Shown here piece after piece: positions 1 through 64,000 of a stretch of DNA of 64,000 nt. Numbering within the stretch: position 1 is the first letter of the stretch; each line of letters begins with the position of its first letter. The notes under the pieces were generated by a model. The model worked only from the letters and a program-made list of their open reading frames with translations. It was not told the DNA's origin and ran no database searches. The stretch comes from Chiloscyllium plagiosum. Lineage: Eukaryota. The translations under genes and the position numbers were made by a program. The DNA is taken from the NCBI RefSeq assembly GCF_004010195.1, contig NC_057719.1, forward strand, positions 23,439,217 through 23,503,216, written 5' to 3'.

Positions 1-766
1 AGAGGGCACAGTGTAGAATGAAGCAGGTGGCAGATAAAAACTCTAAGACTCGGACGTTTTCCCGAGTGGATGACATGTTAGTACTGTCACCAGTGATAGA
101 AAATCCCTTCAAAGCCAGGTTTTGTGGTCTCTATCAAATTGAGAAAAAGTTGAGTTGGGTAAACTATCCAGTAAAGATGCCAGATAGAAATAAAGGTATT
201 GGGTATGTCATGTGAACATGTTGAAACGGCATTGTACGAGAGAGAAAGAACTGGAGAAATAGGTGTTAGTTACTCCCCCCGCAGAGTGAAAAATCATATC
301 CAGATGATGTGGATTTTGATGTGCCTCAAAGTAGATTAAAAAATGAAGAAGCCCTTGGGGAGTGGGATAGATTAGTAAGCTATCTGTCTCAGGAGGATAG
401 AACACAGTTGAAAGATGTATTACTGCAGAATAAGGACATATGTAAGAATCAGATGCAGAGGGCTAATGTTATTGTACATGAAGTAGACGTAGGGAGTACT
501 GTTCCGATAAAACAACACCCCTATTGGTTTAATCCTTTCAAAGTCAAACAGGTCCAGAAGGAGGTGGAGGCCATGCTCAACAAGGACATGATTGAACTAA
601 ACTAGAGAGAATGGAGTTCGTCGATCATCTTAGTTCCCAAACTGGACAGTACTCAACGATTCTGTGTGGATTATCGGAAGCTCAAAGCAGTTATAAAATC
701 AGACTCATATCCAATTCCTAGATTGGAGGACTGTATCAAGAAAGTCGGACAAGCCCGTTACATCAT

Positions 767-1074
767 GGGCGGCACGGTGGCACAGTGGTTAGCACTGCTG
801 CCTCACAGCGCCAGAGACCCGGGTTCAATTCCCGACTCAGGCGACTGACTGTGTGGAGTTTGCACGTTCTCCCCGTGTCTGCGTGGGTTTCCTCCGGGTG
901 CTCCGGTTTCCTCCCACAGTCCAAAGATGTGCAGGTCAGGTGAATTGGCCATGCTAAATTGCCCGTAGTGTTAGGTAAAAGGGGTAAATGTAGGGGAATG
1001 GGTGGGTTGCTCTTCAGCGGGTCGGTGTGGACTTGTTGAGCCGAAGGGCCTGTTTCCACACTGTAAGTAATCTA
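767..1074 (+). mobile_element. HE1 SINE (tRNA-derived V-SINE), full length, inserted in Gypsy RT
   Basis: A box TGGCACAGTGG, B box GGTTCAATTCC, central GGTGAATTGGCCATGCTAAATTGCCC, tail CCGAAGGGCCTGTTTCCACACTGTAAGTAATCTAA; ATCAT repeated at 762-766 and 1075-1079. Confidence 0.93.
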
Positions 1075-2108
1075 ATCATCAAGTTGGACTTAATGCATGG
1101 TTACTGGCAAGTCCCTTCATCAGAGACGGCGAAAGAAATTTCTGCATTTGTAACCCCAAATGGGCTATATCAGTTTAAAGTGATCCTTTTGGAATGAAGA
1201 ACGCACCCGTCATATTCCAAAGACTCATGAACAGAGTTATGACTGGGTTAACAAACTACACAGTCTATTTGGATGATGTAGAGATCTTTAGTAAGTCCTA
1301 GAAAGATCACATGGTACAGTTGGCAGACTTCTTTGAATCACTATGAGAAGCAAAACTGGTGATAAACGTAAATAAAACTGAATTCGCAAAAGCAGAGGTG
1401 ACATTCTTCGGCCATAACATCGGTCATGGAAGGTTGATCCCACGGAGCGCAAAGACCAAGGCCATCGAGGAATTTCCATGACCCACCTCGAAGAAAGAGG
1501 TGCTTTGATTCTTAGGATTCAATGGATTCTATCAGAAGTTTGTTCCAAACCTCAGCAGTGTAGTGGCATTGTTAACTGATTTGCTGAAGAAGAACACAAA
1601 GTTTCGGTGGACAAAATAATGCCAGGAGACATTCGACCATTTGAAATCAATATTAACCACCAAACTAGTTTTAGCTACACCAAACTTTTCAAATCATTCA
1701 AAGTTGCCATCGATGCTAATGACATAGGAGTTGGAGCTGTACACCTACAGGAAGATGAGGATGGGATTGAACTGCCGGCTGGTTACTTTTCAAAGAAGAT
1801 CAACATCCACCAGAGGAAATACTTCACAATCGAAGAAGAACTACTGAGTTTGGTACTGGCCGCACAACATTGTAATGTGTATGTCACGAACAATGTGTTG
1901 GAGACGGTTGTGTACACGGATCACAATCCGCTTACATTCTTAGAACACTTTAAAGGCAAGAATATGAGTCTATTTTGTTGGAGTCTTATGTTACAGACTT
2001 TTAATTTAAAAATCGTATAGGTTACGGGTCATAAGAATGTAATCGCAGATGCGTTATTGCGGATTTAACTGATAAAGTTTAGATGAGATTTGTATTTATT
2101 CAGTGCTT

Positions 2109-2136
2109 TATGTATATATATGTATATATATATATA
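2109..2136. repeat. (TA)n microsatellite
   Basis: TATGTATATATATGTATATATATATATA seen directly. Confidence 0.9.
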
Positions 2137-2242
2137 GAAGTTAAGGTGAACTTAGATTAAAGTTATTGGTATGTTAGAGTAATGTTTTTAAAGAATAGAA
2201 AAAATGAAGCCATGTTTTCATTATGATGTTTCATTTTTTCTT

Positions 2243-2252
2243 AAGGGGGAGG
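2243..2252 (+). other. Polypurine tract of the Gypsy element
   Basis: AAGGGGGAGG directly upstream of the LTR start and downstream of the RNase H stop. Confidence 0.8.
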
Positions 2253-2958
2253 CGTTATGAAGATGTGGGTGTACTGTACCTTTAAGAGAGCTAAAAGCTA
2301 ACAGAACTACCTGACAGCACCAACTGTTCTGAAGAAGATACAATGTAACATATGGCCAGCAGCGAGGGTAGCTGGTTGCCTTCAGACAAAAACAAAATTG
2401 AATTAGGCCAATCAGTTTAAATTATACACCCCCTCAAAAAAAACCAAACTCCAATCAAGTTTGAATTTAGTATATTGACAATATTAAAAGCCAATTACCT
2501 AATCCAATGCTTTGGGGGTATAAGACCAGGAAAAATTGAACAGTTAAGGGAGAACTGCCAAAAGACCAACAGATGTAGACTGCTAGTCAGAACTCTCTGA
2601 GAGGTACCTGTCTAGAGAAGGGGTTTGCACAGAGAAAAACCTCAGCACTGACCTAGAGAGCAACTCTACTGAAGAAAATAAAGAGAAGATTCGACCACTG
2701 GCTGGTTTTGAAATTTGAATTTTTCAGTAAATTATAATCAGGACTGGTATTATAGAAGGGAAATTAAAAGATAAGGTTGGGGAAGGAGTTGTAAATAATT
2801 GCTGGTTAATTATTCTCTGTTACACTTTAAAATATAAAATTGTTAATTTTTACTTTAAATAGTTCTTGGCCTCTCGAATTTTTAGATTACTGCACGGGAA
2901 AGATCCTTTCTGTGTTACTAGCTTAAATTAAACAGGAGGGTTCACCTATGACATAACA
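2253..2958 (+). mobile_element. 3' LTR (~706 bp) of the Gypsy element
   Basis: Begins CGTTATG (expected TGTTATG) right after the PPT and ends CATAACA, giving the inverted TG..CA termini; contains CCAAT and TATAA-like motifs. Confidence 0.8.
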
Positions 2959-2959
2959 G

Positions 2960-3270
2960 ACTCTATCACTCTATATCATTCTCCTGAATGAATTCTGATG
3001 CAAAGTACTCATTTAGGATTTTGCCTACATCCTCTGCCTCCAAACACAAGTTCCCTCCTTTATCCTTGAGTGGTCCTACCTTCTCCCTAGTTATCCCTTT
3101 GCTTTTTATGTATGTATAGAATACTTTGGGATTCTCTTTAACCTTACTTGCCAAGGCTTTTCATTTCCCCTTCTTGCTCTCCTAATTCCCTGACTAAGCT
3201 TTCTCCTTCTTTCTTAATATTTCTCTTGGGCCCTGTCCGATTTTAGTTTCCTAAACCTTACATATGCAAA
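2960..3270 (-). mobile_element. CR1 LINE ORF2 fragment
   Basis: ORF 2966-3154 (KENPKVFYTYIKSKGITREKVGPLKDKGGNLC..ILNEYFAS) matches the CR1 ORF2 linker also seen at 6630-6790. Confidence 0.85.
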
Positions 3271-3878
3271 TCTTGATTCTCCCTCTCACACCTAAAATAC
3301 TAAATCTTATCAGAGGCAGATTGCATATAGTGGACGGGATGGTTAAACTTTATCAGGAAACTTGGATGCCTGAATTTCCCTGTTAATTGTTGAGTTTTGA
3401 CTTCACAGTGGGTGGAGGCTTACTTTGATAGTTTCTTGCTTGTAAATAAACCTCATTCATGGAAACACAGAATTGTTATGCATAGAGGCAGGCCATTTTG
3501 TCCATCATGCCTGTACTTACTCTTCAAATAAGCATCATTATCGAGTGTCAATCTCGTGTGTTTTCCCCATACCCTTGCACACTTTTTCTATCCAAGCAAT
3601 CATTCAATGCCATCTCGAATGCCTCAATGAACCTACATCTACTGCACTTTCAGGCAGTGTATTCCATACGCTACTGAATGAAAACGGATTTTTTTCTCAC
3701 ACCACCCTTCTTTCTTTTGCAGATCACTTTTAATCTATGCTCTCTTATTTCTTTTAAGATAGGGATCAGCTTCTCCCTATCTACTCTTTCCAACCTGCTC
3801 ATGATTTTGTAAACCATTATTAAATCTCTCTCAGCCTCCCTCTCTCCAAGAAGAACAGTCCTAACTTCTTCAATCTAT

Positions 3879-4250
3879 GGGAGGGGAGACAATGGCCTAA
3901 CTGTATTAATGCTGGACTGTTAATCCAAAGATCCAAGTAATGTCCTGGGACCCTGGGTTTGAATCTGCCACAGCAGGTGGTAAAATTTAAATTCAATTTT
4001 AAGAAATTAGAATCTCTAGATGTCTAAGGTGGCCATGAATCCATTACCAATTGTTGGGAATAACCCATCTGGTTCACTAATGCCCTTTAGGGAAGGAAAC
4101 TGCCATCCTTACCTCGTTTGACCTACATGAGACTCCAGATCCATAACAATGTGGTTGACTCTTAACTGCTCTCTGGGCAATTAAGGACGGGCAGTAAAGG
4201 CTGCCGAGCCAGTAACACTTACATCGCGTGAATGAATAAAGAAAAAAAAC
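3879..4250 (+). mobile_element. Non-HE1 shark SINE family copy
   Basis: tRNA-like head (TGGCCTAAC..GGGTTTGAATC), core CCCATCTGGTTCACTAATG.CCTT.AGGGAAG.AACTGCCATCCT, tail GAATGAATAAAGAAAA; homologous to 33945-34290 and to minus-strand copies. Confidence 0.75.
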
Positions 4251-4289
4251 ACATCACTGGAGTTTCACATTCCTCTACCCATTCTTGTA

Positions 4290-4636
4290 CAGGTACACAA
4301 TCCTTTATCCGAAACCCCTGGGGCCAGCTGGTTTTCAGAATTTGGAATTTTTTGGGTTTTGGAATAAGTGACAGTTTCACGGTGAAATAAGAAAAATCTT
4401 ACCAAACAGCAGGCACACTTGTAAGTACTATGAGTGCTGAGACCGAATTGATGCCTACCAGTGCTGGGACACGCTGCCACATCACATCTGAGTGACGTGG
4501 GTCAAGTGGGTGTGGAGTTGGGTTAACTATTTGCACGCCAAACAACCTTGTTATGGAGAAAAGAACTTTGTGAAGAAAGCTTCGGATTTCTGAGCTTTTC
4601 AGATTTCGGGATTTCTGATAAAAGATTGTGTAGCTG
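4290..4636. mobile_element. Tc1/mariner (Tigger/pogo-like) MITE
   Basis: TIRs CAGGTACACAATCCTTTATCCGAAA / TTTCTGATAAAAGATTGTGTAGCTG, with TA on both sides (4288-4289, 4637-4638). Confidence 0.85.
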
Positions 4637-5344
4637 TAAATCATTTCTGCGCTCTCTTCAATGCATTGACATCTTTCCCATAGTGTGGCACTTACAACTG
4701 TACACAGTGGTCTTTGCCCTTGTACTCTATGCCATTATCGATAAAGCTGAGGACACAGCATGCTTTATTAACTGCTTCCTCCAACTGTCCTGTCACTTTC
4801 AATGATTTACATTCATATATACCCAGGTGCCTCTGCTCCTGAACCCTCCTTTAGAAGTGTACCCTTTATTTTAAATTCCCGTTAATGTTCTTCCCACCTC
4901 ACACCTGTTGATTGAAATTCTGTTTCCAGTTGACCAGGGAACATACTGCAGGAAGCTGAAGCTGCATATAATTCATATCTCATACCAGTAGGAGCATGGG
5001 GTGAGTCCTGATCTATGACCCTGGTGTGAGGGAAGGGCCTGATCTCCGACCCACGGTGGGAAAATCCAATTCCAGATCTGGAAGTGGCAGAGGTAGGGAT
5101 GGAGAGAATACTAATGTTAATGGGTCAACTGTGAGGGAGGGGGGAAGCTTTTGGGCACACTGCTAAAAGAGACATCTTCCAAAAGTTACTATCACATCTC
5201 CACAGCTGATGGCCTTCCTGGAAAAGTTGAAAACACAACTCTCTACATTAAACCTGCAAAGCATGTTACATTCACTCACCTCACTAAATTATTTAATTGG
5301 CCATTCCACCTCCTGGTGCAACTTGGTTTCTGCCTCTTTTCCTG

Positions 5345-8300
5345 TCTCAACCGGCTGCAAGGATGGTGCAGGAAGGAGGGTTTCAGATTCTTGGATAATT
5401 GGGGCTCATTCTGGGGAATGTGGGACTTGTACAAATAGGACAGTCTTCACTTGAACCAGAGGGGTATTAATGTCCTGGGTGGGAAATTTGCTGGTGCTAT
5501 TCGCTAGTAGGGGGATGGGAACTGGAGGTGTAGTTGCAGTGCACAGGAGGATGAGAGTAGGAAAGACAGGGACAGGATTTCAGGGTCACAGGAATGTGCT
5601 GGCAGACAACGAAGTGGTTTGAAATGTGTCTACTTCAACGCCAGAATATCCGAAATAAGGTAGGTGAGCTTGTAGCATAGATAGATACCTGGGACTTCGA
5701 TGTTGTGGCCATTTCGGAGACATGGATAGAGCAGGGTGAGGAATGGATGTTGCAGTTTCCAGGGTTTAGATCTTGCGTTAAGAACAGGCAAGGTGGTAAA
5801 AGAGGGGGAGGCGTGGCCTTGTTAGTCAAGGATAGTATAACGGTGGTTGAGAGAATGTTCAATGAGGACTTGTGTACTCAGATAGTGTAGGCTGAGGTTA
5901 GAAACAGGAGAGGAGAGCTCACACTACTTGGAATTTTTTATAGGCCTCCGCAGAGTTCCAGGGAGGTGGAAGAGAGGATTAGGAAAATTATTCTGGGTAG
6001 GAGTGAAAGGAACAGGGTGGTCATTATGGGGGACTTTAACTTCCCCAACATTGACTGGGAATGCTGTAACTCTAGTACGTCGGATGGATCAGTTTTTGTC
6101 CAATGTGTACAGGAGGGTTTCCTGACACAGTATGTCAAAGGGCCGACAAGAGGGGAGGCCACACTGGATCTGATGCTTGGTAATGCACAAGGGCAGGTGT
6201 TTCATTTAGTTGTAGGTGAGCACTTTGGAGAGAGTGACCATAATTCAGTTACGTTTAGTTTAGCGATGGAAAGGGATAGGTACATGCCAGAGGTCAAAAG
6301 TTATCGATGGAGCAGGAATTAGGATGCATAGAATGGGGTAGCAAAATGCTAAAGATGCAGACAATGGAAATGTGGAGCTGGTTAAAGGAACAGATATTGC
6401 GTGTCCTTTATAGTTATGTCCCTGTCAGGCTCGGAGGAAGTGATAGGTAAGGGAACCGTGGTTTACTACAGAAATTGCATTTCTTGTTACCAAGAAGAAG
6501 GAGGCTTATGTGTTGATGAGGCAAGATGGTTCAGATGAGGCGATGGAGAGTTACAGATCAGCTAGGAAGGATTTAAAGTGAGAGTTAAGAAGAGCAAAGA
6601 GAGGACACGAGCAGTCTTTAGCAAATAGAATAAAGGAGAATTCTAAAGCTTTCTATAGGTATGTGAGGAATAAAAGGATGATTAGGGTAGGAATAGGGCC
6701 AATCAAAGACAGAAGTGGGAAGTTGAGAGTGGACCCTGTGGACATTGGAGAGGTGTTAAACGAACATTTCTCATCGGTGTTCATTCAGGAAAAGGAGAAT
6801 ATTGCAGAGGAGAAGAATGAGGTACGAGATATTAGACTAGAAAGGATTGAGGTTAGGTTCGAACAGGTGTTATCAATTCTAGAAGGAATGAAAGTAGCCA
6901 AGTCTCCTGGCCCGTATGGGATTTATCCGGGGATTCTCTGGAAGCTAGGGAGGAGATAACAGAGCCTTTTGGCTTTGATATTTGAGTCATCATTGTCTAC
7001 AGGTTTGGTACCAGAGGACTGGAGGATTGCAAATGTTGTGCCCTTGTTCAAGAAGGACAGTAGAGATGACCCAGATAATTATAGACCAGTGAGCTTTACT
7101 TCTGTTGTAGGAAAGGTTTTGGAAAGGATTATGAGAGATAAGATTTATAATCATCTAGCAAGCAACAATTTGATTTCAGGTAGTCAACATGGTTTTGTCA
7201 AAGGCAGGTCGTGCCTCACAAACCTCATTGAGATTTTTGAGAAGGTGACCAAGCATGTAGATGAGGGTAGGGCAGTTAACGTGGTATACATGGACTTCAG
7301 TAAAGCCTTTGATAAGGTTCCACGTGGTAGGCTGTCGGAGAAAATGCAGAGGTATGGAATTGAGGGTGATTTAGCAGTTTGGATTAGAAACTGGCTTTCT
7401 GAAAGAAGGCAGCAATTGGTGGTTGATGGAAAATATTCAGTCTGGAGTCTGGTTACTAGTAGTGTGCCACAAGGATCTGTTTTGGGACCACGGCTGTTTG
7501 TCATTTTTATAAATGACTTAGATGCAGGCATAGGTGGTTGGATTAGTAAATTTGTAGATGACACTAAAGCCAGTGGAGTAGTGGACAGTGTGGAGGAATG
7601 TTACAGGTTGCAGGGGGACTTGAATAAACTGCAGAATTGGGCTGAGAGGTGGCAAATGGAATTCAATGTAGCTAAATGTGAGGTAATGCACTTTGGGAAG
7701 AATAACAGGATGGCAGAGTACTGGGTCAATGGAATGATTCTTGGTAGTGTGGATGTGCAGAGGGATCTTGGAGTCCATGTACATAGATCCCTGAAAGTGG
7801 ATAGTGCTGTTAAGAAGGCATACGGTGTGTTAAGTTTCATTCATAGAGGGATTGAGTTCCGGAGCCACAATATCAAGCTGCAACTATACAAAACGCTAGT
7901 GCGGCCATACTTGGAATATCGTGTACAGTTCTGGTCCCCATATTTCAGGAAGGATGTGGAAGCATTGGAAAAGGTGCAGAGGAGATTTATCAGGATGTTG
8001 CCTGGTCTAGAGGGAAGGTCTTATGAGGAAAGGCTGAGAGACTTGAACCTGTTCTCATTGGCAAGAAGAAGGCTAAGAGGGGATTTGATAGAGACATACA
8101 CGATGATCAGAGGGTTAGATAGTGTAGACAGTGAAAGTCTTTTTCCTAGGATGATGACGTCAGCATATATGAGTGGGTATAACTACAAATTGTGGGGTGA
8201 TCAATTTAAGATGGATGTCAGAGGCAGGTTCTTTATACAGAGAGTGGTAAGGGCATGGAATGCATTACCTGTTAATTTAGTCAATTCAGCCACATTAGGG

Positions 8301-8442
8301 AGATTTAAATAGTCCTTAGATAGGCACATGGATGATTTTGGGATAGTGTAGGGGGACAAGCTGAGAGTAGTTCACAGGTCGGCGCAACATCGAGGGCTGA
8401 AGGGCCTGTTCTGCGCTGTATTGTTCTATGTTCTATGTTCTA
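5345..8442 (+). mobile_element. CR1 (HER1-like) LINE, 5'-truncated in ORF1
   Basis: ORF1 esterase C-terminus (LQGWCRKEGFRFLDNWGSFWG..LHLN), APE motifs (VYFNAR, AISETW, MGDFNFPNIDW, SDHNSV), RT domain, 3' tail GGGCTGAAGGGCCTGTT..(TTCTATG)n. Confidence 0.95.
6969..8312 (+). pseudogene. CR1 ORF2 reverse transcriptase segment (447-aa open frame of a disrupted ORF2)
   Basis: VPEDWRIANVVPLFKK, NYRPVS, QHGFVKGRSCLTNL, YMDFSKAFDKV, VPQGSVLGP, KFVDDTK; upstream ORF2 has stops and frameshifts. Confidence 0.9.
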
Positions 8443-10528
8443 AAGTGGCAGGTTGCGGCTGAGATTCAAATTTTAAAATGTTTTAACATCTCATTCGATG
8501 TTTATCCAATCATTTTTATAGGTAAGATTGAGCCCAAACCCCTGTGGAGATCTATACCTAAAAACCAACACCCTATTGCCATCAGATATGATTGTTCTGT
8601 CATATATCCAGAAAGGTCTTTGTCACTAAATGAATCATCCATGAGATGATTGTGACTTAGGCCGATAATGTTAAATGGTGATATTAGATCTGCTTTGCAA
8701 TTTACACATCTCTCCTTGTGTTCACTCCCATTGACTTCAATTGAGAGAAAAATTGCCCAAGGTTAAAACTTGCCTTGTATGGGATTGAACTTAGATGCAA
8801 ACGTGTCACACCTATTTGAACTTTCCTCTTCATTTTGGCCTCATAAACGCATTGATGAGGCAGCTCTGGTGCATAATAAAACAACATACTGCAGTTAGAT
8901 GAAATACCATCCCTTGGGATTATACAGGTCTTCTGAATAATTTAATGTACATTAAGACTTGCATAAATAATCCAATTTTCCATTTTACAATGGTAATTGC
9001 TGGTTGTGAAATGTATTATATAATTGCAATTTTTTTTTGCATTTTTATTTATAGACCATAATTTGGGTTGCGCAACATTGATTTAAGGAGAATTATGTTT
9101 TTCTTTTGAAAGTAGACCTTTTTTAAAATGAAATTGTTTTTATCCACTTTCATTCTATTCAGGTCTGTTCTTTGTATAAATTTGTAAATCCCAGTTACAC
9201 AGTTTCCTGCAGCTTGTCTGCCTACAATGTTTAAGTATCAACTTGCCTGTAATGGAATTTTTTATTTTCATTTTGCTTCAGCAAGAATAAAATGCTCCAT
9301 CCAGTCATGCATTGATAATATTGATGAAAGGTCAGAAAATGTATGATGAATGAACTAAAATATCTGTGAAGCTTAATCAGGATCACAGCATTAAGCTTTG
9401 CTACAGCCTGCATGTTCCATGTCAGTGATCCCTCTATGCATGATCAGTAGTCCAATCACAAAACACAAAGCCAAAAATTGTTCTGATGTTTTGATTAGCT
9501 GTTTATTCTCATACAGTCCACGAGTTACAGATGATTATGAAATTGAAGATATTTCAAACCATCATATCTATCCAGCGGTTATCATAGTCATATAATAAAA
9601 GTCCTAAAATATTAAAAAGTGTGAGAAATATTGACTAATTTTCTGTTAATAATTACATTAGATGCAGTTTCAATTGCTATTCCTGTTCTTTTTTTACCAT
9701 TGTGTCAGCTGTATTAGATGACATTTCAATGATGCCCTTTACATATCTTGGTAGGTGAAGCACTTAACTTCAAATTTATTCATATCAAGAGAAAATGTTT
9801 CACCAAATTGGCCATATTGACTTGTGAACACATATAACACCTTGAAAGGTTACATGACTCACAATATATATTAATTCAATTCCATTATTTTAGGAGCAAA
9901 TAGAAACCACTCAGAATGAGCAGGCAGAGGTGTTAGGTTCTAAATAAATATCGGTTGGTTTTGTTCGCTTGTGAGTATAAGTAGCTACAAATTAGAAACA
10001 TGAGCACAATCCACCTTCAAATCTTTCACTGCCAATGTTAACAGAAGTGGGAAGCAGTACTTTCATGAGAGACTGCATGCCAAATTCTAACAGTGATTCT
10101 ATTTTCAATCCGACAGTGAATACACATTAATATCTGTGAACCATGAATAAGACCTGATGGCTGCTGGATTTGGTTTTCCATGTCAAGTACTTGGTGGAGG
10201 ACAGAAACTAAGCAACGATGTGGTGAGCAGTTAGAAAAGGAGATAGCAGCCCCATGGAAGTGAAAAAAAACCACAACTCTCTCTTATCGCCTGGTGGAAT
10301 TTGGGAACTTTTTTTAATAGTTCCATCCTCAATATTTAGACTACTATTGCCAACCCAAAAGAAAAGTAAAGCTGTGACCTCTATTCAAAGGCTTGTGTCT
10401 AACTGGATTTCCATCCAAGTTAAAGCTTACTATGAAAGATTTCCTATCCATCTAATGTTGTCAGAGATTCAGCTTGGTCCACAGGAGTCACCATTTCCAA
10501 AAACATTCAACAAACGTTATCCTTTTGA

Positions 10529-10556
10529 TCTGTTTCCACACCGTAAGTAATCTAAA
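10529..10556 (+). mobile_element. Very short HE1 3' tail fragment
   Basis: CTGTTTCCACACCGTAAGTAATCTAA nearly identical to the HE1 tail at about 1050-1075. Confidence 0.6.
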
Positions 10557-11177
10557 AAAAAGTTCTTTCCTATTTTAAAAAAAATCCTTCAGAGCTTATT
10601 GTCATTTTGCATCATGTGAACCTGTTTGTATGGGATTAAATAGATATAGTTCTAGATCCAGGTAATAGTTTAATTTTTAACCTGTTTTCACAATTGTTAT
10701 AGAAATAAATAGATTGCTTTTCAGTGTGTTAAAGAAATCTGGTGGAAGCATCTGCAATTCTGTGTAGTGGTGTACAAGGAGTAGCAATTCGCCATTTAGT
10801 GAAAGCATTAACACATTTGTAATAATGATTGCTGGAGTAGTGGGGCTTCATTATCAGCACATCCCTCCCAGTACAATAGGAACAGATTGCAGAAACAGTG
10901 ACCTTGTTACTATAGTTATTGAATCCTCCTCCCAGCAATATGCAGAGGAGCCACCTGTGGTGGTGTGGATTCAGATTGGTTCACCTGGGGAGTTGAGCCT
11001 ATGTCCTCATCAATATTCAACTGAATGCAAGATTTTTTTAAAAAGCTGCCTAGTCCTGCTTGCCAGTCTAATGGTCACCTACTTCCATCACTGACTGCAC
11101 AGTCTTAAACTGCAAATGACCACATCATGAACCTGTTATGTTAATGTCAACCTCACAGACATATGCAGTGATACCGA

Positions 11178-12136
11178 TACTGAGGTTCTACCTGGCCCTG
11201 GTGTTGTGAAGGATGGGTTTGTGCTGCTGTGGAATGCTCTGAGTAGTTGGACTGTTCTGTATCACCTGTCCTTTGTGGAGAAGTTTATGAAGAAAAGCAC
11301 CTTTGACCACAAGTCCATCAGGAAGTGGTCAGCACGTAGTGTCCTTGAGACCCTTTGGGAAAAGGAGAGGGCGGATCCTATTGAGCGGTTCCCTGAGCAG
11401 ACTGTCAAAGCCATTTGGCAGAATGCCTCATTGCCAGAACTTTCCAACAAGCACCAAGACATGGCTTGGCTGGTAGTGAGAAGGGCTCTGTCTGTGAGAT
11501 CCTTTATGCACGCCCGGACCCTCAGCCGCACCGCACGCTGCCCTTGAAGCGGCTGCGGGGGGGACGAGACTGTCACACACATCCTTCTGGAATGTGCCTA
11601 CGCAGAAGAAGTCTGGAGAGGAATGCAGTGGTGTTTGTCGAGGTTCGTCCCAAGCAGCGCCGTGACGCGGGACTCCATGCTCTACGGTCTGTTCCCCGGG
11701 ACGCACACCGAGACGAACATCAACTGTGCCTGGAGGATCATCAACTCGGTGAAGGACGCTCTCTGGACGGTCCAAAACCTGTTGATCTTACAGCTGAAGG
11801 AGTTGACCCCGACTGAGTGTTGCAGACTGGCACATTCCAAGGTCCAGGACTACGTGTTGAGGGACGCACTGAAGCTTGGGGCAGCTGCCGCCAAGGCGTG
11901 GTGGGGAAAGACCACCGTGTAACATCTGCCTGCCTAAAGAAGAACAGGGGGCCCACCCAGTCATTTGGGCTCTGCTGATGCCTCAGCTAAAAATGTAATT
12001 GTACAGACCTGTAAATAGGAATGATTACTCTGTTTTCCTGTAAATGTAAATGGAATGTTTACATATGTATGGCATGTCCAACTGTACAGACCATTAAAGT
12101 ATTTTATGAATAAAGTATATTTTGATATAAAAAAAA
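11178..12136 (+). mobile_element. Tx1-type (L1 superfamily) LINE, 3' fragment (copy 1)
   Basis: Aligns to about 14821-15803; zinc-knuckle-like region (GCGGDETVTHILLEC), AATAAA and a poly(A) tail. Confidence 0.9.
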
Positions 12137-12147
12137 GGTCACCCAGT

Positions 12148-15100
12148 CATCAATGTGCATAGCATCAAATCGGCTGTGCGATGTGTTTCTACGATGGCCT
12201 TCCTGGCCAACGTTAAAGCTGATGTCCAGTTTCTGCAGGAGTGTGGGATACCGTACCTTAGCAGCTACAGGAGATGGTTGAGCTTGTGGGCCCATGGGCC
12301 ATCGGTTTGGTCGGGGTGGGGGGCAACGATAGCTGTGCTTCCAGCCTGGGTATCCTGTTGCGAGGAGGCAACTTCACCATCTCTGAGGTTAAGGAGGTGG
12401 TGGACGGGCGCCTCCTCGTCACCAAAGTCATGTACAGGAATGCTCCCCTGAGACTGATTAATGTGGACGCGCCAGTGGGTAAGAGTGAACGCTTGGCCGC
12501 CCTGCAGTAGCTTCCGCTGTTGCTGGCTACGTCCAGGCCGGTCATTCTGGCTGGACACTTCAACTGTATCATTGATGCAGATGGACGATCTGGCGGGGGG
12601 GGGGACAGTAAACTGGACGCCATGTCCAGAGCCCTGATGGACACGGTCAAAGGTGCCAAGCTGCACGACGTTTTCAGCACCCCTGCAGACGGAGCGCAGC
12701 GTAGATAAACCTGGTCACGGGCAGACGGGTCTAATCCACTCAAGGATAGATTACCTGTTTGTGTCCTGAACGCTCTCGGTCAGATCCACCGACGTCAAGC
12801 CGGTTCTCTGACCACTGCCTCCTGCTGGCCGACTGTCACCTACAGGACGAGCAGCAGGCTGGTAAGGGGATGTGGAAGCTGAACGCAAAGCTGTTGACCC
12901 CGGGAAACATTGAGGAGCTCAAGAGGGACTACACAGATTGGAGAACCGTGAAGCCCCTCTTTGAGTCCCCAGCGGACTGGTGGGAAACAGTAGAAGGGAA
13001 CATCAACAGGTTCTTCATCCTCAAAAGTGTTCAAGAGGCGAGAGAGAGGTGGGTAAAACTGTCCCAGCTCCAGGAAAGTATGCAGAACCTGCTCCTGGTG
13101 CAGACGATGGGGGTTGATGTCACGGAGGACCTCAAGGAGGTGAAGGGCCAGCAAGCCTTGCTCTTTGCCTCGGAGGCCTCCAAGATAATCTTCCGGTCCA
13201 GGGTCCGCTCGGTGGAGCAGGACGAGATGTGCTCACGTTTCTTCTTCCAGAAGGTGCACAAAGAGAGCTCCGTGCTCAGCAGCCTGAAGGAAGAAGATGG
13301 CTCGATAACATCATCTCAGGCTGACGTCATGAGGATCAGCAAATCCTTCTATGGCAATCTGTATGATGCGAAGCCGACCGACAGCGCAGCCTCCCAGACG
13401 TTCCTGTCCTCTATCGCGGAGGTCTTAGACAACAGAACACGGGAGAGGCTGGACCAGCCGCTATCTCTGGACGAGCTGACCAATGCCCTCGAGTACTTCG
13501 AAAAGAATAAAACTCCCAGAAGCTTAAGCTTACCGGTCGAGCTCTATTCCACTCTGTGGGACTTGATTGGCCAGGACCTGCTGGAGGTGTATGTCAGTAT
13601 GCTTCGGGCAGGTACCATGAGTGAATCCATGAGGAAAGGCATCATCACCCTCATCTACAAGCGGAAGGGGGAGAGGGAGGAACTCAAAAATTGGAGACCA
13701 ATCTCACTGTTGAATGCGGATTACAAAATTCTGTCAAAGGTAATTTCCAACCGGGTCAGGTCTGCTCTGGGATCGGTGATTCACCCTGACAAAACCTGTG
13801 CTGTGCCGGGCAGGAAGATCGCCTGACAAAACCTGTGCTGTGCCGGGCAGGAAGATCGCTGAGAGTCTCGCACTCCTCAGGGATACAATCGCTTACGTGC
13901 AGGACAGAGGGTTGGACACCTGCCTGATCAGCCTGGACCAGGAGAAAGCCTTTGACAGGATATCACACAGGTATATGAGAGATGTTCTCTCCAAAATGGG
14001 CTTTGGGGAGAAATTCTGCAATTGGATATGTCTGCTCTACACCAACATTGTCAGTGCAATCTCAATCAATGGGTGGGAATCAGATAGCTTCCCAGTCAGA
14101 TCTGGAGTCAGGCAGGGCTGCCCTCTCTCTCCTGCCTTGTTTGTGTGCTGTATTGAGCCATTTGCCGAGTCCATCAGGAAGGATGTGAGCCTGAGAGGGG
14201 TGACTATTCCTGGCAGCGGGGGCCTGCAGGTTAAGGCCTCCCTGTACATGGATGACGTCACCGTTTTCTGCTCGGATCCACTGTTCGTGCGCAGATTCAT
14301 GTGCATATGTGACCAGTTCGAACGGGCCTCGGGGGCCAAGGTAAACCGAGGCAAGAGCGAGGCCATGGTCTTCGGGAACTGGGCTGACCAATCCTCGATC
14401 CCCTTCACCGTTTGGATCTGAAGGTGCTGGGTATTTGGTTCGGAGGGGCTGGGGCGTGCGCCAAGTCTTGGGAGGAGCGTATCAGCGAAGTGAGGCAGAA
14501 ACTCGGCAGATGGAAGCTACGGTCGCTCTCCATCGTGGGAAAAAACCTGGTCATCAGGTGTGAGGCACTGTCATTGCTATTATACGTGGCACAGGTCTGG
14601 CCTATTCCCAGAACCTGTGCCGCTGTAGTCAACCGTGCCATCTTCCAGTTTATATGGAGTTCAAAGATGGACCGGGTCCAAAGGGACTCACTGTACAAAG
14701 ATCTGGGCGACAGGGGAAAAAATAAACCCAATGCCACCTTCACCCTGATGGCCACCTTTGTGTGTGGCTGCATTAAGCTGTGCGTGGATCCCTGGTACGC
14801 AAACACCAAGTGTCACTACGTACTGAGGTTCTACCTGTCCCCGGTGTTGCGAAGGATGGGCCTGGCCTCGCTGCCGCGGAACGCTCTGAGTAGTTGGACC
14901 GTTCCGTATCACCTGTCCTTCGTGGAGAAGTTTATGAAGAAAAACACCTTTGACCACAAGTCCATCAGGAAGTGGTCAGCACGTAGTGTCCTTGAGACCC
15001 TTCGGGAAAAGGAGAGGGCGGATCCTATCGAGCGGTTCCCTGAGCAGACTGTCAAAGCCATTTGGCAGAATGCCTCATCGCTAGAACTTTCCAACAAGCA

Positions 15101-15803
15101 CCAATACATGGCTTGGCTGGTGGTGAGACGGGCTTTGCCTGTGAGATTGTTTATGCACACCCGGACTCTCAGCCGCACCACACGCTGCCCTCGAAGCGGC
15201 TGCGGGGGGGGGGGAACGAGACTGTCACACACCTCCTTCTGGAATGTGCCTACACAGAAGAAGTCTGGAGAGGAATGCAGTGGTGTTTGTTGAGGTTCAT
15301 CCCGAGCAGCGCCGTGACGCGGGACTCCATGCTCTACGGTCTGTTCCCCGGGACGCACACCGAGACGAACATCAACTGTGCCTGGAGGATCATCAACTCA
15401 GTGAAGGACGCTCTCTGGGCGGTCTGAAACCTGTTGATCTTCCAGCTGAAGGAGTGGACCCCAACTGAGTGTTGCAGACTGGCACATTCCAAGGTCCAGG
15501 ACTACATGTTGAGGGACGCGCTGAAGCTTGGGGCAGCTGCCGCCAAAGCGCAGTGAGGAAAGGTCACCGTGTAACATCTGCCTGCCTAAGAAGAACAGAG
15601 GGCCCATGCAGTCTTTTGGGCTCTGCTGACGCCTCAGCTAATTATATGGATATATGATTGATAAACATACAGACCTGTATACACAAATGATAAATTCTGA
15701 TATCTGTATGCAAAGAAATGGAATGTTTACGTATGTATGGCATGACCAACTGTATAGACCATCAAAACATTTTATGAATAAAGTATATTTTTGAAATTAA
15801 AAA
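12148..15803 (+). mobile_element. Tx1-type LINE, nearly complete disrupted ORF2 plus 3' UTR (copy 2)
   Basis: APE (INVHSIKS, FLQEC, LAGHFNC, SDH, MWKLN), RT (NWRPISLLNADYKILSK, SLDQEKAFDR, GVRQGCPLSP, YMDD), C-terminal CPRSGCGG..HLLLEC, AATAAA and a short A tail; several frameshifts and stops. Confidence 0.93.
13785..13858 (+). repeat. Exact 37-bp tandem duplication inside Tx1 ORF2
   Basis: CCTGACAAAACCTGTGCTGTGCCGGGCAGGAAGATCG at 13785-13821 and 13822-13858. Confidence 0.95.
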
Positions 15804-16928
15804 TAGGAGAAACATCCTGAAGTTCCATCACAACACAGGATACACAACTGATGGAATTGATGTGTTCTCCTATGTATTAGATTACTGTATAAATTTACTA
15901 GAAATAAACTGAAGACTTTGTCCCAATGTGGACAAAAAGAAACACAGTTAATTATCAATCAGTTCCTCTTCCAGTACTGACATCATTTTAAGTTTTTTAT
16001 TTCCTGTCTCCGGGGGCTCACATTCTGTTATATCAGTCTTTACATACGTTTGCAGATTGTTTTGTCTTTCTGTTAAATGTTTAACTCACAACAAAACACA
16101 ATCATTAATCATTATCGCCATTATCCAATAAATGTAATATTTGTCTATAGTTTTCTCTGTCCCTGCCTGCCCATATTCTGCTGACTGCGACATTGCTTTT
16201 TGAGTTCTTTTCTCCCTTTATTTCTCTGTTGTTTCCAATTCTGTTCCTGATAGCCTTTTATAGTTGCTGACGCTGTCATGTTGTTAAAATCTATGATTCT
16301 GCTCCCAAAAGACCAGTTCTTGCACACACATTAAATCTGCCATTCTGCTGCCGATAGGCTCTATGCTTTTGTGTAGTACAATTAATCTACATGAATATTC
16401 GTAGTTGCTGCAAATTACAGTAATTGTATCAGCTTTGGAATGCTGCTGCTTTGGATATCTGTTACATCCATCCTACATAGAATGATTAATACGGTGGACT
16501 TTCCATCAATGTGAATTTGCTACGTCATCACATTCATCAAATGTCAAAATCATTTTTATTCCTTTCCAAAGAAAAAAGTATAGAGCCCTCCAATGTCATC
16601 TTATTCCATTCTAGCTGATGCACTTTGGTGGTGAAACAATCACTGCCTCAGTCTCCTGGAGCAACGTGGCTGGTTATGAAATTATTGGCTTTGCTGCATT
16701 TGTTAAATCACTGTCACAAGCCTCCTAACTATCTTAAGACTTAGGATAATGATCGGTAGCAGAAATACATGGAATAAGAGGTATCAATAAACAGTTGATC
16801 TTCACTCTACTTGCCTGAAGCATTAGAGACAGAGTCGAAAAACTAATAATTAGTAATCCATTAAAAACTACTTTAAATATCTCAAGGCTCAAAAGGACAA
16901 ATGTGAAAGCCAATAAGAAGGTATGGAG

Positions 16929-17206
16929 TAGATTAGATTCCCTACAGTGTGGAAACAGGCCCTTCAGCCCAACCGGAGAGTAACCCACCCAGACCCATTT
17001 CCTTCTGACTAATGCATCTAACCAAGGGCAATTTAGCATGGCCAATTCACCTGACTTACACATCTTTGGACTGAGGGAGGAAACAAGAGAAAACCCATGC
17101 AGACACGGGGAGAATGTGCAAAGTCCGCACAGACAGTCACCCGAGGCTGGAATTGAATCTGGCGCTGTGAGGGAGCAGTGCTAACCACTGAGACATCGTG
17201 CTGCCC
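16929..17206 (-). mobile_element. HE1 SINE (internally deleted)
   Basis: Reverse complement of the HE1 head, V-domain and tail. Confidence 0.9.
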
Positions 17207-17519
17207 ACTTGGAGTACCACAATAAAACAAATCATGGGGTAAAAGGACTATCTGGAAGAATTAAGCCAGAACAGAATACTGGATGACTGACAGTAAACTG
17301 TGAAGTGTTGTATATCATTGCTATAATTCCATTTGACATTTTGTAATGAATTAACCCATTCAATTCTGCTGACCTGTTTTTCTGTTTTTTTAATACTTTA
17401 ATAATTCCTTCAATGTGCAAAGGACTGAATATTCTAGACACGTCTCAAAAATCTGGTACAAGCACTTCGGAATTCATTTTATGAATTGTCTTTACAGTTG
17501 TTTTATAGGATTTCTTTTC

Positions 17520-17805
17520 CTCTTTCATTCACAGAAAGTGGCCATTCTGGCTGTATCAGCATTTATTGCCAAGGGGTCAGTTTAGAGTCAACAACATTGC
17601 TATACATTTGGAGTCACATGTAAGCAAGTAGTTTCCTTCCCAGATGGGTGTTTCCAACAATCGAAAGTGGGTACATCATTAAACTCTTAATTTAATATTT
17701 TTATTTATTTCAAATTCTATCATTAGCTTTAGTGGAATTTGAAGCCAGGTCCTCAGACCACAATCTGGCTCAATAGACTGCCAATGATATCATTAGGCCA
17801 TCACC
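17520..17805 (-). mobile_element. Non-HE1 SINE copy (same family as 3879-4250), degenerate
   Basis: Reverse-complement similarity (AGAGTCAACAACATTGC, TGGAGTCACATGTA, CCAGATGGG, TAGGCCATCACCTC). Confidence 0.65.
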
Positions 17806-18689
17806 TCTTCAGTAACCAAGGAGCATATATGCCAATTTGTACACCTCCTTTCATGTCCTTGTGACATTCTCAAGAGGCACCCCTTCACTGGCAGCAGATG
17901 ATGCAAACAGTGGTCATCATTACCAATACGATCACCAATGCCTCTCTCCATGGAAGTATCCGCTATGCACCAGATGCTGGCTCCCGCTTCATGGATGCCA
18001 CACTCAACACTCTGCTCCAAGCTGGCAGAAAGGAGTCTTTCTTCCCCTCTGATGGGCTAAAGGAAGCTCTCCCTTCAGACGCCCAACAGCCTGGGCTGAA
18101 CTCACGCATGAGGTTGGTTCTTCCAACAGGAATATGCACAGCAGGACTCAGTGCTCGGCGCAGATGAATGATCTCCTGCAATGATAAGTGTCATCATCTT
18201 CTCACTACAGCCTCACATTCATAGGGTCATACTTCTGTCTAACTCTGCCACTCCGCAGCCATTTCACATAGGAATGTTGTCGTCACCATCACGTGGGTGA
18301 TGTGCACTGAAGGACTCACACATGCCCCATGCTGCCAATCTCCTCACACTGCCCAGGCACTGCGCCTCTGTTTCACTCACTAGGGAGGGCTACCACGTGG
18401 CATTCTCGCCAAGTCCACATGCACACATTCCAATCGCACTCAATCCTTCTCCTTTCTTATTTCAGGACTAATTAGCACTCAACAGAGTGGAATGCCTGAT
18501 TGCTGTATCATTGCCAGCTTTGAAGAAGCTGCAATCCAGGTGGCTGAGGACCCCCTGCTGGTCCTGTGCCAACAGAGACATCAGAATGGCAAATGCCAGT
18601 GAGGAACATTGTTCTTTGATCTTCTGAGATGTGCAGCCACTCTCATATTCACTCTGTCTAAGGGTTTGTGCTTCTTCACCAACTGTACC

Positions 18690-19110
18690 TAGAACATACA
18701 ACATAGAACAGTACAGCACAGAACAGGCCCTTCAGCCCACGATGTTGTGCCGACCATTGATCCTCATGTAAAGTAAACCTAATGTATGAACCCTCAAAGT
18801 TCTGTGACCATATGCATGTCCAGCAGTCTCTTAAATATCCCCAATGACCTCGCTTCCACAACTGCTGATGGCAATGCATTCCATGCTCTCACAACTCTCT
18901 GTGTAAAGAACCCGCCTCTGACATCCCCTCTATACTTTCCGCCAAACAGCTTAAAACTATGACCCCTCGTGTTAACAATTTCTGCCCTGGGAAAAAGTCT
19001 CTGGCTATCAACTCTATCTATGCCTCTCATTATCTTGTACACCTCAATTAGGTCCCCTCTCTTCCTTCTTTTTTCCAATGAAAAAAGTCCAAGCTCAGTC
19101 AACCTCTCTT
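18690..19110 (-). mobile_element. CR1 3' fragment
   Basis: ERLTELGLFSLEKRRKRGDLIEVYKIMRG..FFTQRVVRAWNALP and a (TTCTATG)-type tail. Confidence 0.93.
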
Positions 19111-19159
19111 CTCTTCCCCAGCTATAACAGACAGCAAAGCACAAGAGGTCCCAGAGGAT

Positions 19160-19920
19160 CTCTAGCACCAGCACATTAAAGGATACTTGGATAGGAAAGA
19201 TTTGGAAAGCTATCGGCCAAGTGTGTGGAAATGGGGTTAGCGTGGAGGACATTTTGATCAGCATGGACCAGTTTGGGCCAAAGGGCCCGTCTCCATGCTG
19301 GAGGACTCTCTGACACTATGATGAACCCTGTAAAATCTCAGAGGAGTCACTGGCATGGTGTTCAGATGCACCCTCCACCAGCACTGAGACTGAGGAGGAG
19401 GTACTGGGTTTTGATTTGGCAACCAACCCTGCATGTGCTGCAGTTTGGTGGGATGGTGCTGGGGAGTGGTGGTGTGGAAAGTAGGTGTTGTAACAGCTCC
19501 ATGGACAATATGCACAGGCTGACATTATGTGGCTGGTGTGGGACACAGGTGATCTACAAACTCAAGAAAACAGTTTGCAATTAGACGAAGAGTGAGAGTA
19601 GACTCGGGGACAGACGCTGGTGAACACTTCACTGAGACGTAGAGTTACAGACGTATACAGAATGGAAACAGATCCTTCAGCCTACTTTGGCTGTGCAGCC
19701 CAGTTTTTACAATTTAAACCAGTCCCATTTGCCTGCGTTTAATCCATACTCTTCCATACCTATCCCATCCATCTGCCTGTCTAAACATTTCTTTAATGAC
19801 TGAATTCTACCCACTTCCACCACTACCTTGGGCAGTCCATTCCAGCCACTTACCACACTCTATGGGAAAGAACTGCCTCTCTGGATTATTTTGTATCTCC
19901 TCTCTCACCTTAAACCTACG
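19160..19920. mobile_element. Two short CR1 3' tail fragments (about 19160-19325 +, about 19640-19920 -)
   Basis: GGGCCAAAGGGCCCGTCTCCATGC tail on +; reverse-complement tail GAAACAGATCCTTCAGCC..AGTCCCATTTGCCTGC on -. Confidence 0.7.
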
Positions 19921-20959
19921 ACCGCGGTTTCTGACACTCAGAGGACTGCTGGAGACATAGGCCATTTTCAAGCTAGAGAGAGAGGCAGGGGAGCATCAGG
20001 CAGGGATGCTGGAGGCCCCCTGCAGTAAAAAACAGGGATGGTCCTCAATCGTCTGTCTGCTCTGGTGGGCTGCAGCATGCAAGCCCTTGGCTGCCTCCAT
20101 AGAAGGAGTGACATTCACCTTGGAGACCAAAAGCCAGTGGAAGGCTGAGTGGCTGCTGGAACCCCAGTCAGACCTCCACCCCATCACTCTAGTCATGGGT
20201 GCTCAACATCAACGACAAAGTGAGAGGGAAATGAGGCCCCTTGACCACACTCCACATGCTCCTTCTTCTCAAGGAGGCAATTTGGTGTCAAAAGGCACCC
20301 ACAAGGAGCAGAAGCAATAAACAGTGGCCCCAAGAGTTTTCATTTGGAAGCACTGTAGTAGTGCCCTGTCCCTGTAATTTCCCTCTGCAGATAACCCCAC
20401 TGCCTACAAGAAATCAAGCCAAGAAAGGTTCTCCTGCTTCTACACATGAGCATCTCAGAAGGCCACAGAGGATGCCAGTTACCTGGGTACATCAGTCAGA
20501 AAGCTTCCCCCTCATACGTCGATTAGTGACCTAGATATAGTGGCAGAAAAGGAATAGGAAATCCTTTTGAGTATTTCATTAATGTACATAAATAATGCAC
20601 ATGTATACATTCTGTTCTTAGGTTTAATATCTCATTTCGATTCCAAGGTAAAAGTGAAGTGACAGCAGGACAGTATCCTCCGCCATTATATCAAAATGCT
20701 GTCATTCCTTTCGTACACCTTTGAACGTCTAGCTGTATCAGCAGGTTGTGTGCCTGCATTCCCTCTCCTTACGTAGTGAAACATGAATTTATGATTTGAG
20801 TAATGTACTCAAAGCTGCAGAGGTAGCATTCAGAGACACACACTTTATTCCATCAGTTCGACAGCAGATACTGGGCCTGTGTCAGCTTGATATTAGTCTT
20901 CAGAGCCACATAGCCAGATAGCCAGGCAGCCCAGTGTCACATTATGAGGGAGGTAAAGA

Positions 20960-22020
20960 CTATAGAACATAAGGGAAGAAAGTACTCCAATCAATCCATC
21001 GAGTCTGCTCCACCTTTCAATGAGATCATAGCTGATCAAATAATCCTCAATTCCAATTTCTTGCCCTTTCCCCATAGCTCTTGAATTCTTCATTGATTAA
21101 AAATCTGTCCATCTCAGCCTTGAATCTGTTTAGTGGCCTAACTTCAACAGCCCTCTACAGTCATGAATTCCAGAGCTTCCTGCCCTCAGAGAAGAAATTC
21201 CTCCTCATCTCTACTTTAAATTGTGCAACCCCTTATTCTAAATTTATTCCTACTGGCCTTAGATTTTCCCACAAGGGAATACAATCATTCTGCATTTAAA
21301 TAAAACTTCAGCTCCTCTATTCTTCCAGCTAAAATGCATGACTTCACAGTTTCCAAATTACATTTCACCTTCAAGTCTTTGTTAACTCACTTAGACTCAC
21401 AGAATCATAGAGATGTATAGCACAGAAACAGACCCTTTGGTCCAACTTGTCCATGCTGACCAGATATCCTAACTTAATCTAGTCCCACTTGCCAGCACTT
21501 GACCTATATCCATCTGAACCCTTCCTATTCATATACCCATCCAGATGCCTTTTAAATGCTGCAATTGTACCAGCCTCCACCACTTCCTCTGGCAGCTCAT
21601 TCGATACACGCGCTACCCTCTGCATAAAAAAGTTGTCTCTTCGGTCCTTTCATATCTTTCCTATGTCAACTTAAATCTATGCCCTCTAGTTCTGGACTCA
21701 CCCACCCCAGGGAAAAGATCTTGTCCATTTATCCTATCCATGCCCCTCATGATTTTATAAATCTCTATAAGGTCACTCCTCAGCCTTCGACACTCCTGGG
21801 AAAACAGTCCCAGCCTATTCAGCCACTCCTTATAGCTCAAATCCTCCAATCCCATCAACATCCTTGTAAACCTTTTCTGAAACCTTTCAAGTTTCACAGT
21901 ATCCTTCCGATAGGAAGGAGACCAGAAATAGCACATAATATTTTAGAAGTGCCCAAACCAACATCCTCTACAGCCCCAATATGACCTCCCAACTCCTATA
22001 CTCAGTGCTCTGACCAACAC
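20960..22020 (-). mobile_element. Two CR1 3' fragments (about 20960-21390 older; about 21401-22020)
   Basis: ORF 21661-21936 FWSPSYRKD..LERFQKRFTRML..LGLFS..RRLRSDLIEIYKIMRG. Confidence 0.88.
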
Positions 22021-22599
22021 AGCAATCATCACCCTTTCACGTCTGAAAGCAGGCTTGGAATCCACCTCAGGTATAAACAACATACTCTATAAAGGCAAAG
22101 TATGAACAAATTGAAAATGAACTGGAGGAATCAAATGTCCGTCCATACTGGATGGCCAAAAGGAGATAAACACAGAGTTAGGAAAGGGGAAAATGATACT
22201 CTGCAATCTGAAATACTTCTCTGATTCCTTGAATCAAAATTAGTCCAGGTCATCACATAGACCAAGTAAGTCTGAGCAGTTCCTTTCTCAGGGTGGTTTG
22301 TTGTACTTTAGCCCAGAACCCACTTGAAACTTCTTAGAAAATGTTACTGAGAAACCAACAGTTGGGCGGCAGTTAAATTAGTCAATGAGAGGTGACTTGC
22401 ACCTTTACTTGGAGATTATGGGGTGCAGGTAGTAGTGTTGTAGGATAGTGGCGAAGTGTGCCTCTGGCGATACCAGAGGATCAGTCCTTGAGAATGTGCC
22501 ACCATTATAACAATACAGTATAGGATCCTAAATTTCTACATGAGTATTTGGAGAGAGAGAGAGGGCTAATGGGATTATCTACATCATGGACCTACTGCA

Positions 22600-23230
22600 A
22601 CTGTTGTGCAGTTATTTTGAGAAACTTTCAGCATGGTAAGATTCAGCTTTCTCATTAGGACGTTTGAGAACCAGCCCCATCAACCACCAATCTATCCCAG
22701 CCCAACTGTGATTCGACATCTCCCCTTGTTCTGTTCCATCCTCACCAGTTTTCCATCCCAGTTGCCCTGTGAACATCCACCCTTCCGTCCTTTGTGTGTT
22801 GGCAATCATTGACATCAACGACTTCCCCAACTTTCCCCCAGAACTTCTCACAATCAAGGTGCCGCATCTCCTGCTGAGGCTTAGGCCTCACTTGACTCAT
22901 GCCAACTATACGCTGAAGTCCCTCGTCAAGCCACCTTCCACCTCTTGAACTGATTGGAGCATATGCTCTGGACCAATAGGTGCATACTACACATCTCCTC
23001 ACTCCACCTCAGCTGACTGGAGCATCCCCTAACACCCAGCCTGTCTAGAGCACAACCACTCTCTGAACTGACTGCAGCACACCCCTTGCCTGACTTATCC
23101 TTCCTCCTCTTCACCTCTTTCGCAGATCCATGCCACTCTACTCAATGCCACTCCCTGTTTCTTTGCCTTCCTATTTCCTTTGTAAAGTGCCCTAAAAGTC
23201 ATCTATTCAGCCAATAAGCTTGTTTGTCTT
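22600..23230 (+). mobile_element. Old L2-like LINE 3' fragment
   Basis: C-rich degenerate sequence ending in an L2-like CTTTGTAAAGTGCCCT..TCAGCCAATAAGCTT; no intact motifs. Confidence 0.45.
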
Positions 23231-25029
23231 GTGTCAGCTGAACTTGGCAATGGTCCAGGGGAACAGGTGGCCTTCCTCCAATTGCACACAATAACTGTAA
23301 CCTGTAACGCTACAAAGACGAAACAGCAAGCATCAAAACCTGCCTGGTTCACATTTGTTCTTTTTTCTCTGCCAGCTTCCTGAATCAATAAGTGTGTCAT
23401 GTGGGTAAAAAAAAATTTGGGAATGAGTTGGACTTAACAGGATGCAAGTACTTGCAGATCAGCCGGTCACCACATGCTGGAGAGATAAAGGGGGGAACTT
23501 GATTGTTGACTTCTCACCCAAAAAAGTTTACTCACCGCCATTATGTTTTCTGTAACAGAGGCTGAAAGATCCTACCCATTGTTCTGAAACATTAAATAGA
23601 TACAAAGTAGATGACTGAAAATTTAAAATTAAATTGTGCGATTTGTACAAAGCCTAGACTAACAATAATGCTGTATAATATTAGCAGTAGAACTTGACGA
23701 TTAAATTACTCGATCTCCCATTTTAATGGAGACATTTAGTCATTTACGTAAAATAACAAAGAATTCATGCATGCATTAAAATGTCAAAGAAATATTATAT
23801 AAATATATTAAGTGTTCATCGACTTGATCTTGAACAAGATCATTTCTAGGCCTGTGTTTGTTAGAGCGATAAGATGCTGATTAATGAAATTTATTTATTA
23901 AAAAGAATGTCAATCTGTTGGTTACTCAACTTAGTAGGACCCACCCCCTATTTAATAGAGATTTACTTTTTGTATACCACCTTCCAAAAAGCATTTGTCG
24001 AAGATTGAAAGATTCAATAATTTTGCATCGGTCTCCACTGCTGTAAACTGTACTGGCTATATTATATTTAGATGCTGCCCTTATTTTTAAAAATGTCTCC
24101 TCTTCGATTAAATCTGATTTCTTTGCAGATAGTTATCATGGTCTCTAAGAAATAATTAGATGAACATTGAGGTAGTTATTCATAGTAATTCTCATCACTG
24201 TAAATTGTATAACATGAAGTGCACTGACATTTGTGAGACTGAACGATCCCAAAGAATATATTGCAGCCCAACCAAATGTGACTGTGCATCCCTGTAAATA
24301 GCATCAATTATAACATGGACAAAAACTTGAAATCGCAGCATAGATAATCAGTACAAAACTTATAACTGAACTTTAAAAAGGAAAGTCTCTAATCTTTAAA
24401 ACAATTTGGCTCTTTTCTCAGTTTGCTTATGAAATCTTTAAACTTTGATGAGAAAACAAAGTTTGTTTATCATGACACTTGAACTTATCACAAAATGGCT
24501 TCACTGGGTAGCTCACTAGATGCAACCTTTGACAATATAGCTATGGGGTCACCCAGTTGCTGTTGGCACATCCGTGGTTTCAAAAATGGTCAGAGACAGG
24601 CCATCAGGAGTAGAAGACATTAGTCATCTTTGTTTACTATAGGCTTGTGGTTAACTGTAGCAGCCATCCTGGCACTGTTGCTTAGAAGTCACATGGACCT
24701 GTTCAAGCTGAGCTTATAGTTAAAAATATAGTTTTTTTTTACAACACTTAAAATAGCTGAGGTAGCAGTGAATAATGAGTGACAAAATTATTCTTTTAGT
24801 TAAAAATGAACAGATTAATATCCGCAGAGGTAATAACTGGAGCCATTAATCAGAGTTTTAAACCTGTCTTGGATTAATGTACTGCAAAATTATACATGAA
24901 AACTAAAATTATTCTGCTAATTATATATGAAATGTAAGATTCTTCCACAAATAGCTCAAGGTTTTTGAAACATGGCTAGCAGGTCCTCTATAAGAAACTT
25001 CATGATGACTTAATAATAGCTTTGTAAGA

Positions 25030-25500
25030 GCAGGAAATGCTATTATGCCTCACGGTTCTAAGAAATTAATAGGAACATTCAAAGGGGTCCTGAGATCTGG
25101 AAACATTAGGTGAGAAACCTTAAATACTAATAGGTTTGAGAGGGAATGTAGGGGCATTCTAATGATTGGGGAATAAAAAGATTTGGTGTCAAGATTTGTG
25201 ACCATGAGACATGGCCTACAAATGTATAAGGCGGGAGGCTGGATGGATGGTATTTTGGACCATGACTGGGGAGAAGTCAAGAGCAACAAGGTGTGGTGTG
25301 ATGGTGGCAAAGAGTTTGCTCGGGCTGGGAAGTACTAGCAAATAGGTCATAGCCAATATGTGTGATGGGAATATACATTGGCTGTGCCAACTACAGGCAC
25401 CATGTATTATCTGTTCTCCTTGCCATTAGAATCACGGCCAGAACTATTAACTTTGTTGGGTGGGGAGTGCAATGATATATCCAAACTGCTTCCAAAGGTA
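25030..25500 (+). mobile_element. Old CR1/L2 endonuclease-region fragment
   Basis: Degenerate APE-like sequence (GTGACCATGAGACATGGCC, similar to xTETWL). Confidence 0.4.
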
Positions 25501-26215
25501 AGCATATGATTAAATGGCTAAAGCAGGGAGAAGGTCATCATCTTTGAGAGGATCAAGTTTTTTCAATGCTGTAATAAAAGGATTGCAGAAAAGGAGGGGC
25601 ATCTTTCTCCTCCAAGTGGTCAGAGCTTGTCAGTATTCACTCTGAAGAGGGTAGGTGAAATTACTGCTCTGAAGAAGAGACATACCAGTCTCAAAGCATT
25701 AACTCTGATTCTCTCTCCACTGGATTAGCCAGATCTGCAGAGTTTCTCCAGCACCCTTTGTGTTGCAGAAGAAATTGTTGTGTGGGTGAAAGATAAGAGA
25801 TTGGCTACCAGAACATGGCTGTAATGGCATTAACAGATATTCTAGCCAGTTATTAAGGAAAGGAGTGATAAGACATTTTTCAGCTACTGCTTTTGTTTGT
25901 AACTGCAAGGCTGAAAGCATTCATAAAACTATTCTTACCCAGAAGCCAGCACTGTACTGCAATATCACACTCCAGAAAACTTCCTTCTTACACACTTATT
26001 TACAGACCAATCACATCTCGCCTATGGAGGTGCCATCTTTTCCGTATCACAGCAACATTCTCCAAACAGCTCGCAAGATTCTTAGTAACACATGTCTCTC
26101 TTGCTTGGAAGAGAATCTCTGACACGATATAAGACTGTGACTGGAGAAGAGAGTTTGCAGACCATCCTGTGAAACAGTAGACACCTGAGAGCTCATCTCA
26201 TTCAAGATTTCTTTA

Positions 26216-26388
26216 CGAGGAACCTCGATTATCCGGCATTCAATTATCTGAATATTGGATTATCCGGCAAGTTCACAAGGTCCTGATGCTCGGCTAAACT
26301 ATGTTATCTGGCATTCGATTATCCGGAATTTAAGTAACCAAATGAAATACTGCCTACCTGTGTCCTTTGGCTAATCGAGGTTCCCCTG
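26216..26388. mobile_element. Short Tigger-like MITE
   Basis: TIRs C.(A)GGAACCTCGATTA / TAATCGAGGTTCCCCTG flanked by TA; internal repeats of GATTATCCGG. Confidence 0.8.
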
Positions 26389-29300
26389 TATACCTAATGC
26401 TCATTATGTCTGCTTCTTCTTCTCTTCTTCCACATACTCAAATAATAAGCTTTAGGTGCTTTCAACACAATTTCACTTGTCTCTCACATCAGAGCTAACA
26501 CTCTTAAGTCTCATTCAGTTTAACCACTGCAAATGTTAATAACCTTTAGTTAGCAAAGGGAGAGAAATGGAGTGTACCCGAAGACACGCCATTGTTTGAT
26601 TTGAACCTTCATCTAGCAGACTCGCCTCTTGGTCGTTTGTTCTGTGTCAGACTACTCTCCTACGAACCTGACCTTGAGAATTTTTTAAAACAGGCTATAT
26701 GTTATAGAAAGAATCTATGGGTGAAACACACAGACCTGAGTATTGGAGACAAGGATTTCCATTGATTTTTGACACTGATTCTAATATGAAAATATAAAAC
26801 AAACTGCTAAGACAGAACAGAAAAACAATAATTCATGTAAATGTAGGATTCAAAATCTTAGCTACAATGTATTCAGATACATTAGTATTTGTACTGCAGG
26901 TGAACCCAATAATCAAGATTCCCTCAGGCATGTGGAAAAAAGACATCAATTTTCAGAAAAGTAACTGGGGATTTAAAGGCACAGTATAAATCATTAAAAT
27001 TATGCCAGTTAACTGTCCTGTTATAGCTACTGATGGACTCAAAGTGATAACCAGAGCAGTAGGTGAATGATTGTTATTGGCACTTTGTTGATTCCAGTGC
27101 AATATTCCTGCAGGCACTTTGCAGTAAAATTTCATTTCTACAGTGGTTCCAATTTAATAGCAATGTATCTCAGTTCACAGGGAGGGATGATGGGGCAAAA
27201 AAATTCCTACTAAAAGCTTTGATCATTCAGCAACATTCACCAGTAAATTGCTGCACCCCAGAATTAATATTTGCCTTTCTTTCTTGACATTTTTCTGACA
27301 TTGCAACATGTTCTCCCAGGTCTGAGAACACTGTTCCACACCTACTTTCTATTCTTCATATCCCAATTTCCAATAGTGCTCTATCCAGGTTGTAATGGGA
27401 AGACAATCGAAGAGAAACCTTCTCTGATGCCCATATGCACATTTTACCGCAGAGCTCACTGCATAGCAATAGGCATGGCAGTCCCGGTTCATTTCTTTTT
27501 AACTTCCTTCCTTCAAAATGATAAGCTGAACGCACTCATCAGAGTTTCAATAACACCTCGGAACCTGGAACTGAGGGAGGAAGATTCAGCTCAAATGTAA
27601 ACAAACCATGACCTAACTGAATGGTGGAACAAGCTCTAACTGGGAGATTCCTACATCCCTATCTTGTTTCACATCGATGACCATAACCTATATTTTGAAT
27701 TTAAACTGAAAGCTGTAACTACAATCGGTGCTCCCATTTGAAAGATAGCAAAGGCAGATTGGGAAAGCTGGAGTTGCAAGTTGTTTTATTTGCTTTTCTG
27801 AGACTAATTCATTCTGATGACCCAGGAGCAACGTGCCCAAATTAGTTGAGGCAGGAGTGGAATTTAATCATTAGAAACTATTCATAAATTTTTGCATTCT
27901 TATTTGAGATTATGGAATTTTCATGGAAAATTAGCATTGTTTTCTTCAATCTAGTGCCTCAAACAATTGTAGGCTGCACATCTTTGCTTCCTCTGATTAC
28001 AAATTAAGTTAGAACAAGCCAAGGGATCTGACAGAAAATATTGATTGTTATATACCATATTGGAATGATCTGCAAATTAAGCAGGTGTTATAAAACATTT
28101 TGCTGGGTTGTGGTTTAGATCAAAATATGCAAAATAGAAAAAGTAACCTGATTCTGACTTAAGTGAAAAAAGATGGGATTAATTGTATTGCTCTTTCAAA
28201 GAGTCAGCAGAGGTACATTGGATTGAACGGTCTTATCCTGTACTGTGCTGTTTTATTATTCTCTCAATGTTACATGATTACATTTGTTACAGGGTTAACA
28301 GTCAACAGGTAGAAAAGTTTAAGCACCAATACACAATGTGCAGTAAACTAAACTATAAGTTAAAATTAATTTTCATGTGATGATTCAAAGCTGACTATTC
28401 AAAGCGACTTTGGCCAATTTGTTTCTTTTTGAGAACTAATTGGGCAGTTCAGAAAGAACTGATATGGAACGCGAGATTTTGCTTTTAATGGCACTGTTTC
28501 AGCATGGCTGGGGTTCCATTCATTCAAGTCCTAACATCCGATGCAACCACACTTCAAGTAATATGATTCAAAACATGGTTGAGTTTATTGTCTTCCTGCT
28601 ACTGCAACAAGTTTGAATCATACAACATTGGAATCAAGGAAACGTTAAAACCATCATTCTCCTACTGCTCTGTTTATCACCTCTAGTGGTTGTCCTGGGA
28701 CCTTAAACTGCCACAATTATAATGATATGTTATTGACATTTTAAATTCCCAGACTCTCTTCTACAAACTTGGTGGTTACTCTTATCTCTCTAAGAAAACA
28801 TAGTATTTCCTTGCAAGCATGTCATAGCTTTGTCATACATGTGAGAGGTGCTATAAACCAGCACTGCAATGTTATATTAGGTGCAACTTAATAGCTTTAA
28901 TTTAACTAGGCTCTTTCGGTATTGGGACAGCTAAAGGAATGGGACAAGTGCCTGAAGCTTTAACTAAAGAAAATTGCACTTTTAGTCTTGAATAATTCAG
29001 AGTGAAAAAATAAATTCTAGCAAATAATTATTGACAATAAGGAAATTAACATTAATTTTATTGATTTCCCCAAAGAAGGTCATAGTGTGTAACGTGCCTG
29101 CTTTGTCAGCATCAAATTCTGAAAAAGGAATGTGCACAATAATTTAATGCTTAATGCCTTGTTTTATTCCATCAAACATTCAGTACAAACATCAAAACAG
29201 ATTTTTAGGAATAGATCTTATCTCATTCATATTGATTTGTGTAACAAAATATAAAACTGCATTAATGTTTGATATAGAAAATGTAATCAGTTTGGGTTAT

Positions 29301-30531
29301 AAGAGAAGTAATAATGTGTCAGATCTTGTGATGAGAAGAACAGTGAGACTTACATGCTCAGTTAAACATCAAAATTCAGAGACTGTTGTCAAAATGCACT
29401 GCTGCAGTTCTCTTCCACGACGTCAGCACTGAAATGCATGCATGAACTCGTTCCAGCCAAAGAGTGCAGAAAAAATTTGAATAGGATGATGCATTCAGAA
29501 AGAAGTGAGTTTTCAATGACTGGATAAGTAATCATTGCCATTCATCAGCTTCATTAGCACTGAAAACTTAATGTTACAACTGTATAATCCCATTCCTTCA
29601 AATGATTATTAATGCTGGAGATTCAAAAAGTTTATTTCACTTTATCAACTTCCAACCATCATTGCATGGACGCAAAGCTGGCAGCCAATGCAGGACTTGG
29701 GAGTGGTGGGCCAGGTTACAAGTCATACGTTGCAATGAGACATGCAAAGGTATTAATACGAAGTCAGGCACTCTAAATCTTCTCATTCCAGAGCTTCTTG
29801 CCAAAGCAATAATAGTACTATAAGAATATATCAAGGGGCAAAAATAATGAATTATCCACAATACCTTACCTCTAGCTCCACAACAACTGCATACAAGCAC
29901 CATATGAATGAATCCTCATCGGCCATTAGTTCTGCTAACCACCTTCAGATCCACCCTTACATTGCTTTAATTTACCATCAGATTCAACTGGTCAATAACT
30001 TCTACTTTTCATAATTTGTTAATAAAGCAGACAGCTAAAGTATTTAAATTAGTTGAGACATTCTATGTGGGTTTTGAATTCAGAATGAAAATGCTGTGCT
30101 CAGAATTATCCAAGTATAATTAAAACAAAATCGAGTTGATAAATGTCAGTCTAATTTCACAATCCAATTTGAGCAATGTGATTAAATTCATGACCATTGA
30201 TTAATGATGTTGACCTTCTTACTCGTTGATACGAGGTTCAGCAGTTGTTTGAATTCACTTTGCAATGTGATTTCACGGTACCACATATTCCACACCCAAG
30301 TAGTGTTTTATTGAGAAAAGCAAAAAGACCCAAGGACAAATTGGCACTTGTAGTCAAAGGCTATTATAAAGTAGGGATGCAGGAAGAGAACAAAGGAACG
30401 AGTATAAATTTTAAAGGTTGCAAAAACAGAGAGGTCTAAAGGCTCACAGATGTGAACACAAACACAAATAGGTTATACTTTTGAAACCCCTGTTTAGTTC
30501 TCCGCTAGATTATTGTTACCATTTCTCTGCA

Positions 30532-30655
30532 TTTATAGATTCTTCACCTGGAAGGAAAAACCAGTAAAACTTGAGAATGATGCATACTGCTCTGATTTGT
30601 CTTGTATACCTCAGAACTGTACTCCAGTTTGACCAGTACATTCATTTCCAGATAT
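30532..30655 (-). repeat. Inverted copy of 31458-31583 flanked by a 13-bp direct repeat
   Basis: About 124 bp reverse-complement match with a few substitutions; CCATTTCTCTGCA at 30519-30531 and 30656-30668. Confidence 0.9.
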
Positions 30656-31934
30656 CCATTTCTCTGCACTTCACTTCACCAAGTGTGTCAAAGTCTTAGA
30701 GAGATACAGAGATAGTGCATTGAAATGATAATGATGGCAGAAGGGGGACTGCTGTTAAGTGAAGAGATGACAGTAGAAAGAAACACTTTAATTTCCATGA
30801 ATGTTGAATGTCCCATACTTCATTTCAGTTAATGAAGGACTTTTTAAGTGGCATGACTATTGTAAATAGCAGTCACAGGAGCCAATATGTATGCAACAAA
30901 CTCACACAAACAGCAATGTGACCAAATAATATGAGAATACCCTGAATGTTTGGCTGAGAGCCCAGATATCAATTGGTTAATTATAATAACTGAACCCACA
31001 AAAAGTCATTGCTTAATTGACAGCTCTCGCACTCTGATGTCTTATGGTAATTAACCAATGTTTATTTACATAAGATAAGGTTTCAAATGCTTACAGTTTC
31101 TGCTATTGTTACTTTAATGAGTCTGGACTATTGATAATTGTACTGACCTGTTGTGAAAGAAGTTATATTTTGAAGGAAGTGGACAGTTGTGAATGAATAA
31201 CTCCTTTTAAAAGTTTATTTAATTAACACTTTTTATTGTCAATTTAATGTCCATTTATTCAACACAGAGTTGATAGTGGGTAAATGGGTATAGTGGTGCC
31301 ATACCTGGCATGGGAATTAGGAAGAGCTGGTTGGATGGAAGGAAATTTTGTAATGGGAGGTGACAAAGGGCCAAAGGGGATGAATGGGGGCATAGCATGG
31401 AGGGGAACATGCTCAGAGGGAACATTCTCAGACAGAAAAACAGTAAAAGAGTCATCAATATCTGGAAATGAATGTACCGGTCATACTGGAGCACAGTTCT
31501 GGGGTATACAAGACAAGTCAGAGCACTATGCATCATTATCAAGTTTTACTGGTTTTTCCTTCCAGGTGAAGAATATATAAGTGAACATAATTTAGCACTG
31601 ATCATGCAAGGAATCATATGGTTGGTGGGGGAGTCATAACTTTATATTGGGGACATAGATAAGGCTTTTGAGTTTAACTTTCTAAAGGTTCCTCTTCCAA
31701 ACTGTGGTTCATGTTACCTCTAAGGTGCCAGGAGCCACAACCCTTTGAGAGGCTTGATTGGAGTCCATGTAAATTGTGGAAGACTAGGTCACACCTGACC
31801 ACAAAGTGAGTTGAATTTGCCTGCATCCTTAACAGGCATTCCTGAAAAGCAGAAACCCAGTATTGTGATCTGGAAATCCAACACTGGCTTCGATTGTTAA
31901 GTGGCACACCCCAACTCAATGAATATCCAGAAAG

Positions 31935-32200
31935 CAAAATATGCTGAAAATCACAGCGGGTCAGAGTTCTGATGAACAGTCATCTAAACTTGAAATGTTA
32001 GCTTGCTCCTTCTCTACTGATGCTGCCTAGTCTGGTGATTTCCAGCATTTTTTGTTTTCAGTACAGATTCCAGCATCTGCAATAATTTGCTTCTATGCGA
32101 TCAAAGTCTAGGTTTCTTTGTCTTCACTGCCTGACCTGTCGAGTATTTCTAACATTACCCCTATTGGTTTCAGATTCCCAGTATTTTGCTTTTGATTTAG
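31935..32200. mobile_element. Penelope-derived fragment with a hammerhead-like motif
   Basis: CTGATGA (31969) ..GAAATGTTA, followed by the family tail CCAGCATTTTTTGTTTT..GATTCCAGCATCTGCA. Confidence 0.6.
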
Positions 32201-32204
32201 AGAA

Positions 32205-32580
32205 GCAGTAGCTTGAACGCTCCTGAGTTTCCTGATTGATTATTTACAGTCTTTATTTATTCAAGATTGGAATGTAAACCTAAGGTTAATTTCCCCATTA
32301 TAGTTCAAGTGCATATTAAAGACCCATGATGTTCCTCAAAGAAGAGCAGGGAATTCCTTGTAAATTATTTGCCAGATTCTGCTCCTTCTCAACAATGCCT
32401 CCTGCAATAGCTCATTTATCTCAATGCTGATTCTTTCACCATTACCATGTTGAAAATGGTTACTGTGTTTGCCCAGTAACAACTATAATAATAGCTTTAA
32501 TTTAAATTCATTGTGCATGATGTGCTTTTGCAAACTTCTGAGAGATATGCTAAGAAGCTGTGTAAATGCAAATTCTTTCT
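32205..32580 (+). mobile_element. Ancient DeuSINE-like (SacSINE1/AmnSINE1-type) copy
   Basis: GAAGAGCAGGGAATT core and ..TGTAAATGCAAATTCTTTCT end; a related minus-strand fragment lies at about 30770-30950. Confidence 0.5.
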
Positions 32581-32884
32581 GATAGGATTACGAAGTAGCG
32601 GCTATTATTTTGGATTGTATTTCTAAATAGATTTATAAAATCCATTATTTAATGAAAGCACCTCATGTCCTAGACTAAATTGAAAAATATGATATCAGTG
32701 TTTACATTGAACTTGTTTCTGCAGGGCTCAAATTACAAATTTAGCTAATAATCTGCTTAAGTGAAGATAAATCTGTTGGAATTGCAAAATTAGATATTAG
32801 ACAATACCCTCTAAAATGTGCCATTGATTTCTGCAAGAACTGGATGACTGATATTGTGCTCCTATGTTTCTTCTAGCTGTGAAG

Positions 32885-33320
32885 AAAAGTTGTGTAGGTT
32901 ACGTTTATTTTCATTAGAAAAAAGGAGATGGGAGGGGGGATCTGATTGAGGTTTATAAAATCATGAAGGGTATAGACAGAGTGGAGAGAGACAAGCTTTT
33001 TCCCAGGGTGAAGAATTCAATAACCAGAGGTCACGCTTTCAAGATGAGAGGTGGAAAGTTTAAGGGGGATACACGCGGTAAGCACATCACACAGAGGGTG
33101 GTGGGCATTTGGAATGCGTTACCAGCAGAGATGGTAGAGGCAGGCACGATAGATTTATTTAAGATGCGTCTGGATAAATGCATGAGTAGATGGGGAGTAG
33201 AGGGATACAGATGCTTAGGAATTGACCTACAGGTTTAGATAGTACATTTGGATCGGCTCAGGCTTGGAGGGCCGAAGGGCCTCTTCCTGGGCTGTAAATT
33301 TTCTTTGTTCTTTTTTTGTT
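32885..33320 (+). mobile_element. CR1 3' fragment
   Basis: GDLIEVYKIMKGIDRV..TRGH..TQRVVGIWNALP; tail GGGCCGAAGGGCC. Confidence 0.92.
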
Positions 33321-33554
33321 TAAGAACAGAGGGAGATGAGTAGCCTAGTCATTCTCTTGAGCCTATACCACCAGGTTATAGTTAAGCTTTGCTGCACTTC
33401 AATTTGCCCACTTTTGATCTGGATCGCACAATTCTCCTACCTTATAACAATCTTATGATCTCAATCTTGAAACTTTCAATTGACCCTGCATCCATAACCC
33501 CATGGGCAAATAAAGAAACAGAGATACATATAAGTACATAGGTGTTTTTTATTG

Positions 33555-34290
33555 CAATTTGTTCAAGCAAAGTGGACATCACTGACAAGATCAGCAATTA
33601 TTTCCCATCCTTAATAGCCCAGAGGAAAGTTAAGAGACAACAACATTGCTGTGGTTCTGGAGTCATATGTAGACCACAACATGTAAGGATAGCAGATTTC
33701 CTTCCCTAAAAGACATTAATGAATCAGATGGGTCACTACAGCAATCAGCAATTGTTATATGGTCACCTTTTAGCCATCATCTTAGTTACAGATTTTAATT
33801 TAATTGAAATTTCGCCATGTGTATTATGCGCACGTCTGAGAGATTGGGTTTGAAGAATTTCGCTGTAAGGAGAAATCAAGGTCAAATGCTTAGTCTTAGA
33901 CTTCTTTAGAACTCTGTTTATTGCATATTAATATTAAATAGAACTGGGAAGAGTGATGGCCTCATTATATTATTGCTAGACTGTTAATCCAGAGTCCCAG
34001 GTAATGTTCTGGGGACCCAGGCTCAAATCCCACCATGGCAGGGTGGTGGAATTTCAATTCAATGAAAAAAATATGGAATTAAGAATCTAATGACGACCAA
34101 TTGTTGGATAAACCCATCTTGCTCACTAATGTCCTTCAGGGAAGAAACTGCCATCCTAACCTGGTCTGGCCTACACGTGACTTCAGACCCACAGCGATTT
34201 CATTGTCTCTTAACTGCCCTCTGGACATTTAGGGATTGGGATAAAATGCTGGCCTGGCCAGTGAAGCCCATAAATGAATTAAAAAATAGA
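33555..34290. mobile_element. Two non-HE1 SINE copies (about 33555-33820 -, about 33945-34290 +)
   Basis: Similarity to 3879-4250. Confidence 0.7.
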
Positions 34291-34399
34291 ACTACACTTG
34301 ACAATCTAACATGTATTATATTTTAATCTTGTAGATTTGAAAAATAATTCTCTGCATATATTTCTTCTGTATCAATCTCATACACATCTCTGATTAACT

Positions 34400-36950
34400 C
34401 CACCACACTGTGCTAATTGTGCCCAGTGGTGAGCAGCTTTATGACATCACCACAACATTACTCCAGCTTCTGAAAATCTTTATACAACATCCCTTCCCAA
34501 GCTGTTTTACCTCATCATTGATTACCATTTATATAAATTCTCAAATGAGTTAGCCAAGTTACTCTTTTTTAAAACATGTATTGTATACATGTCTCCAAAC
34601 CCTCCCAAAACTTGAGTTGATTCATCTGGGTCGAGAGGTGGATAAAGAGACTTTATGACAAGGTACAGAAACTCTTGAGGTGAAGTTGGTGAGCATTCTT
34701 CATATCTGATGCCTTCTGTTAGATCAGAGATTTGATCAATCTGGCAGTATGTCCACATGCTCTGAGCCTGTAATCTGAACCTCGGGATCAGGTGAAGGTA
34801 GTATTTCTTTATGGCACACTGTGAGTGGTGCCTGAGTGTATTCCATTGGAGTAGATGGTTCTAGCTTTAAGGAACATTCATGGGTAGCCCTGCTGTGCCA
34901 GATAGGACCTATGGTTATATCCATAAGTATAATCAGTGTTGTACTGGCTGTTGGACTCTGTAGGTCTTCTGCAAGTTGTTTGTCTAAGTTCCAAAATAGG
35001 CAACGTTTTGATCTGGTGACATGTATTATAATTCTGTATCTGTCCATGGTGAAGTCAGTTCTTCTGGAAGTTCCTTCTGGGAAGTGATCTGGATTGCCCT
35101 ACTATTGCTTCTTAGATTCCAATTTCATGGTGGTGTAGCAAGTTGAGATTTTATTCTGTGCCCCAACAGCAATTCAGATGGGGACATCCCTGAGGAGAGA
35201 TAAATGAGCAGAGCAATAAAACCAACATGGATTTTTCATCAGCAGATTTTTCACTCTGTGAGCCAGTCATTGTCATTCGATGGAGGTTGTCACACAGGCA
35301 ATTGTGTGACATGCTGTAAGCCCAGAGGTTTTGCACAATCTTTAACTATCTATGTAGACAACATCCACTGCCCTTTCCTCATCAATCATTCTTGTTAACT
35401 TCTCAAAAACATATGTTGCTGTGCATTCCAATGCTAAGCTTATGATTTCTGTAGAGAGTTCTCAGGGATACTGTAATAAAGGTGAGACGTTGAAAAAACT
35501 TATCCAGCTAATCTCCATGCTCTGAAATCATTTCAGATTGTGCACCGACTTTGGACTTGGGAAGTCTTTGAACAGTTTAGTTTTCTGGGGACCAGTTTAC
35601 CTCATCCTTGTTGATAATGTGATCAAGAAAGTGGATGGCATGCCTAGAAAATTCACATTTGTGAGTTAGTATAAGATCTGCTGTTTGTAAATCTTACAGA
35701 ACATCATGTACTTTACTTGCATGATGCTGGATAGTTTCAGCATGTAGCAAGATATAATCCAAACGATGCCATCTAATCCACGTAAAACATTGGAACATCT
35801 TTAGGGCAGAAATTATATGAAACAGAATCCATTGAAACAGTGTTGATGAATGTGGTAAGGAGTCGAGACATCTCATCTGGAGAATCCTGTCAAAGCGATT
35901 GTTAATCGTTGCTGCTCTTCCTGGTCCTACAAAAATAGGCATTATAGTTACCTATGAAAACATTCATGCGTTGTCCATCATAATTTACTGCATATTGCAG
36001 GGAATGTATATAAAGCAGGTTGGTGTACATCATATACAACAAACACAAAGAATGCTGGTGAAACTCAATTGTTCTGTTGGTATCTGTGGAGAGGGAAACC
36101 AAGTTAATGTTTTGTGTTGGATATGATTCTTCTTCAGAAGTGTAGATCATGTAATCTACTTCTCCAATTTCTGACACTTTCTAGCAGATTTCTGACATTT
36201 AAAAGTCTTCTCATGGCTGATAGGAATTTAACCTCCAGTAACTTTGTTGTTGGGTTGGTCTTGTTCTTATGATCCACATGATTTTAATTATCCTTTTACT
36301 GAAACATTTTAACCTGAATTTGCTAGTTTCTTTTGACTTTCTTAATTTGAAATCATGACACTTGATTGTTGAACATTTATGCAGTTGACTTCAAATTATT
36401 TTTGATTTGGAGGTGCCAGTATTGGACTGAGGTATACAAAGTTAGACATCACACAACACCAGATTATAGTCCAACAGGTTTATTTGGAAGCACTAGCTTT
36501 TGGAACGCTGCTCCTTCATCAAGTGGTTGTGGAGTATAAGATTGTAGGACACATATAAATTCTGTGTCCTACAATCTTATACTCCACAACCACCTGATGA
36601 AGGAGCAGCACTCCAAAAGCTAGTGCTTCCAAATAAAACTGTTGGACTATAACCTAGTGTTGTGTGATTTTCAAATTATTTTGGACCTAGTCCAGGAGCC
36701 CTTGTAGTTTTCCCTTCAATACCTTAAGATCCCTCTTAAGAGAGGGAGACCAAGGACTAAATCTGTTTAGAATCAGGAATCTCTGTGGAAGGATGAAAGT
36801 GATGACTGGTACACGGTTCTATTGTTTCCAATATCTTCCTATAGTTTCCAGTTTTCCATAATGCCTTCTCAGGAAGCAGGCGGAGTTCAATCATAGGTAC
36901 ATATCCTGCACTCTCAATCTGGTCATTTATATTGCTGAAATAAGCATATC
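34400..36950 (-). mobile_element. Highly decayed Gypsy-type pol relic
   Basis: Minus strand at about 35585-35800 reads SNVLRGLDGIV/DYILLHAETIQHHASKVHDVL*DLQTADLILTHKCEFSRHAIHFLDHIINKDEVNWSPEK, a Gypsy RT palm/thumb pattern; outer limits uncertain. Confidence 0.65.
36403..36669. mobile_element. Penelope-like insertion forming a ~105-bp-arm hairpin, 13-bp TSD
   Basis: Arms 36448-36553 / 36563-36668 are near-perfect reverse complements; TTCAAATTATTTT at 36390-36402 and 36670-36682; CTGATGA-AGGAG..CTCC-AAAA motif. Confidence 0.85.
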
Positions 36951-36984
36951 ATAGTCCTCCACAATTGTCACTGAATGATAGTGT

Positions 36985-38095
36985 CATAAAGATATACAGC
37001 CCAGAAACAAGCCCTTCAGTCCAACGCATGCATACCGACCAGATATCCTAAATAAATCTAGTCCCATTTGACAGCATTTGACCTAGCTTCCTCTAAAGCC
37101 CTCCTATTCATATACTCATCCAGATAGCTTTTAAATGTTAAAGAAGTTTCAAGTGCCTGCTATTTCTGCTATTGATATTTTAAATAATCTGGATGATTTC
37201 TACATTTTTAGTCTGTAGCAAATCTGATTGTTTTTAAGGAAATGCAAAGCATCAAGGAATGACTTTTAAACAGTTACCATAAGACTCATTTGTTTAATAT
37301 AGTGTGTAATAAGTGAATGGGCATTGATGTGTAATACTTCGTATGGGGAGGAATGAAAAGCCACAAAGGTGAGAGGGGCACATTCCCTGGCATGGAGGGC
37401 ATGTGAGGCCTTATGGAATTGGTTGAGGCCATGGCTTGGTACGGGGGCAATCCATCTTAGCCTTCAGTAGCCCCTGAGGCTGCTTCCACATGTTTTCCCA
37501 TGGGTCAACTGGTCTAACGGCAATCACATGCACCCCACACCCCAGAATAAAAGTCCCTGCTCTTACATATTCTCCTGAGAAATTATTAAATATTATTAAA
37601 TTAAATTAATACTGATGATATTATTAAACTGGGGAGGGCTCAGAAAATAATTACTAGAATGGTACTGGGACTGGAGGGTTGACTTAGAAGGAGAGGCTGA
37701 GATGTTTTTCACTGGAAGAGGTTGAGGGGTGACCTTATAGAGATTGATCAAATCATGGGGGCATAGATAAGGTGAATAACAAAGGTATTTTCCCCAGGTT
37801 GGGGGAGTTCAGAACTACAGGACATATTTTTCATGGTGAGAGGAGAAAGATTTGAAAGAAACCTGAGAGACAACTTTTTCACACAGAGGGTGGTTCATTA
37901 GTGGAATGAACAGCCAGAGCAAGTGATAGATGCAGGTACAGTTACAAGATTTGAAAGACATTTGGAAAGGTACATGAATAGGAAAGGTTTAGAGGGATAT
38001 TTGCCAAATGCAGGTAAGTGGAACTAGTTTAGTTTGGTCGGCATGGACAAGATGGGCTGAAGTGTCTGTTTCAATGCTGTATGACTGTATGCCTC
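36985..38095. mobile_element. CR1 3' fragments (about 36985-37140 -, about 37640-38095 +)
   Basis: GAGGTTGAGGGGTGACCTTATAGAG..TTTTCACACAGAGGGTGG..TGGAATGAA and CR1 tails. Confidence 0.85.
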
Positions 38096-40144
38096 CATAC
38101 TCTTTAAGATAGACAGGTCGGACTGGGAATTTACCAACTTCTGTTATGGCATTTCTACACATCACTGCTCAGAACTTCTACCAAATACAATATTACACAT
38201 ATATTCAGAGCTTAAACCATTTATCCAGGCTTCTTTCAAATGCTATTGAACTACTACCCACTGATGGTATGCAATGGACAGATATATAAACAGACATTTT
38301 AACAATGTATGTCAGATCTTATTATTAGCTATTTAAGAAGATTATTATACTCTATGTATTATGGTCAGTTACTTGTCTTTCTCAAATTTGTTTCTTCAGG
38401 ATTCCGCACGTCATAAATTACTCTGATTTTATTTTAAAGGCAAATCAAGATCTTTTTCCAATAATTGGAACTCCATTTCCGACATCACATTTTCAAGCAT
38501 TCACATTCAGTTCTACTCCAGTGGCTCTTTAGCTCATTGATCCATTATCAAGGCTTTAATTATACTTGTTTGGTTTTCAATACCGATTTTGAAGAAGTCT
38601 TTCACTGGAAAGCAGCCAAACATAACTAAATACCACAGTCCTCCACTTCAGTCTGAAATAATCTAAATTAGGTTAAAGAGAGAAAGAGAGAGAGAGAGAA
38701 GTTGAGAATAAATGCAAGATCCTGCAAATGGTGGAGATCTGAAATAAAAACAATAAGTGCTGCAAAAACTCAGCAAGTTTGACAGCATCTGGAGAGAGAG
38801 AGATCAAAACGTTTAAAGGTAGAATCTCATAGGGCTCTAAGTAATTTGGGCTGTGGCAAGATTTGTGGCAGAATTGAATGAGAAGTCCAACAAGGACCAT
38901 CTCAACATTGGGAGCATCACACTGCATCTTTGGCAAGTTTCTTGATGAGTTCCAGTTCAGGAAGACTATTCCCAGTTTATGTTGTTGATGGCCAACTCAC
39001 ATCGTTAATATTCAGTTTACTAACTCACCTCACAAGCTAGACTTGAGAATCTCTACACAGAAATCAGAGCAAATAACTGACAGGTTCAGCTCACCGCCTC
39101 CTCCAAACTACCTCAATTTTGCACAACATCAAACTACAGCTCAGGGCACATTCCACTGGCATTAGCCACATGCAACCCTTATCCATGGATACTGACACCC
39201 AGTATTCAGCAACCCCACAGAATCATGGCTCCTTTCCACTACACTGCTAGACCTCTTTGCAAACACAGACTTGCATTGCAAGCTACACAAAAGACACTTG
39301 ACCTGAATAGAGAGGGACCCAGCTCAGGGATTGGACCAAGTTGCATGTCAGCGTGACTTGCTTGCTCTTTTAATATTCACTCACTTAACACCTGCCTGCA
39401 AGTTCATGTCATCCTTGCCTTTCCATTAGTACAGTCACACAATTCGACAGCTTGCTTGTTGCTCAGTGGTCCTCAGTCTAGAAGGAGCACATCTTGCTAT
39501 ACAGCAGAGTGCTACATCAATCTCACACAGATACCATGTGATTTTCAACTTGGTTCATCAGATGATGGGACGAATGGTACATTAGTATTAACAGGAGATT
39601 TCCTTGTTCATGTTTGATCCAACGCCATGAAACTTCATGGAGCATGGGGCCAATATTGAGGACTCCCAGGACAACTCCTCCCCAGTTGTGTCTCACCGTA
39701 CCAAAGCATAGAGAAAGTGTTTTTCCTTTAACAGTTGATTACGTTGGTGTCTGGAGCATTATCTATAAAATATGATTCCATGAACATGTCTATTTTAGGC
39801 TATTTCTTGTCTAATTTATGAGATAACTCTCCCAATTTGCAGAATTGACAGGGCAACGTTTGCTGCTGTTGTTTCCAGTGTCTAAGTCAATGCTGGCTGA
39901 TTGATCTGATTTTTTTTGCTTTATTCTTTCGACTTTGGAGCAGTTTTGAAACAACTGTGAGGCTTACTATGTCAGAGGGCATATTAAAGGTCACCAAAAT
40001 GTCTGTGGGACTTTGCTGCAGAAGGTGATGACTCTTTCCCTTGAAATTTTCCTCTCTCTAATGCACTGGCCACTTACTCCTTTTAATACAATCTATGCTG
40101 TGTCAATCATTTGTCTGAACCCTTTTAGCCAGGGACAACACGGT

Positions 40145-40457
40145 GGGCGACACGGTGGCACAGTGGTTAGCACTGCTGCCTCACAGCGCCTGAGACCCGG
40201 GTTCAATTCCCGCCTCAGGCGACTGACTGTGTGGAGTTTGCATGTTCTCCCCGTGTCTGCGTGGGTTTCCTCCGGGTGCTCCGGTTTCCTCCCACATTCC
40301 AAAGATGTGCAGGTCAGGTGAATTGGCTATGCTAAATTGCCCGTAGCGTTAGGTAAGGGGTAAATGTAGGGGTATGGGTGGGTTGCGCTTCGGCGGGTCG
40401 GTGTGGACTTGTTGGGCCGAAGGGCCTGTTTCCACACTGTAATCTAATCTAATCTAA
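40145..40457 (+). mobile_element. HE1 SINE, full length, young
   Basis: Near-identical to 767-1074; (AATCT)n tail. Confidence 0.95.
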
Positions 40458-40919
40458 AAACAACTCATAATATCAAAATGACCATTGTCCCTTTGCCCGC
40501 CTTCATCTGAAGGTTAGTTTATCATTCTTTTGAAGAACAAACTTATTTTCCAAAAGACTATGTCGATAATCGGGAATATATAGTGCGAGATAAATCTTTG
40601 ATACCAATGCACATCATTACTTTGTGTGATCATAGTGATTCTGCTAAACTTTCCTTTTGTTTTCATATACTAGAAATCTGGAAAGATGCTTACTGATGCC
40701 ACAGCCAGTTAAATATGGTCTCATGCTACACAGTAATTGCTATGATAATTCAGTTTGAAAGGGATCTTGGTTTCAACAATCCATAGCAGTGGGCTATTGG
40801 AAACCAAAGATGTTTTCGCGTGTATTAGGCCACTGTGCAGGAGTCATGTGTTTGAACTGTGGAATCCAGAATCATGAAAAGCTAATGGAAATGCTTCCAT
40901 GAAGATTTGGTCATAGAGA

Positions 40920-41258
40920 CATAGAATCCCTACAGCGTAAAAACAGGCTCTTCAGTCCAACAAGTCCATAACGACCCTCCAAAGAGTAACCCACCCAGAC
41001 CCATTCCCCTCCATTGCATTTTCCCCTGACTAATACATCTAACCTACACATCCCTGAATACTATGGGCAATTCAACATGGCCAATTCACCTAACCTGCAT
41101 ATCTTTGGATTGTGGGAGGAAACCGGAGCACCCCTAGGAAACCCACACAGACATGGGGAGAACATACAAACTCCACACAGACAGTCGCCCGAGGCTGGAA
41201 TCAAACCCAAATCCCTGACACTGTGAGGCAGCAGTGCTAACCACTGAGTCACTGTGCC
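40920..41258 (-). mobile_element. HE1 SINE (older variant)
   Basis: Reverse complement of HE1. Confidence 0.92.
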
Positions 41259-41352
41259 AAAGCTGGAATATTAAGGAGATATCAAAATGAGTTCGAGAGA
41301 TATGACATATCTTTTAAATTGTTTGAAAAGTGAATGAGGTTTTTTTCCCAAA

Positions 41353-41992
41353 AGATTAGATTACTTACAGTGTAGAAACAGGCCCTTCGGCCCAACAAGT
41401 CCACACTGACCCTCCAAAGAGATCAGATTAGATTACTTACAGTGTGGAAACAGGCCCTTCAGCCCAACAAGTCCATATCGACCCGCCGAAGCGCAACCCA
41501 CCCAGACCCATTGCCCTACACTTACCCCTTTACCTAACACTACGGGCAATTTAGCATGGCCAATTCACCTAACCTGCACATTTTTGGAATGTGGAAGGAA
41601 ACCGGAGCACCCAGAGGAAACCCACGCAGACACGGGGAGAATGTGCAAACTCCACACAGGGAGTCGCCTGAGGCGGGAACTGAATCCGGGTCTCTGGCGC
41701 TGTGATGCAGCAGTGCTAACCACTGTGCCACCGTGCCGCCGCGCAACCCACCCAGACCCATTCCCCTACATTTATCTCTTCACCTAACACTACGGGCAAT
41801 TTAGCATGGCCAATTCACCTGACCTGCACATCTTTGGATTGTGGGAGGAAACTGGAGCACCCGGAGGAAACCCACGCAGACATGGGGAGATCGTACAAAC
41901 TCCACACAGAGAGTCACCCATTGTAGGAATCAAACCCAGGTCCCTGGTGCTGTGAGGCAGCAGTGTTAATCACAGAGCCACCATGCCGCCCC
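41353..41992 (-). mobile_element. Nested HE1 SINEs: tail piece 41353-41421, full copy 41425-41740, head and body piece 41741-41992
   Basis: The two outer pieces are complementary parts of one HE1, split at ..CCCTCCAAAGAG | (GC)GCAACCCACCC by a complete copy. Confidence 0.88.
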
Positions 41993-43099
41993 GTTTAACA
42001 ACTTCAAGTTTTTGGAGTTGTTTTTACAGCTTAGTATAATAATCATGATCATTCTAATTTGATAATGTTTTGGGAAGTCTTTATTGCCCCAGGTGTATAT
42101 TAACTTGGCATTGATATTGTATTTGGGGTGTGAAATTGCATTTGTAATTTTATTAATTTGTCTAATTAAAATGTGATGTTCAGGCATTCAGATACATGGA
42201 TTATACTCTAATTGTCTTTGCCCTCCATCTAGTTTATTTTGACACTAGTGGAAACTATGACCAACCCATTAAAAAAAGGTCACAGAATTTCACTTATTAA
42301 GCTCCTTAATTCACATCATCAAATCTAATGTCCCTTTGGACAAATTATTTTACCACTTGCAGTTAATTAAGATGCAAAAGATTACTTAAAAAAACATTAA
42401 TTTCATGCATGTTAATTGTGACTAATTAACTCCAGTTTAAAAGCTAAATACCTTTATGAATGTATTCTGATATTCAACTGTACACAATGTATTCTGTAAG
42501 GAAGTGTATATGGTCTTTTGATTATTTTACTTGTTAACCACAAATGGTGTTGATTCAAGGGAGATTTGGAGCTCCACAGAGATCCAGGCAGCAATCATCG
42601 AAGGTCAACTGCAAAGGCCAAGGACAGCCTGAAGATTTTTACTACAATACTAATGCAAGTAAGAATATTGGTCAAAGCCATTTGCCTGATCCACCAATAG
42701 AAGTAACTAGTTAACCCACAAAAGCCATGTTTAATTTTATGAGCTGTATCCCTTCAGTTTCTTTAACCTTCCAGCTTTACTGTTTTATTTCTTTTACATG
42801 AGCTTTCATTGGACCAACTAACTAAGTAAACATAAAGTATGTTGGAGATATGAAATAATAACAGAAAATGCTGAGGAAACTCAGCAGATTTGTCAGCATC
42901 TCTGCAGGGGCTTGAATAGTTAATGTTTCAAGTCTTCTGACGCTTCTATCTGCCTCCCTCTTTATCATAACCCAGGTATCAATTGTGCACATCATCGCCC
43001 AAAGACATTGGCATCCGGCATCTGCCAAACCTTGTGAACATCATGGCATCTCTGTAATGTACTGAGAGTACACTCTGGAAGCACAGACTTGCCAAGCAG

Positions 43100-46000
43100 A
43101 ATGTACCAGCATTTGGTAGCGAAAATGCTGACTGTACACCCCCAGTAACCAGCTCCTAGACCGAAGTAGGCTGCATCTCAGGGCTTCATGTCAGCTCTCT
43201 TAGTGCTCACTCACTTTGCGCCTACTTGTTCATTTACAGCTTCATTCCATTTCTTTGCCTTGCCAATTAGCAGAGCCACAAGAGCAAGCCCTTTTGCTTT
43301 GCTGCTAAGCAGTCCTCTGACTAGGGGCTGCACATCTTGCTGTATGGCAGTGTGCTTTGTCAATCTCACATGTGCTCCATGTGACAGCAGCTTACACTGT
43401 AAATATACTGTATTTGCAGCAAGCAGCAGCCATGTTTCCAGCTTATAGAGGGGGCAGTCCTCAATGAAGTCCATGGAGGCACCCACCAGTCACAGACTCC
43501 CAGCTCAGTGAGAAAAAGTTAGCCTCCTATACCATTCAAAGGTATTAGCCACTGTGATACATCCAGTCAGAGCCTTACTAGTGAGGGTGTCTGTATCTCC
43601 ACAGTCAAGGCAATGGGCCATAAGCAATTTATTGATTCCTCAGCATCTGGTCCAGGAGATAGGGCTAATGCAGTAATGTAAGGGCACCAATCATATCCAT
43701 GGCCAGTCCATCAGGTCCCTCCACAGAAACTACAGAGGAAGAAGGATGCAAGTGTAGCCATCGCTATAGGACTGTGCCTCGGCAGGTTATTGTCCAGCAC
43801 CAGGGCCTTCAGGCTCTGGGAATGATTGCAGTAATGTAAGGGCACCAATCATATCCATGGCCAGTCCATCAGGTCCCTCCACAGAAACTACAGAGGAAGA
43901 AGGATGCAAGTGCAGCCATCGCTATAGGACTGTGCCTTGGCAGGTTATTGTCCAGCACCAGGGCCTTCAGGCTCTGGGAATGATGTAGTGCAATTGTGAT
44001 GGGGGGGGCGAGGTGGGTGAAGGGGGTCATAGCAGGATTTACTAGCATGGAATATGCTAAAACATGGCTGGGTAGGGTGTAATGTGGATGCGGAAACAGT
44101 GTCCACAGTCAGGAACACTTAAGCTTAAAGGGACAGGCTGTGTGCAATCCTACTTGGCATGGTAACCTCATATACCAGGGGCTGGGTGGGAAAGGTAGGC
44201 AGGTAGGAGCACATAGACAGGTTCAGTGGGGATCTGGGGAAGTGTGGCCTCTGTGGAGTTTATAGGATGGACTACTAGAAAAGGGATGTGAATGCTTGGG
44301 GGCTTACCAACACATTCAGGAGGACACTGGAAGCCACTGGCCAAAGAGTGCTGTCTATCACCTTCCATGGAGCTGGAAATCGGAAATATTCAATGGGAAG
44401 AAAACGGCTGTAAGCACTCACAGAGTGGGTAGAGCAAGTGACTCGATCTGTGAGAGAGGGTGTTGCTACAACCTCCGATCATAGGGACTTTAAGAACATG
44501 AGAACACAGGATGCCTCCTCCCAGGTCATTGATCCTCTGTGTAATCTACTTCCCAAGTGGACAACCCATTGGCAGCAATTCCTTTATGGACAGAGGAAAC
44601 AAAACATTAGAAATACTTAGTGTGAAAGGAAAAGGTGACCCAGTGGCCTGTGTACACGTTGTTCCCCTGGTTCCAGATGGTGTAGTCAGCTCTCAGCACA
44701 GACTCCATCTATTTAACTTCCTTAGTGGAGGTCAATAATTTGAAAATTTATTTAGGTCCACAAAGACAGCCTTATAACCACAGAAAGGTCAAAATCAGAA
44801 GCATTCCTGCATAAACCACAAGTGCTCCCTCTCACTACCATTTGTTGCAGCCCCTGAATCTGCAGCTGAGTTGCAGCGAACCTGCTTGGATGTTGAGCCC
44901 ATTGGCCCTGGAGGGTTTGTCAAGTGACATCATTGGCACTAGTGTTCTGATGGGCAAGGCATGCTGAGGGTCACCTTGACAGGGGGCTTCAACTTCCAAA
45001 GATTAAAGAGGCAGCAGAGGAGGTGGACACCTGGCCACCTCTACAGTTCCTTGAGTAGAAAGCGCTGAGGGACTTTTGTGTGGTTCCATGTCTGCCTCGA
45101 GATGTCCAGGGACCACCCTGTCTCTTTGTGATGAGGAATGTGAAGGTCCCTAACCCCACCCCCTGTTGCCATGACTTTGAGTCTAAGAACCAATGGCTGG
45201 GTGAAAAAGGTCAGATGTATCGGCTTCTGCAGCAACCCCTGAAGGTGATGGACCTGGATCTCCATCGCAACTGTCAACCTGTCCATCGAGGTAGCCAGGC
45301 GGGCGAATGATCCATTGCACTGCTGCAATCTCTGGGCAGAGAAGACCATTGCCTCCCATCTGCCTTTCTGTTGCTGCTGCTCCTCCCTCTGCATTTGGAT
45401 GAAGTCCCTATTGCAGACTGGACAGTGTCCTCTCCTCTCTGGGGTTGAGCAGGTTCCTGGTTTCTGGCAGTCCTCCATGTACCATTGACTAAAGATGTTT
45501 CTCCCTTGGCTAGCTACAGGACTGTCACAGTGAGGTGCTCACTACAGTATGGATCTACACTTTCCATGCTAAGGTTTACCCCAAGATGTTAGTACCTGGC
45601 CTGGTGTGGGGACAGGAGGCAGTCTTTACAATGAGTCGTCGCGGACCTTGATATTCCCACCCCCAGCAATGTTCGCTTTAAACCGTGTGACCACATGCTT
45701 GCATAGCTGCTCTGATGATCCACATGCAACGATCGGCATGAGCACACCAATCGCAACATTGCCTTTCAGTTTCGGAAGTCACTGCCGCACACTGACCTTG
45801 GAGGCTAGTGAGAGGGAATGCTGGACCTCAGACATCTAGCAGGGCACTCCTTGTGGTGCCAGGCATTTCTCTGCAGAAGGCGCGGAGAAGCTGGTACAAC
45901 ATGCGAGAGACAAAACAGCAAAGGCAATGCAGCCAGTGGTTAGAAATCATGTGGCAACGACTGAGATCAACAGCACGGTTAAAGGCAGAGCGGCAGTCGA

Positions 46001-47100
46001 GCTAAGAGTGCTACGTATTCATATGGCACCCCTTCTGAGGACAACATCCCAGTGTTCTCATGCAAGGTCCAGGATTCTCTCCTCAGTGCGGACTTGGATT
46101 TCAGGCACCCCGTCGGGTTCTCTCTGCCTTCTTATAGGCTGTCTTCTTTCTTGACCAGCCACAGAGACATGCATCCTCTAACAGTTCAAATTCTTCTTCT
46201 TCAGAGGTAGGGATGGAGCTAAGGGTCTCTGCCACTGAACTCATTGTGAAGGTTTACTAGGCACCACTAGTAGAAAGTGAGGACTGCAGATGCTGAAGAT
46301 CAGAGTTAAAAAATGTAGTGCTGGAAAAGCACAGCCAGTCAAGCAGCATCCGAGGAGCAAGAGAGTTAACATTTCAGGCAGAAGCCCTTCATGATGAAGA
46401 TCTAATGTTCATTATCTCTCACTAGTCTTGGACCTCGCAGCTTGCTCATGGGCCAGATTTTCCTGTAATAAGACAAAGAAAGGGACTGAGAATTCAAGAC
46501 TTGGGTAGAAGAGTAGTTAGTGGTGATATTTGAACAGGAGAAGTTGTAAGGAGGAGTGAGTAAGAAACATAAAGGAGAGGAAGGGGCATAAATTGGGATG
46601 AGGTGGGTGAGAACCATTAAGTGAACATGTTACTCACAATATTGAGACCTGTCATCCATAAGCCTTGATAAGATGTGTTTGCAATGACAGAATTAGAGTG
46701 AATAGTAGCCCTGAGAGTGTCAGATAGCAGAGATAAAATGATAACCCTTATCATCGTGCAGACCAGATGATCATCAATTTTCTTTCTACACTGCTGGGCA
46801 TCTCTTTTCACTCGTGACACCGCAGGCTGGTTGGGTCATATGGAGGTCAGATTGAAAAAAGAGTGCCCTCTTCTTCACTACCCCATCCACCATCATCTCC
46901 AGTTCTCTGGCCACAAAGCAAGCAGCTCTGTTGTCATTTGGCTAGGCCATGTCTTCGTTGATAACAGTCAGGCTCTCTTCTTGGTTTGTAGTGCTTGGAG
47001 TGGTGAGCAGCTGGACTGAGTATTGTGCCAAAGGCATCTAGTTTGCAAGGTCACACGCCCCCCCCCGGCTGCACAATTCTTGGAGTAAAGCACTTAACAA
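43100..47100. mobile_element. Decayed PIF/Harbinger-type element: Myb/SANT gene on - (about 46960-45040), possible transposase remnant on + (about 44300-44750)
   Basis: Minus strand: RAACFVARELEMMVDGVVKKRALFFQSD..KRDAQQCRKKIDD; second segment EKTAYKKAER..GVPEIQVRTEERILDLA. Transposase similarity is weak. Confidence 0.6.
43669..43984 (+). repeat. 158-bp tandem duplication
   Basis: Units 43669-43826 and 43827-43984 differ at only two substitutions that I could see (GTGTAGCC/GTGCAGCC, CCTCGGC/CCTTGGC). Confidence 0.93.
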
Positions 47101-47867
47101 GCCGACTGCAGAGCTAATGAAGTGAAGAGTAGAAGACTGAGTGAGCAAAGTTGCTCGGAGCCAGTTGACATGAAATTCACTTGCCAAAGCAGTTCAACTG
47201 AAGTTGGAAATATCCTGTCAATGTGTGCAATACAAGTGCAGGGGCTGACAGAAATAACAAACTGCTAAAGAATGAGAAGAGTTCTGCACATAATGGTGAA
47301 CTTAGATAACTCATAGTGTAAATTCTAATGCATACAAGTTTTATTTTGATTTAAAGGGGATGTGTGAGATAGAATCACTATTAGACCAATGTACTTCTTG
47401 GTTTGCCAGAGTCATGTGACCTTAGTAATGAGGCACTCAATGTTGTCTTGCATCTTACAGCCAGTTCAATTAAGACACAGTAAAAGCTAGACTGCAATTC
47501 TGTGAGCTCATAACATTAAACTATTGCGGTCTGAGTATTTTATTATCCTTAGGTAGCTTGATCCATCATCTGTTGAAGGTTCCTCTGAACAGTAGCACTA
47601 TGAATCTTCACACCTCAATTATTACATGATAGAAAAAATGACCGTTGTGGGATTGCCTTGACAGTATCATATAAAATTGCTTTCAAACACTGATTTACTG
47701 CCTAAAAGTAAAACCTATATTTTACAATTATACAGAGAGCCTTTGGGCAGAATGTTTTATTTGTTGGCATTGTTGCCCAAACGAAGAGATACCAAACCTC
47801 TTCTGAGGTTCTGCCCTGTTCCCAACACAGCTCTGGATCCCCAAATGCACAACCACATATATGCTAG

Positions 47868-47946
47868 GAGAAAGTGAGGACTGGTGATGCTGGAGATCAG
47901 AGTCAAGAGTGTGTTGTTGGGAAGACACAGCCGGTCAGACAGCATC
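47868..47946. mobile_element. Short Penelope-derived fragment (related pieces at about 36035-36145, 38700-38820, 42850-42940, 46270-46400, 63250-63375)
   Basis: GAAAGTGAGGACTG..GATGCTG.AGATCAGAGT shared with 46273-46310. Confidence 0.6.
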
Positions 47947-48439
47947 ACCAAGACACAAACAAAACAACCTCCAAGTGTAATGAAATTAGAGCCGCATCTT
48001 ACGTGCAGTAGGTGCCTGCATTAGGATCTCCAATTTGTTTTATCACTCAGTTAAGGAGATTGAGGGAGGTGAGGCCTCCGAAAGGCTTCACCAAACCAAT
48101 CTGGAGAAGACGAAACAAAGACTGAAGATATTTGGTGGCCAAGAGAATTGAAGGGAGGGAAGGCTAGTCAAACTTCCCAAAGAGCAAGAAAAGTTTTTAT
48201 TTTCTGACTGCATGCAGCAGGTAAGTGTCAAAGTGATATTACTTCAACAAATTAATTCAACCCATGCTGAATGCACAAATTCTGATAAGGTCAATGCTGG
48301 AGGAAACAGCTGAGAATGATCTTGGTAAATATTAGGATTATATCTTATGAATTTTTGAAGCTGTGAAAATTTTCATCATGCGTAGAACATTGCTAACGTA
48401 AATATTTCATTCTGAAGAAATTGTCAAGACTCTTGTTGT

Positions 48440-50740
48440 CAACTACTTAAGTTATATCCACATATCCTCAATTCTCAATCCAAATTCTCAGTTCAAACAC
48501 CTTCCACTCTCATCCTTGTTTTCAAATGCCTCTCTGTGGCCTGTCTCTTCCTTACCTCTGCAATCTGCAAGAGACCGACATGTGACCTTATAAGTCTGGA
48601 TGTTTAAACATCCCCAATTTTCACCAGATTATCATTAGTGACTGAGCCTAGAATTCCCTCCGTGAACCTCTCTACTTCTACACTTCCTTTAAAACCCATG
48701 AAGTACACCTTTGGTCAGCTTCCTGAATATTTCCTCATGTGGTTTGGTGTCATATTTTGTTTTATAATGCCTTCATGAAGTACCTTAGGATATTTTTTGT
48801 TACATTAAAGGAGCTACATAAATACGAGACTTTTAGCAGAATGAAATGTTGGCGGCGATGTTTGCAAAGGTGATCTTTTATATGGACTCAACAACTAATT
48901 GATTCATTCCAGTTGTGCCAATGTTGTAAGTTTGGGTATGTTAGTCAAGTCCAAGGTTAAATGGGTAAATGTTAATATTTGGATCTGGTGTAGACATAAT
49001 TATAGAGAAAGTATGTATGCACAGAGAATTGAAACATCTCAATTAAATATCTTCCTGCTTAAAATAAGACAATTGTAACAACGTGTACCATTCCAAGACA
49101 ATAGAAATCGAGCAATCTAGGGATATTAAATAGCATAACTTAGCAAGAGAATCCCTTTTGTGCAGAAGGAGGTCATTTGGCACTCAAGTCCACACCAACC
49201 CTCCAAAGGATATCCCAACCAGACTCACTACCATATCCCATAAACGCACATTTACCATGGCTAATCCGCCTAGCTGACATATCCCTGAATGCGATGGACA
49301 ATTTTTCAGCATGGCCAATCCACCTAATTTTCACATCTTTGGACTGTGGGAGGAAACCATGCAGACCCTGGGAGAATGTGCAAACTCCACACAGGCAGCC
49401 ACCCAAGGTTAGAATTGAAACCAGGTCCCTGGTGCTGTGAGACAGCATTGATAACCAACTGAGCCACCATGCCATCTAATACCCTCACACCTCCTCCGCC
49501 CCCCCCCCCCCACCCACCCTCTCACCAAGGTGTAATTGGAAGTAGCTCCTATCAATCCTATTTCGTCCATGAAAAATAATATAGCTATACCCAAACAAAA
49601 TACTTGTGAAGTAAGCTACTTTTGGTTTGTTAATGAGAAACAATACACTCCTGGTTACTTGCTAGCACTTAATTCAAGATCTTTTCATTAGATGTTCAGT
49701 CAGGTACTTCGGTGCTCAAGTAAGGCCAGAAAATTAGCAACTGCCTCAGTTATTTGTCTCAAATGTTCAGCAATAATGTGAATCCAATTTAAGTGGAATC
49801 CAATTTGTGAGATGTTGTGCAGAAACTCATCTTTGAAACTATGCCAGCCACAATTGCTTCAAGACAGCAATGCATTTTCAACAACAACAATAATTTCTAC
49901 TTATATAGTGCCTTTAACATAACAAAATGTCTCGAGGTCCCATACAAGTACTCCATACAGAAAACAAACATTATCAATCCACATAAGGGGATACAAGGGC
50001 AGATGACAACGAGCTTTGGATTTTAAGGAGTACCTTAAAAGAGAATAGCAAAGTCGGGAGGTGGCAAGGTGTAAGGAGGGATTTCCAGAGCTTAGGACCT
50101 TGGAAATCAAAGACCAGGCCAACAAACAATTAAAATCAATGCTAGTCAATGGGCTGCAATTAGAGGGTTGTGAAGTTGGAGAAGATTGTAAAGATAATGG
50201 ACTTCTTTGAAAATAAGGTTGAATACTTTTTAATTAAAATGTTGCTTGATTTAGAGCTGGTGTCAGCAGGCAGGCATAGGGGTGACAGAGAAACAATCCT
50301 TCTTCTCAGTAGCAGTATTTTGGTAACCTCAGGTTTATGAAGTGTAGAGTATGCAAAGCCAGCCAGAAATGTTCACATGGCCAGGCCGACAGGTAACAAA
50401 GACATGATTGGCTGTTGCAGTAGCAGATTAGCTGAGACATGGGAAAGGTCAGACAGTGTAACAGAATAGACAATCTTATTTATGGCATCGATAATTGATT
50501 GCAAATTCACTTCAATGTAAAATACTGACACCAAGATGATACATAGACTGACTTAATTTCAAACTGTCGGGAAGAGAACTGAAATAGGTAGTTAGGAAAT
50601 GGAGCTTGGAGCAGGGACCAAAAGATCTGTTTAAATTTTCCCAAAACTTAACTAGAGAAAATTTCTGCTCATGTAGCATTGAATGTTGGCTAAGCAGTGT
50701 ACTAATTGGGTAAGGTGGAGGAGTCAACAGATAAGATACA
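48440..50740. mobile_element. L2 LINE 3' fragments (about 48440-48830 +, about 49878-50740 -)
   Basis: L2-type 3' end TTACATTAAAGGAGCTACATAAAT and its reverse-complement counterpart TTATATAGTGCCTTTAACATAA. Confidence 0.6.
49147..49473 (-). mobile_element. HE1-family SINE, diverged
   Basis: Reverse complement of the HE1 V-domain and head. Confidence 0.85.
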
Positions 50741-53700
50741 CTGTATTGAAGTTTCTAACGTTGTACAAAATATTTCATAAGGTATTCATAAGATTTCTTT
50801 GGAATTGTGGATAACTTCCCTTTATCCTTAAAGTTAAGCAGAACCTTTTCATTTTGGAATAGTTTCAAGACTCATTTGTGATGCCTATGGTATTTTCAAT
50901 TAATCATACAATTAATGTGATGCATAGACTTGTCATGGACAATGGAACAAATGGAACAAATAGATGATAATGGACCACATGCCATTTTACATTCCATTCA
51001 AATTTATTTTCTATTCAAGTTGGGCAAGATGCGAAATAGACTGCCAATTTGCTGCTCCACAATTTTTTTCTCTCCTGTTTGAATAGAATTTATACCACTT
51101 AATTGTATTCATTCCTTTCTCTTTGTTTGGATTACACCAAAGAAGCAATTCTCTGAGAATATTTGTGTCATTGTCAACATGGATCTACCATGCAATGATA
51201 AAGCTAGTTTTCACGGATGCACAGTTATCGACCCAATTGCCCTTAAAGCTATTGCTGGCAGTACTACCTAAAAGTAAGTTAAGAGATTTTTATTTATCTG
51301 AATCAGGAAACAGGCAGCAAACAAATATTTTTCGTAGCTCCATATTTCAACCACGGACCATGTAAACTCACAATCACCCTCATCTCAAAGATTTCCTCTC
51401 CCCATTACTCCTTCAATTTGAATTTACTTGCTCTTTAGCAAGCATAGATATATGTGCATATGTGCTTCACCAATCAATAAATGTGATAGACAACTGAAAC
51501 ATTTGATTTTATAGAATGACCTATCACAACTCTCAGTCTTTTTTTCTCAGCATGTTTCATCAATTAAAATCTGTTGGTCCATTTTTAATAGTATTGACCT
51601 AACATTCTTCTGGTCTTCAAACTTTTACCCAAAGGTAGCATATCTAATAATAAAGTACTATCTCAGTCCTACAAGGAAGTATCAGCCTAGTTTATGCTCC
51701 TTTTAAGTATGGAGTCAGTCTATGGGGGAAGTGCTTGCCAACTGAGTCAAGCCAGCACACCGAGAATCATACAGCTTAAAAAAATTGGGTAAAGCTTAAT
51801 AACATTTTCATATGTTGATTTATTAAGGTTATAATTAATCATTTGATTCATACATTTCAGCAGACTTAAATTATATGTAATTATTCTATCATATTTATGC
51901 ATAGATAATTAATTTATGCCTGTACCTGTTCTCATATTCATTGAGGAAATACAATCAGAATAATTTTATTATGGCTTTAGATCCATCTAAACCTCCACGG
52001 CTTTTGTGCCTTCTGCTGAGTGTGTTTTGGCAGATACAGTGTGGTGTGCTCATGCCTGGGCCATTAACAGAGATTGTCCACACTCATGTCAGTGATCATT
52101 AACAATCTTTATTAAAATATAAACAGGAGGTGGTAAAAGAGGACATCTTTGGAATCCTACATACTTCAATCCCAGTTCCATGTGACATCACTATAACATA
52201 GTTTTTCTATACACCTCTCTGTCTGAGTTTATTTTTCCCACAAACTCTTAAAATCATGAACTACTGATTGTCTCCATTAATCCATACATTTCTCCATCAT
52301 GCCCTGAACCCTCTTTGTATGACCCAGCCAGTTCCTTTGCCTGATGTGTCAACCTCTCACAATGTTGGCAGATCTCATGGAGGTTACGTAGGCTGTATAT
52401 GCTTCCATATCATATTTTTGGAAGGTGAGTAAATTGGGGGGGTGCTTGGGCTGCAACACTTTGAGATAACCTGAATCTAATGATAGTGAAGATTAACAAA
52501 GGAAAAACTGACACATGTGGACACAAACCATCGCAACCCTGGAAAAGGAAGACAATGAACTGAAATTCATACTCTGCTCTTCTTCTGAATTGCATAGCTG
52601 GAGAAAGCATAAAGCACTTGTTGGGAAAAAAAAGAAAGCACTTTTGTCACATATGAAAAAAATAATAAATGCATTCTCCATGGTAACTGTGATGATGAAA
52701 AACCCATTCACTACATTTCTAATAATGCATGTGGTAAAAAGAAATAAAACAAAGAGCAAGACAGTTATGGAGAAGTGAATAAGGATTATCTTGCTAGTCC
52801 TAGAGCAAGTATTTCTCTTTCTATAGGTAGTGCTATCATTCCTACACTTGTTTCTGCTTGATATTTCTCCTCTGCTGAGATCTGCTGATCTCAGGAACTC
52901 CATCAGAGTGCAGGAGTGTATCATCACCAAAGTGAAGATTTGTTGAAGTGTGATCCTTTTGGACATCTGCATCAGGATTCAAATCTAAGGAAAACTGCTG
53001 CACGGTACTTGCCTGAAAGTTCAGCATTAGCATTATATAGCTTCTGTATATGAATATGAATGTTAATAAGATGTTGTTACATCTTCAGATAGTTGCTGTC
53101 CAGCCAACACCTTGTTTTGATGGTCTTGTAATCTTGGTGCAGCATAGTATTTGTGCACTCCAGTACTGTAATATGTTCACCTTCTGTTATTTGTAATGTG
53201 TGAATTCCTCTTTGTGGCTTGTTAGTCCTGTGTGACGACTAACAGCTGGACTTTTAGCTTAGGAAGTTTTTAGATAATCAGATTTCTCCAACACTTGCTT
53301 ATGAATGCTAGGCTTTAAGTTTTCTAAGATACTCTACAGCTCCTGAATCTCTGAGCCTCTACTGCCTTACTAGAAGAAAATTTGATGAATTCCCTGACTT
53401 GCTAATGTGAATCTGTTGCTGACTTTGGCTGCCAATTGTGCAAATCAGTAATCTCTGAATGTTCAATATTGGCTTGGTAAATTTGGGTTCATGCGTATCC
53501 TTTTCCAATTCATTTGGATGTTCTTCACACCTAGTTGTATGGATGTGTCACATATAGTTAAGTTCTGTGAAGAGAGATGGGATATTATCCACACTCTCTG
53601 AAGCTTCAATGTTCATGAATCTGTGCTAAAGCTCTAAGACCTCCTTCTTGTATGATTGATGATCTCTTTCTAGCTCCATCTCAGACTCCCCAAATATTGA

Positions 53701-54044
53701 GGCCATTTTGCTGACTGTAGAAACTGTGGAGTTTGATGGTGATTATAACTGAGATACTATAAAGTCCTCTTCAGCTGCTGTCCTTTTAACTGTTAAAGCA
53801 TCTACAATTTCTGCCTGCACATTACACTTAGCCTCCAGCATTGGCAGTTCCTTTATCTTCAGTTTGAACTTTCTGTGACATTGCGAATGTTTCATGCATC
53901 TGTAAGAGATGGTGAGATTTGGCCGACAGCAGCTAAGATTTCTGGATGTCAGTTTCTTTCTCTTTCCTTATTGTGTCCTGACGTTCATCACAGTAAGAAA
54001 TGTCTATATCCATTTGCAACCACTGCTGCTGTTACTTTTCATAG

Positions 54045-54375
54045 CATCATAGAATCCCTACAGTGTGGAAGTGGGCCATTCAGCCATCAAGTCCACATTA
54101 GTCTTCCAAAGAGCATCCCACATAGACCTGCCCACCTACCCCATTACTGTAACCCTGCATTTCCCAGGCTACCCCACCTAGCTTGCACATCCCTAGACAC
54201 TGTGGGCAATTTAGCATAGTCAATCCACCTCACCTGCACATCTTTGGACTGTGGGAGGAGACCAGAGCACCCAGAAGAAACCTATCCAGACATGGGGAGA
54301 ATGTACAAACTCCATGCAGACAGTCACCTGAGGCTGGAATCGAGGCTGCGAGGCAGCAGTGCTAACCACTGTGCC
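54045..54375 (-). mobile_element. HE1-family SINE
   Basis: Reverse complement of HE1; interrupts the coding-like 52130-54813 segment. Confidence 0.88.
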
Positions 54376-56788
54376 TGTACTATCATTTGATGGTTCAGTG
54401 GAATTAGCAGCCATATTCACCTTTTTGTTATCTTCATCAGCACAAGGGTAATTCTTCTCAAAGGAGGCAATAGATTCATCATGATCATTGTTGGTTGAAT
54501 CAAAGAGATTGGAAGATCCAGGATATCTGCTTCCATTACATCAGCAACATCAGTCACAGCTTAATTCTCTGCCATATTTTTCCGAAAAAAAAAACAAAGT
54601 TCTTGAATGCCCTCACGCTAGTCACCTTCATCCTTGATGGCTTTTTTTTTTTGCCTTTGCTCATAGTGTCTTCTTTAATAGGAATGAAAAATCTGCACTA
54701 TCTTCCTGTGGTGCTAGTTCTGAAAGTTCTGCAGTGGAGACAGTTTCGCGGCGTGCAAGAGTGAATTTCATGGAACTGCCAAATCACGAAGATACAAAGT
54801 CACACAAACATCACTGTTTAATAAGGAAGAGTGACAATTAGCAATAACAAAGCAAGTATTAGGGATCTCTCTCCCATTATGACTAAACATAAACTGTATC
54901 TGCCCTCTCACTCTTATCTGGATCACTTGGAATTGAATGGAGAATGGCTGGAGAAATCTTGATTTAACTACCATGCTGGATCTGAAAGAAAGGATACTCC
55001 TTTTCTTTTACTTTAATTAAAAATTAGTTTCCTTGTCATTAACTATTATATCTACATACCAGAAATTTTCTTAGGCCTCGGCATAATTAGGAGAGCCAAA
55101 ATCTTATAGTATGTCTATTATGTAGCCCAAAAATAATTCAACCTGCTCCTTACTTTCCCCACCCTTTAATTCCTTTTGATTTAACCTTTAATTTGTGGCG
55201 TCCCCCATGACAATCCAATCAATGGCAGAACGTAGCACTACCTATTTTGTAAAACTCTTCATGATCTTGAAGAACTTAACTTAGACAACTTATCAGCTCA
55301 GTCCTTAACCTTAATTACACTTGTCTCTGTTGATGAATGCACTGTCCTTATACCTTTAAAGATCTGAAGAGATTCCTGTAACTGCACTCATGCACATGCA
55401 CATTCAACAGTCGTCATTTAATTTCTCTCTCTTAGCTTGGCACATGCTCATTTAATTCTGAAGTTGATCATAACTCAGATAGCAATCATCTTTTACATGC
55501 AGATTCTGTATTAGTGATGAATTGTAACTGATTAGGAGCAGTCTGTTTCACCTTCAATATTCACATTTGCCCATATGAATACTTCCTTGTGATGCTTATT
55601 GAGAGTTGGTTTGTTCAGGAACATGCTGCTATAAGGAATTACACAAATGTAAGCTTTTATTTAAGATTTCTATATAACAATGGGTTGAGTATATCTAATG
55701 TTGAAGCATGGTCATGTAATGAAAACGTTAGGTGGACTGTTATCAATAATGCAGGGTGAAATTCTATCAATGTTTAGATTAGTCCAACACAGAATTAAAA
55801 TTACAAAGGTACACTTGATGGTTCAAAGGTTTGGAGAAATATATAGCATTGTAAGCTGCACTGTTGTCTTCACAGCATTTTTCAAGTCACTCATCTTTTT
55901 CAGCAGAATGTTCAGCTCTCCCGCTTCCATGTGTACTGAGGAGTCTTTTTATTTTTGTAGTTGTCAACACTGCACTAGCAACAAAAACTAATACTGTTCC
56001 TTTCTGAATGCCATTCTTCAAGATCTTCAGACCTTAGACATTGAAACATGACATTGTCAATTTCCCAATCTCTATACCACATGGAAGCTCAATGGAAGAT
56101 CCCAGGCCTATTATCCTCTACAAAAATGTAAGAGACCTCTCCCAAAAATCTTCCAGAGCCACTAATTAACCTTGAATAGCACACCAACAGGACTTTCCAG
56201 GCAATTATGAAATATAATTGTTGCAAATTTGCCTGTTACAAAGTGTTTCAATGTCAGATAGCAAGCGCTGTACAGCAAAGTGGTATATATTACATACTGC
56301 ATTTGTTCAGAATACAAGGGTGGTAAAGTGGATTTAAAAACTGCATATGAACAGAGTAAAGAATGAAAATTTATTCCTGACGTGTCCACATGTATTAGCA
56401 GCAATATTGTTGACTAAACATGCTTAAACTTGGGTTAATTGTTGTTTTGACATCGGGAGAGAAAGACTTCACACAGAGTGAATCTGGCATTTAAACCCTT
56501 ACAATAAATTTATATTCAGCACTCAATCAAGAGACAGATAGCAAAATAATGAAATATATCACTCAAACTTGCACAATGTTTTGATGGCTGGATTATTTTG
56601 TGAGAGTAGATTTTTGAACTGATTTGATTTATTACAGTCACGCGCACCGAGATACAGTGAAAAGTGTTGTCTTACGTGCTTTACAGACAGATGGTGCAGT
56701 ACAAGTGCATCAGGCAAGCAGAACAGAGTGCAGGATGCAGTGTTATAGTTACTGAGAAGGTGCAGAGCGAGATCAATATTAACTTTAA

Positions 56789-57080
56789 GGGTGGCACGGT
56801 AGCTCAGTGGTTAGCACTTCACAGCGCCAGTGACCCAGGTTCAATTCCAGCCTCAGGCGACTGTCTGTGTGGAGTTTATGCATTCTCCCTGTCCACAGTC
56901 CAAAGATGTGCAGGTTAGGTGAATTGGCCAAGCTAAATTACCCATAGTGTTCATGGATGTGTAGGTTAGATTAATCAGGGGTAAATGTAGAGGAATGGGT
57001 CTGGGTGGGTTACTTTTCAGAGTGTCAGTATGGACTTGTTAGGCTGAAGGGCCTATTTCCACACTGTAGGGATTCTATGA
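56789..57080 (+). mobile_element. HE1 SINE (internally deleted)
   Basis: A/B boxes, V-domain, tail CACACTGTAGGGATTCTATGA. Confidence 0.9.
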
Positions 57081-57883
57081 TTAAAGAAGTCCATTCAAAA
57101 CTTCTGATAACAGCGAGGAATAATCTGTTCATGGATAAATTGATTTGTGGATGCTTGGAAAAATATCATGAGTGCCCAGCAAGATGATGGGTTTGTTTTC
57201 ACTAAGTGGAATGTAAAGTATAAACCAGAATAATTATAGCTGACAGGGCCAAAACACAGGCAAGTGACTGAAGGTGACAAAATTCAGCAGCTTTATTGAA
57301 TGACTACCTGAAGAAGATGAGGGGTGGGGTGGTGATGGGGAGTTTAGAATCTCTGCTCCGACAGGAGGTGAGCTGGGAGCTGGGAAGGATATTTAATTAG
57401 AGTAGGGTTCTAATTAAAATGGCAGCTGCAGGCAGTCTTGGAGTCAGGGAGCACGCATGTCAGTCAAAACAGTGCAGACAAAACTGTGTCATCTCTGAAC
57501 CCAGGATAGAACCCCTCGACCAAAAGCACTTTGCATCTAACTGAGTTATTAACTTCAGAAAGGGGTGCTGCTGAAAGCCAGCAAGCACCACGCCGCCTCA
57601 CCCCACACACCTCCATACAAACACCACCGTTGCTGGCAATGCCCCCCAACATCCTCTGTGAACACCTCTGGCTTGGTCACTTCATAATCCTGGGTTGTTT
57701 ATTTCTGCTCAGCGCGACATACTTTGCACATGTTCAGCACAGAAACATTATATTGCTCAATGTATTACAGTTCAAATACATTTATTTCCAGCTTTCCATG
57801 AATATTTCCACTGTTTTAAAACTGGCTGGTTACTAGCCTACGGAAAATCAACAGATCGAATCCACGGGTAGTGAGCTATGAAA

Positions 57884-58796
57884 TGTGAGCATTTTAGAAC
57901 CATTTCTTTTTATTTTATGTTTTTGAAAACTGTGGACTGAAATGAGAAAGAATTGTTTAAAGAAACAATTTGAAAGCCTGCAGTTTTGAAAGCAAGTAAC
58001 GTGCTACCAACTGCAAGCATTGTGCAAACAGTTGTTTGAATGAGCAGGAACTGAAAGTTGAATTGCAGACTATTTGAAACCAAGGGGCTGTACTAAGGCA
58101 GCTTTTGCTGGCAACAAGAAATTGATAGGAATAGTGACGAGTTAATAATGACAGAGAGGTTTTTTTTGTCTGCCAATAACTGTGTAATTGGTTCTCAGGT
58201 AACTGAATAGCTGGCAGCTGGAAATAGATTACAGCCAGAAAGAAGTGTTCAGTCCTTCCCCAATTCGGGAGCAGTCTCCCTGTTCTCTGCAGTCAAAACA
58301 CACTGTAAACCCAAAGAGAACCAGTTTATCTTTCCTGCAGCAGATGTATATACTATGGCTTTTAACTGAGAAATCAGAAACTTTTCATGAGGGAATCAGC
58401 TGCCTTGTGTCTCTCACCAACTACGAAGCAACTGGAGAAAGGTGATTGAGGCAATGTGCTGGCCAGCAGAACAGTCATTAGGATTGTCTCAACAATATAA
58501 CCTGGGAACAAAGATGACTGAACTGTATTTCCATTTTTCTCCCCTCCGCCCATAGCCTGTTTGACCTGTTTGTCTATCTGTGAATGTATAAGGGGAACTT
58601 TATACGAATTTATATAGAGTTTAATAACTAGTCATTCTTGTTCAGTACAGAAATATACTACCTATACTTCCTATCAATCTAGGTCTGAAAGTCAGATAAA
58701 TTGGGAAACTTTTCATACCTTATAAAATCATTAACATTTGGATGGCTCTAGAAACAGCAGGGCTCAATTTCCAATGTACTACACTAGTGAGTCACA
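57884..58796 (+). mobile_element. Possible solo LTR
   Basis: TGTGA..TCACA termini and LTR-like composition; no clean TSD. Confidence 0.35.
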
Positions 58797-58880
58797 ATGG
58801 AATAGTACTTTCTAATTTGTTATTGAAATGACATGAACTTACACCATTCTGGATGTAAATTAATAATCCCTCGGTAACCC

Positions 58881-59465
58881 TGTAATACTTTTAACAAGGC
58901 TATGGCTTCCTTCACTTTTATTTTCAGAGAGAACTTCTGAAAAGTCTGGGCTTGGATGGGTTTTAGGGCAAGTTTGATTATAGCTAACAGATACTGTCTC
59001 AGGCAACTGGCTTTTAAGTTTAAAAAACCTTGTACAATGAAAGGGGAGTGGCCAGTTCTCCCAGCTCATCTTTGCTCTGGTTTGGTTTGGCTGTACACTG
59101 AAAGTAGTCAAGTGGTTGTAAAAACTGCTGGTCCCTCCTCTCTCTCTGACATCTCTCCTGTAAGACCCTGTGTTTAATTTTATCTTTTGTGCCAAGGGGA
59201 GTTTATGGGGATTGTTGCAGGTATTGGAACTGCATCATTAAGTTGGGATGAGTTTTTGGATAGTTATTCACTATTCTGGTCTCTTTTGTTTGTGTTTCAT
59301 TTGGTAATCTTGTAAATAAATTCTGTTTTGTTTAAAACTACGTGGTTTGACCAATTGCATCCCTCCTGGAATATCCATGTTACACCCACTTAAAACAATG
59401 TGCAAAGTTAGGGTCTGGGTTACTTTCTTGAAATGTTTTAAGGGGCTCTGGCCTGATCGATAACA
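58881..59465 (+). mobile_element. Probable solo LTR
   Basis: TGTAAT..ATAACA termini (same ATAACA end as LTR 2253-2958), AATAAA at about 59315; no matching TSD. Confidence 0.5.
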
Positions 59466-61853
59466 GCACTGATATAAATTGTATTGAATACAACTTCCAG
59501 ATGCAATGTTATCCTCTTGCCTCCATTGCCTCTATCTGATCTGGCGTGGTCTATGGATGTCAGAGTACTTCATCTTTTACATTATCATCATTAGCACATT
59601 CATTTCCCACTCTACTACAGCCCTCTTGACTGGCGCTCTCTTCCTCTGGTGACACAAAGCAGATGGGTGGGGACACACTCTATTGATTCACTCTGATTCT
59701 GAGACTTTCTCTAAAGTGGTTAAACTGAGGCATGCTGCTGCAATCTCAGGTATGGCCACTCTGTCCTTTATGATGCTGGGACTGAGTGTGGTATACCCTC
59801 TGTTTGGCTGACCCTTTAATGCACAGAGACAGTCATTTGCTGACTGCCATTGAATTCCATCTCAGCCTCCAAAATTGGCCTCCACAGTCATGAAATTCAG
59901 CCCACTATGTCTAAGTTGGAAGTCATCTGCACTTTAACTCCCCAAACCAAAACACTAAAATATTCATGATTCTGAAATGACTAATTGTAATAGAAAGAAT
60001 CAAATGGCATTACATCACCTCTACTCTCACCTCCCACAACTTATGTCTGGAAAATGTCCTGATTTGGATGGGGGAAGATAAAGTTGTTGAAACCTATGCG
60101 GTAGGAATGCATCAAACTGTTTTTTAATTCGTTCATGGGATGTGGGCATTATTGGCTGGTCTAGCATTTATTGCCACTGAGATGATGCTGGTGAGCTGCT
60201 GTCTTTAATCACTGCAATCTAATTGCTGTTGGATAGACTAAGAGAGTTCGAGATTTTGCCATTAGAGAGAAAGCTCTAAGATTTTGACGCAGTGACACAG
60301 AAGGAACAGTGCTATATTTCTAAGTCAACATGATGAGTTACTCAGACAGGTACTTACAGGTAGTGGTATCCCCACGCATCTGCAGCCCTTGTCCTTCTAG
60401 ATGGAAGTGGTCATGACTTTGGAAGCCAAGCTGGTCCAGTAAAGGGTGAAACTGGTCTCAAACTAAAGCCAAATATCTAAAGGACTCTAAAGACTTATGA
60501 ACTGCATATTCCTTATTCCTTCCCTTTTGTGCTAGACATACTCCCCTTTAAAATATGATATCTGTTTGTGATTGATGTTTGATGTGGCATTTTATTACTT
60601 ATCTCAGAGTTAGTAAGTAATTAAATTCCTTTTTCCTTAATGCAGGAAAAGTTAATTTTAGACTAGAACTACATTTTTATTAAAGTGTGAGATAGCTGTA
60701 TGCTAAAGAGAATTGAAACTCTTATGGAAAATTAACAGAGATAAAGAGAGGGAAGCTGAATCACCCCTTCTTATCTATCTATAGCAAAACTTGAATGATT
60801 TTTTCTGTTTTCTTTCTCAAACGTTTCTTTATCAAATGTAAGATCCTCACTTACTGATTATAGCAGAATGTTTTCTTCAGATAATAATTCACAGCAATTT
60901 TATTTCAGTAAAAGAGAGTATTTTTCCACCTTCAGGACATTGTTTCCCTTCTCAATTGAATAAGAGCAATGTCTACCTCCACACAAGACTTGTGGAAATT
61001 TTCTGTAAGCTTTTCCTCCTCAGTCTCCAAGATGTTACACCTTTAGTTCAGCAATCTCTTTGACTGGATTTCTCCAACTCTTGTTTCATTTGAACATATT
61101 CAAGCTTCCTTTAGTGCTTACATTTAAGCTGTGCTAAAGTACTCCCCAGGTCTAGATGCTCCATAGTTTGGGCCTCTGGTTATTTACTGAAAAAATGCTT
61201 GAGTGCTTCTGTGAATTGCTAATGAGACTCAGTTGCAGACTTCGGAAATGAATAATGCAGATGGCATTGGAGAATGACCTTGTATACATTTGGATCTGAA
61301 CAAGGTGATCAAGTTTGTGCTCCATGGAGTCATCACTGCTCACCCAGGGTGGTACCTCAGCAATCCTTGGTATCTATTGGAAGATAAATTGTGATACCAT
61401 GCTATCCCCTCTGAATACTGAAATCTGCAGCGATCATGACAGCATTCAGATATTGGTCGATTGCTGATTTGGCACAGTGAAAGTTGTAACATCAGTCATC
61501 ATGCTTGGTACTACAAATATACTGACAGAATTTGTCACTATGTCCAAGTTGGAAAGGCAGGGCCCCAGATTCCACATCAACCCTAGATCAGGTATGAGAA
61601 TATCACCATTTCTAACAGCTTGTGTCCAACCTCTGGCTAGGACTTGAACATTGGTCATTGCAGTAATGGCCAATACCATCACTTTCAGAGTGTTCTAATA
61701 TACCTGATCCTACCAGTTAATTCTACTCTTTCTGAATAGATACCACCTTATCCTGCAAGAGCAAGGCAAATATGAGAATAAGTGTCATGTCTTCTGTTTG
61801 CCTAGTGTGGCTGTCATGATTTAAATCGGTATTACCGGTGCTAGTTGTGGCAT

Positions 61854-61900
61854 TGTGTGTGTGTATGTGTGTGTGTATGTGCGTGTGTGTGTGTGCGTGC
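61854..61900. repeat. (TG)n imperfect microsatellite
   Basis: Seen directly. Confidence 0.9.
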
Positions 61901-61934
61901 GCACGGCTTGCTGCAATGTAGTGTAGGCTGAACT

Positions 61935-62890
61935 GAAGACCATAAGTCATACAAGCAGAAATTAGGCCATTCAACCTATCGAGTCTGGTCCACCATTCTA
62001 TCAGGGCTGATAAGTTTATCAACCCCATTCTATTACTTTCTCCCTATAACCTTTGATCGCCTTGGCAATCAAGAACCTCTCTATCTCAGTGTCTTAAATA
62101 TATTCAATGACCTGGCCTCCACAGCCCTCTGTAGCAGTGAATTCCATAGATTCACCACTCTCTGGCTGAAAAGTTTCTTCCTATCTGCATTCTAAAAGGT
62201 CTCCCCTTTACTCTAAGGCTGTGCCCTCATACCAATGGAAACATCTTCACAACATCCATTCTGTCCAGGCTTTTTAATATTCTGTATGCTTCAAATAGGT
62301 GCCCACATCCTTCTAAACTCCATTGCATATCGAGCCAGAGTCCTAAAATGCTCCTCATAATGTTAAGCTTTTCATTCCTGGAACCATTCTCGTGAACTCC
62401 TCTGAACATGCTCCAGGGCCAGTACATCCTTCCTGAGATATGAGACCCATAACAGCGCACAATACTCCAAATGTGGTCTGACCAGAGCCTTATAGAGCTT
62501 CAGAAGTACATCCCTGCTTTTACATTCAAGTCTTCTCAAAATAAATGCTAACATTGTATATGCTTTTCTAACTACTGATTCAACCTGGAAGTTTACCTTG
62601 AGAGAATCGTAGACTAGAACTCCCAAGTCTCTTTGGACTTCAGACTTCTGAATCTTTTCATTATTTGGAAAATAGTTTATGCTTCAATTCATCTTATCAA
62701 AGTGCACGACCTCATATTTTTCCACAATTTACTCTATCTGCCATTTTTTTGTCCACTCTCCTAAACCCGTCCAAATCCTTCTGCAGCTTCCCCTCTTCCT
62801 CAACCCTACCTGTCCCACTACTTATCTTTGTATCATCTGCAAAAGCCAGAATGCCCTCAGTTCCTTCATCTAGATCATTAATGTAAAAAG
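61935..62890 (-). mobile_element. CR1 3' fragment
   Basis: LGVLVYDSLKV..QVESVVRKA..LKLYKALVRPHLEYC..W..YLRKDVLALE. Confidence 0.92.
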
Positions 62891-63621
62891 TGAAAAGTCC
62901 AAGCTATGGACCTTAGATATGTAATCTGATTGATAAAGATTTTTGGTAGGCAAGTAAATGGGATTTGGTGAATTGAGTTGTGGCTCAGTCTGAGGGTGCA
63001 ATCCATTTGAAGATGCATTCACTGACTTTGACCACTCATGTCCCATCTTTAAACTTATCTTGAAACTGCATCCAGCTTTTCTGGCTTGACCCCTGACATT
63101 GACCTCTGCAGCAATCTGACAACATTAGCTTTTGACTTGTATCTGGAGAATCTCCTGTCTGCATGAGAAAACAGCGCATTTCTCCCACCCTCATCATTCA
63201 AGACCTCCAGCCCAGTCAGCAAAACTCCAAGCTCATTCTTTTCCATAGTAAAAACAAATTACTGCGGATGCTGGAATCTGAAACCAAAAAAGAGAAAATG
63301 CTGGAAAATCTCAGTAAGTCAGATGCTGCCAGACTTGCTGAGATTTTCCAGCATTTTCTATTTTTGGTTTCATTCTTTTCCATGTTTTATCATTCCTCAG
63401 TTTTCCCAAGTCACAGACTATTGAGCACAATTCACTCCAATCGCTGCAGCCACAAGACTCTATCCCTCATTAAGGTGCAGCCTGATTTTAACACAACTGG
63501 TGAATAGTGTGGTTAGCTCTGATTATGTACAGCCATCATTCTAATTCACAGGAATCTCAAGGTTGGTGGATTATTCATATATCATGATTCCCATGCCTAT
63601 TTTAGGGGGTCACTCACTCGG

Positions 63622-64000
63622 GGTTGTTTTCCCTGGAGGGTCAAAAGCTGAGGGGTGACCTCATAGAGGTGTATAAAATTATGAGGGGCATGAATAGGAT
63701 AAATAGACAAAGTCTTTTCCCTGGGGTGGGGGAGTCCAGAACTAGAGGGCATAGGTTTAGGGTGAGAGGGGAAAGATATAAAAGGGACCTAAGGGGCAAC
63801 TTTTTCTTGCAGAGGGTGGTACATGTATGGAATGAGCTGCCAGAGGATGTGGTGGAGGGCTGGCACAATTACAACATTTAAAAGGCATCTGGGTGGGATA
63901 CGAATAGGAAGGGTTTAGAGGGATATAGGCCAAGTGCTGGAAAATGGGACTACATTAGGTTGGGATATCTGGTCGACATGGACGAGTTGGACTGAATGGT
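63622..64000 (+). mobile_element. CR1 3' fragment running off the window end
   Basis: FSLEGQKLRGDLIEVYKIMRG..TRGHRF..FFLQRVVHVWNELP. Confidence 0.93.

Follow-up and report, generated by a model that had tools for sequence, protein, structure and literature searches.

A decayed coding relic on the minus strand of a 64-kb shark DNA window and its tentative likeness to KASH5

KASH5 and long LRMP as the closest described systems

KASH5 (CCDC155) is a protein tail-anchored in the outer nuclear membrane, where it binds SUN1 and activates dynein for the movement of meiotic chromosomes, going by the accessible text of PMC3787381, PMC10071310, and PMC9242646. The residues given for the EF-hand pair of the human protein are I36, T40, Y60, V64, R73, L77, F97, L98, and M101 (PMC9242646, in the part accessible), and its coil begins 54 codons past M101 (PMC10071310, likewise). 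For human LRMP, a PPPV end can be taken from a primer sequence in PMC3787381, and the portion of PMC4050730 that gives operational KASH criteria asks for 9-40 aa after the transmembrane segment and a 4-residue end. The Discussion of PMC3787381, as far as its text is accessible, proposes that KASH5 arose from a fish fue/lrmp gene. A full-text search combining KASH5, cartilaginous fish, and evolution, in which few subscription papers are covered, returned no paper, and no title among the literature matches listed concerns KASH5 or LRMP in sharks.

The window analyzed here is a 64-kb stretch of AT-rich, repeat-rich vertebrate DNA. A first-pass annotation, made from the letters of the window, had described a hidden and decayed gene of ~14 kb on its minus strand with an architecture like that of KASH5 and LRMP. 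That observation is real in part, and its interpretation is supported in part: a coding relic can be seen in one large segment (segment B) and in the coil of another segment upstream (segment A), whereas the extent of ~14 kb finds no support, and neither do any exons below 52357. The features are collected in Table 1.

Table 1. Features of the decayed minus-strand relic and its surroundings, with positions counted from the first letter of the window.
Feature	Position	Strand	Basis or remark
Segment A, candidate decayed ~900-nt exon	60854..61752	minus	acceptor at 61752; donor-like GTAAGT after 60854
Possible decayed EF-hand pair, candidate	61321..61470	minus	by eye
Coiled-coil-like reading	60854..61120	minus	frame changes at ~61063, 61030, 60943; several TAA stops
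Mini-exon candidate	54912..54981	minus	acceptor in top 1.2%; weak donor; not coding-like
Segment B	54813 to ~52813	minus	~1.7 kb coding-like, split by SINE
Segment B part 1, decayed acidic/Ser-rich coding	54376..54813	minus	z=1.8 generic model, 3.3 coil/disordered model
SINE-like dispersed repeat inside segment B	54040..54375	minus	self-BLAST copies elsewhere in window; family D1
Segment B part 2, decayed Glu/Ser/Lys-rich coding	52813..54039	minus	main frame 53853-53362; composition score, tiling ranks, stops
Hydrophobic helix candidate 1	52733..52789	minus	directly 3' of segment B; T-rich, could be intron
Candidate last exon	52357..52538	minus	hydrophobic run, ~35-residue tail, LPTL-stop
Dispersed repeat piece, outside relic	47864..47946		80% match to 46267-46350

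Our best reading, to which we give a probability of about 0.35 as a full account, is that these pieces come from one long-dead host gene whose product would have had a coil, then an acidic spacer, and a membrane anchor at the C-terminus; its most likely type is KASH5. This reading draws on the coil of segment A, on the coding likeness of segment B to either side of the SINE, on the shared strand of the two segments and a succession that suits coil, spacer, and anchor, on the strong acceptors at 61752 and 52538, and on the sole near-KASH ending that has a hydrophobic run as well as a strong acceptor. If 52538-52357 is the end of the gene, the relic would extend over ~9.4 kb (61752-52357), perhaps with further exons beyond the window, and the layout, which is that of KASH5, would be coil, long acidic spacer, membrane anchor, and short tail. 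Were the gene KASH5-like, the intact protein would have been tail-anchored in the outer nuclear membrane, its luminal tail would have bound SUN proteins, and dynein would have been recruited through an N-terminal EF-hand pair plus coil. Today, no such protein could be made from the relic.

The likeness to KASH5 lies in the putative order of coil, unstructured spacer, hydrophobic run, and short tail with a near-PPPX end, as set beside the accessible accounts of that protein, in a spacing of Tyr, Val, and Met ahead of the coil of segment A that is, by eye, near that of human Y60, V64, and M101, and in the lack of space for an MRVI1 domain. The differences are just as plain, since the relic is broken throughout and no sequence search connects it with KASH5. 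Whereas the EF-hand and coil of KASH5 are spread across many small exons, in the relic they would occupy a single ~900-nt exon. Its spacer of ~570 codons would also be longer than the whole of human KASH5 (62.7 kDa in the accessible text of PMC3787381).

Zebrafish Futile cycle, or long LRMP (IRAG2, KASH6), offers a second comparison, to which the relic is similar in the long acidic middle after the coil and in a possible transmembrane segment with a KASH-type end (PMC3787381 and PMC10827754, in the parts accessible). In contrast to long LRMP, however, a low-power Pfam search of all minus-strand frames across 47.4-62 kb found no MRVI1 match in the relic, and the residue pattern of human KASH6, as far as the accessible text gives it, does not score. 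Long LRMP/IRAG is disfavored because the candidate last exon begins only ~300 nt past segment B, too short a space for MRVI1. The KASH5/LRMP family is best treated as an unproven lead, and on present evidence the relic should not be filed as a member.

Coding-like segments and the stretch between them

Reverse transcriptase, endonuclease, and RNase H ORFs, all confirmed by Pfam, lie at 1.6-2.0, 5.9-8.3, and 12.8-14.4 kb of the window, and a SINE-like dispersed repeat family (D1 in our repeat search) recurs across it by self-BLAST. Two decayed retroelement stretches, at 62.0-62.9 and 35.4-35.7 kb, gave no Pfam match. A splice-site scan of the window found no intact exon chain, and Rfam returned no match for 45-64 kb. 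Segments A and B have no second copy within the 64 kb by self-BLAST or repeat search, and neither adjoins any recognizable reverse transcriptase, integrase, or RNase H text.

Coding likeness was scored by a frameshift-aware amino-acid composition measure against 300 dinucleotide shuffles, in which strand skew is preserved, with a generic vertebrate model and with a coil/disordered model that was chosen after the sequence had been seen. Amino-acid frequencies, heptad propensities, and splice matrices were all set by hand from general knowledge. Among the negative controls, one of nine stretches reached z=2.3-2.7, as did 50300-52300, so values of z below 3 are weak here. As for sensitivity, the decayed LINE at 62.0-62.9 kb was seen (z ~2), and a LINE at 3.0-3.9 kb was missed. 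A plain count of stops was dropped as a coding test, being too weak; by minimal-stop counts no segment was significantly depleted (best p=0.07).

Segment B stands well above background as coding-like DNA. Its overall score is z ~3.2-4.8 against the shuffles in the two models, the top score on the minus strand, and the part after the SINE (52790-54038) reaches z=3.5 with the generic model and z=4.5 with the coil/disordered model. When 210 windows of 1.2 kb were tiled over both strands, the generic model placed two segment B windows at ranks 7 and 10 and the coil model placed them at 4 and 5, and the windows that outscored the best of them each overlap a retroelement ORF region. Over 164 codons, the main frame, which was picked post hoc, has 3 stops against an expectation of 11.3 (p=0.002). 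The large Ser/Glu/Asp/Lys-rich segment of the first-pass annotation is borne out. Nowhere in the window is the A-over-T skew stronger than in segment B, and there is no good donor at the end of this segment. Its coding imprint is interrupted by stops, by frameshifts, and by the SINE, and ORF-based annotation would miss this hidden coding relic, just as had been predicted. Because the SINE is 336 nt long, the flanking frame is unchanged once it is removed; an in-frame length is expected by chance in 1 of 3 cases.

Segment A opens with an acceptor that is in the top 10 among 4317 minus-strand AGs by our hand-made matrix, and ends with a weak donor that ranks 248 of 3422 GTs. Taken whole, segment A is not coding-like by composition (z at most 1.3). 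The coil pattern at 61120-60854, by contrast, ranks 1, 3, 1, and 2 among 2122 windows of 360 nt in four settings, which bears out the coiled coil that had been noticed earlier, and against shuffles of segment A it gives p=0.05, 0.01, and 0.07 in three settings. For one coil setting in a non-local regime, the shuffle p-values were used and the window-wide ranks left aside. By eye, all three frame changes in the coil fall within short A, G, or AG runs. With respect to homology with KASH_CCD, the coil pattern is present, with no family match or homolog found for it.

An EF-hand-like N-terminus had also been proposed. By eye, the distance from Tyr 61452 to Met 61333 is 119 nt, as compared to 41 codons between Y60 and M101 of human KASH5, and the coil begins ~60 codons past the segment A Met, as compared to 54 in the human protein. 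Nevertheless, a spaced pattern built from 17 residues named in the papers gave p=0.03-0.19 within segment A and a non-significant 0.56-0.98 over the region, and its best path lies elsewhere than the by-eye Tyr/Val/Met site. Pfam detected no EF-hand, in a search of low power that missed decayed retroelements too. The proposed N-terminus was not recovered.

In the 6 kb separating segments A and B, convincing exons were not found. The small exons of the first-pass annotation were not confirmed, and the mini-exon candidate at 54981 has no coding bias (z ~0) and a weak donor. The acceptor-like sequences that had been pointed out before 54981 and 54813 are indeed both present, but their strength is common: by the hand-made matrix, 52 of the 4317 minus-strand AGs match or beat the first, and 282 of the 4317 match or beat the second.

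Candidate C-terminal ends

Stop-free hydrophobic windows are common in the window, which holds 121 of them at KD>=1.6. The run at 52789-52733 ranks 5 of the 121 (KD 2.69), with a T fraction of 0.39 vs 0.24 in segment B, and no positive-scoring donor lies in 52550-52900.

The candidate last exon begins ~300 nt past segment B with the best acceptor in 47000-62500 by the hand-made matrix. Its LPTL-stop (52371-52357) is one base off the KASH-type [LP]PP[LVI]-stop, its ~35-residue tail reads across small frame slips, and the stretch from 52535 onward ranks 97 of 121 in hydrophobicity in one frame. There are 21 near-KASH endings in the window, and 52538-52357 is the only one that combines an acceptor score >=7 with a hydrophobic window >=2.4; none of 60 shuffled regions gave an ending with both. 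As these thresholds were set post hoc and shuffling the region destroys pyrimidine tracts, the near-KASH ending is only suggestive. The KASH criteria of PMC4050730, in the portion accessible, can be read into 52538-52357 only when frame slips and a single substitution are tolerated. A spaced pattern from the tail of human KASH6, taken from the accessible parts of PMC10827754 and PMC3787381, scored below shuffles at this end (p=0.79-0.97), and neither Pfam nor the PDB returned a KASH domain match there.

The first-pass annotation had instead placed the terminal helix and tail in a reading ending at 47757. Its hydrophobic run ranks 45 of 121, and because it overlaps the dispersed repeat at 47864-47946, the reading is partly repeat-derived. 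The 47.8-kb helix was rejected as the end of the gene for this overlap together with its middling hydrophobicity.

Homology searches, decay, and competing explanations

Searches of sets of 27, 30, 21, and 17 translated pieces against Pfam returned no match to EF-hand_9, KASH_CCD, MRVI1, or KASH, a blank that is weak because decayed retroelements in the window were missed too. Weak matches to unrelated families (CP2, E 0.02-0.04; DUF2738, 0.018) are near chance for so many pieces, and a Grainyhead/CP2 origin of segment A was rejected, the CP2 match being unsupported by the PDB, where the searches were blank (best E 0.11). Word searches of 5.8 billion proteins were blank for segment B (lengths 513-1633), for one frame of segment A (lengths 494-1574), and for a two-frame profile of segment A (lengths 285-2000). 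Two stop-free pieces searched in the ESM Atlas gave no identity, the best match (0.79) being unnamed, and viral and metagenome contigs gave no match.

A blank of greater weight concerns segment B alone, of which one frame (53898-52780) was compared by phmmer to 1.84 billion representatives with 0 matches at E<=0.001; segment A and the last exon lay outside this query. In simulations, which are optimistic, phmmer detected 94 of 100 targets at 35% identity, 80 of 100 at 30%, and 43 of 100 at 25%, so a close intact ortholog of the segment B exon is probably absent from the library. The best path through the relic has 12-13 stops in ~560 codons, a stop density that fits ~0.2-0.3 substitutions per site and 54-66% identity to the ancestral protein. 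It is likely that the relic has been decaying neutrally, with ~0.2-0.3 substitutions per site after its death. At that degree of decay, the search would miss a spacer that evolves fast, or a gene that died so long ago that sharks have its death in common. Membership in the KASH5/LRMP family could accordingly not be shown, with no homolog, no Pfam match to the family, and spaced patterns that do not stand out.

The coding and coil signals would serve equally well for a dead host gene from some other family of coiled-coil proteins that has a large low-complexity exon, with an anchor that would be 52789-52733 or absent. Ninein-like or other EF-hand dynein adaptors and golgin-type tail-anchored proteins are examples of such families. 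In its favor, segment A opens with an acceptor, which may put the N-terminus outside the window, the 52789 helix comes directly after segment B with no donor in between, and no KASH pattern scored. Against this stand the near-KASH ending of 52538-52357 with its acceptor and hydrophobic run, and the fact that no homolog from such families was found either; we consider this explanation doubtful.

It is unlikely, in our estimation, that segments A and B represent two distinct ORFs from very old transposons or endogenous viruses (a coiled-coil ORF like ORF1 or gag, and an acidic ORF), A-rich in the sense strand like the nearby LINEs. The window is full of retroelements, which account for all of its other top coding-like windows, decayed pieces of them here also go without a Pfam match, and the skew of segment B is the strongest of the window. 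However, neither segment has a second copy in the window or reverse transcriptase, integrase, or RNase H text alongside, splice-like sites mark the segment starts, and no match came from viral or metagenome contigs or, for segment B, from the 1.84 billion proteins.

Segment B could also be the only coding relic, an isolated large exon, with the coil of segment A and the KASH-like end both arising by chance. Segment A is not coding-like overall, its coil p-values are modest (0.01-0.07), and the KASH-like end was drawn from 121 hydrophobic windows with post hoc thresholds and a shuffle that erases pyrimidine tracts. Yet, 6 kb upstream of segment B and sharing its strand, the coil is among the top three of 2122 windows (ranks 1-3), and we consider this reading rather improbable. 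That the whole is purine-skewed non-coding DNA given a hopeful reading would agree with the non-significant plain stop depletion, the one control in nine at z 2.3-2.7, and the blank searches, but is highly improbable given z 3.2-4.8 for segment B over skew-keeping shuffles in two models.

To return to the single dead gene of KASH5 type, a narrower version of it would have a gene without MRVI1, intron-poor and perhaps retroposed, that died too early for any annotated shark to keep it. This is a long shot; if true, the split between KASH5 and long LRMP would predate the divergence of sharks and bony fish, contrary to the proposal in the accessible text of PMC3787381, and these sharks would move meiotic chromosomes by another adaptor. 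More generally, a KASH5 origin of the relic would date the KASH5/LRMP split and would raise the question of which protein ties meiotic telomeres to dynein in sharks. For the present, the relic has the status of an unannotated, very old pseudogene with its parent unnamed, a lead rather than a new system, and pseudogenes of such age are a known kind.

None of the sequencing runs listed for 52500-54040 is an RNA run, which says nothing about expression. The same stretch is present, whole or partly, in 20 of the 24 runs listed, and the share of its words found in them is 0.63-0.78 for one organism (A), 0.21-0.26 for a second (B), and 0.17 for a third (C).

Further coding-like readings on the minus strand

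Another decayed coding-like stretch lies near 16 kb, and the frameshift-aware amino-acid-composition score, taken against dinucleotide shuffles, reaches z=3.3 for 15041-16240, which overlaps it, and z=2.3-2.7 for 16000-16900, which also overlaps it, values below 3 being counted as weak in this window. Its translated pieces gave no match in Pfam, and the stretch could be either an old transposon piece or a further dead exon. A short EF-loop-like reading that follows an acceptor was likewise without a Pfam match. The short coil-like reading, noted by eye in the gap between segment A (the candidate decayed exon with a coiled-coil-like stretch) and segment B (the decayed coding-like relic split by a SINE), is possibly an extra decayed exon. 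Weak coding-like signal was also seen 3' of the candidate stop, i.e., the LPTL-stop ending the candidate last exon.

Minor features of the window, in window positions
Feature	Positions	Strand	Detail
L1/Tx1-like element	11131-15800		RT matches
Decayed coding-like stretch	15951-16370	minus	local score 23
EF-loop-like reading	29050-29118	minus	acceptor in top 1.6%
Inverted repeat arms	30523-30665, 31448-31590		143 nt each, 89% complementary, 782 nt between
Gypsy-like pol fragment	34500-35900	minus	heavily decayed
Near-perfect palindrome	36439-36677		arms 115 nt, spacer 9 nt
Tandem pair	43669-43984		158 nt per copy, identity 98-99%
Weak coding-like signal	50300-52300	minus	z=2.4-2.7
Coil-like reading	55850-56000	minus	weak acceptor before it

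Retroelement remains

As a sensitivity control, we used a gypsy-like pol fragment, identified by its motifs; Pfam returned no match for it. The L1/Tx1-like element has its 3' end partly duplicated 3.65 kb upstream.

Inverted and tandem repeats

The inverted repeat pair looks like a non-autonomous DNA transposon, and the palindrome is probably a head-to-head repeat. The tandem pair may be either an assembly artefact or a recent duplication.
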